DNA of 64,000 nucleotides from Octopus sinensis (GCF_006345805.1 NC_043003.1:87606001-87670000); one strand, 5' to 3'. Numbered from the stretch's first letter, positions 1-64,000 are shown. A program made the numbers and translations. The notes: generated from the letters alone by a model not told the origin.

Positions 1-77
1 CTTACCAGTCCTCAGTCAAACTGTCCAACCCATGCCAGCCTGTAAAGTGGACGTTAAATGACAATGATGATGATGAA
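1..77 (+). mobile_element. 3' tail of RTE LINE / RTE-tailed short element
   Basis: gtccaacccatgccagc...ggacgttaaatga(tga)n terminus, shared with many copies in the window. Confidence 0.8.
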
Positions 78-204
78 TTTGGTGAATATAATTTTCATTT
101 TTAGGTACTTGATTAGTTAGTTGTGAATGAGATTTTTGAATTTTAACTTTCTTCAAGAATGAGTTACCAGTAGAGTACTCACTTTCTTGAAATCAGATTC
201 ATAA

Positions 205-1910
205 CACAGGTCTATGATAAAAAAAATTGTTTCACATTTATTGGTTGAAACTGACCAATATTTACCTGCAGATTTCAAAAATTACAAAGAAATCATCCTA
301 TAATATACTATTTCTTCTCAAAATTGATCAATCCCAAATTTGACCATTGTCTTGTTATTATTACTATTAATTGTCATATTTAAATAAATTATAACAGTGT
401 AACTAATAGATGTAATTTTGAAAGATAAGCATCTGCCAATATTTAGACCACTTCATCTACACAAAGGCAGAAATAGCTATGATGATGAAGACTTTCATAG
501 CAGTGAAGGTGAAGAACCTCAACTATTCAGCCAGTGTAAATTAAATGATTTAGTCAGGCTTACAAAGGAATCAGCTGAGCTTTTATGTTCCAGACTTAAA
601 TCCAATATTTTAGCTCCTCATGCAATATTCTATTGGTATTGTAACTGTGAAAAAGAATTTGTTCCTTATGTTAAAAAAAATTTGGTTTATTGTACAAATC
701 CATCAGAACTAATAGGAAAATTTGGCATAAGTTACTGCTCTCAAAAATAATGACTATTGTTCTACTGCATAATGGTAATAAGTATGTTTCCATCCCTATT
801 GGACACACAGGGATCATGAAGGAAACATGAAAATTTGATGTTACTTTTACACAAGGTCAAATTCAAAAATTGCAACTTGATATGTGACAACTTGAAAATA
901 ATTTGCATGTTGCTTGGACAACAGTCAGGCAGTACAGAGTTTCCTTGTTTCTTGTGTAAAAGGGAAAGTAGAACCAGGAACCTTCATTGGTTTTAAAAAA
1001 GAATGACTAAGTAGGGAAAAGCTTATACCAGGAACAAAGAATATCCTTCAACGAAGTTTGGTTGATCGGAAAAGGTTTTTTTTTGCCTCCTCTACATATA
1101 TGACTTAGCCTCATAAAGCAATTCATGAAAGCTTTGCCACAGGATGAAGAAAGATTCAAGTAATTGTGTAGCAAGTTTCCTGCTCTATCAGATGCCATTT
1201 GTCAAAGATAAAAATTTTGAAAACTCTCTTTATGATTCTCAAAAAAAGATGCATAGATTAGTTTTAATTATGTAATGAAGAACTTTTTTGGTAATCACAA
1301 GGATTGAAAACTAAGAAGAAATAGTGGAAAGAATGCTAGAAAAGTTTGAGGCCTTAGTATGTAAAATGAGCATTAAAGATAATTTTCTATGTGCCCATTT
1401 GAATTTCTTTCTAGAAAATCTGAGGGATGTGAGTGAGTGGCAGAGGGAAAATATCATCATCACATAAAGGATATGAAAGAAGATATCTGGGAAGATGGAA
1501 TGTCAATATGATAGTCAACTACTGCTGGATGTTGCATCATCCATATCCATCAAGTGCTCACAGGTGAAAGAGTTTCCAGTGTTGTTTCCAAGAGAAAAAA
1601 AATAAATTGTAAGGTGTTGAACCTAAAAAATGAATGGAACCCTTGTAAAAATCTATTTTCTCACTTTGTAATTGCATTTGTACCATTTCATTTTGCTAAA
1701 TAAAGTACGAAATTCATTTATATTCTTTTTCTTTTTTTTTATCATATGTGGATTTAACTGCAAATAATTATGGTATATTTTATCATTAAATTGTTAGACA
1801 ACCTGAGGTAATGGGAAACAGCTTCTTTGATATTTTGAATTAGTACCACAAAAACATATAAAGTAACATACAGTTAAAAAAAAAACATTTTTTAAAAAAG
1901 TAATTGGCGA
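205..1910 (+). mobile_element. Decayed DNA transposon, Chapaev3/CMC-like transposase relic
   Basis: Frameshifted motifs LNDLVRL.KE.AELL.SRL (418-750), LLGQQSG.T.FPCFLC (~910-960), LPPLHI.L.L.KQF.KAL (~1085-1140), NFFGNHK and M.IK..FL..HL.FF.ENL.DVSE (~1365-1440). Superfamily assigned from memory; ends approximate. Confidence 0.65.
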
Positions 1911-2059
1911 ACCAAAGAACACTTTTCTTCATTGTTGAGAGATACTAATTCTTCATTTTTACATTTTTCTCTCCAAAGTTTAATTGTATTTTCTAGGATT
2001 AGGCCTTGAGATATGTTCGAAATTTCTTTTTGCATTTGTACATCAGTTTTCTTTTATTC

Positions 2060-2390
2060 TTTTAGTTGTTTCAGTTATTTTAACTGTGGTCATGCTGGAG
2101 CACTGCCTTTAGTTGAGTAAATTGACTCCAGGACTTATTCTATCGGTCTCTTTTGCTGAACTGCTAAGTTACAGGGATATAAACACACCAGCATCAATTG
2201 TCAAGCGATGTTAGGGACACATGGACACACACACATATTCTTTCAGTTTCCGTCTGCCAAATCCACTCACAGGGCTTTGGTCATCCTGAGACTACAGTAG
2301 AAGACACTTGCCCAAGGTGCTACACAGTGGGACTGAACCTGGAACCATGTGGTTGGTTAGCAAGCTACTTAACACACAGTCACTCCTGTG
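2060..2390 (-). mobile_element. tRNA-derived SINE (family A), partly deleted
   Basis: Reverse complement of the 4000-4385 element. Confidence 0.85.
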
Positions 2391-3999
2391 CCTGTTTTGA
2401 ATTTTTCTTGGAATTTGTTCTTAATCGTAATAATTGATTTCCGTTCAGAATTTATCTAGAGCCATCTTTTTCTTAAGTTTTTGTTCTTGTTTGGGCTCAT
2501 TAGAGATAGGCTTTATTTGTAGTTTTGGGGGAGGATTATTGGTGTCATATTGAGCCAGCCACTTTTCATATATTTCCATTCTGCTGTTATTTATATATAT
2601 CAAACAAACGAAGCCTGTGTGTGTGTGTGTCTGTTGTACGTATGCATTTCCACAGTTTTCAACTGATTTTCATCAAACTTTACACACACATTACTTATGT
2701 GCTAAGGATGGTTATGGACTATAACATTTTGCCCAGAGCTCCTGCATAATGCAAGAAACCAACTGAGTTTTTCACTTGGGTTTTTCTGTAAAATCTGCAG
2801 TTTTCAGCTGATTCTCCCCCTTTGACTTCTGCAGTTTTCTAGTGATTCTTTACCTTTTCTTTCTCTTTTTATCTCTTCTGTTTCTCACAACCTCTGCAAT
2901 ACTTGCTCTCTTTAAGTCTATGTTTGTTTCTTTCACTCATTCACTTTCTCTCTGTTTCTCCCTCTCTGTCATGCATAAATATCTTTGTCTTCATGCTATT
3001 TGTATGTTCTCCCTACAATGTTACTTATTTTAACCCTTTCGTTATTGTGTTTATTTTGAGATGCTCTGTGTTTCTTTCAATTACTTTAAATATAACAAAG
3101 AATTTAGTAAAATAACTTAGTTGTCATTTAGCTAGTGTTAGGAACATAAATAGGACTAAGATTTGGTGGAAGATTTTAATTCAAAACTTATGAAAACAAG
3201 ACATTTGTACTCAGAGCCAGAGCCACTTTCAGCCGTGTTGGTAACGAATGGGTTAACTTTTTTGCATTTCGTCTATTTAAATACACTATTTACATTTCTC
3301 CCTCTGTCGAAAACTGATATGATACAGCCAGTAAGCCTTCATTACTAACAAATGAGAATTCAGCCATGCCACTGAGTGTTCATTCATTAAAAAAAGATAT
3401 CCTAAAGTGGCTCAAGTTTTTTCACTCAACCTATTTTCTTCTACAGCTTTATTACACTGAAATGGGGTTTGTAATTTCTGTCTATAAATTGACTTCCTTG
3501 TGTGATATAATACTGTTTCACTTTTAATTCTAATGTGATAAGACTATAATATTGTTTCACTTTATGTGTGTATGTTTGCACGTTCAATTCACATGAAATA
3601 GTAAAGGACATTTTATGCCATGACAATGACGACGTCACATATATGAGTGTGTATGTGTGTGGGTGTATGAGTGTGTGTGTGTTTCTGTGTTAGGTATGTT
3701 ATTAAACACACATCTACACATACGTATACACATGTGACATCTGACATGCATGAATGCATATTTGTATGTGTCTTACTATATTTATGTGACTGTATGTGAG
3801 AGTGTATATGTGTGTATCGTCACATTTTGTATATGAATGTGTCTGTGAGTGTGTGTGTCTTTGCACACCCATTACATACATTATTAAACACACACATACA
3901 TTTACATATACATCATATGTGACGTGAATGGCTGGAGGTGAAACTCTTGACAAAAACAATTACATGGAAGGTCCAAGTTATATAAAAATACACATAGAT

Positions 4000-4385
4000 G
4001 CAGGAGTGGCTGTGTGGTAAGTAGCTTGCTAACCAACCACATGGTTCCGGGTTCAGTCCCACTGCGTGGCACCTTGGGCAAGTGTCTTCTGCTATAGCCC
4101 CAGGCCGACCAAAGCCTTGTGAGTGGATTTGGTAGACGGAAACTGAAAGAAGCCTGTGATATATATATATGTATGTGTGTGTTTGTGTGTCTGTGTTTGT
4201 CCCCCCAACATCGCTTGACAACCAATGCTGGTGTGTTTACGTCCCCGTAACTTAGCGGTTCGGCAATAGAGACCGATAGAATAAGTACTAGGCTTACAAA
4301 GAATAAGTCCCGGGGTCGATTTGCTCGACTAAAGGCGGTGCTCCAGCGTGGCCACAGTCAAATGACTGAAACAAGTAAATGAGAA
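4000..4385 (+). mobile_element. tRNA-derived SINE (family A), full length
   Basis: Head with box A TGGCTGTGTGG and box B GGTTCAGTCCC, central ccttgggcaagtg domain, internal (TA)/(TG) tract, tail ending gactgaaacaagtaaa. About ten related copies in the window. Confidence 0.9.
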
Positions 4386-4639
4386 AGTATGTGCCGTTCA
4401 ATTAACAGTTCATCATCATCGCAGAAGTTGCAAGGTTCCAAGGTATTTACAATTTGCTTATATTTGATTAATTTATACTGCATACAAAAATATAGACAAA
4501 CTATATACAACTGCTTACAAAAATAGAGATTAATGTATATTTTTTTCTATGTTCATAATTTTTTGTTTAAAATATTGAAAAAAAGTATGTCATCAAAGAA
4601 AAAACGTAATGTCTGCAGAAAACTGAAGGGGAGAGTCTC

Positions 4640-4900
4640 AAATCATAAGGGACATGAGACTTTCTTAATATCAGCAATGGCATGCTGCAGCACGTCAAGT
4701 ACAGTCTCAAGAGAAAAGGGAGAGGAGACTTTCTCAACATCAGCAAAGGCATGCTGCAGCTCATCTGATGGAGTCTGAAGAGAAAAGGGAGAGGAGACTT
4801 TCTCAACATCAGCAAAGGCATGCTGCAGCTCATCTGATGGAGTCTGAAGAGAAAAGAGAGAGAGGAGACTTTCTCAAGATCAGCAACGTCTAGCACGCCA
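4640..4900 (+). repeat. 69-bp tandem repeat encoding a 23-aa unit (ESEEKRERRLSQHQQRHAAAHLM), STPR-like
   Basis: Frame starting at 4681 reads HAAARQVQSQEKRERRLSQHQQRHAAAHLMESEEKRERRLSQHQQRHAAAHLMESEEKRE, then a frameshift. About four units; missed by the ORF track. Confidence 0.8.
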
Positions 4901-5092
4901 GATTATTCAGAGGTCCAATAGAATAGCTCTCAGAAACAGACCATGTACAAATTCGTTCTTCATAACACTTATTATAAATTGTCATTTATACAAAGCTTTA
5001 AAATTTACTCCACAAATGTTTTGTTATCAATGCAGCACTTTCCTGTATCAGCTGTTTCAAGATAACTGCAACATATATATATATATATATAT

Positions 5093-5482
5093 AATTATAT
5101 TATCAATAATAATAAAGGGTAAAATTAATTAATTAATTAATTAATAATTGATAATTCCACCAAGTAGTATTCGGCATGTTAAAAGGACCATTTTCGGTAA
5201 ACTTAAACAATATTATAATTAGGGTTCAGCAAAAAAATTTTTCTTCACCAAATACTGAACTTTAGAAATAGCAGCCAAAGAACTTAGCTATTTCTCTTCT
5301 ACTATAAGAAACTCGGTAAACTTAAACAATATTTTTTATAATTATAGGGTTCAGCAAAAAAATTTGCTTCACCACATACCAAACTTTAGAAATGGTCCTT
5401 TTAACATGCCGAATACTACTTGGTGGAATTATTAATTATTAATTAATTAATTTTACCCTTTATTATTATTGATAATATAATT
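5093..5482. repeat. Inverted repeat (~100-bp arms 5093-5193 / 5390-5482) enclosing a direct-repeat pair
   Basis: Arms nearly identical apart from (TAAT)n length. The spacer holds two copies of ggtaaacttaaacaatatt...ctttagaaat; a further inverted copy lies at ~5835-5955. Confidence 0.9.
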
Positions 5483-6989
5483 CTCTCCTTGATAATAAAC
5501 TACAGTTTTTTCTGTAGAATTTTTTACTCGACAACACACGTGGATGGGTGAGGGAGAATACGAGACCTTATTTGTATGTTTTGAATTCGTTGGTACTGGT
5601 CATTGGATATAATTTGTCTGATACTACTTGAATCGGATAGGTATGTTCAATTTTTTTCAGTGCTCTCAAATTAAAAATCTAAGAAGAAAATGATCGAATA
5701 GAAATGTGATTTTTGCATTTTTCATATCGATCTAATTCCGAAACGCGTCCACAGGTAATCAAATACCGAGTGAATTTCGTTGTTTTTCTTCTCTGCCTTT
5801 GTGAATTATTTTGAGTATATGTTGTCCGGGAGTTTCTTCTTGTAGTAGAAGAAATAGCTAAGTTCTTTCGCTGCTATTTCTAAAGTTCGGTATGTGGTGA
5901 AGCAAATTTTTTTGCTGAACCCTAATTATAATTATACTCATAATTATAAAAAATATTTTATATATATATACACATACAAAGTATGCTATTTTAATCCCGA
6001 GCAATGCTGGGTGTCTCTGCTAGTCTGTTCAGCCTGCAAATTTTCCTAAAGGAAAATTTGCAAGCTGTGAGTTTTTGGTTCTATATATATTTAAGAGTGT
6101 TTTAATTGGTTTGTTGTCACAGATTAATGTTGTTTTCTTGCTCTGTTTTTGAATTTTATTCTGGCTTCTGATGCATTACTATTTCTATAGTTTTGCATTA
6201 CTGGTTTAAGGTTTGGATAACCACTACCTCTTCAGTATTTCTTCTTACTTTGAGAGATTCTTTAGTGTAGGTCTCTATAAGATTGAGAGCTTGGAGATCT
6301 CTTTTAGTTCTTTTTGAATCTCTAGGTTCAACATGTCATTTTGGTCAGGCTTTTGTGGCATTTTTGTTCGTGTGGCAAGTATATATAGAAAACAAAGTTA
6401 TTTTATTATGCACAAGTAGAAATATAGAAAAAAGGAAGTTGAAAACAGGAGCCTTTTAGGATATTTCTATTTAAAGGTTTAACCAGCTTTACAGATTTTT
6501 CTGATTTTCAAAAGTTAAGTGAGATAGAAAGACACAACTGTTTTGCTTCTGACTGGAGTTCAAAAATTAGAGAGACCATCGCTCAAATTAGTATCTGTTT
6601 TGGATACAATTTGATTGGCAGAGGATGATCATGTAACTAGGCTTAGAAATTTTTGTAAGCTCCCTGTTATGTCCATGTCATGTGACAGTAGTTTTTGCAC
6701 TGAAAGTTAAGGCTGACATTGTTGAACAAGTGTGTCTAGTGACTGTCTCAAACAATCAAGGCTCTCTAAATTTAATCTGTTAAGTGGTAAAGTGGACAGA
6801 GGTTGTTTGTATGTAGTCCAGTGGCCGAATGGTTATGATTTGTATGTATGTTGGCATAAAATTTTGTTCTCCACTAAATTTGTGTGTTGTCTAAAAGCTA
6901 AGATTTTTTTTTCTCTCATTTTTCTTTCGTCCCCTTGCACTTCATTCGCCACTAATACCTATAATGTATTATACACTAACAGCTCTCTT

Positions 6990-7191
6990 TTACTTGTTTC
7001 AGTCATTTGACTGCGGGCATGCTGGAGCACCACCTTTAGTCAAGCAAATCGACCCTGGGACTTATTCTTTGTAAGCCCAGTACTTATTCTATCGGTCTCT
7101 TTTGCCGAGCCGCTAAGTGACAGGGATGTAAACACACCAGCATCGGTTGTCAAGCAATGCTAGGGGGACAAACACAGACACACAAACACAT

Positions 7192-7230
<39 letters not shown>

Positions 7231-7390
7231 CGACGGGCTTCTTTCAGTTTCCGTCTACCAAATCCACTCACAAGGCTTTGGTCGGCTCGGGGCTATAGCA
7301 GAAGACACTTTCCCAAGATGCCACGCTGTGGGACTGAACCCGGAACCATGTGGTTGGTTAGCAAGCTACTTACCACACAGCCACTCCTCA
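6990..7390 (-). mobile_element. tRNA-derived SINE (family A), full length
   Basis: Reverse complement of 4000-4385. Confidence 0.9.
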
Positions 7391-7574
7391 TGTTTTTTCA
7401 TTGAAAATGTCCCCTCAAATATAATTTTAATTTTAGTCCTATCTTGTAATTGTTAAGATAATTATTCATTTCTATTCATTTATCCTCATTTCTCAATTCA
7501 CATTCATTCTTATCCCCATAAAACTTTGCTTCCTTAATTCTTCTCGTTCTTAGTTCCATATTTTGTCTTGCTTG

Positions 7575-10500
7575 CTCGCGGTGTGCCCGCCCTTTCCCAC
7601 CCACACCACCAATACCGGATACCTCTATCTTCGCACTGTTTACACCGGAAATCCCTTCTCCCTCCACCATTACCTGTGTCTATTCTTGCAACCACTCCTA
7701 CTCAACAGGCTATCCTCATATATTACCTGCACTTCTCTCTCTCCTAGGACGAATGCGGCCAGTGCAGCTGCTCATCAACCCACCCTCTTAACTAGTTACC
7801 TTATGTTTCGTTCTGTTTAGAAATCTGTCACTAACCCTACCAGTTATCTCTTCTCCCAGTTCCCCCTCCTCACTGGTGCTATCTTAAGTTTCTTCCTGTC
7901 TAGAAATTTGTCATCACTCCTACCAGTTATAGTTTCTCCTAACTCCCCCTCCTCACTGGTGCTGTCCCCTATATTACCTGCACTCTCTCTTTCTCCATCT
8001 CTCCCTCTCTCTCTCTCTCTACCTGCCCCCTCCCCATATTACCCGCACTCTTTTTTTCTCCATCTCTCCTTCTCCCTCTCTACCTGCCCCCTCTCTCTAC
8101 CTCTCTCTTCCAATATTTCTCTACTGTAACAAGCGCAAACAGGTTTGGCTATATTTCGTTCCATTTTCATTGTCTAGAAATATGCCAACAACTACCCATT
8201 TCCTTGGCCCTGGGAAGTAAATGTAAAAGCTATTCGGCTGTCCATGCATGCTTGTTCCTGTGTGTGTTTGCGCTTGTTTCCTCTCTCTCTCTGTCTGAAC
8301 CTTTCCCCACTGGTGGTACCCTCCATATACCTGCAATCCCCATCTACATGGACAAATGCGACAAGCTTTCAGCTGCCCCCTCCCTCCCCCCTGGAATATC
8401 CATATTTCTGCTACACCGCTAAAATCTACTTCATTCAATAACCTTAACGCTTATGCTTACAACGCTGCTAACACCGGCTCCTACACCCAGTAGGGGCAGC
8501 AATTTAACATGCTTGAACGCTTGAATGTTGTCAGGTCGGAAGTTTTCAGAGTTGGCACGGTCAATGTTGGCACACTGAAAAGTAAGTCTAGTGAGATTGT
8601 AGAGATGCTTGAAAGGAGACGGGTTGATGTATGCTGCATACAAGAGGTAAGATGAAGAGAGGAGCTTCAGCTAGGGTCCTCACAGGCAAGGCACATAGGT
8701 ATAAAGTCTTCTGGCAAGGTAACATGAACCCTTCATATGGTCAGAGATTTAGGGACATCCTATATGTCAGACATATAAGGTAGCTGGAAATTCTTACAGG
8801 ACAGCTTGCTGAGTGCTACAGACCAAGTCTGTAGATGGTGCAAAGTCCCTTCCAGACCTAGAGTTACATGGTGGTGGAATAGAATGATAGACAAAGCCGT
8901 TAGGGCAAAGAAACAGGCCTGGAAAGCCTGGAAGGGTGGGGGTAGCAGGGAATGGTACCAGGTAACCAGAAGGGAGGCTGGGCGGCAGGTATACATAGCC
9001 AAGAGTGAAGCAGAAGAGAAGTTTGCCAACGTCCAGAGACTTGAGGACCAAAGAACTTAGGTATTTCAGATTGCAAGACAGTGTGTGAGAGAAAATTGTG
9101 ATGTTACAAGAGAGAAATGTGCTCCGCATGGATGATGGGGCACTTGCTTTTAGTGATTCTGAAAAGAAAGAAGCTTGGAGAAGCCATTATGAAAGACTGC
9201 TGAATGTGGAGAATGAATGGGGGGAGGAGAGCCTTCCAAATGTTGACCCAGTAGAGGGACCAGCTATCTGAATAGACAGCTCCCTGGTTAATAAAGCGAT
9301 TAAGGCTATGAAGCCAGGAAATCACTGCTGAGATGCTTAAAACAGCTGGTTATGTGGGCTATGGGCTAGTCACCTGCATTGTAAACCGGGTAGTTCATGA
9401 TGGAGTCATACCCAATGACTGGCGTAGCAGCACCATAGTTAACTGCTACAAGGGTAAAGGTGATGCTCTAAATAGGAATAACTACAGGGGTATTAAACTG
9501 CTGGATCAGGTGATGAAGGTCATAGAGAGGGTCATAGTCCATCTCATTAGAGAGAGAGTCTGCTTAGATGAGATGCAGTTTGGTTTTTTTCCAAGTAGAA
9601 GCACCACTGATGCCATATTCCTGGTTCGACAATTGCAGGAGAAATACCTAGCTAAAGATAAACCCCTCTACATAGCTTTTGTGGACTTGGAGAATGCCTT
9701 TGACAGGGTCCCCCAATCCCTTATCTGGTGGGCAATGCAGAAACTGGAGATTGACGAATGGTTGATAAGGGCTGTACAGGCCTTATACAGAGAGGCCGTT
9801 TGTAAGGTTAGGATTGGCAACGAGTATAGTGAAGAATTCTGGGTAGAAGTATAGCTCCACCAAGGTCCAGCCCTTAGTCCCCTTTCATCATAGTCCTCCA
9901 GGCAATAACAGAGGAATTCAAAACGGGTTTCCCCTGGGAGCTCCTCTATGCTGATGACCTGGCCCTCATAGCAGAATCACTACCGGAACTAGAAAAGAAA
10001 TTTCGGGTGTGGAAACTAGGTTTAGAATCAAAGGGCCTTAGAGTAGCAAAGACCAAAGTTATAGTAAGCAGAAAGGCGAACTCATCACACACACCCTCGG
10101 GCAGGTGACCCTGCTCGATCTGTAGAAAAGGTGTAGGTAGAAACTCCATTAGATGTACCCAGTGTAAGCTATGGACGCATAAGAGGTGCAGCAATATCAA
10201 AGGAAAATTAACTGATAAGATAGCTTTCATGTGCGGCAGATGCACAGGGGCAATAAACACCACAGATACTCAGAAAACAGATTCCATCACACTCCAGGGG
10301 AAGAAACTAGAAATAGTTGATAGTTTCCGCTACCTAGGCGACCAAGTTAGTAGTGGAGGCTGATGCTCAGAGAGTGTCACCACTAGAATACGAATAACCG
10401 GGGCAAAGTTTAAAAAGCTCCTACCCCTACTGGTGACAAAGGGTCTCTTGCTCAGAGTGAAAGGTAGATTGTACAATGCATGTGTGCGAATTGCCATGCT

Positions 10501-11223
10501 TCACGGTAGTGAAACATGGGCTGTGACTGCAGAGGACATGTGTAGACTTGAAAGAAATGAAGTTAGCATGATCCGCTGGATGTGTAATGTCAGTGTGAAT
10601 GCACGACAGAGTGTAAGCGCCCTGAGAGAAATGCTGGACATAAGAAGCATCAGATGTGGTGTGCAAGAGAGATGTTTGCGCTGGTATGGTCATGTACTGC
10701 GGATGGATGAGGAGAGATGTGTGAAGAAGTGCCACTCCCAAACAGTTGAAGGTATCAGGGGAAGAGGTAAACCCAGGAAGACATGGGACGAGGTAGTCAA
10801 GCATGACCTCAGAATGTTGGTGGCACATGACCGGCTGTGCTTGAGACCTATTGAGTCAAGTACATCAACATCAAAATAAATTTCAAATGGAAATTGTAGT
10901 TGTGATACCTGTACCAGTGGCACTTAAAAAGCACCATCTGAACGTGGCCGATGCCAGCGCCACCTTGACTGGCTTCTGTGCCGGTGGCACGTAAAAAGCA
11001 CCAACCGATTGTGACCGCTGCCAGCCACCCTTGGCACCTGTGCTGGTGGCACGTAAAAAGCACCCACTACACTCACAGAATGGTTGGCGTTAAGAAGGGC
11101 ACCCAGCTGTAGAAACACTGCCAGATCAGACTGGAGCCTGGTGAAGCCTCCTGGCTTCCCAGATCCCAGTCGAACCGTCCAACCCGTACTAACACAGAAA
11201 ATGGACGTTAAACGATGATGATG
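7575..11223 (+). mobile_element. RTE-clade LINE (family 1), near full length, frameshifted and internally deleted
   Basis: CT-rich 5'UTR; APE start GTVNVGTL...VDVCCIQE (~8560-8650); RT motifs NYRGIKLL, QFGF, FVDLE.AFDRV, LLYADDL, YLG, LHGSETW, LRWYGHV; repetitive 3'UTR and (GAT)n tail. Confidence 0.92.
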
Positions 11224-11640
11224 TCCTATGAGAAAAAGTTACGATTGTACATAAAGTTTAGGTTGTTAGCTGCGTGAATTCAACATGTGATGTGGTAGAA
11301 TGAGTTTGTGTGAGTAGTTGTTGGTGAATGTACTTTGTTAAAGTTTATTCAGTTGTGATTTGTATTTTTGTATGAATCCCCTGCTTTTCATCAATTGAGA
11401 AAAATGTCTATAAGAAATGGGTGGTTTCTGCTAATCTTAATGTTGTTGATTTTTAGCTCTTGTCACTTTTAATTGAGTTGACTTATAAAAAGTAATCTAG
11501 ATGCAATTATTTTTTTCAGTCATAGGTTATTTAGAACTACATTACCCAATGTATCTTGCCTCTTTGTTTGTCAAGATAATGTGATGTAATTTGAGGAAAA
11601 TTTGGCCGCTATTTTAAAAAAGTCAAGTAACTACATATAC

Positions 11641-11801
11641 CAGGGATGGAGACAGGGAACCTTTTCAGTACCATAGCTGAATTGCAGATGCATAAGATGC
11701 AGTGGAGTGCATGTTCTGTGCTCAGAAATATAAATAATCTTTAATTTTACAAACTACAAAAAAATCTACAAAAAAATAAGTGCCTGATTTCCTTACCCCT
11801 G
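11641..11801. mobile_element. Possible hAT-type MITE
   Basis: CAGGG...CCCTG termini with an imperfect 8-bp flanking duplication (acatatac / acatagaa). Confidence 0.4.
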
Positions 11802-12043
11802 ACATAGAAGCTTCCTTGTTGGTTTTCCTCTATCTCTACTTGACATTACTAGCACAGAAGATGATTGACTGCATGTCACACTATATAAAACATGGGATTT
11901 AATAGAGTGGTGTTATGTTGATCCACCCCTATACTGTAATATACTGTAATATTGACTCATTCATCTCTATGATGTAATATAAATTCATTCACTCCTGTAC
12001 TTGGCTCTCTAAAAATTCATACACACACATGTTTTTCTTGCAG

Positions 12044-12153
12044 CTGTCAACTTGTCCAAGAGAAAGGCTAACAGCATCGATGTAGCCAGTCTCAAAAGAG
12101 GACCTACCAAAGCCATGGCCACCATTACCCCTTCATTTAGAACAAACCTATAA
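12044..12153 (+). CDS. Candidate terminal coding exon of an unidentified plus-strand gene: (A)VNLSKRKANSIDVASLKRGPTKAMATITPSFRTNL*
   Basis: Strong acceptor tgtttttcttgcag, open phase-1 frame to TAA, more GC-rich than flanks, AATAAA at 12204-12209. No homolog recognised. Confidence 0.4.
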
Positions 12154-12250
12154 AGAAAATATATTTTAAAATGCAAAGAAAATGCTGAGAAAATTGGCAT
12201 ATAAATAAAAGTGCCAATAATTATAATATGATTTGTATTTTCATTTCCAG

Positions 12251-12362
12251 ACATTAACATCTTACAAAAAAGTTGAAGCACAACTGAACATCAGTGAGGA
12301 ATTTGCAAATAATACCATTTATCAGAGACACATTGGTTATTCTGATGGAAGCAACATACTTG
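12251..12362 (+). CDS. Candidate exon (acceptor ttttcatttccag, donor gtgagt)
   Basis: 112 nt between consensus splice sites. Phase 0 is open (TLTSYKKVEAQLNISEEFANNTIYQRHIGYSDGSNIL); phase 1 gives a short xINILQKS*. No homolog recognised. Confidence 0.3.
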
Positions 12363-12979
12363 GTGAGTCATAACAAATATCTAATATATATGGTACACAT
12401 CACCATAGCCTAGGTGGTAAGCTTCTGGCATACTGAGTGAACTATACTGATTCAATTTTTGATTGTGACTCTTACACTGCAATTGATCTTGCAGGACACA
12501 GTAAGGCTGTCTGTCAAATTTGTAATTTTAAAAATAATCATTCCTTATATCAGTACAATGTCATTTGTTTCCAAAGTGAGTAGGTATTGTTAATTACTGA
12601 TACTTAATGTTAAACACTAGAATACAAGTAGACTACTCATTGAATCAGTTTCATAAAGTTTTAAAATTTTCGTATTAAATGTATAATGTAAGGAGAAGAG
12701 GATTTGTAGTGTTTTAAGAAAAGCACTTCTCTTGTTTAACATTCTAAAAAAAAAGGTCTTACTTAAAATATTGGAATTCTTTTCTATCACAGAACACTAA
12801 TAGATATTTTTAAAATTTTGTCATTACTACCAATTTTATTGGCCCTGGAAGGATGAAAAGTAAAGCCAAACCCAGAAAGATTTGTACTGAGAAAGTAAAG
12901 AGGTGTGGTTCCAGACTCAGTCTTACTATGTAGAATATGATGCAAGTGTCTTGAGTTGACCAGTGCTTTATTCTTTCAT

Positions 12980-13335
12980 TCTTATATCCTTTTACTTGTT
13001 TCAGTCATTTGACTGCAGCCATGCTGGAGCACTGCCTTTAGTTGAACAAATCAACCCCAGGACTTTTCTTTGTAAGCCTAGTACTTATTCTATCAGTTTC
13101 TTTTGCCGAACTGGTAAGTTAAGGGATGTAAACACACCAACATCGGTTGTCAAGTGATAGTGGGGAGGGACAAGCAAATACACACACACGTATATACAAG
13201 CTTCTTTCAATTTCCATCTACTCACAAGTCTTTGGTTGGCCCAAGGCTATAGTAGAAGACACTTGCCAAAAGTGCCACGCAGTGGGACTGAAACCAGAAC
13301 CATGTGGTTGGGAAGCAAGCTTCTTACCACACAGC
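12980..13335 (-). mobile_element. tRNA-derived SINE (family A)
   Basis: Diverged reverse-complement copy of 4000-4385. Confidence 0.85.
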
Positions 13336-13914
13336 CATGCTGTGCTTATGAATGGAATTTGATATATAAAAAAACTGTAGAAGTCTGATGTATGTGTGTC
13401 TGTATCAATGTAAAATGATGCATCAGGTTGTGTCTCTTCCTGTCGAAAAGTAACTTAATCTCACTAGTACTGGTACCACAAAAATATTGGTTGGCATAAG
13501 GAAGAACATCCTACAATAGAAATGATGCCAAAACAGACACATGATGCAGATTTCAGATGCATCAGATGTTTATGATGAAGATGATGATGATGATGATATG
13601 TAAAATTACATACTACATATGGAATTTCATGGTCATGTCTGAACCAGTGTCTCATAATCTTGGTGATTAAGTTTACTGGATTTATATTTATATTGGTCAA
13701 GCACATTTAGTGCTTGACTCAACAAAATGTTGGATCAAGCTCAATTGAGCCTAGGCTATAATTCTGTAATCTTGCTGCGCATTAGAAATACCAATTCTTT
13801 CAGTTTTTAATTTCCATTAACTTTCTTAAACTTGGTTGAAATTGCTTTTACTTTATGTTAAAATATTCATTGTATTATAACCTTTATTTTCAATGATTAT
13901 CATAATAATTCTTT

Positions 13915-14128
13915 TCTACTGGAAGCATAAGGCCTCAAACTTTTGGGGAAGGGATTAAGTCGATTACGTCGACCCCTAGTACATAACTGGTGAAAATTTT
14001 ATCGCCCTTGAAAGGATGAAAGGCAAAGTTGACCTCAGTGGAATTCAAACTCAAAACCTAACGGCAGGCAAAATGCCGCTACACATTTCGCTCGGTGTGC
14101 TAACGATTCTGCCAGCTCGCTGCCTTAT
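13915..14128 (-). mobile_element. Second tRNA-derived SINE family (central tttgcctttcatccttt..g.gataaa domain, MetaSINE-like)
   Basis: Head ggcagcgagctggcagaatcgttagc with box B-like gagtttgaattcc. Related copies at 45878-46093 and ~58430-58570. It interrupts an older repeat whose uninterrupted copy is at ~16290-16540. Confidence 0.75.
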
Positions 14129-14239
14129 AATTATAATAATAATAAAATTGTTTTAACATTATTTACTCAAGAACCTCTTCATATTCACATTTTTCTCTCT
14201 ATTTTACTCTTACTTATCCTCTCCCACTTTTCTTCTATC

Positions 14240-14316
14240 TATGTTTGTTTGTTTACTCTCTCCTATTTATTCTCTTCCCCTTCCTGTCAGTCATCCCCTC
14301 TTTGTGTGTCTATCTT

Positions 14317-14353
<37 letters not shown>

Positions 14354-14800
14354 CTATCTCTTTCTGTCTGTCTTTTTCTCTCTGTCTTTCCCTCTGTTTC
14401 TTCTGTTTCCTTTTCTCTCTCCCACTCTTCCTTTTTCTATGTTTGTTTGCTCTCTTTTCAACTTATTCTCCTTCCCTTTCTGTCAATTCTATATCAATCC
14501 TGTCTATCTGAGTCCTCTCCTCTCTATATATATCGATCTTTCTGTCTCTCTTTCTCTCTTTCTCTGTTTTTCTCTCTCTTTCTGTCTTTTTGTTTGCATT
14601 TCCCTATTACTCTGCTGTAACTTCCTCTCTTGCTCTCACATTTCTTCCTCTATCTCCCAAACATGCTTCACTGTCCTTTCTTTCTTGTCTACTCTGCCTA
14701 TTCCTCTCCATCTTACAACACCTGCTCATGTCTTCTCTCTGCTTATATCTTGTCTCTTCTTTCCAGTGATCATTGTTAGGTCAAATTTATGCCTGAATTC
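14240..14800. repeat. CT-rich low-complexity tract with (CT)n/(CTAT)n
   Basis: Direct inspection; explains the spurious F/L/S-rich ORFs. Confidence 0.9.
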
Positions 14801-15123
14801 TCGTTAATTCATTAAATTAGTACTTATCTTCCTTTTCACTGGGTTCAAGGGCAACATGAGTAGCATGAACAGATGGACATACAGGTATTATTATGTGAGA
14901 CAATGTGGTTGCTTGATCTGTTAAAAATAGCAGCTAGATTGCTCTCATATCACTTCCTACTTTCTCCTAGAAAAGATGCATTTGATGATGTATTTCTAGA
15001 TGTACTGTATCAGAAAAACAGAATGGCTGGTCAAGCTGAAACATCTTTGATCATAGTTCTGCTAGCTCAAGAGTGGTCTGGGGTTGAATAATCAGATATG
15101 TTTTATGTCCAAAGTAATGTATA

Positions 15124-16234
15124 TGTAGTCTGATCAATAAGTGTCCGGACTGTTGCCATAATAACAAAGCTAAAGCATGCAGAGTGAAGCCACTTGGCAC
15201 AGATTGACCTTGTACTTTGCTGTGCATGTGCACTAAGTTTTAACATTCTAGCTCACTGCCACTGTTTACAGCAGTGCTTGGAAGGAATGTGTGTAGCGTG
15301 TGATTGTTGCATTGATTTTTAGAAAGAGGAATAAGTCGCAAGGGGTGATACAGTGGCTGTCAGACCTGGAGAATGCTGTGCCTAGCCAAAAACTGCTGCA
15401 CAAGCTGTGCTGAATGGGCAGGTGCATTGTCATGGTGCAATTACCATTCACCAGATGCATGCAGTTGTGGCCTTTTCTGACAAACAGCATCCCACAAATG
15501 CTGCAAATGAACAATCCCCTTGTAGTCAAAGAAAACGTTCAACAGTGTCTTTACATTACTTTGACTCATTTGTACTTTCTTCGGTCTTGGAGATGTTGGG
15601 GTCTTCCACTGCGAAGACTGAACCGTTTTTCAGGGTCATAGCCATAGACCCATGATTCATCACCTGTTATGACCATTTTCAAAAAGTTTTCTTTGTTCTC
15701 GATACAATCAAGGAGATCTTGTACAATTCAAACCCAAGTGTCCTTTTGGTCAGCTGAAAATAGTTTTGGCACAAACTTGGCAGACATGTGATAATGAACT
15801 GAACTAAACCGTAACTAATCTGCACATCCTCTGATAACTCATGGATGGTAATTTGATGATTTCCTCTCACAGCTACACACATCTGTGATATTTTTCGCAG
15901 TTCTGCTGGTTGTGGGTATAGTTTTTTCAGCTATCTTGGAAACAGCTGAACCACTCATACACTCCTCTCCGTACACTTTCTGCAGGTATCACCAAGCTCT
16001 TGGCTAGATTTAATGCAGATTCTCTGTTCAACCAACTCTGCCGTGGTCAATGCAACGATCACACACTACACATGTTCCTTCCAAGCACTGCTATAAACCG
16101 CAGAAGTGAGCTAGAATGTTAAAACTGTGCACATGAAAAGCAGACTTCAAGGTCAGTCTGTGACAAATGACCACTCTGAATGCTTTAGCTTCATTACTAT
16201 GGCAACAGTCTAGATACTCATTGATCAGATCACA
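15124..16234 (-). mobile_element. Defective mariner-like element with ~190-bp terminal inverted repeats
   Basis: TA-flanked; TIRs ~15124-15312 / ~16045-16234. Broken transposase with ITGDESWVYGYDPE, LHHDNAPAHS and PCDLFLF motifs. Confidence 0.85.
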
Positions 16235-17519
16235 TATATTTATGTAACATTTGTATATTATACTCAAGTTAAATAAATGTAGACCCAACAAACTGTTGAG
16301 TCGAGCTCAAATGAGCCTTGACTATAATTCTGTAACCTCGGCATGCATTAGAAATAGTTAGAAATATCGATTTATTCAATTCTTTAATTTCCATTAGCTT
16401 TCTTAAACTTGGTTAAAATTGCATATACTTTACTCACTGTATTATAACCTTTATTTTCATATAAGTTTTATAGCATAATAATTAATAAAATCTTTTAACA
16501 CTGTTTACTCAAGAACCTCTTCATATTCACAATTTGCTCAGCTCTCTTCTGTATATTATTATTTGAGCTCCACCCTGCATTTTGTTAAGTCAAGCATGTT
16601 TAGTGCTTGACCAATTATACAGCACAGCTCCATTGTCTCTATTTCTTTCTCTTGCTGTGATTACATTATATTATCATATATTATGAATTCTTGTATTCTT
16701 TATGCAAAATAAAAAAGAAAATTGTTTTTTAATTTATATATTTTTTTTAAATAATAATTATAATTATACTGACAAATGGAATACTATCAGTGATACTAAA
16801 ATCACTTTTTATAATGCCAATTTTCCTTCCAAAACAGTGTTGCTTTCTTTTTGAGAAAAATTAATTGAAATAACAAGCCTAAATGATAATTATGAAGTAA
16901 AAATTATAAAATAAAAATTAAAAATCACTGGTGGCCTTTCCCCCATAAAAACCAACAATCACCTCAGCATGGTATGGGGGTGAACCAGAAATTGGACTAA
17001 TGATGGCAATGGAACTAGGATGATAATCTAAATAATAAATGATATAAATATAATCTTAAAAAACAAGAAATTTAAATGGAAAAATGTCCTGCTTTGGAGA
17101 AATGTTCAAACTTTAAATTTTTCTAAAAAGAAATTTGTTGTTTTACAGAAAATAGTTTAATAAAATGTCAAGCCTTCAAATGTTAGAAACTAGAATAAAA
17201 AAAATAATAAAAATTTTAATTGGCATTTTGTTGCACTTTTTGAAATGCTCATCTCATTAAAAAACACGTCTTATTTTTAAAGGTGGGGAAATACCACTAT
17301 TTCAATCCCTTTTATTAACAAATGAAGTTTAAAGATGTTTTTCTAATACATAATTTTTAAATTTTACCATTGATAAACAAAAAATATTGTTGAAACTAGT
17401 TTGGTATATATGTAAATAAATATATTTTAAACAATTACGAGTTTCTGAAATTTAGGTGCATTTTCAACAACACATCTTCCAATAATTTTTCCTGCATGGA
17501 AACACCCTCCTCTTTTGTT

Positions 17520-17564
17520 ATATATATATGTATATACATATATATATATGTATATATATATGTA

Positions 17565-17615
<51 letters not shown>

Positions 17616-17687
17616 GTATATATGTATATATACCCACACACACACATATATATACATATACACACACACGCACATATATGTACATAT

Positions 17688-17719
<32 letters not shown>

Positions 17720-17722
17720 ATA

Positions 17723-17767
<45 letters not shown>

Positions 17768-17771
17768 ATAT

Positions 17772-17814
<43 letters not shown>

Positions 17815-17890
17815 TATATAAACACACACATATATATATACATATACATATATATACACACACATATATATATACATATATACACATATA
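17520..17890. repeat. (TA)n/(CA)n compound microsatellite
   Basis: Direct inspection. Confidence 0.95.
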
Positions 17891-18332
17891 CAGTGGGGGG
17901 AAATAAATATTCGTACATGTCAAAATTCTTTATTTATTTAATTTCTAATGAAAATAAATGGGATATACCAATACTATATTTGCATACACATGCATAAACT
18001 AAGAATATGCAAAAGAAACTTATAAATTATAGTAACTAAGGAATTTATATTCAATTATAAATATTTAGGGGTGAAAAAAGTATTTGTACAGAACATAAAT
18101 AACTGATAAGTCTGATTTAATACTTCGTAGAATAACCATTGTTCAGTTCTACTTCAACCAATCTCTTTTTGTAGTTCTTAATCAATGTCTCACATGTTTC
18201 TTTAGGAATTTTTTCCCATTCTTCTTGACAAATTTTCTTCAAATCTGCAATGCATGTTGGGGCTCTTGAATGAATTTTAATTTTCTAATAATGCCATAAA
18301 TTTTCAATGGGTTTCAAGTCAGGTGGATTACT
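17891..18332 (-). mobile_element. Tc1-family transposon 3' fragment
   Basis: TA|CAGTGGGGGGAAATAAATATT TIR. Minus strand encodes PPDLKPIENLW...DLKKICQEEWEKIP..C..LI..YKKRL. Confidence 0.85.
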
Positions 18333-18621
18333 ATTTATTTATAAATAAATAAAACAAAGGGAGCGAAGGGAAGTAACTCGAGATTAATTATCTCCAGAAC
18401 CATATTAAATAGTTAACCCCAAATTCACTAATCAATAAATAGATTAGTTAATTAGTTAACCAATCAATCAAACAATTAAACCGATCAATTGGTTATATAA
18501 TTTGGTATACATACCCATGTACATAAATACATAAACATACACACGTACATATACATACGTACATGCATCCACACATACATATATACACATATGCATTTAT
18601 ATATATATATGTGTATATATA

Positions 18622-18671
<50 letters not shown>

Positions 18672-19069
18672 ATATACACTCACTTTAGTTAACAAATCAA
18701 TCAAACAATTAATCCGATCATTGGTTATATAATTTGGTATACACATTACATTCCTTAATCATATACATACCTATGTACATAAATACATAAACATACATGT
18801 GTACATATACATACATACATGCATCCACACATACATACATATGCACACATATACATACATATATATATAAACACACACATACACACATATATATATATAC
18901 ATATACATATATATATATACATACACACACACATATATATATACCCACTTATATATGATGGCTGCCCCCTTGTTATTGAGTATGGCCATTGCACAAAGCT
19001 TAACTGTTATTGGTGCTTTGATCGAATGTGACTTTTTAGCCCAGCTAAAGATCTACAATGTCTTGTACA

Positions 19070-22000
19070 GAATTGGCAGCTAAAACCTTTACTGGTAATA
19101 GCCGGCTGTAGTTATAACTGGGCTTCATGTACCTTTGCATGTCGAATTGCACTCTCTTCCATATGCCTGACAGATATGATTAGTATGGTGTGTAACACTA
19201 CCACCAGTGGCCAGGTTGTCACTCATCTGTCTCACTTTATGACTACGAAGATGACTCTTGAGTCCAGCTTTACTGAGGCAGGGTTTTGCACAGACACTGC
19301 ATGTCAGCAACATAGGATGACTTTTCCTATCTGGAAGTGTAACAGCGATGCCCTTCCTAACATCCCTCTTTACTTTTTCATGCGCAACTCGAGATTTTTC
19401 AAAAGTAGCTGTCCCCTCGTGCACAATCCTTCTCCACCTGCTACGATCAATAGCTATGCCTTCCCATGTGTCAGGAGAGATTCAAGCATCTCATAAGGAA
19501 GCCTTCAGCAAGTCCTTATACCTTTTTTTGGTTTATGTGGAGGCCGTTCTCCTTTAGCTAACTCTCCATAAAAGAGTTCCTTTGGCATCCTTAAATCCTT
19601 CATCCTGACCAGATGACCACTCCATCTGAGCCTTTGCTTTAACACAAGAGCTTCTATACTTTTGCACCGAGAGCCTTCCAATATTTCAAGATCACTGATG
19701 CAGTCCCCCCACTTATTGCCATAGATCCGTCTGAGACACATCTGATGGAAACGTTCCAGTTGTTTAACACTTTCGTTACCAAACCGCCCGAAAAAATTTT
19801 GGTTAATGTGACCAAACCGCCCAAAGCCGCCCGAATTTACCTATTCATATTTAAATGAGAATATCAGAGCAAATCTCTTTAGTACATTCGTGAAAATACG
19901 TATTATACTTCGTAAAGAGTTCAACTACAGTTTTGTACAAAAATCGAAGTGTAATTTTAATTCCGTGAATTTTGGAAGATTTTTTTTTCCGAAATTTGTT
20001 CCTATTGTGTTTTCAAAATTTGTAATTCTGACAAAAAATGGATACGAATTTCATTATATCAAGCAGCGAGTCAGAATTCGAAGGATTTTCTACTGAAGAC
20101 CTTCATAAATCTAACTCTATGACTGAAAAAAGAAAAGCATGTGGTATTTGATAATGAATCCGATGTTTCATTTTCCGAAAGTGAAAACAGTGAATCCGAG
20201 AGCTCCGACAGCAATAAAGAAAATGAATTGGCACCTGAATGGAGTGAAAATTTCTTTCGGTGATTTTTCTGAAGAAACTGGACCAAGCCACAGACTTTCC
20301 CAGAAGAGTAAAGCCTTAGACTATTTCTTTTTACTTTTTCAAATGAGCCTAATCATTACTAATCATTACGGTGGAAACAAACCGTTACGCTAAACGTAAA
20401 CAAAACGAAAGAAAGGATAGTTAGTGTATTCCCACAACCTTAAATGAAATTAAGACTATTTTGCCATAAATATTATTATGGGTATCAGAAAGTTACCCAG
20501 AATAACAAATTCTATCGTAAAATTTTGTTGTATACCCAATTGAATATTAGCTAATAACCCATTTTCTATAGTGATGTTTGAACAAAATTTTAATAATTTT
20601 ATATTTTGTTGAATTTACCTGTATCTACCTGCAATTAGAGTCACTTTGTGACAAAAATTATAGTATAGAATTGGTTGAGAACATTTCATTAAATTATCTT
20701 CCAAAATTCATGTTAATATATTGATAAATAAAAAAGTTATAGTTGTTTAATGAAACCAGACTAAATTTATGATTATGTTAGAAATTAATTGAAACACATA
20801 AGGGGTGTATTTTGGTCAGAAATATAGTAACGAAAGGGTTAAGGTGGTATCAATACATGACCCACATCTCGCAGGCATAGAGAAAAGAAGGGAACACACA
20901 TGCCTTGTACACCTTTATCTTTGTCTTTCTGCATTTGTTTCGCCGACTTCAGAGGCGCCTTTCTAACCTTCCGAAAGCAACACTTGCTTTCCTAATTTTA
21001 TATGGAATTTCATCATCCAAAGTGCTACATCTATTAACAGTGCTTCCCAGGTAGACAAACTGATTGACTACATCAAGTCGTTTACCATACACATAGATAT
21101 TTGGTACACTATACTGCTTACCAGGGGCAGGTTGGTACATGACAACAGTTTTCTTGAGATTGACTGTCAATCCTAGAGCAGTGCAAGCATCAGAGAATGC
21201 ATTCAAAATGTGTTGCATATCAATCTCTGTGTGTGCTACTAGCTCACAATCATCTGCATACAAAAGGTCTCTTATGATAGAGGTAAATTGCTTTGTTTTT
21301 GCAGCAAAGCGCCTGATATTAAATATGCTGCCAGAGGTTCGATAATGGATGTAAACACCATATCTGCAGTTTCTGAATGCAATACAGAAAACCATAAAAT
21401 ATATGGCAAACAGGGTCGGTGCCAGAATACCCCTGTTTCACTCCATTATATATTGAAATGGGCTCCGACATTTTCCCTCTAACATTCACCCTACCATTCA
21501 TGTCTCCATGAAAAGACCTAACCAAAGCAAGGAACTTTTCAAGACACCCAAGTTTCTGGAGGACTTTCCACAATGCTTTTCTATTAACGGTATCAAAGTC
21601 AGATCAACAAAAACCTGATACAAATCCAGACCCTGTTCCACACACTTCTCCTGAAGCTGTCTAGCTGAAAAGATCATATCAGCAGTGCCATGTCCCACAT
21701 GAAAGCCAGATTAACTTTCTGGAAGAACATTATCTGCAGCATGATTCAGCAGACAATCCAGAAGTACCCTACATAAAACCTTTCCTACAACAGAAATCAA
21801 TGATATTCCCCTATACTTACCACAATCATTCCTGTTGCCCTTTCCCTTATACAGGACCACCATTACTGTATCTCTCCAGTCCTCAGGTACAGATTCACTA
21901 GTCCATATCTTACCAAATAAAGAGTGAAGTTGCTGCAGAAGTTTCTCACCACCATGCTGTAACAACTCCACATATATGCCATCCGTACCCAGAGACTTTC

Positions 22001-22378
22001 CATTATTCATCCTTGAGACAGCCATTGCAACTTCTTCCAACTCTGGTGGTTCTGCGAGTGCTGCCTTCACAGGTAATCCAGGTATGAGATTACTAACTAC
22101 AGACTGCTGATTCAAAAGTTCATCAAAGTGTTCTTGCCACCTTGGCAAAATTCCTTGTGAATCACGAAGAAGTTCTTTACCATCTCTGCTTCGAAGTGGT
22201 GTCATCAGGGAAGATGTCGGTCCATAAACTTCTCGCAAGAGACCATACAACAGCTTTGTGTGATTGGAATCCGATGCCACCTGTATCTTATCAGCCCTCT
22301 TACTCCACCATGTATCCCTCATCTGAGAGAGCCTTTGCCTCACATGTGATTTTACATCCTTGAGTTCCCTATGTAACC
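19070..22378 (-). mobile_element. RTE-BovB-like LINE (family 2), 5'-truncated, interrupted by piggyBac
   Basis: RT motifs YRGISL, MIFSARQLQEKC, FVDLT, LLYADDC, YLGS, RLRWSGHLVRM and a C-terminal C2H2 finger CSVCAKPCLSKAGLKSHLRSH. Confidence 0.92.
19768..20838 (+). mobile_element. Non-autonomous piggyBac (internal deletion)
   Basis: TTAA duplications at 19764-67 and 20839-42, TIR C(A/C)CTTTCGTTAC, acidic N-terminal transposase remnant (SESEFEGF; ETNRYA; IIMGI.KLP). Confidence 0.92.
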
Positions 22379-22722
22379 CACTTATATATACATATATACA
22401 TACATCCATACAAATACAAACACATACATATCCACCTACATATATATCCTCATACACATAATTATCAACATAAAACAAGAACCAAAACATATACATGTTT
22501 ATCTTAACCTATATGCATACATATATAACACATAATTGCTTGCACAAATATATGTAGGCATATATAGGCTTAAATACATACCTAGTTAGGCCTTCATACA
22601 TGTGAATGCACATACAAAAAACATACATATATACAAGTGTCAACAATTATACAAATATATACATTGATATATAATACAATACATAAATAGTGTCTATAGT
22701 AATAAATATTCACATATTATGC

Positions 22723-22759
<37 letters not shown>

Positions 22760-22872
22760 GGGTGCTATTAAGTTAGACATGGCCTGGGCCAATAATGGCC
22801 GAAACCTATCAAAGTATCAAAGTATATATATATATATATATTATTATAATATATATATATATATATAATATA

Positions 22873-24137
22873 TTGGGTTGGCCAAAAAGTCCGTTGGTTT
22901 TTTTTTTAGGTGAAAATCAAAACAAAGTAAACAATTGTGAAAAATGTATTTAATCAATACAATAGTTACCATTTGCTTCTATAACCTTTTGCCACCTGTT
23001 GGGTAGATCTTTAATCCCCTGTTCAAAGAATTTAGGTTCTTTATTAGCAAAAAAGTTTCCAAGAAGTTTTTCACACACTTCATCAGAATTAAAATTTTTT
23101 CCATTCAATGAATTTTGCAGTGATCGAAACAGATGGAAATCTGATGGGGCCAGATCTGGAGAGTACGGAGGGTGAGGCAAAACTTCCCACTCAAACTGCT
23201 GCAACTTCTGCCGAGTAATCAAAGGAGTGTGTGGCCTTGCATTGTTATGGTGAAAAACGCCTTTGCGATTCACCAGTTCTGGCCGTTTTTGATGAAGAAC
23301 CATGTTTAATTTATCCAGTTGTGGCACAATAAACCTCTGAAATGATGGTTTTATTCAAGGGAAGAAGTTCCAAAAAAGACAACACCCTTCCAATCCCACC
23401 ATATCGATAACAGAACTTTCTTTGGGTGAAGACCTGCTTTGGGTGTTCGTTTTGGAGAATCCCCTGCTTTTTTCCATGATCTTCATTTCACACCATTGTA
23501 AACTACCCGCTTTTCATCTCCAGTAACAATTCTTCTCAAAAAGGGTTTGTTGTTTTCCCTTTTTAGTAATGAATCATAAATGGAAACCCTCTGGACAAGA
23601 TTTGCTTCTGTCAAACATCAAGTTTAGAAACGTAACCAAGTTTATGCAATTCATTTTCCACACTTGTTTTGGATATGTTAAGAATATCTGTGATTTGTCT
23701 GGTCATAAGACTGCAGTCTTGTTTGACTACAGCTCTCAGTTGGTCGATGTCAATTTTTTTTCGCCGGCCAGTGCAAGGTGCATCTCTTACTGAAAAATTC
23801 CCTGATTGAAATTGAGCAAACCATTTCTGGCACACCCATTCTGAAACAGCATTTCTCCATACACATTGCATAACTTTCGGCAAGTTTCTGTTGCTTTCTT
23901 TCTTTCTCTGAAGTAAAAAAGCATAAGATGCCGATAGTGCTCCGCCCGGTCTTCCATGCCTAGGCTCAAATGCAATCAAACAAGTTGCAATCTCTCTCCT
24001 TGAGGCTTGTTACACACTGATGCAACCTTGGTCGTTATACCGAATACAGTTTCTAAAGAAAAAGAATATCAGAACAGTGATTAGAAGACTGGACAGTTGA
24101 TACTAAAAAAAACGAACGGACTTTTTGGCCAACCCCA
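22873..24137 (-). mobile_element. Mariner transposon, defective (copy 1 of duplication)
   Basis: TA-flanked ~33-bp TIRs ttgggttggccaaaaagtccgtt. Transposase MEDRAEHYRHLMLFYF... and HPPYSPDLAPSDFHLF; the WVPHEL region is deleted. Confidence 0.93.
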
Positions 24138-24237
24138 TATATATCTAATTACACCTAACTTAATATATACCCCTATATAATATATATATATATACATACA
24201 TATACATATACACACACATACACACATATATATACAT

Positions 24238-27014
24238 ATCATCATCATCATCATCATCATCGTTTAACGTCCGTTTTCCGCGCTAGCACGGGTTGGACGG
24301 TTTGACCGGGGTCTGGGGAGCAGGGACTGCCCCAGGCTCCAGTCTGATCTGGCAGTTTTTTTCTACAGCTGGATGCCCTTCCTAACGCCAACCACTCCGC
24401 GAGTGTAGTGGGTGCTTTTTACGTGCCACCTGCACAGGTGCCAGAGGGGTCTGGCATCGGCCACGATCGGTTATTGCCTTTTTTCGTTGCATTGCGGCAG
24501 GGGGGGAGGGTTCCGGCAGAGAGGAGATAGGGAGAGAGAGTGGTGGGGGGTGCATGTAATATAGGGGAGCACCAGTGGGGAAGGTTTGGGGTAAGAGAAA
24601 CGATGACAGGTAGGGTTGGTGGCAGGTTCTAGACAGAATGAAAAGTAGGAAGTAAAACGTAGTATCAAGAGTGGGGGAGGGGGCTGGAAGGAGATAGCCG
24701 GTTGAGCAGTGACACGAGGCAGTGACACATTTCAAAACAGGAGGAACATAAGATAACAGGTTAAGTTGGGACGTTTGATGAGCTGCAGCGCTAGCTGCTT
24801 ATGTCCAGGGGAGAGAGGCAGGGGTAAAATACATAATGAGAAAGTATATTGAGGAGGAGGGGGAGGAGGAACAGACACACGTAGTGGTGGCGGTGGTAGA
24901 GGGGATATCCGGTGAGGATGGTGTTAAACAGAGTGTTCTCCGTTATGGGTGGTGGGGGTGGGAGGGCAGGCGAACCGCGAACGAATGGCGGGCTGCGAAG
25001 ATTTTGATTGGGGACAGTAGACTTAAAACAATCGGGTTTGAAGAAATGAACAGAGTAACGAACAAATTAACTTGGTACCGAGGGGATAAACAAATTAAAG
25101 TTTATTTTAAGAGCAAGCAGAATTAGTGAATAGATTCGAACATTTAAGGGTTAGCAGCAAATGTATGTGTGTAGTACAAGAGTCAGGAAGAGATGAAATG
25201 AGAATTCTTAGCTTGCTTGCTATGATCATCGCTGTGTGGTCAAGGAGGGGTGAATGAAAAATAAGCACACGAGGTGATTATTTATATAGGTTCACCGGAA
25301 GTGGGTTGGAAAGACGGAAGTTTTGATTGAAAGTAATGGCGGAGGACGAACGAAATATCTTCATACCGAGGCATTTAAAAAAAATTTTTAAGAATTTAAA
25401 CCGCGAACGAATGGCGGGCTGCGAAGATTTTGATTGGGGACAGTAGACTTAAAACAATCGGGGTTTGAATAAATGAACAGAGTAACGAACAAATTAACTT
25501 GGTACCGAGGGGATAAACAAATTAAAGGGTTATATTTTAAGAACAAGCAGAATTAGTGAATAGATTCGAACATTAAGGGTTAGCAGCAAATGTAGTGTGT
25601 AGTACAAGAGTCAGGAAGAGATGAAATGAGAATTCTTAGCTTGCTTGCTATGATCATCGCTGTGTGGTCAAGAAGGGGTGAATGAAAGAGAAGCACACGA
25701 GGTGATTATTTATATAGGTTCACCGGAAGTGGGTTGGAAAGACGGAAGTTTTGATTGAAAGTAATGGCGGAGGACGAACGAAATATCTTCATACCGAGGC
25801 ATTTTAAAAAAATTTAAGAATTTAAACCGCGAATGAATGGCGGGCTGCGAAGATTTTGATTGGGGACAGTAGACTTAAAACAATCGGGGTTTGAAGAAAT
25901 GAACAGAGTAACGAACAAATTAACTTGGTACCGAGGGGATAAAAAATTAAAGGGTTAAGGGTTATATTTTAAGAGCAAGCAGAATTAGTGAATAGATTCG
26001 AACATTTAAGGGTTAGCAGCAAATGTATGTGGTAGTACAAGAGTCAGGAAGAGATGAAATGAGAATTCTTAGCTTGCTTGCTATGATCATCGCTGTGTGG
26101 TCAAGAAGGGGTGAATGAAAAATAAGCACACGAGGTGATTATTTATATAGGTTCACCGGAAGTGGTTTGGAAAGACGGAAGTTTTGATTGAAAGTAATGG
26201 CGGAGGGCGAGGACGAACGAAATATCTTCATACCGAGGCATTTAAAAAAAATTTTTAAGAATTTAAACCGCGAACGAATGGCGGGCTGCGAAGATTTTGA
26301 TTGGGGACAGTAGACTTAAAACAATCGGGGTTTGAAGAAATGAACACAGTAGTAACGAACAAATTAACTTCGGTACCGAGGGGATAAAAAATTAAAGGGT
26401 TATATTTTAAGAGCAAGCAGAATTAGTGAATAGATTCGAACATTAAGGGTTAGAGCAGCAAATGTATGTGTGTAGTACAAGAGTCAGGAAGAGATGAAAT
26501 GAGAATTAGCTTGCTTGCTATGATCATCGCTGTTGTGGTCAAGAAGGGGTGAATGAAAGATAAGCACACGAGGTGATTATTTATATAGGTTCACCGGAAG
26601 TGGTTTGGAAAGACGACGGAAGTTTTGATTGAAAGTAATGGCGGAGGACGAACGAAATATCTTCATACGAGGCATTAAAAAAAATTTTTAAGAATTTAAA
26701 CCGCGAACGAATGGCGGGCTGCGAAGATTTTGATTGGGGACAGTAGACTTAAAACAATCGGGGTTTGAAGAAAGAAATGAACAGAGTAACGAACAAATTA
26801 ATTTGGTACCGAGGGGATAAACAAATTAAAGGGTTATATTTTAAGAGCAAGCAGAATTAGTGAATAGATTCGAACATTTAAGGGTAGCAGCAAATGTATG
26901 TGTGTAGTACAAGAGTCAGGAAGAGATGAAATGAGAATTCTTAGCTTGCTTGCTATGATCATCGCTGTGTGGTCACGAAGGGGTGAATGAAAGATAAGCA
27001 CACGAGGTGATTAT
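24238..27014 (-). mobile_element. Non-autonomous RTE family-1 derivative: monomer array + 5'UTR tether + 3'UTR/(GAT)n tail (copy 1)
   Basis: 24471-24972 aligns by eye to the RTE 5'UTR at ~7575-8010. 24238-24470 is the RTE 3'UTR end and tail. No ORF between them. Confidence 0.8.
24973..27014 (-). repeat. Tandem array of ~427-bp monomers (4 full + 1 partial)
   Basis: Unit starts (aaccgcgaa) at 24973, 25399, 25825, 26266, 26699. Confidence 0.97.
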
Positions 27015-27058
27015 TATATATATATAATATATATATATATATATAATATATATATATA

Positions 27059-28325
27059 TTGGGTTGGCCAAAAAGTCCGTTGGTTTTTTTTTTAGGTGAA
27101 AATCAAAACAAAGTAAACAATTGTGAAAAATGTATTTAATCAATACAATAGTTACCATTTGCTTCTATAACCTTTTGCCACCTGTTGGGTAGATCTTTAA
27201 TCCCCTGTTCAAAGAATTTAGGTTCTTTATTAGCAAAAAAGTTTCCAAGAAAGTTTTCACAACTTCATCAGAATTAAAATTTTTTCCATTCAATGAATTT
27301 TGCAGTGATCGAAACAGATGGAAATCTGATGGGGCCAGATCTGGAGAGTACGGAGGGTGAGGCAAAACTTCCCACTCAAACTGCTGCAACTTCTGCCGAG
27401 TAATCAAAGGAGTGTGTGGCCTTGCATTGTTATGGTGAAAAACGCCTTTGCGATTCACCAGTTCTGGCCGTTTTTGATGAAGAACCATGTTTAATTTATC
27501 CAGTTGTGCACAATAAACCTCTGAAATGATGGTTTTATTCAAGGGAAGAAGTTCCAAAAAAGACAACACCCTTCCAATCCCACCATATCGATAACAGAAC
27601 TTTCTTTGGGTGAAGACCTGCTTTGGGTGTTCGTTTTGGAGAATCCCCTGCTTTTTTCCATGATCTTCATTTCACACCATTGTAAACTACCCGCTTTTCA
27701 TCTCCAGTAACAATTCTTCTCAAAAAGGGTTTGTTGTTTTCCCTTTTTAGTAATGAATCATAAATGGAAACCCTCTGGACAAGATTTGCTTCTGTCAAAC
27801 ATCAAGTTTAGAAACGTAACCAAGTTTATATGCAATTCCATTTTCCACACTTGTTTTGGATATGTTAAGAATATCTGTGATTTGTCTGGTCATAAGACTG
27901 CAGTCTTGTTTGACTACAGCTCTCAGTTGGTCGATGTCAATTTTTTTTCGCCGGCCAGTGCAAGGTGCATCTCTTACTGAAAAATTCCCTGATTGAAATT
28001 GAGCAAACCATTTCTGGCACACCCATTCTGAAACAGCATTTCTCCATACACATTGCATAACTTTCGGCAAGTTTCTGTTGCTTTCTTTCTTTCTCTGAAG
28101 TAAAAAAGCATAAGATGCCGATAGTGCTCCGCCCGGTCTTCCATGCCTAGGCTCAAATGCAATCAAACAAGTTGCAATCTCTCTCCTTTGAGGCTTGTTA
28201 CACACTGATGCAACCTTGGTCGTTATACCGAATACAGTTTCTAAAGAAAAAGAATATCAGAACAGTGATTAGAAGACTGGACAGTTGATACTAAAAAAAA
28301 CGAACGGACTTTTTGGCCAACCCAA
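27059..28325 (-). mobile_element. Mariner transposon, defective (copy 2 of duplication)
   Basis: Near-identical to 22873-24137, offset 4186 bp; differences are mostly 1-2-nt indels. Confidence 0.93.
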
Positions 28326-29161
28326 TATATATCTAATTACACCTAACTTAATATATACCCCTATATAAATATATATATATATACATACATATACATATAC
28401 ACACACATACACATATATATACATATCATCATCATCATCATCATCATCGTTTAACGTCCGTTTTCCGCGCTAGCACGGGTTGGACGGTTTGACCGGGGTC
28501 TGGGGAGCAGGGACTGCCCCAGGCTCCAGTCTGATCTGGCAGTTTTTTTCTACAGCTGGATGCCCTTCCTAACGCCAACCACTCCGCGAGTGTAGTGGGT
28601 GCTTTTTACGTGCCACCTGCACAGTGCCAGAGGGGTCTGGCATCGGCCACGATCGTTGTTATTGCCTTTTTTCGTTGCATTGCGGCAGGGGGGGAGGGTT
28701 CCGGCAGAGAGGAGATAGGGAGAGAGAGTGGTGGGGGGTGCATGTAATATAGGGGAGCACCAGTGGGGAAGGTTTGGGGTAAAGAGAAACGATGACAGGT
28801 AGGGTTGGTGGCAGGTTCTAGACAGAATGAAAAGTAGGAAGTAAAACGTAGGATATCAAGAGTGGGGGAGGGGGCTGGAAGGAGATAGCCGGTTGAGGCA
28901 GTGACACGAGGCAGTGACACATTTCAAAACAGGAGGAACATAAGATAACAGGTTAAGTGGGACGTTTGATGAGCTGCAGCGCTAGCTGCTTATGTCCAGG
29001 GGGAGAGAGGCAGGGGTAAAATACATAATGAGAAAGTATATTGAGGAGGAGGGGGAGGAGGAACAGACACACGTAGTGGTGGCGGTGGTAGAGGGGATAT
29101 CCGGTGAGGATGGTGTAACAGAGTGTTCTCCGTATGGGTGGTGGGGGTGGGAGGGCAGGCG

Positions 29162-32028
29162 AACCGCGAACGAATGGCGGGCTGCGAAGATTTTGATTGG
29201 GGACAGTAGACTTAAAACAATCGGGGTTTGAAGAAATGAACAGAGTAACGAACAAATTAACTTGGTACCGAGGGGATAAACAAATTAAAGGGTTATATTT
29301 TAAGAGCAAGCAGAATAGTGAATAGATTCGAACATTAAGGGTTAGCAGCAAATGTATGTGTGTAGTACAAGAGTCAGGAAGAGATGAAATGAGAATTCTT
29401 AGCTTGCTTGCTATGATCATCGCTGTGTGGTCAAGGAGGGGTGAATGAAAAATAGCACACGAGGTGATTATTTATATAGGTTCACCGGAAGTGGGTTGGA
29501 AAGACGGAAGTTTTGATTGAAAGTAATGGCGGAGGACGAACGAAATATCTTCATACCGAGGCATTTAAAAAAAATTTTTAAGAATTTAAACCGCGAACGA
29601 ATGGCGGGCTGCGAAGATTTTGATTGGGGACAGTAGACTTAAAACAATCGGGGTTTGAATAAATGAACAGAGTAACGAACAAATTAACTTGGTACCGAGG
29701 GGATAAACAAATTAAAGGGTTATATTTTAAGAACAAGCAGAATTAGTGAATAGATTCGAACATTTAAGGGTTAGCAGCAAATGTATGTGTGTAGTACAAG
29801 AGTCAGGAAGAGATGAAATGAGAATTCTTAGCTTGCTTGCTATGATCATCGCTGTGTGGTCAAGAAGGGGTGAATGAAAGATAAGCACACGAGGTGATTA
29901 TTTATATAGGTTCACCGGAAGTGGGTTGAAAGACGGAAGTTTTGATTGAAGTAATGGCGGAGGACGAACGAAATATCTTCATACCGAGGCATTTTAAAAA
30001 AATTTTTAAGAATTTAAACCGCGAATGAATGGCGGGCTGCGAAGATTTTGATTGGGGACAGTAGACTTAAAACAATCGGGGTTTGAAGAAATGAACAGAG
30101 TAACGAACAATTAACTTGGTACCGAGGGGATAAACAAATTAAAGGGTTATATTTTAAGAGCAAGCAGAATTAGTGAATAGATTCGAACATTTAAGGGTTA
30201 GCAGCAAATGTATGTGTAGTACAAGAGTCAGGAAGAGATGAAATGAGAATTCTTAGCTTGCTTGCTATGATCATCGCTGTGTGGTCAAGAAGGGGTGAAT
30301 GAAAGATAGCACACGAGGTGATTATTTATATAGGTTCACCGGAAGTGGTTTGGAAAGACGGATTTTTGATTGAAAGTAATGGCGGAGGACGAACGAAATA
30401 TCTTCATACCGAGGCATTTAAAAAAAATTTTTAAGAATTTTAACCGCGAACGAATGGCGGGCTGCGAAGATTTTGATTGGGGACAGTAGACTTAAAACAA
30501 TCGGGGTTTGAAGAAATGAACAGAGTAACGAACAAATTAACTTGGTACCGAGGGGATAAACAAATTAAAGGGTTATATTTTAAGAGCAAGCAGAATTAGT
30601 GAATAGATTCGAACATTTAAGGGTTAGCAGCAAATGTATGTGTGTAGTACAAGAGTCAGGAAGAGATGAAATGAGAATTCTTAGCTTGCTTGCTATGATC
30701 ATCGCTGTGTGGTCAAGAAGGGGTGAATGAAAGATAAGCACACGAGGTGATTATTTATATAGGTTCACCGGAAGTGGTTTGGAAAGACGGAAGTTTTGAT
30801 TGAAAGTAATGGCGGAGGACGAACGAAATATCTTCATACCGAGGCATTTAAAAAAAATTTTTAAGAATTTAAACCGCGAACGAATGGCGGGCTGCGAAGA
30901 TTTTGATTGGGGACAGTAGACTTAAAACAATCGGGGTTTGAAGAAATGAACAGAGTAACGAACAAATTAACTTGGTACCGAGGGGATAAACAAATTAAAG
31001 GGTTATATTTTAAGAGCAAGCAGAATTAGTGAATAGATTCGAACATTTAAGGGTTAGCAGCAAATGTATGTGTGTAGTACAAGAGTCAGGAAGAGATGAA
31101 ATGAGAATTCTTAGCTTGCTTGCTATGATCATCGCTGTGTGGTCACGAAGGGTGAAGAAAGATAAGCACACGAGGTGATTATTTATATAGGTTCACCGAA
31201 GTGGGTTGGAAAGACGGAAGTTTTGATTGAAGTAATGGCGGAGGACGAACGAAATATCTTCATACCGAGGCATTTTAAAAAAATTTTTAAGAATTGAAAC
31301 TGCGAACGAATGGCGGGCTGCGAAGATTTTGATTGGGGACAGTAGACTTAAAACATCGGGTTTGAAGAAATGAACAGAGTAACGACAAATTAACTTGGTA
31401 CTGAGGGGATAAACAAATTAAGGGTTATATTTTAGAGCAAGCAGAATTAGTGAATAGATTCGAACATTAAGGGTTAGCAGCAAATGTATGTGTGTAGTAC
31501 AAGAGTCAGGAAGAGATGAATGAGAATTCTTAGCTTGCTTGCTATGATCATCGCTGTGTGGACAAGAAGGGGTGAATGAAAGATAAGCACACGAGGTGAT
31601 TATTTATATAGGTTCACCGGAAGTGGTTTGGAAAGACGGAAGTTTTGATTGAAAGTAATGGCGGAGGACGAACGAAATATCTTCAACCGAGGCATTTAAA
31701 AAAAATTTTTAAGAATTTAAACCGCGAACGAATGGCGGGCTGCGAAGATTTTGATTGGGGACAGTAGACTTAAAACAATCGGGGTTTGAAGAAATGAACA
31801 GAGTAACGAACAAATTAACTTGGTACCGAGGGGATAAACAAATTAAAGGGTTATATTTTAAGAGCAAGCAGAATTAGTGAATAGATTCGAACATTTAAGG
31901 GTTAGCAGCAAATGTATGTGTGTAGTACAAGAGTCAGGAAGAGATGAAATGAGAATTCTTAGCTTGCTTGCTATGATCATCGCTGTGTGGTCAAGAAGGG
32001 GTGAATGAAAGATAAGCACACGAGGTGA

Positions 32029-32038
<10 letters not shown>
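29162..32038 (-). repeat. Tandem array of ~427-bp monomers (6 full + 1 partial)
   Basis: Unit starts at 29162, 29589, 30017, 30442, 30872, 31298, 31720. Confidence 0.97.
30725..30815 (-). promoter_or_regulatory. Predicted Pol II core promoter, repeated in each monomer (example copy)
   Basis: Minus strand: YY1-like CCGCCATT (30808-15), ETS-type ACTTCCGT (30787-94) and ACTTCCGG (30768-75), TATAAA starting 30759, Inr TCATTC with +1 A at 30728, i.e. TATA at -31. Confidence 0.65.
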
Positions 32039-32065
<27 letters not shown>

Positions 32066-32224
32066 CATATACACACACATACATACACATTCACACACAT
32101 ATACATACACATCTGCATAATCATCACAATATAACTAATATAATATATTATAGTAATAATCGTTCACTCTAAATAATTACAGATAATTCAGTAGGGGTAA
32201 ATTTAATAGTATGTTCTATTTGTA

Positions 32225-32818
32225 TTTGGAGAAAGTACACCCAATTTTATGAAGACAGGAAACATTACATTCCTTAAAATTGTTAATAAGCAGAATTTTA
32301 GCCCTAATTAGAAAGAAAATTTCATTAATGCATAATAAACATTTTTTATTTTTATTGTTGTATGCTGGTGCTGATATTATTTTCCATTATAAATTATAAT
32401 TGATTTTCTTATCTTTAAGTTCCCATATATAGGTACTTAACCCTGTAGAATTTCTCCTATTTCTGTTACTAAAGGTGTAGCTGTGATAATTAAATCTGTT
32501 TCATATTGTTTTTCATTGCACTGATATAAACTTTACTATCATATTGTGTACTTACTATACATTGATATACTACCTCCTTTCTAATGCAACCATCATTAAA
32601 TACACAATTATTACTTATTCTACAATTACACTTTCTACATTGTTGTACAGGGTTTATGTTATTGGGGTTAACAGTCAATATATCATTACTATTTCTCTGG
32701 TTATTGTCTATCTGAATAATATTATTAATGCTTATACTATTATGATCATTACTATTAGTATTATTCTTGTTATTTCGACTTGCATTGTTACTGTTGTTGT
32801 TATTATTATTATTATTAC
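32225..32818 (-). mobile_element. Penelope-like element C-terminal part (Asn-rich linker + GIY-YIG endonuclease)
   Basis: CNCR...C...GC....VVYQ..V......K.YI, then STGLSTYIWELKD and C.LC.NE motifs. Confidence 0.85.
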
Positions 32819-35800
32819 TTTTTTTTTCTTCTTTCAAATTTGCTTCCATTTCTTGCCGAGTGTCTTCCCGACTCCTAGGGCAAAGAAACTCATAGTATAC
32901 AATGGTAGGCCATTAAACCAAATTCAGTAGTTCGTTCATTTTTTTTTTTTTTTTTAAGTTAAATTAAAATACATGAGCAGCAACAGTTCTCACATCGACA
33001 ATGCTCTTCTCAATACGTGTGATGTACCAGTTAAGACAATCTTTTGCACTTCTTGCAGGGATGGTAAGCCAGGGATCATTCTCATATAATTTTCGGGTCC
33101 CTTCTTGATCATTCCTAGTGCTCCTACGATCACTGGTATTGTAACCGCCTTGAGATGCCACATTTTCTCAATTTCAATGAGTAGGTCTTTATATTTTCTG
33201 AGCTTGTCAAACTCTTTCGCTGAGATATTATGATCACAGGGGATGCTCATGTCAATCAATAAGCAAACCGTATTGTTTTGGTCTTTCACAACAATATCTG
33301 GTTTATTGGCCTTGATGGTTCGGTCTGTATGTACTGGAAAGTCCCACAGAATGGTTACATTTTCTCCTTCAGTTACAGCCTCAGGGTGGTGATTATACCA
33401 CTTGTCGGCAGGTTTGATATTGTAATGCCGACTAATTAGCCAGTGGAGATATTGGCCAACTCTGTCATGTCTTAATTTATACTCCACTGGTGCTAAGACT
33501 TTACATCCAGAGATTAGATGGTCCACTGTTTCAATCATGTCGTTGCAGAATCGGCATTTTGGGTCTGCTCCATTTTTCATCACATTGGCCTGGTAGTTCC
33601 GGGTTAATAGGCTTTGATCTTGAGCAGCCAGGATGAAACCTTCGCTCTCTGCTTTTAGCCCTGAGCTCCGTAACCACTGATGGGTTTGCTTCTGGTCAAC
33701 ATCAGCTTGTTTGCTGCGGGTCACATATTTGCCGTGCAGAGGTTTTTCCTCCCACCTATCAGCCAATTGCTCGTGCGCGTTTTTCATTGCTATCATTTTC
33801 ACCTTCTTTGCAACAATAGTTGCCGTACTTCCCTCGGGTTGTTCAGTTTGGGTATCCTGCACGAGATCAGTAGCAAATTTTTTGCTTTCCTTTATTATAG
33901 AATGAAGCTTCTTTCGTCTCTCGTGATTTTCCACGAGCTTTAGCATCCAGTCATTCGATATTTCGAGATATTTGGCCAGTCCAATTGTGGTTGTTTTGTA
34001 AGCTAGTTCAATTGGATCAGGCCTCGACCTCCTTGGGCTCTGGGAAGGTAAAGGCGATCTACGTCTGCCTTTGGGTGGTGCATCCTATTACAACTCAGCA
34101 GCTTGCGTATTTTTCTATCTATATTCTTTACTTCACTCATATTCCAGTTCAACACATTGTAGCTATAAGTAACAACTGGAACTGCTAAGGAATTTATAGC
34201 TAACACCTTGTTACGTGCATTTAGTTCAGATTTCAGGACTGCACGAACTCTCCTATAACATTCCTTCCTGATTTTCTCTTTCATGCTTGCATGCTGAATA
34301 CCAGAGCCTTCATTTATCCCTAAATATTTGTATGTTTGTTCTTGCTCAAGCTCTCTTATGACTGTGTCAACATCTAACACGACTGAATTTGTGGTCTTCA
34401 CTTTCCCTTTCTGGAAAGTGGCCTTGGCACACTTCTCAAGTCCAAACTCCATCCCGATGTCATCGCTGAATGCTTTCACGGTGCGCAATAGGCCTTCAAG
34501 TTCATTATTGTCTTTACCATAAAGTTTTAAGTCATCATATAAAATAGATGGCTTATTTTTTTATTGGCAATTTTATACCCATACACTGTTCTGTTTAATT
34601 CACTTGTAAGGGGTATTAGGGCTACGCAGAATATTAAAGGTGAAAGTGAGTCACCTTGAAAAATTCCACAGTTGATGTTTATATTTTCTGAGGCAAGTAC
34701 TCCATTAGAGTGGTATAATTGGAGATTCGTATTCCACAACGACATATTGTGCTTCAGGAAGTTTGAAATCACAGGGGAAATTTTGAAGATGTCCAGCGAT
34801 CTCAAGATCCATGGATGCGGTATACTGTCGAAGGCCTTTTTATAGTCAATCCATGCGGTGCTGAGATTTCTGCACTTGTTGTGACAGTTCTCAAGGATCA
34901 TACGATTGATTAGCAGTTGATCTTTGCATCCGTAAGAGCCTCGGCGGCACCCTTTTTGTTCAATGGGGAAAATATCGTTCTTCTCCATGAATGCATATGT
35001 TTTCTCCGCCAGGATAGATGTTAGGATTTTATACGTGGTGGATAGACAGGTTATAGGCCGATAGTTTTTTGGAAGGTTGGTTTCGTTATTCTTGGGAGTA
35101 GGTAAGTAATGCCACTTGCTAACCATTCAGGTGTTTTCTTTGGGTCTCTCATAATTCCATTGAGCAGCTGAACTAGCTTACCGTGTGCGCATGGGAGCGA
35201 TGCGAGCCAGAAATTCGGCACCTTATCTTTACCGGGGGATTTCCAATTATGGGCCTTCGTGAGTGCCTTTCTTAGGTCTGCTATTGTGATGTCTTCCCAT
35301 GCTTGTTGTAAATTTTGGTAGGATCCTTCAGTTTGTATAATCCAGTCTGCATTTATGTTGTACATCTTCTTGTCACTCCAAATCCTTTTCCAAAAGTTCT
35401 TTAACGGTTACTTTCTCCTTCCCTATTTCTCTGTAGAATTTTTTGGCATTGGATGTGAACAGCTTATTTTGCTTATAAAACTTGTTTCTCTTCTCAAATC
35501 TTCGTATTCTTTGGGCTTTTGCTTGGACTTTTTGTTTCAGCGTTTCTTTTATTGATATCAGTTCTTCTCTTGGTGAGGATCCAAATTTTCTCTTCATCTT
35601 TCTTCCTGTTCTGGATCTTACATCATTTCCACATATTAGTTCATTTAATATTGATATTTCCCCTCTCATAAATTCAATCTCTTTTTCAATTTTACTCCAG
35701 GTTTGATTTCTTCCCAGGTTTGGTTTTCTTTGTTTTTTCGGGGGCATACAGCTGGTTTCAATTGCCCTAGCAGAAGCATAAATAATTTCATTTAACTCAG

Positions 35801-36752
35801 TAAAATCAGGTTTTAATTCTCGTATTATTTCATTTGTTACATAGTTGCCAATTTGGATTTGTTTTTTATTTTGGTTTGTATTTGAGAGTTTATGAAGTGG
35901 TTCTCTATCATTCATACTTGTATGTCTTACAACTTCAAGCGTATTCAGGATTTTCTGCCTCATTTCTGCCATAGACTCTCTGTGTTCTTCAGCAAATGCA
36001 AGATCTTCAGTTACTGTTGTTTTTTTTTCGTTTTCCTGGCTATCTTTAACAGGTACAATAGAATTTCTTGTATCTTCAGGCCTTTGTGTACTTTGGTCAG
36101 ATGGCAGTCTTTCAATTAAGCCTCGTGGCGGGCTTACTGTTCATCTGATTCTTCATTTCCTTTGTGTCTTATATTATGTCATTTTCCGTTGCGTGCTTGA
36201 TCGCGCTTATTTCACTGTCTGTGAGTCTGTTATTTCTAAGGATATCCCTCCTCACATTTGCTAATTTGTTCTCATCCAAATAGGGCCTACTGTCTTGATT
36301 CCGTGTTCTCCATATACTGTAAGAGTTTGCGGTGTGTCTCTCTTGAGATGGCCTACCTAATGCATAGTAATAAGCGTATATTACTTCTTCATACTTTTCT
36401 TGGGTCCATTTGTTCCGCTTACATTTTTCTTTCTGTGGTGGTTGTGGTGGTGAACTTGGAGGGCTCCAGTTGGGGGATTTCCCGTTCAAGTGACCATCCA
36501 TGTCCGTATTCGGAGAAGAGTTTGTGCCAGTTGATGACTTTTCGATCCCAGGCTGGCTCTTCCCTGGGGGACGCGCTTCCAGATTAACCATAGGACAAGT
36601 GATTTGGTATACTGATTTAGTTTTCCTTTTAGTTTCCAAAAACATTTTGGTGGCTACGATAATGTTATCATTTTTAGCTTTGATTGGCTCGTGGGGAGAC
36701 GGCCATCATTGCCGTTACAATTATAATCGTACCATTATAGCAGCGTAGTCAG
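32819..36752 (-). mobile_element. R4/Dong-clade (restriction-like endonuclease) non-LTR retrotransposon, near full length
   Basis: N-terminal KW..E...Y.YY region; RT (YRPITCL, EQKGC, AWIDYKKAFDS, GIFQGDSLSPL, YKYLG); CCHC CRFC...ETVDHLISGC; REL motif KPDIVV...LIDMSIP...KLRKY. TAA repeats at both ends. Confidence 0.9.
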
Positions 36753-37198
36753 CTTATTATTGTTATTATCATCACCTTACCATCACTATCATCATTATCA
36801 CCACCATTACCATCATCATTATCATCACAATCACCATCACACATCATCATCATCAATGATATTGTTTTGTTGTAGTCACAGCAGTATCTTATTATGTTAT
36901 TTTTGTTTTTTATCATTATCACCATCACAGTAGTGTCTGTCTGTCTCGTTGCTGGCTTGGTGGTTGGCTGGCTGACTGTCTTCAACACCAGAGTTCTTGC
37001 CTGTCAAATAATACTTTCTTTGTGTTGGTTGAACTCTTTGAGGTGTGGTTGTGGTGGAGATAGATAGATAGATTATCAGCACTATTACTATCATTATTAT
37101 CATCATCACCATCAGTGATTTTTTTTTTTTTTAGGTGGGGTCCTATAGGTCAAAAAAAGTTCAGATGTTTACTACTATTAGGCTTAAGAAAAATTAAG

Positions 37199-38114
37199 GA
37201 AGGGCTGTTCTGTATGTTTGTGGAATAGAGAGTTGTGTTCGACCAGAGAGAATCTTAGCATCATCATTTTTTTTTTTTTTCCATGTGCGTTTGTGTTATT
37301 GCAATAAAAAGTGTTTGTATATTTCCTGTAAGGTAATATTGTGGAGGTTGAAGTTACTTTTCTAGAGATGTTTGTATGTCCAGTTAGAAGAACAGGTGTG
37401 TTTTTACAATAAAAAAGTATAGTTTACATTTATATTTGAATATTCAGGGAGGAAGCAAAGAAAAGTCAGATTTTCATAGAAAGTTTTAGGGTTTTGTAAG
37501 TCCACAAAAAGAAAAGCGTGATGTTTTTAGAGAGAAGGAAAAAAAAGAAAAAAAAGGATGTTTACAGAGGCAATTGTGGGTATCAAAGTTTTTAAAGCTG
37601 GTCGAATGTATGATTGAAAACTGTAGATATGTAAATTTGTAAATTTTCTTAACTTATTTTGAAGGGCTGTTCTGTATTATTTGTGAATAGAGAAGCTGTG
37701 TTCGACCAGATAGAATCTTAGCATCATTATTTTTTCCATGTGCGTTTGTGTTATTGCAATAAAAAGTGTTTGTATATTTCGTGCAAGGTAATATTGTGGA
37801 GGTTGAAGTTGACCCCTCTAGAGATGTTTGTATGTCCAGTTAGAAGAACAGGTGTGTTTGTTTTTGCAATAAAGAGTATATGTTTACATTTGTATTTGAA
37901 TATTCTGGAGGGAAGCAAAGAAAAGTCAGATTTTCATAGAAAGTTTTAGGGTTTTGCAAGTCCACAAAAAGAAAAGCATGATGTTTTTAGAGAGGAAAAA
38001 AAAAAAGGGTGCTTACAGAGGCAGTTGTGGGGTATTAAAGTTTTTAAAGCCGATCGGATGTATGTTTGAAAGCTGCAGATATGTAAATTTGTAAATTTCT
38101 TAACCCACTTTGAA
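37199..38114. repeat. Diverged two-copy tandem duplication, ~462-bp period
   Basis: gaagggctgttctgta at 37199 and 37661; the two copies are collinear along their length. Confidence 0.9.
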
Positions 38115-38277
38115 GAGAATTTCAAATACTCACGAGGTATTGTAGATGTTCCAGTCTTTGAGAGTTATTTTTCCCTGTTGCTAAACTGGCCCATATTAGT
38201 GTTTCTATGGCTTTCAGCCACCGAACTGTCAGAGCAGTGAGGAACACGTCCAGCCGCTGTCAAGGCTGGCGCTCTTC

Positions 38278-38280
<3 letters not shown>

Positions 38281-38312
<32 letters not shown>

Positions 38313-40472
38313 TTATTATTATTATTATTATTATTACTATTATTATTATTATTGTTATTATTATTATTACTTATATTGTTATCATTATTATTTTTATAGT
38401 TGTTGTTGTTAACACTAATTGCAGTATTCTATTATTATTATTATTATTATTATTTATGTTTGTATTACTTATATTATTTTTTCTACTTAGATAGAAATTG
38501 TCAAGTTTTCTATTGTTAATTGAGGATATGATGGTAGCTAGGTTATGTGTTAGACTGTATCCTATTCTTATTGTTTTTTTTTCCTTTTTCAAAATGTTTA
38601 TTAATTATATTGAAAATAATTTTACTATGTTGTTTTTCATTTACATAGCGAAAGGGATTATTAACCATAAAGTATCTGTCTCATTATTTTCCTTTTAAGG
38701 GTTTCTTATATTATGTCAAAATTCACTGTTGTTATTCTTATTTTTATATTTAATAGTATTCTTTTTGTTATAATTATTTCTATTATTACTAAAGATTTCA
38801 TTATTGTTTTTGTTATTATAATTGTTGTTGTTGTTATTCTGTCTATTATTATTATTATTATCATTATTATGGGTTGTCCAATCTTATTTATAATATTTCT
38901 ATTTTTTATTTTTATTATTATTGTTGTTATTTTTATTTTTATTTGTGGTAATGTTATATTTGTCTAAACTAAGTATTAAAGTTAATATTATTGGGGATGT
39001 ATTTGATTTTAACTTTATAGCCTGCATTTTGTAATGCTTTATTGTATTTTTCCTCATGCTTTTTAAATATCTCTTCATTAGAAGATAGGTGTGAAATTCT
39101 TTTACTTATATTTAGTAGCAGGGTTTTTTTTATTTGCAGTGGGTGTTTACTAGAATTGTTTATATATTTTAGATTAGAATTTTCTTTTGCATAAGGTTCA
39201 TGGAGTCCAGTATTAAGGTTACAATTTACATCTAAATAGTTTATAGAATAATTTTCATTTTCAATAGTTATGGTCTATTAAAGAATTTATGTAAACACTT
39301 TTTAAGGATTTTGAGACGTCTATTCGAAAGGTTCTTAACTAGGAATAATGTGTCATCTCTATATAGACCTCCAGTTAATTCCGGGAATTCTCTACCTACA
39401 TTGTCTAATAAATAAAGACCTACCAGGTCAGTCATTTCCGCTGAGTCTAGCAATCCCATTGTAATACCAAAGAGATTTGGTGTGTCTTTTCTTGCCCATA
39501 TTTGTTATCAAATTCAATAACAGTTTTGCGGGCAGTAAGTATTACTTTTATTTCTCTCATACTTAGATTAGTGTATCTCTTTGCGAAGATGAGAGCACTA
39601 TTAAGGACTACAGGGTTTATAGAAGCATAATAATTTTGTATATCAATTTGAATTAATTTTTGGTTATGCCCATTTCCTATCTGTATACTGGAAAACCAAT
39701 CTAATGCACCTTGTGTGTTTTTCCATAAACTGAGTTTAACTTTATTTTCTGATTATAGGTAGGTATTTATCTAATAATATTTTACTCAATTTACCTGATT
39801 TATTGGGACAAATTAGCCTAACCTGTGTTTTGTTAGGGAAATTCTCCTTATGGTCCTTAATTGTTATACGTGGTCTTATAGGAGCAAATGGTTCAGTTTT
39901 TTCACCTAAATTAAAATCTAACATAATATTTCTAGCTTCTAGGTTTATCTTTGTTAGTGCAGCATTAGGTACAACCCTATATTTTTTGTTATTTCCCTAT
40001 ATAATAGTTCATGGTATGCGTAGGTGTCAATATTATATATGTTTCCAGTTTTATCAGAATGTGTTAAAATACCATTTTTGTTATCAAATGTTCTTATAAG
40101 TTCTTTCAATTTTCTCTGGTAAGGATTGTGTCTGAGTGGATGGTTCTTAAACTTGGTGTTTTTTATGGTACTCCAAAGATCTTGTTCAAAGTTATCCAGG
40201 TGTTTGTAAGCTGGTGGTGCTTTTCTAGATTTGAATGTATGTTTGGTAAGTTCCAGTATTTCTTCATAGTTATTATTATTATTTCTAGTGTAGCTGTGTT
40301 TGTTGTAAGTTTCAGAGTCCAACTGGGTGAGTTTCTTTTCATGAAGATATATTCTCCAACGAATTCTATGAATAAATTCATTTATCCTAAAGATTAATTC
40401 CTTAATATATGTGCCTTTAGTGGGATAGGTATGTTCTCGGTTCTTCGGATGAGTCCATCGTTATCAACTCCA
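38281..40472 (-). mobile_element. Penelope-like element, RT/thumb part with TAA-rich Asn linker
   Basis: GLLDSAEMTDLVGLYLL, GLYRDDTL, RPRITIKDHKENFP and IRIGYS...N...II..IN.RKL motifs; ends in (TAA)n. Confidence 0.85.
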
Positions 40473-40572
40473 NNNNNNNNNNNNNNNNNNNNNNNNNNNN
40501 NNNNNNNNNNNNNNNNNNNNNNNNNNNNNNNNNNNNNNNNNNNNNNNNNNNNNNNNNNNNNNNNNNNNNNNN
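40473..40572. other. Assembly gap (100 N)
   Basis: Direct inspection. Confidence 1.
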
Positions 40573-40740
40573 ACGGAGTGGTTGGCGTTAGGAAGGGCAT
40601 CCAGCCGTAGAAACTCTGCCAGATTCAGACTGGAGCCTGGAGCGGCCCCTGGCTTCCCAGACCCGGTCGAACCGTCCAACCCGTGCTAGCGCGGAAAGCG
40701 GACGTTAAACGATGATGATGATGATGATGATGATGATGAT
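40573..40740 (+). mobile_element. RTE family-1 3' end with (GAT)n tail
   Basis: ggagtggttggcgttaggaagggcatcc...gacgttaaac(gat)n. Confidence 0.88.
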
Positions 40741-40786
40741 ATATCATGTTATATCTTTTAAAGATTTATATACATATTTACTTACA

Positions 40787-42413
40787 TTTTGTTGGATGGC
40801 CATTGACTGTTCAGATAGAGAAGAATTGGAGCGAGGTGGCAAGCAAGGTAGCTCTCCTAACTCACACCTGGTCTGAGCGGAGGCTGTCCTTGAAAGGGAG
40901 GACAGAAGTTGCAGAGGTGTTTATCGCTTCTCTAATTACTTACCACCTGACCATCGTGCCTTGCCCTGATTCGTGGCTGAGCAAGCTGGAACACATACTC
41001 TTTGTGAAGTATTTGTGAAGGGGCAGCAGACCTCTTGTAAGGCGCTCCATCTGCTGCCAAAAGCCGCTGAAGGGTGGGCTAGGGATGCCATGGCTAAAAA
41101 TGCACTCAGGCTTAGGCACCTCTGGCTTTACCGGGATGGTGAGCAAGTATGGTCTCCGTTCATCAAGCTGTTATTTCCACAGTTCACATTGTTTACCGAA
41201 CTGGACCCATGGATCAAGTGTAGACTGAGGTTGGGTATGTGGCATGCAGAGTGCCATCAGGCACTCGTGCTTCTCTCCCAGTTGGACAATGCCGGTGGCA
41301 GGGGTACTACCTCGTTTGTAGGGTTTGTAGAGTTAGCTGGCCAACCTATTCCAAAGAACATTCGGGCCAGGGCATATGAATAATTACCAAAAGTCCCTGG
41401 CCAGGCAATGTTACATAGAAGCTTTACTGGTTCAAGATAAGCTGTTTAGACATGGGTGTGCGCCTTTGCTGGTTTGTGCAAGATGCGAGCAGGACAGTGA
41501 AACTGTCCTGCACGCAATTATGCAATGCCCCAAAGTGACTGAACTCTGGGCTTATGTCAAACACCTGCTGTTGCACTCAAGAAGACTACAACAGTCGAGT
41601 GAATCTGTAATTAAGATCATTCCGCTGCCCTCCCTGTTTTCTCTTGGTAGTTGCTGTTGTTAAAAAGGTAGTATGGAAGACGAGAGTGAAAGGAATTGCA
41701 ACAGGCATGTTCATCTCCAGTCTTGAGCTAATCAACTTTTTCGTTTTCCACATGAAATAGAAAATAAGGCTGGAGAAGAAATGCCTGTTGCAAAGTGTGT
41801 TTCATAAAAAATGGAAGTCTGTAGCAAGTATGTTGCGACTGAAAGAACCTGTCTAAATGAGAACAAAAAGAGGACAAAGCAAAGTCTTCAGTATGAGTAT
41901 GTGGTTTGTGGGGTTGACCACATCCTCTGCTTCATTTTTTGTAAATCACTCATTCTCATTTAAACGTATGTATTTTAATTGTTTGTTTATTCATACATTT
42001 CGTCCCATTCGATCCCCTGACCCCAATGTTTGTTTTGTCTATCCTCATATTGTCCCCTCCTTTTCTCAACCTCATGGTTAATAAAGATTTGACTGTTCAG
42101 GAGTTCATTCGCCCTTTGACAAGTCTTATTTTTCATTCAAGCAAGCCTGGTGGGGTTGCTAGTTTAGTCGCCGATGATTTGACCATGCAAGAAGTTGTAC
42201 TGGATCACATATTCTGTCAGGTTACTCTTAAGAGCTACTGATAACATATAATCCAGTACAACTTTTAACAAGGTCTGGTCATCGTCGACTAAACTGGCAA
42301 CCCCACCAGGCTTGCTTAGTGAGGAGGGTGTTGTTGGACACCCTATGGGATGAAAAATAAGGCCCATCAGAAGGTGGATGAACTCCTGAACAGTCAATGG
42401 CCATCCAACAAAA
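40787..42413. mobile_element. Foldback/palindromic element (~340 bp) whose left arm is interrupted by an L1/Tx1 LINE
   Basis: Termini ttttgttggatggccattgactgttcag in inverted orientation. Arms 42089-42224 and 42235-42413 flank the central palindrome CTCTTAAGAG (42225-34). Confidence 0.75.
40815..42088 (+). mobile_element. 5'-truncated L1/Tx1-clade LINE with a 12-bp target-site duplication
   Basis: W..R.LSLKGR, CARCEQDSETVLHAIMQC zinc knuckle, AATAAA at the 3' end; TSD ttgactgttcag at 40803-14 and 42089-100. Confidence 0.85.
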
Positions 42414-42494
42414 TATATACACACACACACACATATATATATATACATATATATATCCACATATATATATACATAAAGATATATACATATAGAT

Positions 42495-42527
<33 letters not shown>

Positions 42528-42543
42528 CATACTTATATATATA

Positions 42544-42937
42544 CTAGCAGTATCGCCCGGCGTTGCTCGGGTTGTAAGGGAAATAACTATATAAGCATTT
42601 TTAGATAGTTATAGCCAAAAAATAGCAAAAAAATGCATTAAAGATTGAAAAAAAATTAAGGTAAATTTTTTTTTAAATCGTTGACACATCGTAGATATTT
42701 TTAGAGAGTTACTTCCCTTATATAAAAGCGAAAAAATGCATTAAAATGGAAAAATATGATGGTAAATTTTTTTTAAATCGTAGACTCATTGTAGACGCAC
42801 GCTAATACCCAGAAGGGCTCGATATGAATCACGACTATAAGATACCCGCTTTTGGTTAAACTGCACCGCAAAATGTGGGAGTAGTTACAAATCTAAATTG
42901 TAGGAGACAGACACACAACTTCACTCTTATATAAAGA
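42544..42937 (-). mobile_element. Short non-autonomous Helitron
   Basis: Minus strand A|TCTTTATATAAG... at the 5' end; cccgagcaacgccggg hairpin + CTAG|T at the 3' end. Confidence 0.88.
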
Positions 42938-43263
42938 TGCTTTTTTTTTTTCAGTCATAGAGTTAGATTTATGAAGGTCTTCAGTAGAAAATCCTTCGAA
43001 TTCTGACTCGCTGCTTGATATAATGAAATTCGTATCCATTTTTTGTCAGAATTACAAATTTTGAAAACACAATAGGAACAAATTTCGGAAAAAAATCTCC
43101 CATAATTCACGGAATTAAAATTACACTTCGATTTTTGTACAAAACTGTAGTTGAAGTGTTACGAAGTATAATACGTGTTTTCACGAATGTACTAAAGAGA
43201 TTTGCTCTGATATTCTCATTTAAATATGAATAGGTAAATTCGGGCGGCTTGGTAACGAAAGGG
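42938..43263 (-). mobile_element. piggyBac 5' fragment (same family as 19768-20838)
   Basis: TTAA|CCCTTTCGTTACC terminus (43264-67); collinear with ~19830-20140. Confidence 0.88.
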
Positions 43264-44156
43264 TTAAACGGATGCATACATTTATTAATCTCTTATTATA
43301 ATAACTATATATAAGTGTCGTCTGTTTATACATAAACACTGTTTCATACTGCAATTATATATACATATATCTATATATAATATTATATAATAAAATATAT
43401 ACAGAGTAAAATAAAAACCAATTTACCTTTTCTGTCCGTCCGTGTGTCTTTGCAAATGTGTTGGAATGATAAGTGAGTTGTGTTTTGGTGTTTTGGCGCC
43501 TTTTTTACTAATAACAAACACACACGTGTTTGTATGTAGTTGTATGTGTATGTAGTTGTATATGTATGTGTATGCGTGTGTGTGAGGAATGACACACACA
43601 CACTCACGCACGCACACATGTACATCAATGCTTTCGGAGTGATATGTTAAAATATTGAGTTTTCTCGAATTTTGTCTTAATTGGGGGTGAAATTGAAAGA
43701 AATATATTATGGCATGAGCGAATGGAGTACTTTGAAAAATCTTAGGTAAATTCTAATTGAAGAAATTGTGTGAGGAGTAAATGGTTATGTATTTATTTGT
43801 TTCTGTTTGCTGTGTTTTTTTATTTTTGAGTAGTGGTTTAAATACTTTCAGTTTAGTCTTCCTCAAATCACTCTGTTGCTATTTACTTTCATTTTATTCG
43901 TTGCACACTGTGTGTGTGCGTTTGCGTGTGGTGTAAACCAGACTAAGAAAAGCATTTGACACACACACCAGAATGTGAGTTTTCTGTAAATTTTGCTTAA
44001 TTGGAGTTTAAATTTTAAAAACTGGACCTGGCATGACGCGATGCATTCTACTCTTAAAAATGCTAGGTAAATTGTAATTGAAGAAATCCTATATTGTAGA
44101 TTTCTATAACTCCCAAAGGGAGGCAGATAAAACCTGCCTTTTATAATAAGAGATAT

Positions 44157-44199
<43 letters not shown>

Positions 44200-44204
44200 A
44201 ATAC

Positions 44205-44235
<31 letters not shown>

Positions 44236-44244
44236 TATACAGAC

Positions 44245-44595
44245 ACAGAAGCCAGCTCCGCCTCGACTGGCTTCTGTGTCGGTGGCACATAAAAAGCACC
44301 ATCCGAATCGTGGCCGAAGCCAGTGCCGCTTCGACTGGCTTCCGTGCCGGTGGCACATAAAATGCACCAATCCGACCGTGGCCGATGCCAGCCTCGCCTG
44401 GCACCAGTGCAGGTGGCACGTAAAAAGCACCCATTACATTCACAGAGTGGTTGGCGTTAGGAAGGGCATCCAGCTGTAGAAACATTGCCAGATAAGACCG
44501 GAGCCTGGTGCAGCCTTCTGGCTTCCCAGATCCCCGGTCGAACCGTCCAACCCATACTAGCATGGAGAACGGACGTTAAACGATGATGATGATGA
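44245..44595 (+). mobile_element. RTE family-1 3'UTR fragment
   Basis: Tandem gccggtggcac.taaaaagcacc units and (GAT)n tail. Confidence 0.85.
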
Positions 44596-44856
44596 CATAT
44601 ACACACACACACATATATATATATGAAAGAGAGAGAGAGAGACAAACAGTCAATAGGTGAGATCCAGAAATCCTCACTATAGAAAGTACATAGTAGAACT
44701 CAAATGATTTGAAGTTATACTCTGAAGTCTTTATCGAAGATTAAGTCTGTAGGTAAAGAGTGGTTATAAGAAAAATGCATGTGAGATGATATGGCTTTAG
44801 TGATGGCTACAAACAGGGCTTGATATATGAAAAAAACATACATACACACACACACA

Positions 44857-45042
44857 CGAGGGGTGCTGAAAAGTTCCCCACTTGGGTAAAATAAAATATA
44901 GGAGAATCATTTAATTATGATTTTATTCAACATATTCCCCTTTTAGATTCACACAGTTATTGCAGCAGTCCTTCAGTTTCTCTAAGCTCTGTAAAGATCT
45001 CAGAAGGTTCCCTTCAAACCAGAAACTTTTCAGTACTCTCTC
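44857..45042. mobile_element. Mariner-derived MITE
   Basis: TIR cgaggggtgctgaaaagtt / aacttttcagtactctctc, resembling the TIR of 56135-57361. Confidence 0.65.
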
Positions 45043-45877
45043 ATATATATGTGTGTGTGTGTGTGTGTGTGTATGTATATATATATATATATATATATAT
45101 CATCATCATATATATGAGAGAGAGAGAGAAACTGAAAAATATTCAGATGAACACTCATGTATGAGCATATAGATGTTTATATATTTACAAAATAAATTTA
45201 CATGGAGTACAAAAAATACAGAAAACTAACAGGAAATGGCATGGTATTTTAAGTCCAACAACTCTTTCTGGGTGCTTGGAATTACATAATAGTTGTAATG
45301 GGGTGCACAAAAAGTCAAGTATATGCAACCAGCAGAGGATTTGTATAAATATTATAACACCAGCCTCCTTAACCAGGGTAGAATTATTGGCAAAATAGCG
45401 ATTTACATCATGGTGCGAGAAAATTTAAGGGTAGAGTAGAAGAGGAAGGTAAATAAAGCACATACAAGGTAAATAAAAGTACATACATAGGCAGTTCAGA
45501 GGAGGAGGGAGTTTTAAAACAGAAAGGGCAAGAAGAAGCAGGAGATGCAGAAAAGGGAGATGTTTAACTTGTCACCAGTACACAACTGTATCTGCAGTTA
45601 GGCACTACTATGTTTCTTACTCCACTTAGCTAACAAGCTCTGTATCATCTGATGCAACTTCTCCTTTTCTCATCATTCCCCTCACCTCTACTAAAGATAA
45701 CCTTTCCTTCTCAAAACTGCAAATCCTTGGTAAAACACTCTTTGCTGATGCTTTCCCTACATGCAATCAGCCGACAAAGCTCAAGTTGAGTATTGACTGC
45801 AAAAGCTTTGGAAAGCAAGTCAAAGTTACAAGCATTTTGCTAATGACCTTAATCCTTGGATTAAATAAAAAAAAAAA

Positions 45878-46093
45878 ATCCTTTCTACTATAAGCACAAG
45901 ACCTGAAATTTAAGGGGAGAGAACTAGTTTTAACATTGACCCCAGTGTTTCGCTGGTACTTAATTTATCGACCCCAAAAGGACAAAAGGCAAAGTTGACC
46001 CCATCAGAATTTGAACTCAGAACATAAAAACAGATGAAATGCCGCTAAGCATTTTACCCAGCATGCTCATGATTCTGCCAGTTTGCCACCTTA
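45878..46093 (-). mobile_element. MetaSINE-like SINE (family as 13915)
   Basis: Shared head and central domain. Confidence 0.75.
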
Positions 46094-46254
46094 ATGATAA
46101 TAATAATAATAATAATAGAAGTAACCAACTAACTAATGCAAAAAAACATAATGTCTTTCAAAGAAGTATGTACATGTCACAAGATCACATCATCTTTGCA
46201 GTGTAGTTTGGATTTCTAATGTCTACTGTGGAAGAAAAAAGTGAAACCTCAATT

Positions 46255-46760
46255 GGAGATTTTTCATTTGTTTCAGTCACTGGCCTGCAACCAAGCTGTG
46301 ACACCACTTTGAAGAGTTCAGTTGAATAAACTGACCCTACTATATATTTTAAGTCTGATACTTATTCTATCAGTTACAATGATATAAACTCTTTCAGGTG
46401 GTGAAGGGGAGGACAAATGCAAACACTTGCATACATATACATGGTAGGCTTTCACACAGTTTCTGCTTACCAAATCTATTCACCGGGCATTAGTCAACCC
46501 AAAACTAAAGAAGCTACTTGCTACTGTGCAGTGGACTGAACTTGAAACCATGTGATTACATAGCAGACTTTTTAATCATAAACTCATACTTGCACCTATA
46601 TATAATATATACAGGCATAGCTCTGTGGTAAGAAGTTTGCTTCTCAACTACATGGTTCCAGGTGTGGCATCTAGAGCAAGTGTCTTCTGTTATAACCCTG
46701 AGCTGATCAAAGTCTAACAAGTGGATTTGGTAGACTGTAACTAAAAGAAGCCCATCATAT
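46255..46760. mobile_element. Two diverged family-A SINE copies in opposite orientation (-, then +)
   Basis: 46255-46590 reverse; 46612-46760 forward head. Confidence 0.7.
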
Positions 46761-47036
46761 AATAAGGGCTGTAGTTAAATGACTGCAAAGTAAAAGAACA
46801 CATACACACACCACACACACACATATATATAGTAAATCCAAAAAAGAAGAACAAACACAAAAAAAACAACAACATGAGGATGTGGTACATGTAAATTATT
46901 AGCAGACGCTCAGGGAAGGAAAGAAAGATGGGTTAACGTTTCAAGCAAACGCTCTTCTTTGGAAACAATAGAAAGGAAGATGGAGGAAGAAAATCACCAA
47001 CGATTCACATGTGGTTACATTTATATATTATATATA

Positions 47037-47880
47037 TTAGTTCGCCCCATAAATAATAGTGTTTTTATACTTCTTTTATTTTTCAAAATTAAGATAAACA
47101 AAGTTCTTTTTTAATCTAAAATATATTTTCCTTCATTTTCTACAACGCTCTTCCATCTATCTGGTAGACTTGCAAGGCCCCTCTTCCAAAATTCACTTGT
47201 CCGTAATGAAAAATACTCTTCAAATACTGTTCTGACCTCGTCTGCAGAATATATATTTTTTCTGTCCAAATGATTTTGAAGACTGCAGAATCAGAATTAG
47301 ATGGGGCAATGTCCGGTGAATATGGTGGGTGAAGCATTGTTTACCATTCAAACTGCTCCAGCCTTTGGAATGTCATCCTTGTTGTATGTAGCCGAGCATT
47401 ACCCTGATGAAAGAATACCATTCATCTTGAAACCAAAGATGTTTGTTTTTCTTCTAGCGCTGACTAAAGCTACTCACAGCAGATCTTTGTTATCATTTGG
47501 TTTGGGTTTAAAAGTTCAAAGTGGACTAAACCTTTCATATCGCACCAAACCGATAACAACACCCTACATGGGTGAAGACCTTCTTTAGCCTGGGGTGCTG
47601 GTGCTTCTTCTTTTCCTGCCCACTGTCTTTGGTGCTTGACATTTTTACAGAGAACCCATTTCTCATCACCAGTCACTATTCAGTCCAAAAAAGGTTCATT
47701 CGCAAGACATGATAGAAAAGAAGAGCACACCTTCACTCTCTGCATGCTATTAGACTCAGAAAATTTGTGAGGAACCCATTCACTCAATTTGCTGACTTTC
47801 CCAATGGCACACAGGTGTCAATGAATGGTTGAATGACCAAATCCAAACTTTTCCCCTAGTTCCTCAACAATTACACCAGG
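47037..47880 (-). mobile_element. Mariner transposon fragment
   Basis: MTGDEKWV, VLLSVWCD.KG..HFELL and HPPYSPDIAPS motifs; one TIR next to TA. Confidence 0.85.
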
Positions 47881-47924
47881 GTTTGCAGGACATCCTCATT
47901 GAGCTCTATAGATCTTTCAGGATG

Positions 47925-48870
47925 GGGCTCGTCTTCTATATAATCCATGATTATATAGAGATGATGGCCTTATAGTCACCCAGAATTTAAATGGCCATGA
48001 ATTAGATAAGCTTAGGAAGGATCTAATTGTTCTCTTCCAAAGGATGAGCTTATGGATTACGATAGATACTAACCATAAAAGTGTAGATTTCTTAGATATA
48101 AATTTAGATTTACAGTCAGATAAATTCAAACCTTACTGTAAGCCTAATAATAAGTTATCTTATATTAGCAAAGAATCCAATCATCTGGCAGTTATTCTTA
48201 GGAACTTAGTCAGTAACGTTGGTAGACGAATATTGTCAATTTCTTCACATGAGGCAGCATTTCAAAATGCTGCACCCTTTTATAATAGCACATTAAGGAA
48301 TAGTGGATTCTCTGAGAAGATCCAGTATAACCAACTTGATGCTACCATTAATGCAACACATAGAACTATGACAAGGAGGGTTTTGTGGTTCAACCGAGCT
48401 GTTAATATGGCTGTAAAAACAAATGTAGGTAGGGAATTCTTAGAATTACTCTCTAGACAATTTCAAGCTAACCATAAGTTTTATAGAATATTTAATAGAA
48501 AAATGCTTAAGATCAGCTATTCTTGTTGCAAAAACTTTGCCTCTTTCATTAACCAACACAACAATAAGATAATTGCAAATAACCACACTGCCGATTCTTT
48601 TCCCAAGAATTACAATTGCAAAGATGGGACCTCCTGTCTGTTAGAAGGAAAATGTCTGGAGAGGAATTGTGTATAGAGCCAAAGTGCAAATAGAAGGCTC
48701 ACATGAATATAGAACTTACACAGGGGCTTCTGAAAATACTTTCAAGTACCGATTTTATTCTCATAGAAATTTCTTCCAATACCCCAAAAATAGGACAAAG
48801 ACCAGCCTGGCAAAATATGTCTGGGAATTAAAAGAAAATGAAACCTGGCCTTTCAACGTGACATAGAGAT
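47925..48870 (+). mobile_element. Penelope-like element, 5'-truncated (RT C-terminus + GIY-YIG)
   Basis: YRDDGL, DFLDINL, SNH, WFN, ISYSC..N, C.CKDG..CLLEG.C, VY.A.V and YTG.SE..FK.RFY.H motifs. Confidence 0.9.
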
Positions 48871-49314
48871 TTTTGTACATGCGTATGGTTGTGTGCATAT
48901 ATGTATATGTGTATTTGTGCGTATATTTATGTCTTACATATATGCCTGCATATGTATGTAACTATGTGCATGCATCTGTGTATTTTGCTGTATATATGTA
49001 TATTATAGCTGGTCTAGTATGGGTATATACTGTTGTAAATTATTTATGTCATGCAGTATGAAAATGTTAATTTTAGTGTATTAATTGATTTGTATTTCCT
49101 ATGTAATTATTTACAATATGCACTTCAAATCCACTCTTCAATTTAAAGTTTTCTTTGATTTTACAGAAGGATGAATTTATATTGAATTCATTTATTTTGT
49201 CCATTGTATGCTTCAGACCGTTAATTGAAAGGACCAATGAAACGAATCCATTTTTAAGGGTGTCTCCTTTAACTAGTTTTGATTATATCGTTATTTCTGT
49301 TCCATTTTGACAAA

Positions 49315-50910
49315 ACTGTTGACCAAGGTTCCCTCCTATTTATCATAGTCCTCCAGGCAATAACGGAGGAATTCAAGACAGGATGCTCCTGGGAGCTCCT
49401 CTATGCTAACGACCTTGCTCTAATTGCTGAGTCACTATCAGAACTAGAGGAAAAGCTTCAAGTGTGAAAACAAGGATTAGAATTGAAGGGCCTAGCTAAA
49501 ACCAAAGTCCTAATAAGTAGGAAGGCAGGTAAACCACAAATCCCTTCAGGTAGATGGCCCTGCTCGATCTATAGAAAAAGCGTAGGTAGAGACTCCATAA
49601 GATGTACCCAGTGTAAGCTATGGACACATAAGAGGTGCAGCAATATCAAAGGAAGGCTAACTGGTGCTCAGGAGCAATAAACACTGAAAATATGCAGAGT
49701 ACAATTTCCGCCACATTCCAGGAAGAAAAACTAGAAGTAATTGATAGCTTCCGTTACCTAGGTGACCAAGTCAGTAGCGGAGGAGGGTGCGCTGAAAGTG
49801 TAGCTGCTAGAATAAGAATAGCTAGGGCAAAGTTCAGAGAGCTCTTAACTCTGCTGGTGATAAAGGGCCTCTCGCGCAGAGTAAAAGGTAGACTGTATGA
49901 TGCATGTGTATGAACAGCCATGCTACATGGCAATGAAACATGGGCTGTGACTGCTGAGGACATGCGTAAGCTTGCAAGGAATGAAGCCAGTATGATCCGA
50001 TGGATGTGTAATGTCAGTGTTCATACTCGACAGTGTTAGTGCCCTGAGAGAAAAGTTGGACCTAAGAAACATCAGATGTGGTATGCAAGAGAGACGACTG
50101 TGCTGGTATGGCCATGTGGAGAGAATGGATGTGGATAGCTGTGTGAAAAAGTACCACACCCTAGCGGTTGAGGGAACCTGTGGAAGAGGTAGATCTAGGA
50201 AGACCTGGGATGAGGTGGTGAAGCACGACCTTCGAATATTGGGCCTCGCTGAGGCAATGACTAGTGACCGAGACCTTTAGAAATATGCTGTGCTTGAGAA
50301 GACTCAGTAAGCTCAAGTGAGACCATAACCTCGTGGCCTATGCCAGGGGTGTAACCAGCCCACTTATGCATACCTTTCCTTCATTGGACATTAAACTCTG
50401 CTTGGGAAGACCTGTTGAGACAAGTGAAATCGAAATCAAATTCGATGACTGGCATCCATGCTAGTGGAGCGCAAAGAGTACCATACGAGCATGATTGTTG
50501 CCAGAGCAACAAGCTGGCCTCTGTGCCGGTGGCACGTAAAAAACACCATTCGAGCGTGATCATTACCTGCATCGCCTTACTGGCACTTGTGCTGGTGGCA
50601 CATGAAAAAACATTCGAACGAGGTTGTTGCCAGTGCCACTGGACTGTCTCCTGTGCAAGTGGCACATAAAAAGCACCATTTGAGCGTGGCTGTTGCCAAT
50701 ACCACCTGACTGGCCCTCATGCCGGTGGCACGTAAAAGCAGCCACTACACTCTCGGAATGGTTGGCGTTAGGAAGGGCATCCAGCTGTAGAAACTCTGCT
50801 AGATCAGATTGAAGTCTGGTGCAGCCATCTGGTTCGCCAGACCCCAGTCAAATCGTCCAACCCATGCTAGCATGGAAAGCGGACATTAAACAATGATGAT
50901 GATGATGATG
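49315..50910 (+). mobile_element. RTE family-1 LINE, 5'-truncated
   Basis: WELLYANDL to WDEVV, then repetitive 3'UTR and (GAT)n tail. Confidence 0.92.
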
Positions 50911-51460
50911 TCAAACGAACAAGAACATGAAACTCTGAGTAACAGCTTTTGTTATATTTCTGCTGCTTTTAAATAAAGTGTATGTATATATATATATATG
51001 GTGGAAGTCACCTTTGTGTGTATGGGGGTTAGTTTGTCTATATCCCTGTAACTTAGTGGTTCAACAAAGAGAGACTGATAGCAAGCTTAAAATGGTGTCA
51101 ATTTGTTCTACTAAACCCTTCAAGATAGTGCCCTAGTGTGGCCGTAGTCCAATAACTGAAACAAGTAAAACTAAAAAAATATGTATATGTTAATCATATA
51201 TCATTTATAAAGAGAACACTACAGTGTTTATAAAGCTACATTATCAACAATATTAACTGATGAAAAGGAAACAAACTTATTAGAATATACCACAATGCAT
51301 AAACTAATATCGTGGCCATAATCATAGAAGCGCTACTAGCTATTTAAAAAGCTCTCAGAACACATTAGAGTTAAAAAGAAACTAAAAAAAAATACTTCTT
51401 CTAATTAACTAATTAACAGAAAATAGAACATAAAATATCAATAAAACAGTTCTGACATAC

Positions 51461-51590
51461 TTTTCTATCTTCTGAAGAGAGCTGGTTCTTCAACATATCT
51501 GGATTATTGAATGTCCATTCCCAGGACTGACAGGTAAAATATGTCAGTATGCCCAATGTTCGGTGCAGCCGGTTGTAAATTTTTACCATT
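51461..51590 (-). CDS. FAR1: FAR1-like exon (Sterile/C-terminal domain) MVKIYNRLHRTLGILTYFTCQSWEWTFNNPDMLKNQLSSEDRK
   Basis: 130 nt, acceptor ttctctgtag, donor gtatgt. YFT..SW.W and QL..ED.K motifs; in frame with the previous exon (AG+A = Arg). Confidence 0.93.
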
Positions 51591-52555
51591 CTACAGAGAA
51601 ATGAAGAAAGACAAATTAGAATACTTATGAAATTGTCAACATATATTTTAAAAGTCTTAACTGATACATTAGTTATGTATTCCAAAGATCAGAATGTTCT
51701 GGTTCCCAAAGTTTTATTTTTTAGTGTTTAGCACTATCAACATGATATTTGACTCCTCTCACCATTCAACTCTCCTTCTTTACATCAAAACAAGGTTAGA
51801 TATGCTGTTGGCTCAGTGATAGAGGCAAATCAAAGAAGACAAGAGAAAAGATGGTGAGATCAGATCTTAGTTGTAGAGTGTTATAGATAAGTCAAAGCTG
51901 TAATGAAATGAATGGTACACACAAAAATATGCCATTATGAACCTATCCATCACAGAAAAGTAGACATTAAAATAGTGAAAATGATGATGTCTGGTGTTTT
52001 ATCCTGTGTACTATGCATTTACGTTTAGGAACCATTGCTATCTTTCTCCACTTATTACTGCTTTCTGCCCTCCCAATGAGTCATAATGAACCTAAGCATT
52101 ATACACAACACGTTCATTACTGTTACTAGCAGAAAGGTTGCCCTCTGGACTGTTTTCTGTCAGTTGCTAAGTGATATTTACACATTTGAGTAATTTTTCT
52201 TGTATACTACATGAAATTTTCCTTTATGTCATCTAACAGTACTCACTCCCCCAGTAAATTTAGGGTGTAACTACAGAAGTGTGTCCTCTGAATCTGTTTT
52301 CTCATAACTTTCTGCAAAATGGATATTTACTAATGGAAGTTTCTACAAATACATTTCAGATGGTGTAGATTACAATCATATTGGAATTTGTTGTGAAAAA
52401 CTTTTCTTTTTGGGAGAGGAATTTGTTTCTTCATAGCTTTCAGAAGAATAGATATTTTTTAATAAAATTTTCAACAAATAACTTCCAGATGGTTTAGACA
52501 ATGTTTATATATAAGAATTTAATGTGGTAAAAAGTGCGTGTGTGTGTGTGTGTAT

Positions 52556-52571
52556 GAAAGAGAGAGAGAGG

Positions 52572-52655
<84 letters not shown>
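52556..52655. repeat. (GA)n microsatellite
   Basis: Direct inspection. Confidence 0.97.
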
Positions 52656-52659
<4 letters not shown>

Positions 52660-52979
52660 AGGCATCTCAGCTTTGCTTTTCTGATACACTTTGATGATTT
52701 AATTACAATTATGTTGCCAGAAAAAAAAAATAATTACTTTTGAGACCCATGTGATTACAGCTACTTCTAGCATACTTAATGACCGCATAGAGGATGACCC
52801 ACATTTCAGTTTGTTTAAAAGAGAGAGATTAAGATTGCAATAAAATAATGAAAAACATGTATTCAATAATTAGTGTTAGCATTGTACTATCCTTTCTACA
52901 AAGATTTCTTTCAGAGCCTTTTTGAGAAAGGGTGGAGTAGTTCTCAAAAGTAATTTTTTCAACATAACTGTAATTAAAT

Positions 52980-54415
52980 TCATCATCGTCGTTTAACGTC
53001 CGTTTCCCATGCTGGCATGGGTTGGATGGTTTGAATGAGGGTCGGCGAGCCAGAAGGCTGCACCAGTCTCCAATCTGATCTGGTAAAGTTTCTACAGCTG
53101 GATGCCCTTCCTAAATCCAACCACTCTGAGAGTGTAGTGGGTGCTTTTACGTGCCACTCATGTAGTGCTGGCACTGGCCATGTTCAAATGGTGTTTTTTA
53201 TGTGCCACCTACACAGGAGCCAGTCTACACAGCGACAACCACGCTCAAATGGTGCTTATTTTTACATGCCACCGGCATGAGAGCCAGTCAGCAGCCCTGG
53301 CAACGATCACACTCAAATGGTGCTTTTAACATTCCACTGGCATGGGTGCCAATCAGGCAATACTGTCATCAGCCACAACAGCAATTTCACTTGCCTCAAC
53401 AGGTCTTCGCAAGCAGAGTTCATTGTCCAATGATTGAAGGGTACTCTTAAATGAGCTGGTTATACAGCACTGGCATGGTTATAGTCTCACTTGGCTTGCT
53501 GGGTCTTCTGAAGCACAGCATATCTCCAAATGTCTCGGTCACTAGTCATTGCCTCAGTGAGGCCTAATGTTCGAAGGTTGTGCTTCACCACCTCATTCCA
53601 GGTCTTCCTGGGTCTACCGCTTCCGTTAGTTCCCTCAACTGCTAGGGTGTGACACTTTTTTACACAGCTCTCCTCATCCATTCACAACACATGACCATAC
53701 CTGCACAGTCGTCTCTCTTGCACACCACATCTGATGCTTCTTGGGTCCAACTTTTCTCTCAAGGTATTAACACTCTGTCGAGTATGCACACTGACATTAC
53801 ACATCCATCGGAGCATACTGGCTTCATTCCTTGCAAGCTTACGCACGTCCTCAGCAGTCACTGCCCATGTTCCACTGCCATGTAGCATGGCTGTTCGTAC
53901 ACATGCATCAAACAGTCTACCTTTTACTCTGAGTGAGAGGCCTTTTGTCACCAGCAGAGATAAGAGCTCTCTGAACTTTGCCCGGGCTATTCTTATTCTA
54001 GCAGCTACACTTTCAGCATACCCTCCCCTGCTACTGATTTGGGCACCTAGGTAATGGAAGCTATCAATTACTTCTAGTTTTTCTTCCTGGAATGTGGCGA
54101 AAGTTGTTCTCTGCACATTTTCAGTGTTTATTGCTCCTGAGCATCTGCCACATACAAAAACTATCTTCCCAGTTAGCCTTCCTTTGATATTACTGCACTT
54201 CTTATGTGTCCATAGTTTACACTGGGTACATCTTGTGGAGTCTCTACCTACGCCTTTTCTACTGATCGAGCAGGGCCGTCTACATGAAGGGATTTGTGGT
54301 TTGACTGCCTTCCAGCTAACTAAGACTTTGGTTTTTGCTAGGTTGACTCTAAGGCCTTTCGATTCTAATCTTTGCTTCCACACCTGAAACTTCTCTAGTT
54401 CTGATAGTGACTCAG
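52980..54415 (-). mobile_element. RTE family-1 LINE, 5'-truncated, inverted relative to 49315-50910
   Basis: ORF 53682-54467 carries the RT C-terminal half and PHD finger; 3'UTR and tail end at 52980. Confidence 0.92.
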
Positions 54416-54519
54416 CATTCAAATTATATTGAGATACATGAAATATCCCCCTCCCCATGCTTTTCACACTAAACTCTTGTATAATCAGAACTTACACCAT
54501 CTGAAAAGTATTTATCATT

Positions 54520-54850
54520 TATCTTTTACTTGTTTCAGGCATTTGATTGTGGTATTCCTGGGGCACCACCTTGAAGAATTTTAGTCAAATGAATCGGCCC
54601 CAGTAATATCTTTTAAAGGACTGGTACTTAATCTATTGTTCTCTTTTGCCAAACAGCTATGTTATGTAGACATAAACACAGACACAAAGACACACACACA
54701 CACACACACACACAAAACAAGCTTCTTTCAGTTTCCAAATTGACTCCCAAGGTTTTGGTTGGCCCAAGGCTATAGTAGAAAACATTTGCCCAAGATGCCA
54801 TGTAGTAGAATTGAATCCAGAGCAAACTTCTCACCACACAGCCAAGCCTA
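54520..54850 (-). mobile_element. tRNA-derived SINE (family A), diverged
   Basis: Reverse-complement homology to 4000-4385. Confidence 0.75.
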
Positions 54851-55154
54851 CATCAAAGAAAATTTCACAAAAACATGCCCATTTTCCTAAACCTTGTAAG
54901 GAAAGAGAGTCAAGGAGGCATGTGAAGTATCTTAAACTCCTCTCCTGCCACCTCTGAAAATGTTTTTCATAACAAATTCTGCTATAATTATAATCTAAAC
55001 AATCTGAAGGATATTTATAGAAAATTTCATGAAATAATATCCATCCTTCTGAAATTTAAAGCAAACAAAATCAGTAGGGAGAGGTATACTTGTGTACATG
55101 TGTCCAAATGACATAAGCAAATTAGAAGCACTTCTTTCTATTTCTTCAAAAGGC

Positions 55155-55545
55155 ATAGAAGTGGCTGTGTGGTAAGTAGTTTGCTTACCAACCACATGGT
55201 TCCGGATTCAGTCCCACTGCGTGGCACCTTGGGCAAGTGTCTTCTACTATAGCCTCAGGCCGACCAAAGCCTTGAGTGGATTTGGTAGACGGAAACTGAA
55301 AGAAGCATGTTGTATATATATATATGTGTGCTTGTATATGTGTGTGTGTGTTTGTCCCCCCAACATCGCTTGACAACCAATGCTGGTGTGTTTACGTCCC
55401 CATAACTTAGCAGTTCGGCAAAAGAGATGAATAGAATAAGTACTAAGCTTACAAAGAATAAGTCCTGGGGTTGATTTGCTTGACTAAAGGCGGTGCTCCA
55501 GCATAGCCACAGTCAAATGACTGAAACAAGTAAAAAAAAAAATAA
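55155..55545 (+). mobile_element. tRNA-derived SINE (family A), full length
   Basis: Closely matches 4000-4385. Confidence 0.9.
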
Positions 55546-56134
55546 AAAGAGAGAGTAAACACCCAACAAATATAAAAGGCCTGTGGAATCAACAGAATTT
55601 GGCTGATGCTGGATTAAACTTATAATTTGTAGAAAGTAGCACTGCAAATATTTGGGCAGCCTTTATATTTCCAGGAATATTTAATAAAATTAATTTTGCG
55701 ATTGAAGTATGTACTTGAAATATTCTATAATAAAAGAAACATAAAAACCACATTTTGATAAAAATATATCAAGACTGAGATTTTATAAAAAATTTCCAGT
55801 CTTTGATAATTGCTTTTTAGTAAAAGTTACATAATCCAAACTATTTAATAAAGATAAGCTAATGTTAGCTTGGAAAGATTGAAATCCAAAAACATGAGGT
55901 ACAAAGCTGCATACTACCAAGTCCTTGGTCTAGCTCTATGACTTCTGCCTAGCCAGCCCCTGCCTAGCCAGCCCCTGCCAAGCTGTCCAACCCATGCCAG
56001 CATGGAAAATGGACGTTAAATGATGATGATGATGAAATAACATATCTAAGATATGCACAATACATAATGTACCTAACATATGTAACATATCGAACATATG
56101 TAACAGATCTGACATATGTAACATACCTAACTTA

Positions 56135-57361
56135 AAAGGATTGGCTTAAAAGTTCATAGGCTGACCAAATACTCTTATGTGATGTGACCAAATGAGGTTT
56201 ATTTTTCAACATAGACCCCTTTGTGGTTCACAGTCTTCTTCCATCTGTGTTACAGAGCTTGGATTTCATTGGTGAAGAACCTTTCATCCTGTTGGTCAAA
56301 AATGTCATCAACAGCAAATATGACATCATCACTGCAATACTGGTTCCCAGCCAAGTGCTTTTTCATGCTAGAGAACAGATGATAGTCAGATGGAGCCAAA
56401 TCAGGAGAATAAGGAGGGCAATCAACTAGTTCAAAGCTTTAATTGAGCACAGCAGCCATTGAAACCAATGACTTGTGTGCTGGAGCATTGTCTTGATGAA
56501 ACAAGACTCCTTTTGTCAGTTTTCCAGAGAGTTCTATCTTGATAGCCTTTCATAACTGTCTCAGCAAGTTGGCATAGTACCCTCCATTGATGGTGTGGCC
56601 TTTTTGAAGATAATCATTAAACAATGCCTTTTGCATCCCAACAGAACTGACGTCATCACCTTCCCTGCAGATGAAATGACTTTGGCCTTCTTTGGAGCAG
56701 ATAAGAATAGTCTCTTTGTTTCTGGTTGAAAGTGATGAATTCAACACTCATCCTGACTCAGAAAACATTCAAGGAAATCAGCTGGATCTACCCGAAACAA
56801 TCTCAGATTTTCCTGTGGTGTGAGGATGTGGCAGAAACTTTTGTCATGCCAAGTTCATTGAGCAGAATATTCTCAACTCTCTCATGGGATATGCTAATAG
56901 CATTAGTTATTTGATTTATAGTCAATCACCTGTCATCCATCACCATGCAATAAACATGATCATTGTTTTCCTCAGTGGTGACAATTTCAGGATATCTAGA
57001 CCTCGGGTCATCTTCAAGAGTCTCTTTTCCCCTTTGAAATTCAGCTGCCCACTTTTGCATTGTTGATAAAACTGGAGTGTAATTGCCTAATGTGGCAACC
57101 ATATCAGCATGAATGTCCAAGGAGGTTAAACCCTTTTTCTACAGGTACTTGATAATAGCACAATGCCAAATTTTGTCCATTTTTAAGAGAAGGGGGCTAC
57201 TAGTTACTTTTGAAGTGTTCTTTGAACAGTCAGATGTCAGTTGACCTAGAAAGATATAATGCAGTTATTAATAAGAAGAGCTAAAATTAAAGTATGCAAG
57301 ATTTCACAGCTCTAGCATCACTCCTTCATAGTCAGCCTCTGAACTTTTCAACCCACCCTTG
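56135..57361 (-). mobile_element. Decayed mariner transposon
   Basis: TIR ...gaaaagttca.aggctgac at both ends; transposase remnants KWAAEFQRGK..LEDDPRS and DNAPAHKS. Confidence 0.85.
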
Positions 57362-57364
57362 TAT

Positions 57365-57655
57365 ATAACATATGTAATACACCTAACTTATATAATGTAT
57401 GTAAAAATATATTTAATGTGTCTAACATATGTAATATACCTAACAAATATAACATACTTAATACATGAAATTTAACAAACATCTAACATACTTAACATAT
57501 GTAACATCTAACATGTGTAACATACCTAACTTATCTTACATACCTAACATGCATAACATATTTAACATAATCAACATATGTAACATAACATGTAACAACA
57601 TATGTAATATACCTAATATATCTAACATAAGTAACATATCTAAGATATCTAACAT
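57365..57655. repeat. Degenerate ~9-bp minisatellite (taacatatg/taacatacc), also at 56035-56132
   Basis: The same motif lies on both sides of the mariner, so the mariner inserted into it. Confidence 0.8.
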
Positions 57656-57720
57656 TTGCTCTTTGACAGCAGACCACCACTCTCCTCAAATGTTATTGGT
57701 TACTAATTATCTGTACATAC

Positions 57721-57810
57721 CTTGGTTTTTTACCCAAAAGGCTGTAGCCCAGATCTGTAAGGTAGGCAGGGATCATGTGACTGACAAATACCCAATAGTC
57801 ATGTAGAAAA
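57721..57810 (-). CDS. FAR1: FAR1-like internal exon FLHDYWVFVSHMIPAYLTDLGYSLLGKKP(R)
   Basis: 90 nt, acceptor tttaatgacag, donor gtatgt. Not in the ORF track; resembles vertebrate FAR1 YW..VSH..PA...D......G..PR. Phase 2 to 2. Confidence 0.92.
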
Positions 57811-58194
57811 CTGTCATTAAAAAAGAAAAAAAATCACAAATATGCCATAGGTTAAAGGAAGAAAACATTTTGTTATTTATGTTTGAACCGAAGGAATTTT
57901 TGAATAGTCAATTTAAACATAAAAGTATTCAAATCATTTTTCTAGCACTTACCATTACAATATATAATCTAATAACATAGCTTCTACATGGTCTTTCAAT
58001 TTGCTAGAAATAGCAGCAAAAGCTCCTTCAAATCATACCCTAGCATCTTAAGTAAAGAATAGAAAATCACAAGATTGTCACAATAGGAATGCTTCTGATG
58101 ACAAATCTGCTCAATGAAGGGCTGACCATTAGTTAAATAATATATGATAAACTTCTTAAGTTGAAAAATACCATAAATAGAAAATAATATTAAC

Positions 58195-58276
58195 CTGTTA
58201 TTTGTCATGGTAACATTGGGTCTTCGAAAGGCTGCTTCTAAAGGAGTTTTCTTGAAAAAGTTCAATACAATACTCT
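58195..58276 (-). CDS. FAR1: FAR1-like internal exon ESIVLNFFKKTPLEAAFRRPNVTMTNN(S)
   Basis: 82 nt, acceptor (t)10gtag, donor gttaat. PLE.AFRRPNV motif; phases 1 to 2 fit both neighbours. Confidence 0.92.
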
Positions 58277-58759
58277 CTACAAAAAAAAAATGAAAACAAA
58301 AATTCTATTCTTCAAAATGGCCACCATAATTAAAACAAAACCAATCTATCAGAAGGCATACAAAATTATCAAATCCATCAGTCACCTTTCTGAATTTAGT
58401 AAGGGTTTCTGATGAAACCCTTACTAAGTATTTGACTGGTACTTTATTTTATTGATCCCAAAAGGATGAAATGCTAAGATGACCTTCACAGAATTTGAAC
58501 TCAAAGTATAAAGAGCCGGAAGAAATGCCACTAAGTATTTTGTTTGACTTGCAAACCACCTTAGATGCTAGTTTCTTTTATTGGCCACAAAGGTCAAAGA
58601 CACTGAGAACAATATCAAAGGATGAAATACAATACAAGGATGGGTTTGCAGTATTCAAAAAGGAATCAACAACAATAAGGACATATCAAAAGATATGAAA
58701 ATTGAATTAAAAGAAACAAAATAAATTCCTCAATAGGGTAATAGTCCACCCAGGGAAAA

Positions 58760-59480
58760 TTTCACACAATAAGGCCAAGATTACTCAGCTGTCTGAAGGC
58801 ATTGAAACAGCCCTTTCTCAATTTCTTTCCTCTTATTTAGAAAAGCATACTTAGGGTAAGCCCATTCAGACTCAGTATTGTTGCCATTCTCATTCACCTT
58901 TCAATACAAACACTAGAAAGCAACACCTCTCTCTCTCTACCCTCACCTTCCTCTTCCAATGATACTTGAAGGAATTGATGAGAGCTTGGCAAGTAAGGAA
59001 AGTACATGTCTTCAAACCATTCAGACAAGTCTGCCTCAGCCCCAAGACAGAGAAAGGCTTGCCTCTCTTCCCTGCCAAAAGAAGATGGTACATCAATTTT
59101 TACTACAGATTCGACAAACAGCTACATTTTTCTACATGTGACAGCAGCTGTTTGACATAATCCCACAATTCATTAATGCATAAACACTGAACGATGGGAC
59201 ACAGAAAGGTCTCATCCTTTTGCATACATTTCAGCATTTCAGATAGGTTCAGATGTTGGTACTTCCATGCACAAAGAGCTTGCTTCAAGCAGGTTAATTC
59301 CTCCCTCTTCCTGCAGCACTACCATACCAAAAGACTTTTGAAAATTGTCCAGTCCCCAGCCTGAAGGTCCTCCAGAAGAGAATGCTCATACTCAATTCCA
59401 GGCCACCATCATCCATAGCCCTCCATAAAAATTAAGAGTTGCCCTCTCCCCACCACTAACAGTCAGGGAAAAGGAAGAGG
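58760..59480 (-). mobile_element. L1/Tx1 LINE 3' fragment in a FAR intron
   Basis: ET....IVQC..I.ELWDYVKQLL, homologous to ~41500-41580. Confidence 0.7.
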
Positions 59481-59613
59481 ACCAGCAGCAGCAGTTTTTG
59501 ATAAAGTATACCGTATATAGTGTATTAAGTCAAATTCACCACAATAATTATCCCTCAAAGCTTACTAACTTAAACAACCAAAAAAATGAACCTTTGTGTG
59601 TCAGTGTACTTAC

Positions 59614-59800
59614 CCATTTCTCCCCAGGTGAATGGATTTACAGAACCAGTAGTACAATGATAAATTAAAATTGAAGGGGGTTTGACCAGGGCTGTGTACC
59701 ATCCCACTGTTATCATCAAGTTCACTGGAATGTCAACAGGGACAATATCTGCAACAGCCTTGAATTCGCATTTTACAGAGCGTAGAATTCCTTTACCAGC
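59614..59800 (-). CDS. FAR1: FAR1-like internal exon AGKGILRS...HCTTGSVNPFTWGEM
   Basis: 187 nt, acceptor ...gtacag, donor gtaagt. Contains AGKG.LR, AD.VPVD..VN and CTTG..NP..WGE motifs typical of FAR1. Ends in phase 1. Confidence 0.95.
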
Positions 59801-62215
59801 CTGTACAAAGATAAGAATAACAAAGAGTGTGTGTGTGTGTGTGCATTTGTCTGTGTGCAAGATTTGTTGACCAAAAGAGAAGAAAGGAAGTGTGCGTGTG
59901 TGTTGAGTCTCAAATATGATTCATGACTGAGCCAAATAGTGGTGTTTTCTTGCTGATCCAGATCTATGACAATATAGGGAAAAAAACATACCGTATTTTG
60001 ACAAGTATAAGGAACCCTTGTGTACAAGGAAACCCCCAATTTTGGGGGCTTAAAATTTGGAAGAAAGGGATTATAATATTATCCATGTATAAGAAACTCC
60101 CACATTTTTATAACTTAATTTTTGACAAAAAGGGGTTCCTTATACATGTTAAAATACAGTATATCATCATCACCATCATTTTACGTTTTCAATGTTAGCA
60201 TTGGTTGGATGATTTGACAGATTTTAAAGGGTTGGAGGATGACATGGTCTCTATGGCTAGATGTCCTTGCTAACACTAACACTTTTACAAACTGCACTGG
60301 GTGCATATTTTCATAGCACCAGCACTAGTGAGGTTATCATGTCATCAAGATGACCTCTTAAGCCTTGTGTTGTTGCTGCTTAATTAGGTTTCCCAACTAC
60401 ATACACAAACATCAGGCATAGTTCTGTTTGATTCCCAACCATGTAGTTTTGTGTTCAGCCTACTGGACAGTACCTTGGATAAGTCCTGACTAACCAAAGT
60501 CTTGTGAATGGATTTGGTAGAAGAAAACTGAAAGAAGCCCATGTAGGTGCACTTGCATCTGTGTCTTTATTTACATTTAGGGCCTGTGAAAATTGCTATG
60601 ACCAGTGTTATAGTTATTTCTCTTGCAAACAAATCACCTGCTCACTTTATGTCTTAAAAATGCATGAAATAAGAAGTACCTGAGATTGAAAACAGGCAAG
60701 GACATCTAGCTGTAAACGAATGCTTCAATAATATACTCCTCTAGCCCATGTCAGCAGGGAAAATGGATGTCAAAAAAGAAAAAAGCAGCAGCACCAAACT
60801 CTTATCCACCAAAGACCAAGTATAAGATCACTTGCAACTGATTTTAGTGACCCCAGCATGGTATATTCCAATGAGTAATCATCATCATTTTAATATCCAG
60901 TTTTCCATGCTTGTATGGGTTGGACACAAGCTATTGAAGCAGATTTTCTGTTGCCAACTCTGACCTATTTCTAAGCAAGGTAATATTTCCAATATTTTCC
61001 TATGGCTGGACATGTTTCTGTGGAAGATTGGAAATAAAGGACACTGCTTGTATGACAGTGACACATGATGTCAAGACAAACAGGCAATAACACTCACACA
61101 CACTGGGTTTCTTTTAGTTTCTGTCTACCAAATCTACTCACAAGGCTTTGGTCAACCCAGGGGTATAGTAGAAGGCATTTCTCAAAAGTAGCATGCAAGC
61201 TTCTTAACCACATATCCATGCCTATGCTTGTATACACACAAACATAAATCAAATACAAGTGGTGGTTTGTATCAGCAAAAATTGTATTTATTGATAAAAT
61301 ATAAAGTGTTGATCTTGGTCCAACATCTTGAGATTAGATCCCTGCTACGTCTTTATGTTTTCTGGGCCTGCCTCTGATATGGGTGTCTACCACTGTCAGA
61401 ATAATTTTACTCAGCAGATGTTATTTTCTTTGCATCATATATAAGCCAGTGTGGCTGCTTTTCCTGCCCTGTATTAATTGAGAAATTAACTTTTCTCAGC
61501 TCACTCAAACAACCAACAGATCGTACTGAGCTCATTTTCCCCAAGTTTTTGCTGGTTTTCTTTATTCCATGCCCAACAATACACCATTATATTTATTATA
61601 TATGTTTCACAGATAGAAACATTTTGTTGTTTAGCCCACAAGTCAATCCTGACCAAAAAGACCTACAAAAGTTCCAATTGTGACTCAATGTCATCTAGCA
61701 TTTTTATAAGATGATAGATGCAATTAGGAGATTTTGTTACTTTTAGCAGGTCCAACAATCTTGCAGATACACCTTCATTGCTAGAGAAAGCCTTTGTCTT
61801 TCTTTAACATCAGACCAGCCTTAACTGAGCAGATCAAAGGTATTTCATCTATGTCCATGTTAATTTCCTTTCCAGGCCCATATGCATACACCAAATAAGA
61901 CAAGATGATGTAGCTGCTATTTTTAGTAAGTTGAGCAGTTCTACAGAGACTCCCTCATTGACTCAGAAACTAACTCTTCATTAATAATGATGTTACTCTG
62001 AACTTCTCCCCATTCCTTACTCTATTATATTCTCTCTACATCTACCTCCATGCCTAGTTATGACACTAATTAGCAGAAACTACATCTAACTGATAATCTT
62101 AACATTCTATAGACTATATTTCATACATCTGCTGCTTTAAAATTTCAATACTCTGTCATTGAAAAGAAATATACTCGAAATTTCAGAAGTTTTAGGACAA
62201 ATGGAAATTACTTAC

Positions 62216-62260
62216 AGCAAGATAGAGGCCACTTGGTCCATTGAAATTATCAATCCAACC
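62216..62260 (-). CDS. FAR1: Fatty acyl-CoA reductase (FAR1-like), internal exon GWIDNFNGPSGLYLA
   Basis: 45-nt exon, acceptor tattttacag, donor gtaagt. The peptide is the conserved GWIDNFNGPSG motif of FAR/male-sterility NAD-binding domains. Joins the next exon in phase 0. Upstream exons were not found in the window. Confidence 0.93.
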
Positions 62261-63245
62261 CTGTAAAATAAAATATTAGAATTATTATACTAACAAGTTT
62301 TTTAGGTAAGTGTCTTCTGTTATAACCTGTGTCAACAAGTGCCTTGAGAATAAATTTGGTAGATGGAAACTGTACTGAGCTCATTGTGTGTGTGCATGCG
62401 TGTGTGAGAGAGAGAGAGAGAGTGTGTGTGTGTATGTGAGTGTGTGCGTGCTTGTGTGTGTCATCATCATCATCATCATTTCATGTCTATTTTCCTTGCT
62501 GGTATGGGTTAGAAGGTTCAACAGAATCTGACATTATTCCCCAGTGTTTACTTTAGTATAGTTTCTAATGCCAACTACTTTACAGTGTTTACTAGGTGCA
62601 TTTTTGTAGCACCAACATGAGTAAAGACTATTTCACAACTTGCAAGGCTAATAGCCTAAAATAGCCCCTATAGATGAAGGAGAACAGAAGAGATGAAGTG
62701 CAATGTTTCTAAGTGGGGAGAGAAGCAATGGTAGGTAAGATGAAAGGAACAGATTTATAATTACAACAGGTTGGTAATGGAGAGAGTAACAAAGCAGTAG
62801 ACTAGTATTTTTGCTGACAATGTTGCTTGATATACACACTGACAAAGAATTCCATAAAGTGAACTAAGAAACTTAGATTATAAACACTAGTCGGAGGGTA
62901 CACACATACACTTAAGTGTGTGTGTGCATGAGTGAATATTTACATTCTGCATTTCTCTTATATATGTAATATAATCCATAGTCTTCGGATTTTTTAAAGT
63001 GTGCTGGGCCACTGGTTTAAATTGATATTAATTAATAATATTCATTTCTACCCTCATTATTTAACTTTTAAATAGCCATGTTCTCTAACTGGTAAATTCG
63101 CTGTGGAAATTTATCAACTGCAGAGCTCTTTCTGATTTCAGTGCGCCAAAATGAAGACCTTTGAAATAGACCCTGATACATATTTGGCAGAACTTTATAC
63201 ACGTTATCTTTCGAGAGGACATATTGCGTCTAGTTCTGCAAATTA

Positions 63246-64000
63246 TAAGGCCTTATAGTCACCCATAATTTAAACGGCCATAAATTAGATAAGCTTAGGA
63301 AGCATCTAATTGTTCTCTTCCAAAGGATGGGTTTATGGATTACGATAGATACTAACCATAAAAGTGTAGATTTTTTAGATATAAATTTGGATTTAAGGTC
63401 GGATAAATTTAAACCTTACCGTAAGCCTAATGATAAGCTATCTTATATTAGCAAAGAATCCAATCATCCACCAGTTATTCTTAGGAACTTAGTAATGTAG
63501 GTAGATGAATATCGTCAATTTCTTCGGATGAGGCATTCCAAAATGCCGCGCCTTATTACAATAGTGCATTAAGGAATAGTGGATTCTCTGAGAAGATCCA
63601 GTATAACCAACTTAATGCTAGCAGTAATGCTATACATAGAACTAGGACTAGGAAAGTTTTGTGGTTTAATCCAGCTTTCAATATGAACGTAAAAACAAAT
63701 ATAGGTAGGAAATTCTTAAAATTAGTCTCTAGGCATTTTCAACCTGACCATGAGTTTTGTAGAATATTTAATAGAAGAACATTTAACATCAGCTATTCTT
63801 GCTGCAGAAACTAATAATTATAGCGCTGATTCTCTTCTTAAAAACTGTAATTGCAAAGATGGAAGGAAAATGTCTGGAGAAAGGAATCGTGTATAGAGCC
63901 AAAGTGCAGATAGAAGGCTTACACGAATATAGAACTTATACTGGGGCTTCTGAAAATTCTTTCAAAACCTGATTCTATTCACATAAAAATTCCTTCAGAT
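63246..64000 (+). mobile_element. Penelope-like element (same family as 47925-48870), runs off the window
   Basis: Collinear nucleotide identity from ggccttatagtcaccc onward. Confidence 0.9.

Follow-up and report, generated by a model that had tools for sequence, protein, structure and literature searches.

A composite element in the 64-kb stretch of DNA analysed here (the window) joins a tandem array of promoter-like monomers to a derivative of an RTE-type retrotransposon. The composite is real and is organized like the monomer-bearing L1 elements of rodents, while the promoter role of its monomers is predicted. LINEs face a general problem, in that the RNA does not include a promoter lying upstream of it, which is hence lost at every jump. 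The known answers to this problem are internal promoters, co-transcription with ribozyme processing, and the tandem promoter monomers of rodent L1. The reading that we put first, tentatively, is that of an L1-monomer-like composite, in which an ORF-less RTE derivative was fused to an array of predicted promoter units, is transcribed by read-through and is mobilised in trans. Two copies of the composite are present, both on the minus strand, and consist from 5' to 3' of the following parts:

29170..32039, minus strand: monomer array 1, 6.7 copies (TRF, phasing, alignment, sequence)
28691..29169, minus strand: tether of copy 1, non-repeated and C/T-rich (BLAST, alignment, composition)
28449..28690, minus strand: linker and RTE 3'UTR of copy 1 (BLAST; also matches L001)
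28425..28448, minus strand: (GAT)8 tail of copy 1 (sequence)
24981..27022, minus strand: monomer array 2, 4.7 copies (TRF, shared variants, distance matrix)
24503..24980, minus strand: tether of copy 2 (BLAST, alignment)
24262..24502, minus strand: linker and RTE 3'UTR of copy 2 (BLAST)
24238..24261, minus strand: (GAT)8 tail of copy 2 (sequence)

The two arrays consist of a head-to-tail tandem unit of ~430 bp, delimited by TRF at 29162-32039 (period 430, 6.7 copies, 97% matches) and 24973-27022 (period 433, 4.7 copies, 94% matches). Phasing of both arrays yields 12 monomers of 421-438 bp each, with a consensus of 430 bp; the copy numbers of the original prediction hold, but its monomer length of 427 bp has to be changed to ~430 bp. 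The layout is that of L1, with sense-oriented monomers at the 5' end and a truncated last monomer that abuts a unique tether. In each array this final monomer is cut off at 300 bp (phasing, alignment), in array 1 at ...TTCGCGGTT. At the opposite end, the 5'-most copy of array 1 starts at the TATA box and blends into (TA)n, so that the array begins 25-31 nt before the predicted +1, unlike the remnant expected from an Inr-initiated transcript. The array is found on one side of the RTE piece only (sequence), which argues against an element that simply landed inside a satellite.

The region 24238-32038 had been described as a single element, and resolves into two paralogous copies with a broken mariner between them. 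The mariner belongs to the duplicated unit, which has (TA)n tracts at its boundaries:

27061..28325, minus strand: broken mariner between the composites (Pfam HTH_48 and Transposase_1; stops, frameshifts)
22875..24136, minus strand: second mariner copy, downstream (in the minus sense) of composite copy 2 (alignment)
32030..32071, no strand: (TA)n tract at the upstream boundary of the duplication (TRF, alignment)
27015-27059 and 22829-22873, no strand: equivalent (TA)n tracts (TRF, alignment)

The mariner copy at 27061..28325 is 98.8% identical to 22829-24263, and arrays 1 and 2 are paralogous monomer by monomer (shared variants, distance matrix). The two composites are a local tandem duplication of ~4.2-5 kb. 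Because the mariner, the flanks and monomer-specific variants are common to both, the copies are not independent, and the 64-kb window holds one independent monomer-RTE junction. The values 4.7 and 6.7 do not attest a varying monomer number among insertions, since both go back to this one local duplication. The composite is flanked by TA/TG microsatellite; the similarity between the two flanks is no greater than their similarity to other microsatellites, and no target-site duplication is definable within them. It is unlikely, in our estimate, that the duplicate and the difference between 6.7 and 4.7 units were produced by assembly, from haplotypes placed side by side or from collapsed reads, an explanation that is compatible with the other readings and concerns copy number only. 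Boundaries in (TA)n tracts and copies of such high identity (98.8%) fit an artefact, as do the 59 indel columns versus 30 substitution columns among the monomers, since indels that lie mostly in homopolymers are typical of noisy long-read assembly. However, real-looking substitutions and two whole monomers separate the copies, and unequal exchange between (TA)n tracts fits the structure equally well.

An RTE-like relative of the remaining parts lies in the same window:

7576..11223, plus strand: LINE A, a defective RTE-like LINE (BLAST, Pfam, nhmmer, alignment)

LINE A (~3.65 kb) encodes RVT_1 (1.3e-14, Pfam) and a PHD-like finger after the RT. Its ORF has many stops, its endonuclease is mostly deleted with the N-terminal ~35 aa left (...NVGTLKSKSSEIVEMLERRRVDVCCIQEV), and its 3'UTR carries 67-bp repeats. 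The 1,539 homologues found come without clade names, and "RTE-like" is a provisional label. A microsatellite tail is a noted feature of RTE elements (PMC9115989), and LINE A, itself a short element, the composite and L001 all end in one, (GAT)3, (GAT)8 and (GAT)7, respectively. The tethers (~480 bp) match the 5'UTR segment 7576-8035 of LINE A, aligned in reverse orientation (8035-7576), with 68-69% identity over ~500 bp (BLAST; 1e-39 for 28691-29169, with 68.7% over 501 bp, and 3e-35 for 24503-24980), and the predicted homology of the tether to an RTE 5'UTR is thereby borne out (BLAST, alignment). The same is true of the predicted 3'UTR and (GAT)n end: 28435-28675 and 24248-24487 are 83-90% identical to RTE 3' ends at 11223, 44595, 40749, 50910, and 52980 and to shorter pieces (BLAST), and the (GAT)8 can be read in the sequence. 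The 3' end of the composite is a genuine LINE 3' end, because in LINE A and in L001, an independent relative, the RT ORF is likewise trailed by this 3'UTR and (GAT)n. The tether leads over a short linker directly into this 3'UTR and not into LINE ORFs, as it would in an autonomous element, and, the mariner set aside, neither RT nor endonuclease was detected across 24238-32039. Since it lacks coding capacity and has its 3' end in common with a partner LINE, the composite has the makeup of a LINE-dependent non-autonomous element.

The junction between monomer and LINE 5' sequence bears on how the two were joined. Both have TCGCGGT at this point, a 7-nt microhomology of the sort that template switching or end joining leaves. 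This fits the preferred composite and also speaks for a one-off chimera, a serious possibility if not the outcome that we would expect, in which a single event linked a 430-bp tandem repeat, possibly transcribed, to an ORF-less RTE derivative and the product never propagated as a family. Such a chimera could have come about when the RT switched templates to a transcript of the repeat, by 5' transduction from a source copy situated behind an array of this kind, or by insertion at the array edge; the promoter-like units might then be active, yet would not constitute an evolved retroelement promoter. The single independent locus in 64 kb is in line with this; the window contains nine other RTE 3' ends, none with tether or monomers. 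No monomers were found by nhmmer upstream of LINE A, the only near-full-length LINE of its family in the window. An apparent weak monomer similarity at LINE A was at noise level. Further points for a chimera are the 5' end of the array, which lies off the predicted start site, and the failure to retrieve any other composite copy from the collections searched, a weak point as these probably do not contain the source genome. On the other hand, a propagating family would be expected to have an array that lies in sense and abuts exactly, a G-poor strand bias common to its parts and an intact, retrotransposition-competent 3' end, all of which are seen here, and copy number is not measurable from one 64-kb window. 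The strand bias is seen in a sense-strand G content of 11% in monomer, tether and LINE A 5'UTR alike, compared to 28% in the ORF and 18% in the window. Among the RTE relatives, L003, L004, and L007 are 5'-truncated. L006, from another organism (Exo_endo_phos and RVT_1), is the only one that keeps most of the endonuclease, in a ~0.9-kb ORF starting near the domain N-terminus, and has no 5' monomer array.

The case for the preferred L1-like composite depends on the content of the monomer, each of which is plausibly a complete Pol II promoter aimed into the element. Nearly every monomer carries two copies of CCGCCATT, two of ACTTCCG, one TATAAA and one TCATTC with A+1 31 nt downstream, arranged as in this example on the minus strand:

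30725..30897, minus strand: example promoter-like module (motif scan, sequence, CpG o/e 2.5-2.8)
30890 and 30815, minus strand: starts of CCGCCATT (motif scan)
30794 and 30775, minus strand: ACTTCCG (motif scan)
30759-30754, minus strand: TATAAA (motif scan)
30730-30725, minus strand: TCATTC, A+1 at 30728 (motif scan)

Relative to +1 the motifs are at -162, -87, -66, -47, -31, and +1. The motif scan recovers the predicted set of two YY1-like and two ETS-type motifs, TATAAA and Inr, together with the predicted 31-nt spacing, measured from the T of TATAAA at 30759 to A+1 at 30728. The two YY1-like cores, at -162 and -87, read GCCAT on the sense strand, an orientation opposite to that in L1, and fall short of the full YY1 consensus; the two ETS-type sites are 19 bp apart, and the initiator follows the consensus TCAKTY. 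There are 22 occurrences of CCGCCATT and 18 of ACTTCCG[GT], all on the minus strand within the arrays, and neither motif occurs on either strand in the remaining 56 kb of the window. Of 11 monomers, 8 have an intact TATAAA-N25-TCATTC. A small CpG island coincides with the motif cluster: CpG o/e is 1.30 for the monomer and peaks at 2.5-2.8 over monomer positions 276-400, just 5' of the TATA box, compared to 0.61 in the tether, 0.34 in LINE A and 0.37 elsewhere in the window. Neither AATAAA nor ATTAAA is found on the sense strand of monomer, tether or 3'UTR. The reading as a complete Pol II promoter gains from the CpG peak and from this lack of a sense poly(A) signal.

The motifs might still be functionless matches in an ordinary satellite or TE-derived repeat that merely adjoins RTE debris in a TE-dense region. 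When 20,000 random 430-mers of equal composition were drawn from a first-order Markov model, 0.5% contained a TATA-Inr pair, 0.3% at least two ACTTCCG and 0.3% at least two CCGCCAT, rates that are optimistic because the motifs were selected after inspecting the sequence. This post hoc choice favors the satellite, and so does the fact that the monomers are mutual copies with an effective sample size of one. The motif module is no better conserved among monomers than its surroundings (12 substitutions in 176 nt within versus 18 in 254 nt outside), and CpG richness could stem from youth. Nevertheless, we regard functionless matches as quite improbable, since the ETS pair, the GCCAT pair and the canonically spaced TATA-Inr are each expected in only ~0.3-0.5% of random sequences, the motif order is that of a real promoter, and CpG o/e is highest over the motif cluster, with lower values in the tether and 3'UTR that belong to this insertion.

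Small-RNA genes are often tandemly repeated. An array of such genes unrelated to the RTE piece, either of Pol III type 3 ending at a T8 run or producing a small Pol II RNA, would account for the tandem repetition, for the TATA at -31 and for the T8 run at monomer position 326, which lies on the sense strand ~300 nt past the predicted start. We consider this highly improbable. Rfam gave no match at E<=1 in 28400-30100 and, at gathering score, none across the window; no tRNA was found, and the folding of the predicted transcript of 309 nt is no more stable than that of shuffled sequences (z = -0.01). Moreover, the ETS- and YY1-type motifs and the TCAKTY initiator are Pol II features, and a search with the monomer ORFs yielded no protein homologues. 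A hammerhead retrozyme or an HDV-like 5' ribozyme, as in RTE/R2-type LINEs, was also considered and rejected, as no Rfam ribozyme matched; near the 5' end of LINE A (7300-8600) Rfam gave nothing at E<=5.

The preferred L1-monomer-like composite would have arisen from one ancestral locus, in which ~480 bp of RTE 5'UTR, a short linker, ~240 bp of RTE 3'UTR and (GAT)n formed a derivative whose 5' end became joined to a row of 430-bp units oriented like itself. Transcription starting in any monomer would read through the downstream monomers and the tether to the RTE 3' end; such read-through is inferred because the strand is devoid of AATAAA and ATTAAA. An RTE reverse transcriptase supplied in trans would recognize this 3' end, and a new copy would keep all monomers 3' of the start site. 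At least one complete promoter would be retained unless the start was in the last complete monomer, which is the logic of mouse L1. Later, exchange between the (TA)n tracts on either side would have given rise to the tandem duplication of the locus and the neighboring mariner, after which the arrays diverged to 6.7 and 4.7 units or came out so in the assembly.

Composite non-coding elements that depend on LINEs are known. SVA/LAVA-type retrotransposons are composite and non-coding, have a variable tandem-repeat block, are transcribed by Pol II and depend on a LINE in trans. The composite is like them in being non-coding and in its tandem-repeat block, but SVA has repeat units of 35-50 bp, L1 as partner and a poly(A) tail, and its repeat block is not known to be a set of complete promoters. 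The Bov-A2/Bov-tA SINEs are mobilised by BovB, a LINE of the RTE clade. They are likewise non-autonomous, have their 3' end in common with such a LINE and carry duplicated upstream units, which are however two short LINE-derived units (~115 bp) without a TATA/Inr/ETS module.

A close counterpart is the 5'UTR of mouse L1, in which the monomer/tether design keeps the promoter even if 5' units are lost (PMC7778262, PMC5381506). Mouse and rat L1 have a sense tandem 5' array, a truncated last monomer and an unrepeated tether (PMC7778262, PMC5381506), CpG-rich monomers with transcription signals including a YY1-type core, and few units per array, with a mean of ~3 in young mouse L1. The monomer measures ~200 bp in mouse L1 and ~650 bp in rat L1, compared to 430 bp here. 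In contrast to these elements, the partner here is RTE-like, and the composite has no ORF and is known from a single independent locus. L1 promoters act TATA-less with broad start sites, whereas the monomer has an explicit TATA and TCAKTY. The L1 5' YY1 sites read ATGGCG in sense near the start (PMC5381506), while the monomer cores, GCCAT, are reversed; the predicted likeness to the YY1 monomers of L1 thus extends to the monomer/tether layout but not to core orientation. Lizard L1, with the 5' terminus GACTTCCGGTG-N8-ATGGCG, offers a further parallel, as its conserved 5'-terminal motif ACTTCCGGTG (PMC5381506) is identical to the ETS decamer of the monomer, and in the promoter region of lizard L1, as in the predicted one here, a GCCAT/ATGGC core accompanies it. 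There the motifs are unrepeated and lie at the extreme 5' end, downstream of the start (PMC5381506), whereas the ETS and GCCAT motifs described here are tandemly repeated, 47-162 nt upstream of a TATA-directed start.

Taken further, the findings might reflect an RTE-type lineage that evolved the solution of mouse L1 independently, as a non-autonomous family that is mobile, may have autonomous relatives and carries at its 5' end a variable array of complete TATA/Inr/ETS promoters, which we think doubtful at present. If true, the monomer design would evolve convergently, here in an RTE-type element with a TATA/Inr/ETS promoter; it would have no precedent outside L1, nor would there be an earlier example with a TATA-containing promoter, and each retrotransposed copy would retain an upstream-type promoter. 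The 7-nt junction microhomology would make it a simple system for how LINEs acquire new 5' ends, and dispersed units could serve as strong portable promoters in a TE-rich genome. A single local chimera, by contrast, would be an ordinary by-product of TE-dense DNA. In octopus, the RTE LINE RTE-2_OV has UTRs of ~600 nt and a microsatellite 3' end (PMC9115989), the latter as in the composite. No 5' tandem monomers are described for it, and it differs from LINE A in having an N-terminal C2H2 finger in place of the PHD-like finger after the RT (PMC9115989).

The composite is an ORF-less element on the minus strand, in which an array of monomers of about 430 bp is followed by a tether (a non-repeated stretch of about 480 bp), an RTE 3'UTR and a (GAT)n tail. 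The original prediction had described this order, with the tether resembling the 5'UTR of LINE A, a defective RTE-like LINE at 7576-11223 (plus strand), and Tandem Repeats Finder, BLAST and alignment bear it out. The parts of the two copies and the (TA)n tracts around them are as follows.

Features of the composite and its surroundings
24973-27022, minus strand, monomer array: period 433, 4.7 copies, 94% matches (Tandem Repeats Finder)
29162-32039, minus strand, monomer array: period 430, 6.7 copies, 97% matches (Tandem Repeats Finder)
29169 to 28691, minus strand, tether: non-repeated, C/T-rich
24980 to 24503, minus strand, tether: non-repeated, C/T-rich
32030-32071, (TA)n tract
27015-27059, (TA)n tract
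22829-22873, (TA)n tract

The arrays hold 12 monomers of 421-438 bp, with a consensus of 430 bp (minus strand, phased on a conserved anchor). In both copies the 5'-most monomer opens as ...(TA)n-AATAATCACC, so that it begins with the TATA box rather than the initiator, 25-31 nt ahead of the predicted +1. The final monomer is cut after 300 bp (ending ...GCCCGCCATTCGTTCGCGGTT) and passes without spacer into the tether, which begins CGCCTGCCCTCC... Over about 500 bp the tethers are 68-69% identical to 7576-8035 on the plus strand (BLAST, E 1e-39 and 3e-35; alignment). A short linker leads to an RTE 3' part of about 240 bp, 83-90% identical to the 3' ends at 11223, 44595, 40749, 50910 and 52980 and to shorter pieces, and (GAT)8 terminates each copy. 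LINE A carries a 3'UTR and (GAT)n tail of the same kind, as does L001, an independent relative on a metagenome scaffold (73% DNA identity to LINE A; same 3'UTR and (GAT)7 directly behind the RT ORF), and for this reason the 3' module of the composite is a true LINE 3' end; the tether is a true LINE 5'UTR homologue.

The two copies are non-independent insertions: one locus has been tandemly duplicated. On the minus strand the order (TA)n, array, tether, RTE 3' end, (GAT)8, microsatellite, 36 bp, mariner, (TA)n is repeated as a whole series. A broken mariner (HTH_48 and Transposase_1) occupies the stretch between the arrays at 27061-28325, and 27015-28450 recurs at 22829-24263 with 98.8% identity. 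Monomer-specific variants also match by position, with one substitution between the monomers at 29899 and 25707, one between 29469 and 25279, and four between 30323 and 26140. The simplest origin of the duplication is an exchange between (TA)n tracts; alternatively it is an assembly artefact. The aligned monomers have 59 columns with indels, mostly in homopolymers, vs. 30 with substitutions, an excess that suggests errors of a noisy long-read assembly. The range of 4.7 to 6.7 monomers in the original prediction is uninformative on variation in monomer number across retrotransposition events, because the common variants and the mariner mark both copies as a single duplicated locus; for monomer number among independent insertions, one independent locus is seen in the window. 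No target site duplication of the composite is definable, its flanks being TA/TG microsatellite with a mutual score of 41.5, compared to up to 47.5 with other microsatellites in the window. The mariner copies (22875-24136 and 27061-28325, minus strand) have terminal repeats ...GGTTGGCCAAAAAGTCCGTTCG, lie within (TA)n and were copied with the composite.

LINE A encodes RVT_1 (1.3e-14) and a PHD-like finger (domain search); of an APE-type endonuclease it keeps no more than the N-terminal ~35 residues, and it has numerous stops. Its reverse transcriptase has more than 1,500 relatives, with the RVT_1 plus PHD architecture seen among the matches listed, and the named relatives are marine invertebrates (hydroid, clam, amphioxus). 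With nhmmer --max, no monomer was found upstream of LINE A, the sole near-full-length LINE of its family within the window, nor elsewhere in the window outside the arrays. A Smith-Waterman score of 51 between 7416-7585 and monomer positions 173-348 was reached by 2 of 300 shuffles and is regarded as noise, as the best unrelated windows score 50-52 in gappy low-complexity alignments. A candidate target site duplication of LINE A (GTCCTAT, 7 bp, at ~7437 and after the tail at ~11225), implying a 5' end near 7444, is too short to be trusted. Of four RTE relatives in other organisms, retrieved along with flanking DNA, three (on contigs L003, L004 and L007) are 5'-truncated; the fourth (on L006) keeps most of the endonuclease in a ~0.9-kb ORF from near the domain N-terminus, and a tandem array is absent upstream of it.

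The monomer carries an ordered set of promoter-like motifs. CCGCCATT (n = 22) and ACTTCCG[GT] (n = 18) are confined to the minus strand of the arrays and absent from both strands of the other 56 kb. With the A of TCATTC as +1, the order is GCCAT at -162 and -87, ETS at -66 and -47, TATA at -31 and initiator at +1. The predicted TATA-initiator spacing of 31 nt was recovered exactly (T of TATAAA at 30759, A of TCATTC at 30728), and 8 of 11 monomers keep TATAAA-N25-TCATTC unbroken, the others being off by 1-nt indels. Among 20,000 first-order Markov 430-mers with the composition of the monomer, the TATA-initiator pair (either strand) occurred in 0.5%, at least two ACTTCCG (one strand) in 0.3% and at least two CCGCCAT in 0.3%, figures that are optimistic since the motifs were picked after inspection and the monomers are copies of one sequence. 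Taken jointly, the motif pattern is, to judge from these sequences, unlike the output of random AT-rich DNA.

The CpG observed/expected ratio is 1.30 in the monomer, compared to 0.37 in the window, 0.34 in LINE A and 0.49 in the mariner, and within the same insertion it is lower in the tether (0.61) and 3'UTR (0.84). It peaks at 2.5-2.8 at monomer positions 276-400 (sliding 100-nt window), coinciding with the GCCAT/ETS cluster that precedes the TATA box. G makes up 11% of the sense strand in the monomer, the tether and the LINE A 5'UTR alike, vs. 28% in the ORF and 18% in the rest of the window; an unrelated satellite would have no cause to have this G-poor bias in common, in the same orientation, with a tether and a LINE 5'UTR. 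Substitutions in the motif module are not rarer than in other parts of the monomer, and selective constraint is undetectable among the monomers.

The reading of the GCCAT motifs as YY1-like holds for their cores, which are present, but fails for the rest of the consensus, which is missing, and for the orientation, which is the reverse of that found for YY1 at the 5' ends of L1. GABP typically targets pairs of ETS sites spaced by one to two helical turns. The lizard L1 5' start is GACTTCCGGTG-N8-ATGGCG (PMC5381506), so LINE promoters that combine the same ETS decamer and a GCCAT/ATGGC core are already on record. The apparent resemblance to GABP-type and lizard L1 promoter motifs is a lead, not a test.

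A very unlikely alternative is that each monomer is a Pol III small-RNA unit, with which a TATA box at about -30 and a T8 run ~300 nt downstream are compatible. Against it, the upstream motifs point to Pol II, and shuffled sequences fold just as well as the predicted 309-nt RNA (z = -0.01), which led us to reject a structured RNA product of the monomer. Hammerhead repeats and HDV-like 5' ribozymes occur in repeat families and some LINEs; in the monomer, the tether and the LINE 5' end, neither Rfam matches, even at permissive thresholds, nor tRNAs (ARAGORN) were found. Neither AATAAA nor ATTAAA occurs in sense orientation in monomer, tether or 3'UTR, and Pol II could thus traverse monomer after monomer into the RTE part.

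The Pol II reading would make the composite an ORF-less RTE derivative that retains both ends of its parent LINE and whose 5' end became fused to a sense-oriented array, each unit of which could plausibly serve as a complete Pol II promoter. Whichever unit transcription began in, the RNA would run on through all later units and the tether to the RTE 3' end, on which the reverse transcriptase of the family could act in trans, and a new copy would keep a complete promoter if transcription starts upstream of the last complete monomer; the locus would afterwards have been duplicated locally. From the anatomy, a single promoter-bearing unit of transcription and mobilisation is quite conceivable, at a little under even chances. 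In favour of a promoter are the CpG peak, the sense strand free of poly(A) signals, the shared G-poor bias, the junction microhomology and the lizard L1 motifs; the interpretation is limited by the single independent locus, the bare 5' side of LINE A, the array start at the TATA box, the reversed GCCAT cores, the indefinable target site duplication and the unconstrained motif module. An RTE piece inserted in the middle of a satellite is excluded, as monomers flank just one of its sides. TCGCGGT stands at the junction in both the monomer and LINE A (alignment); template switching and end joining leave microhomologies of this sort behind. Under the main rival reading, the locus is a chimera or juxtaposition that arose once, through a template switch, 5' transduction or insertion at the edge of an array; we consider it possible if rather doubtful, and with one locus it is inseparable from a propagating family. 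The stronger claim, that such a family evolved the tandem-promoter design, appears unlikely at present. At this stage the composite amounts to one well-documented locus together with a hypothesis that can be tested.

The design and rationale of monomers and tether in mouse L1 are summarised in PMC7778262, and the composite is proposed to work like the monomer/tether 5'UTR of mouse and rat L1. It is not a member of the strict L1 design, since an ORF after the tether is absent and the YY1 sites differ in orientation. With SVA-type composites it shares its non-coding nature, a repeat block and a presumed dependence on a LINE. The octopus element RTE-2_OV has UTRs of ~600 nt and a microsatellite 3' end, with no 5' repeats described (PMC9115989). 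Our literature search found no monomeric promoters described for RTE elements and no paper containing sequence strings from the locus. If confirmed genome-wide, the composite would represent monomeric LINE promoters outside L1, made from a TATA/Inr/ETS promoter.

Searches beyond the window covered collections from which the source genome is almost certainly absent. Among 5.8 billion proteins the ORF across the junction had 0 matches, and nine consensus monomer ORFs and the window's own ORFs were likewise unrecorded; a full HMMER scan of the antisense junction ORF gave low-complexity matches only. Pattern searches at the DNA level, with the monomer and with the conserved RTE tail, gave 0 matches in JGI metagenomes, GTDB genomes and IMG/VR.

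Several further repeats were observed. The RTE family of LINE A tends toward duplication of UTR segments. Its 3'UTR holds a variable tandem repeat of 64-69-bp units containing GGTGGCACGTAAAAAGCACC, with 2.5, 2.8 and 4.0 copies at 10907-11064, 44248-44431 and 50480-50737, several in L001 (~1650-1900) and about 1.3 in the composite, while the LINE A 5'UTR (7800-8093) has 83-bp x2 and 65-bp x2 repeats, and the composite tether two units equivalent to the 83-bp type. A PHD-like zinc finger, CSICRKGVGRNSIRCTQCKLWTHKRCS, follows the RT palm motif (YADD) in LINE A (9900-10300) and at 53682-54467 (minus strand). Just upstream of LINE A lies a SINE-like sequence (7231-7400) with a tRNA-B-box-like segment GGGACTGAACCCGGAACC; this sequence and the RTE tail presumably resemble abundant octopus repeats. 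On L006, an unrelated contig that looks bivalve-like by eye, a 461-bp x2.7 tandem repeat (10620-12120) has TATATAAATAATCC and CAAGATGGCCGCCATG in every unit and lies between inverted GCTCACCTGAG...CTCAGGTGAGC ends, ~1.7 kb downstream of the RT ORF of the RTE relative; it looks like a MITE with a putative internal promoter-like repeat. On L007 a 157-bp x2.3 repeat (572-931) with a palindromic YY1-like pair CAAGATGGTCGTCGGACGCCATCTTG lies ~2.5 kb upstream of the truncated RTE relative. Another LINE, with long ORFs and a poly(A) end near 32945, occupies 32753-36650 (minus strand) and is 95.9% identical to L002 (1,983 bp, ENA metagenome assembly), a record whose name suggests a sewage sample from Bologna (Italy), so that the source species or a close relative sheds DNA into that sample. 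The window overall has a very high density of microsatellites and transposable elements, with nine RTE 3' ends per 64 kb, and is strongly depleted in CpG.
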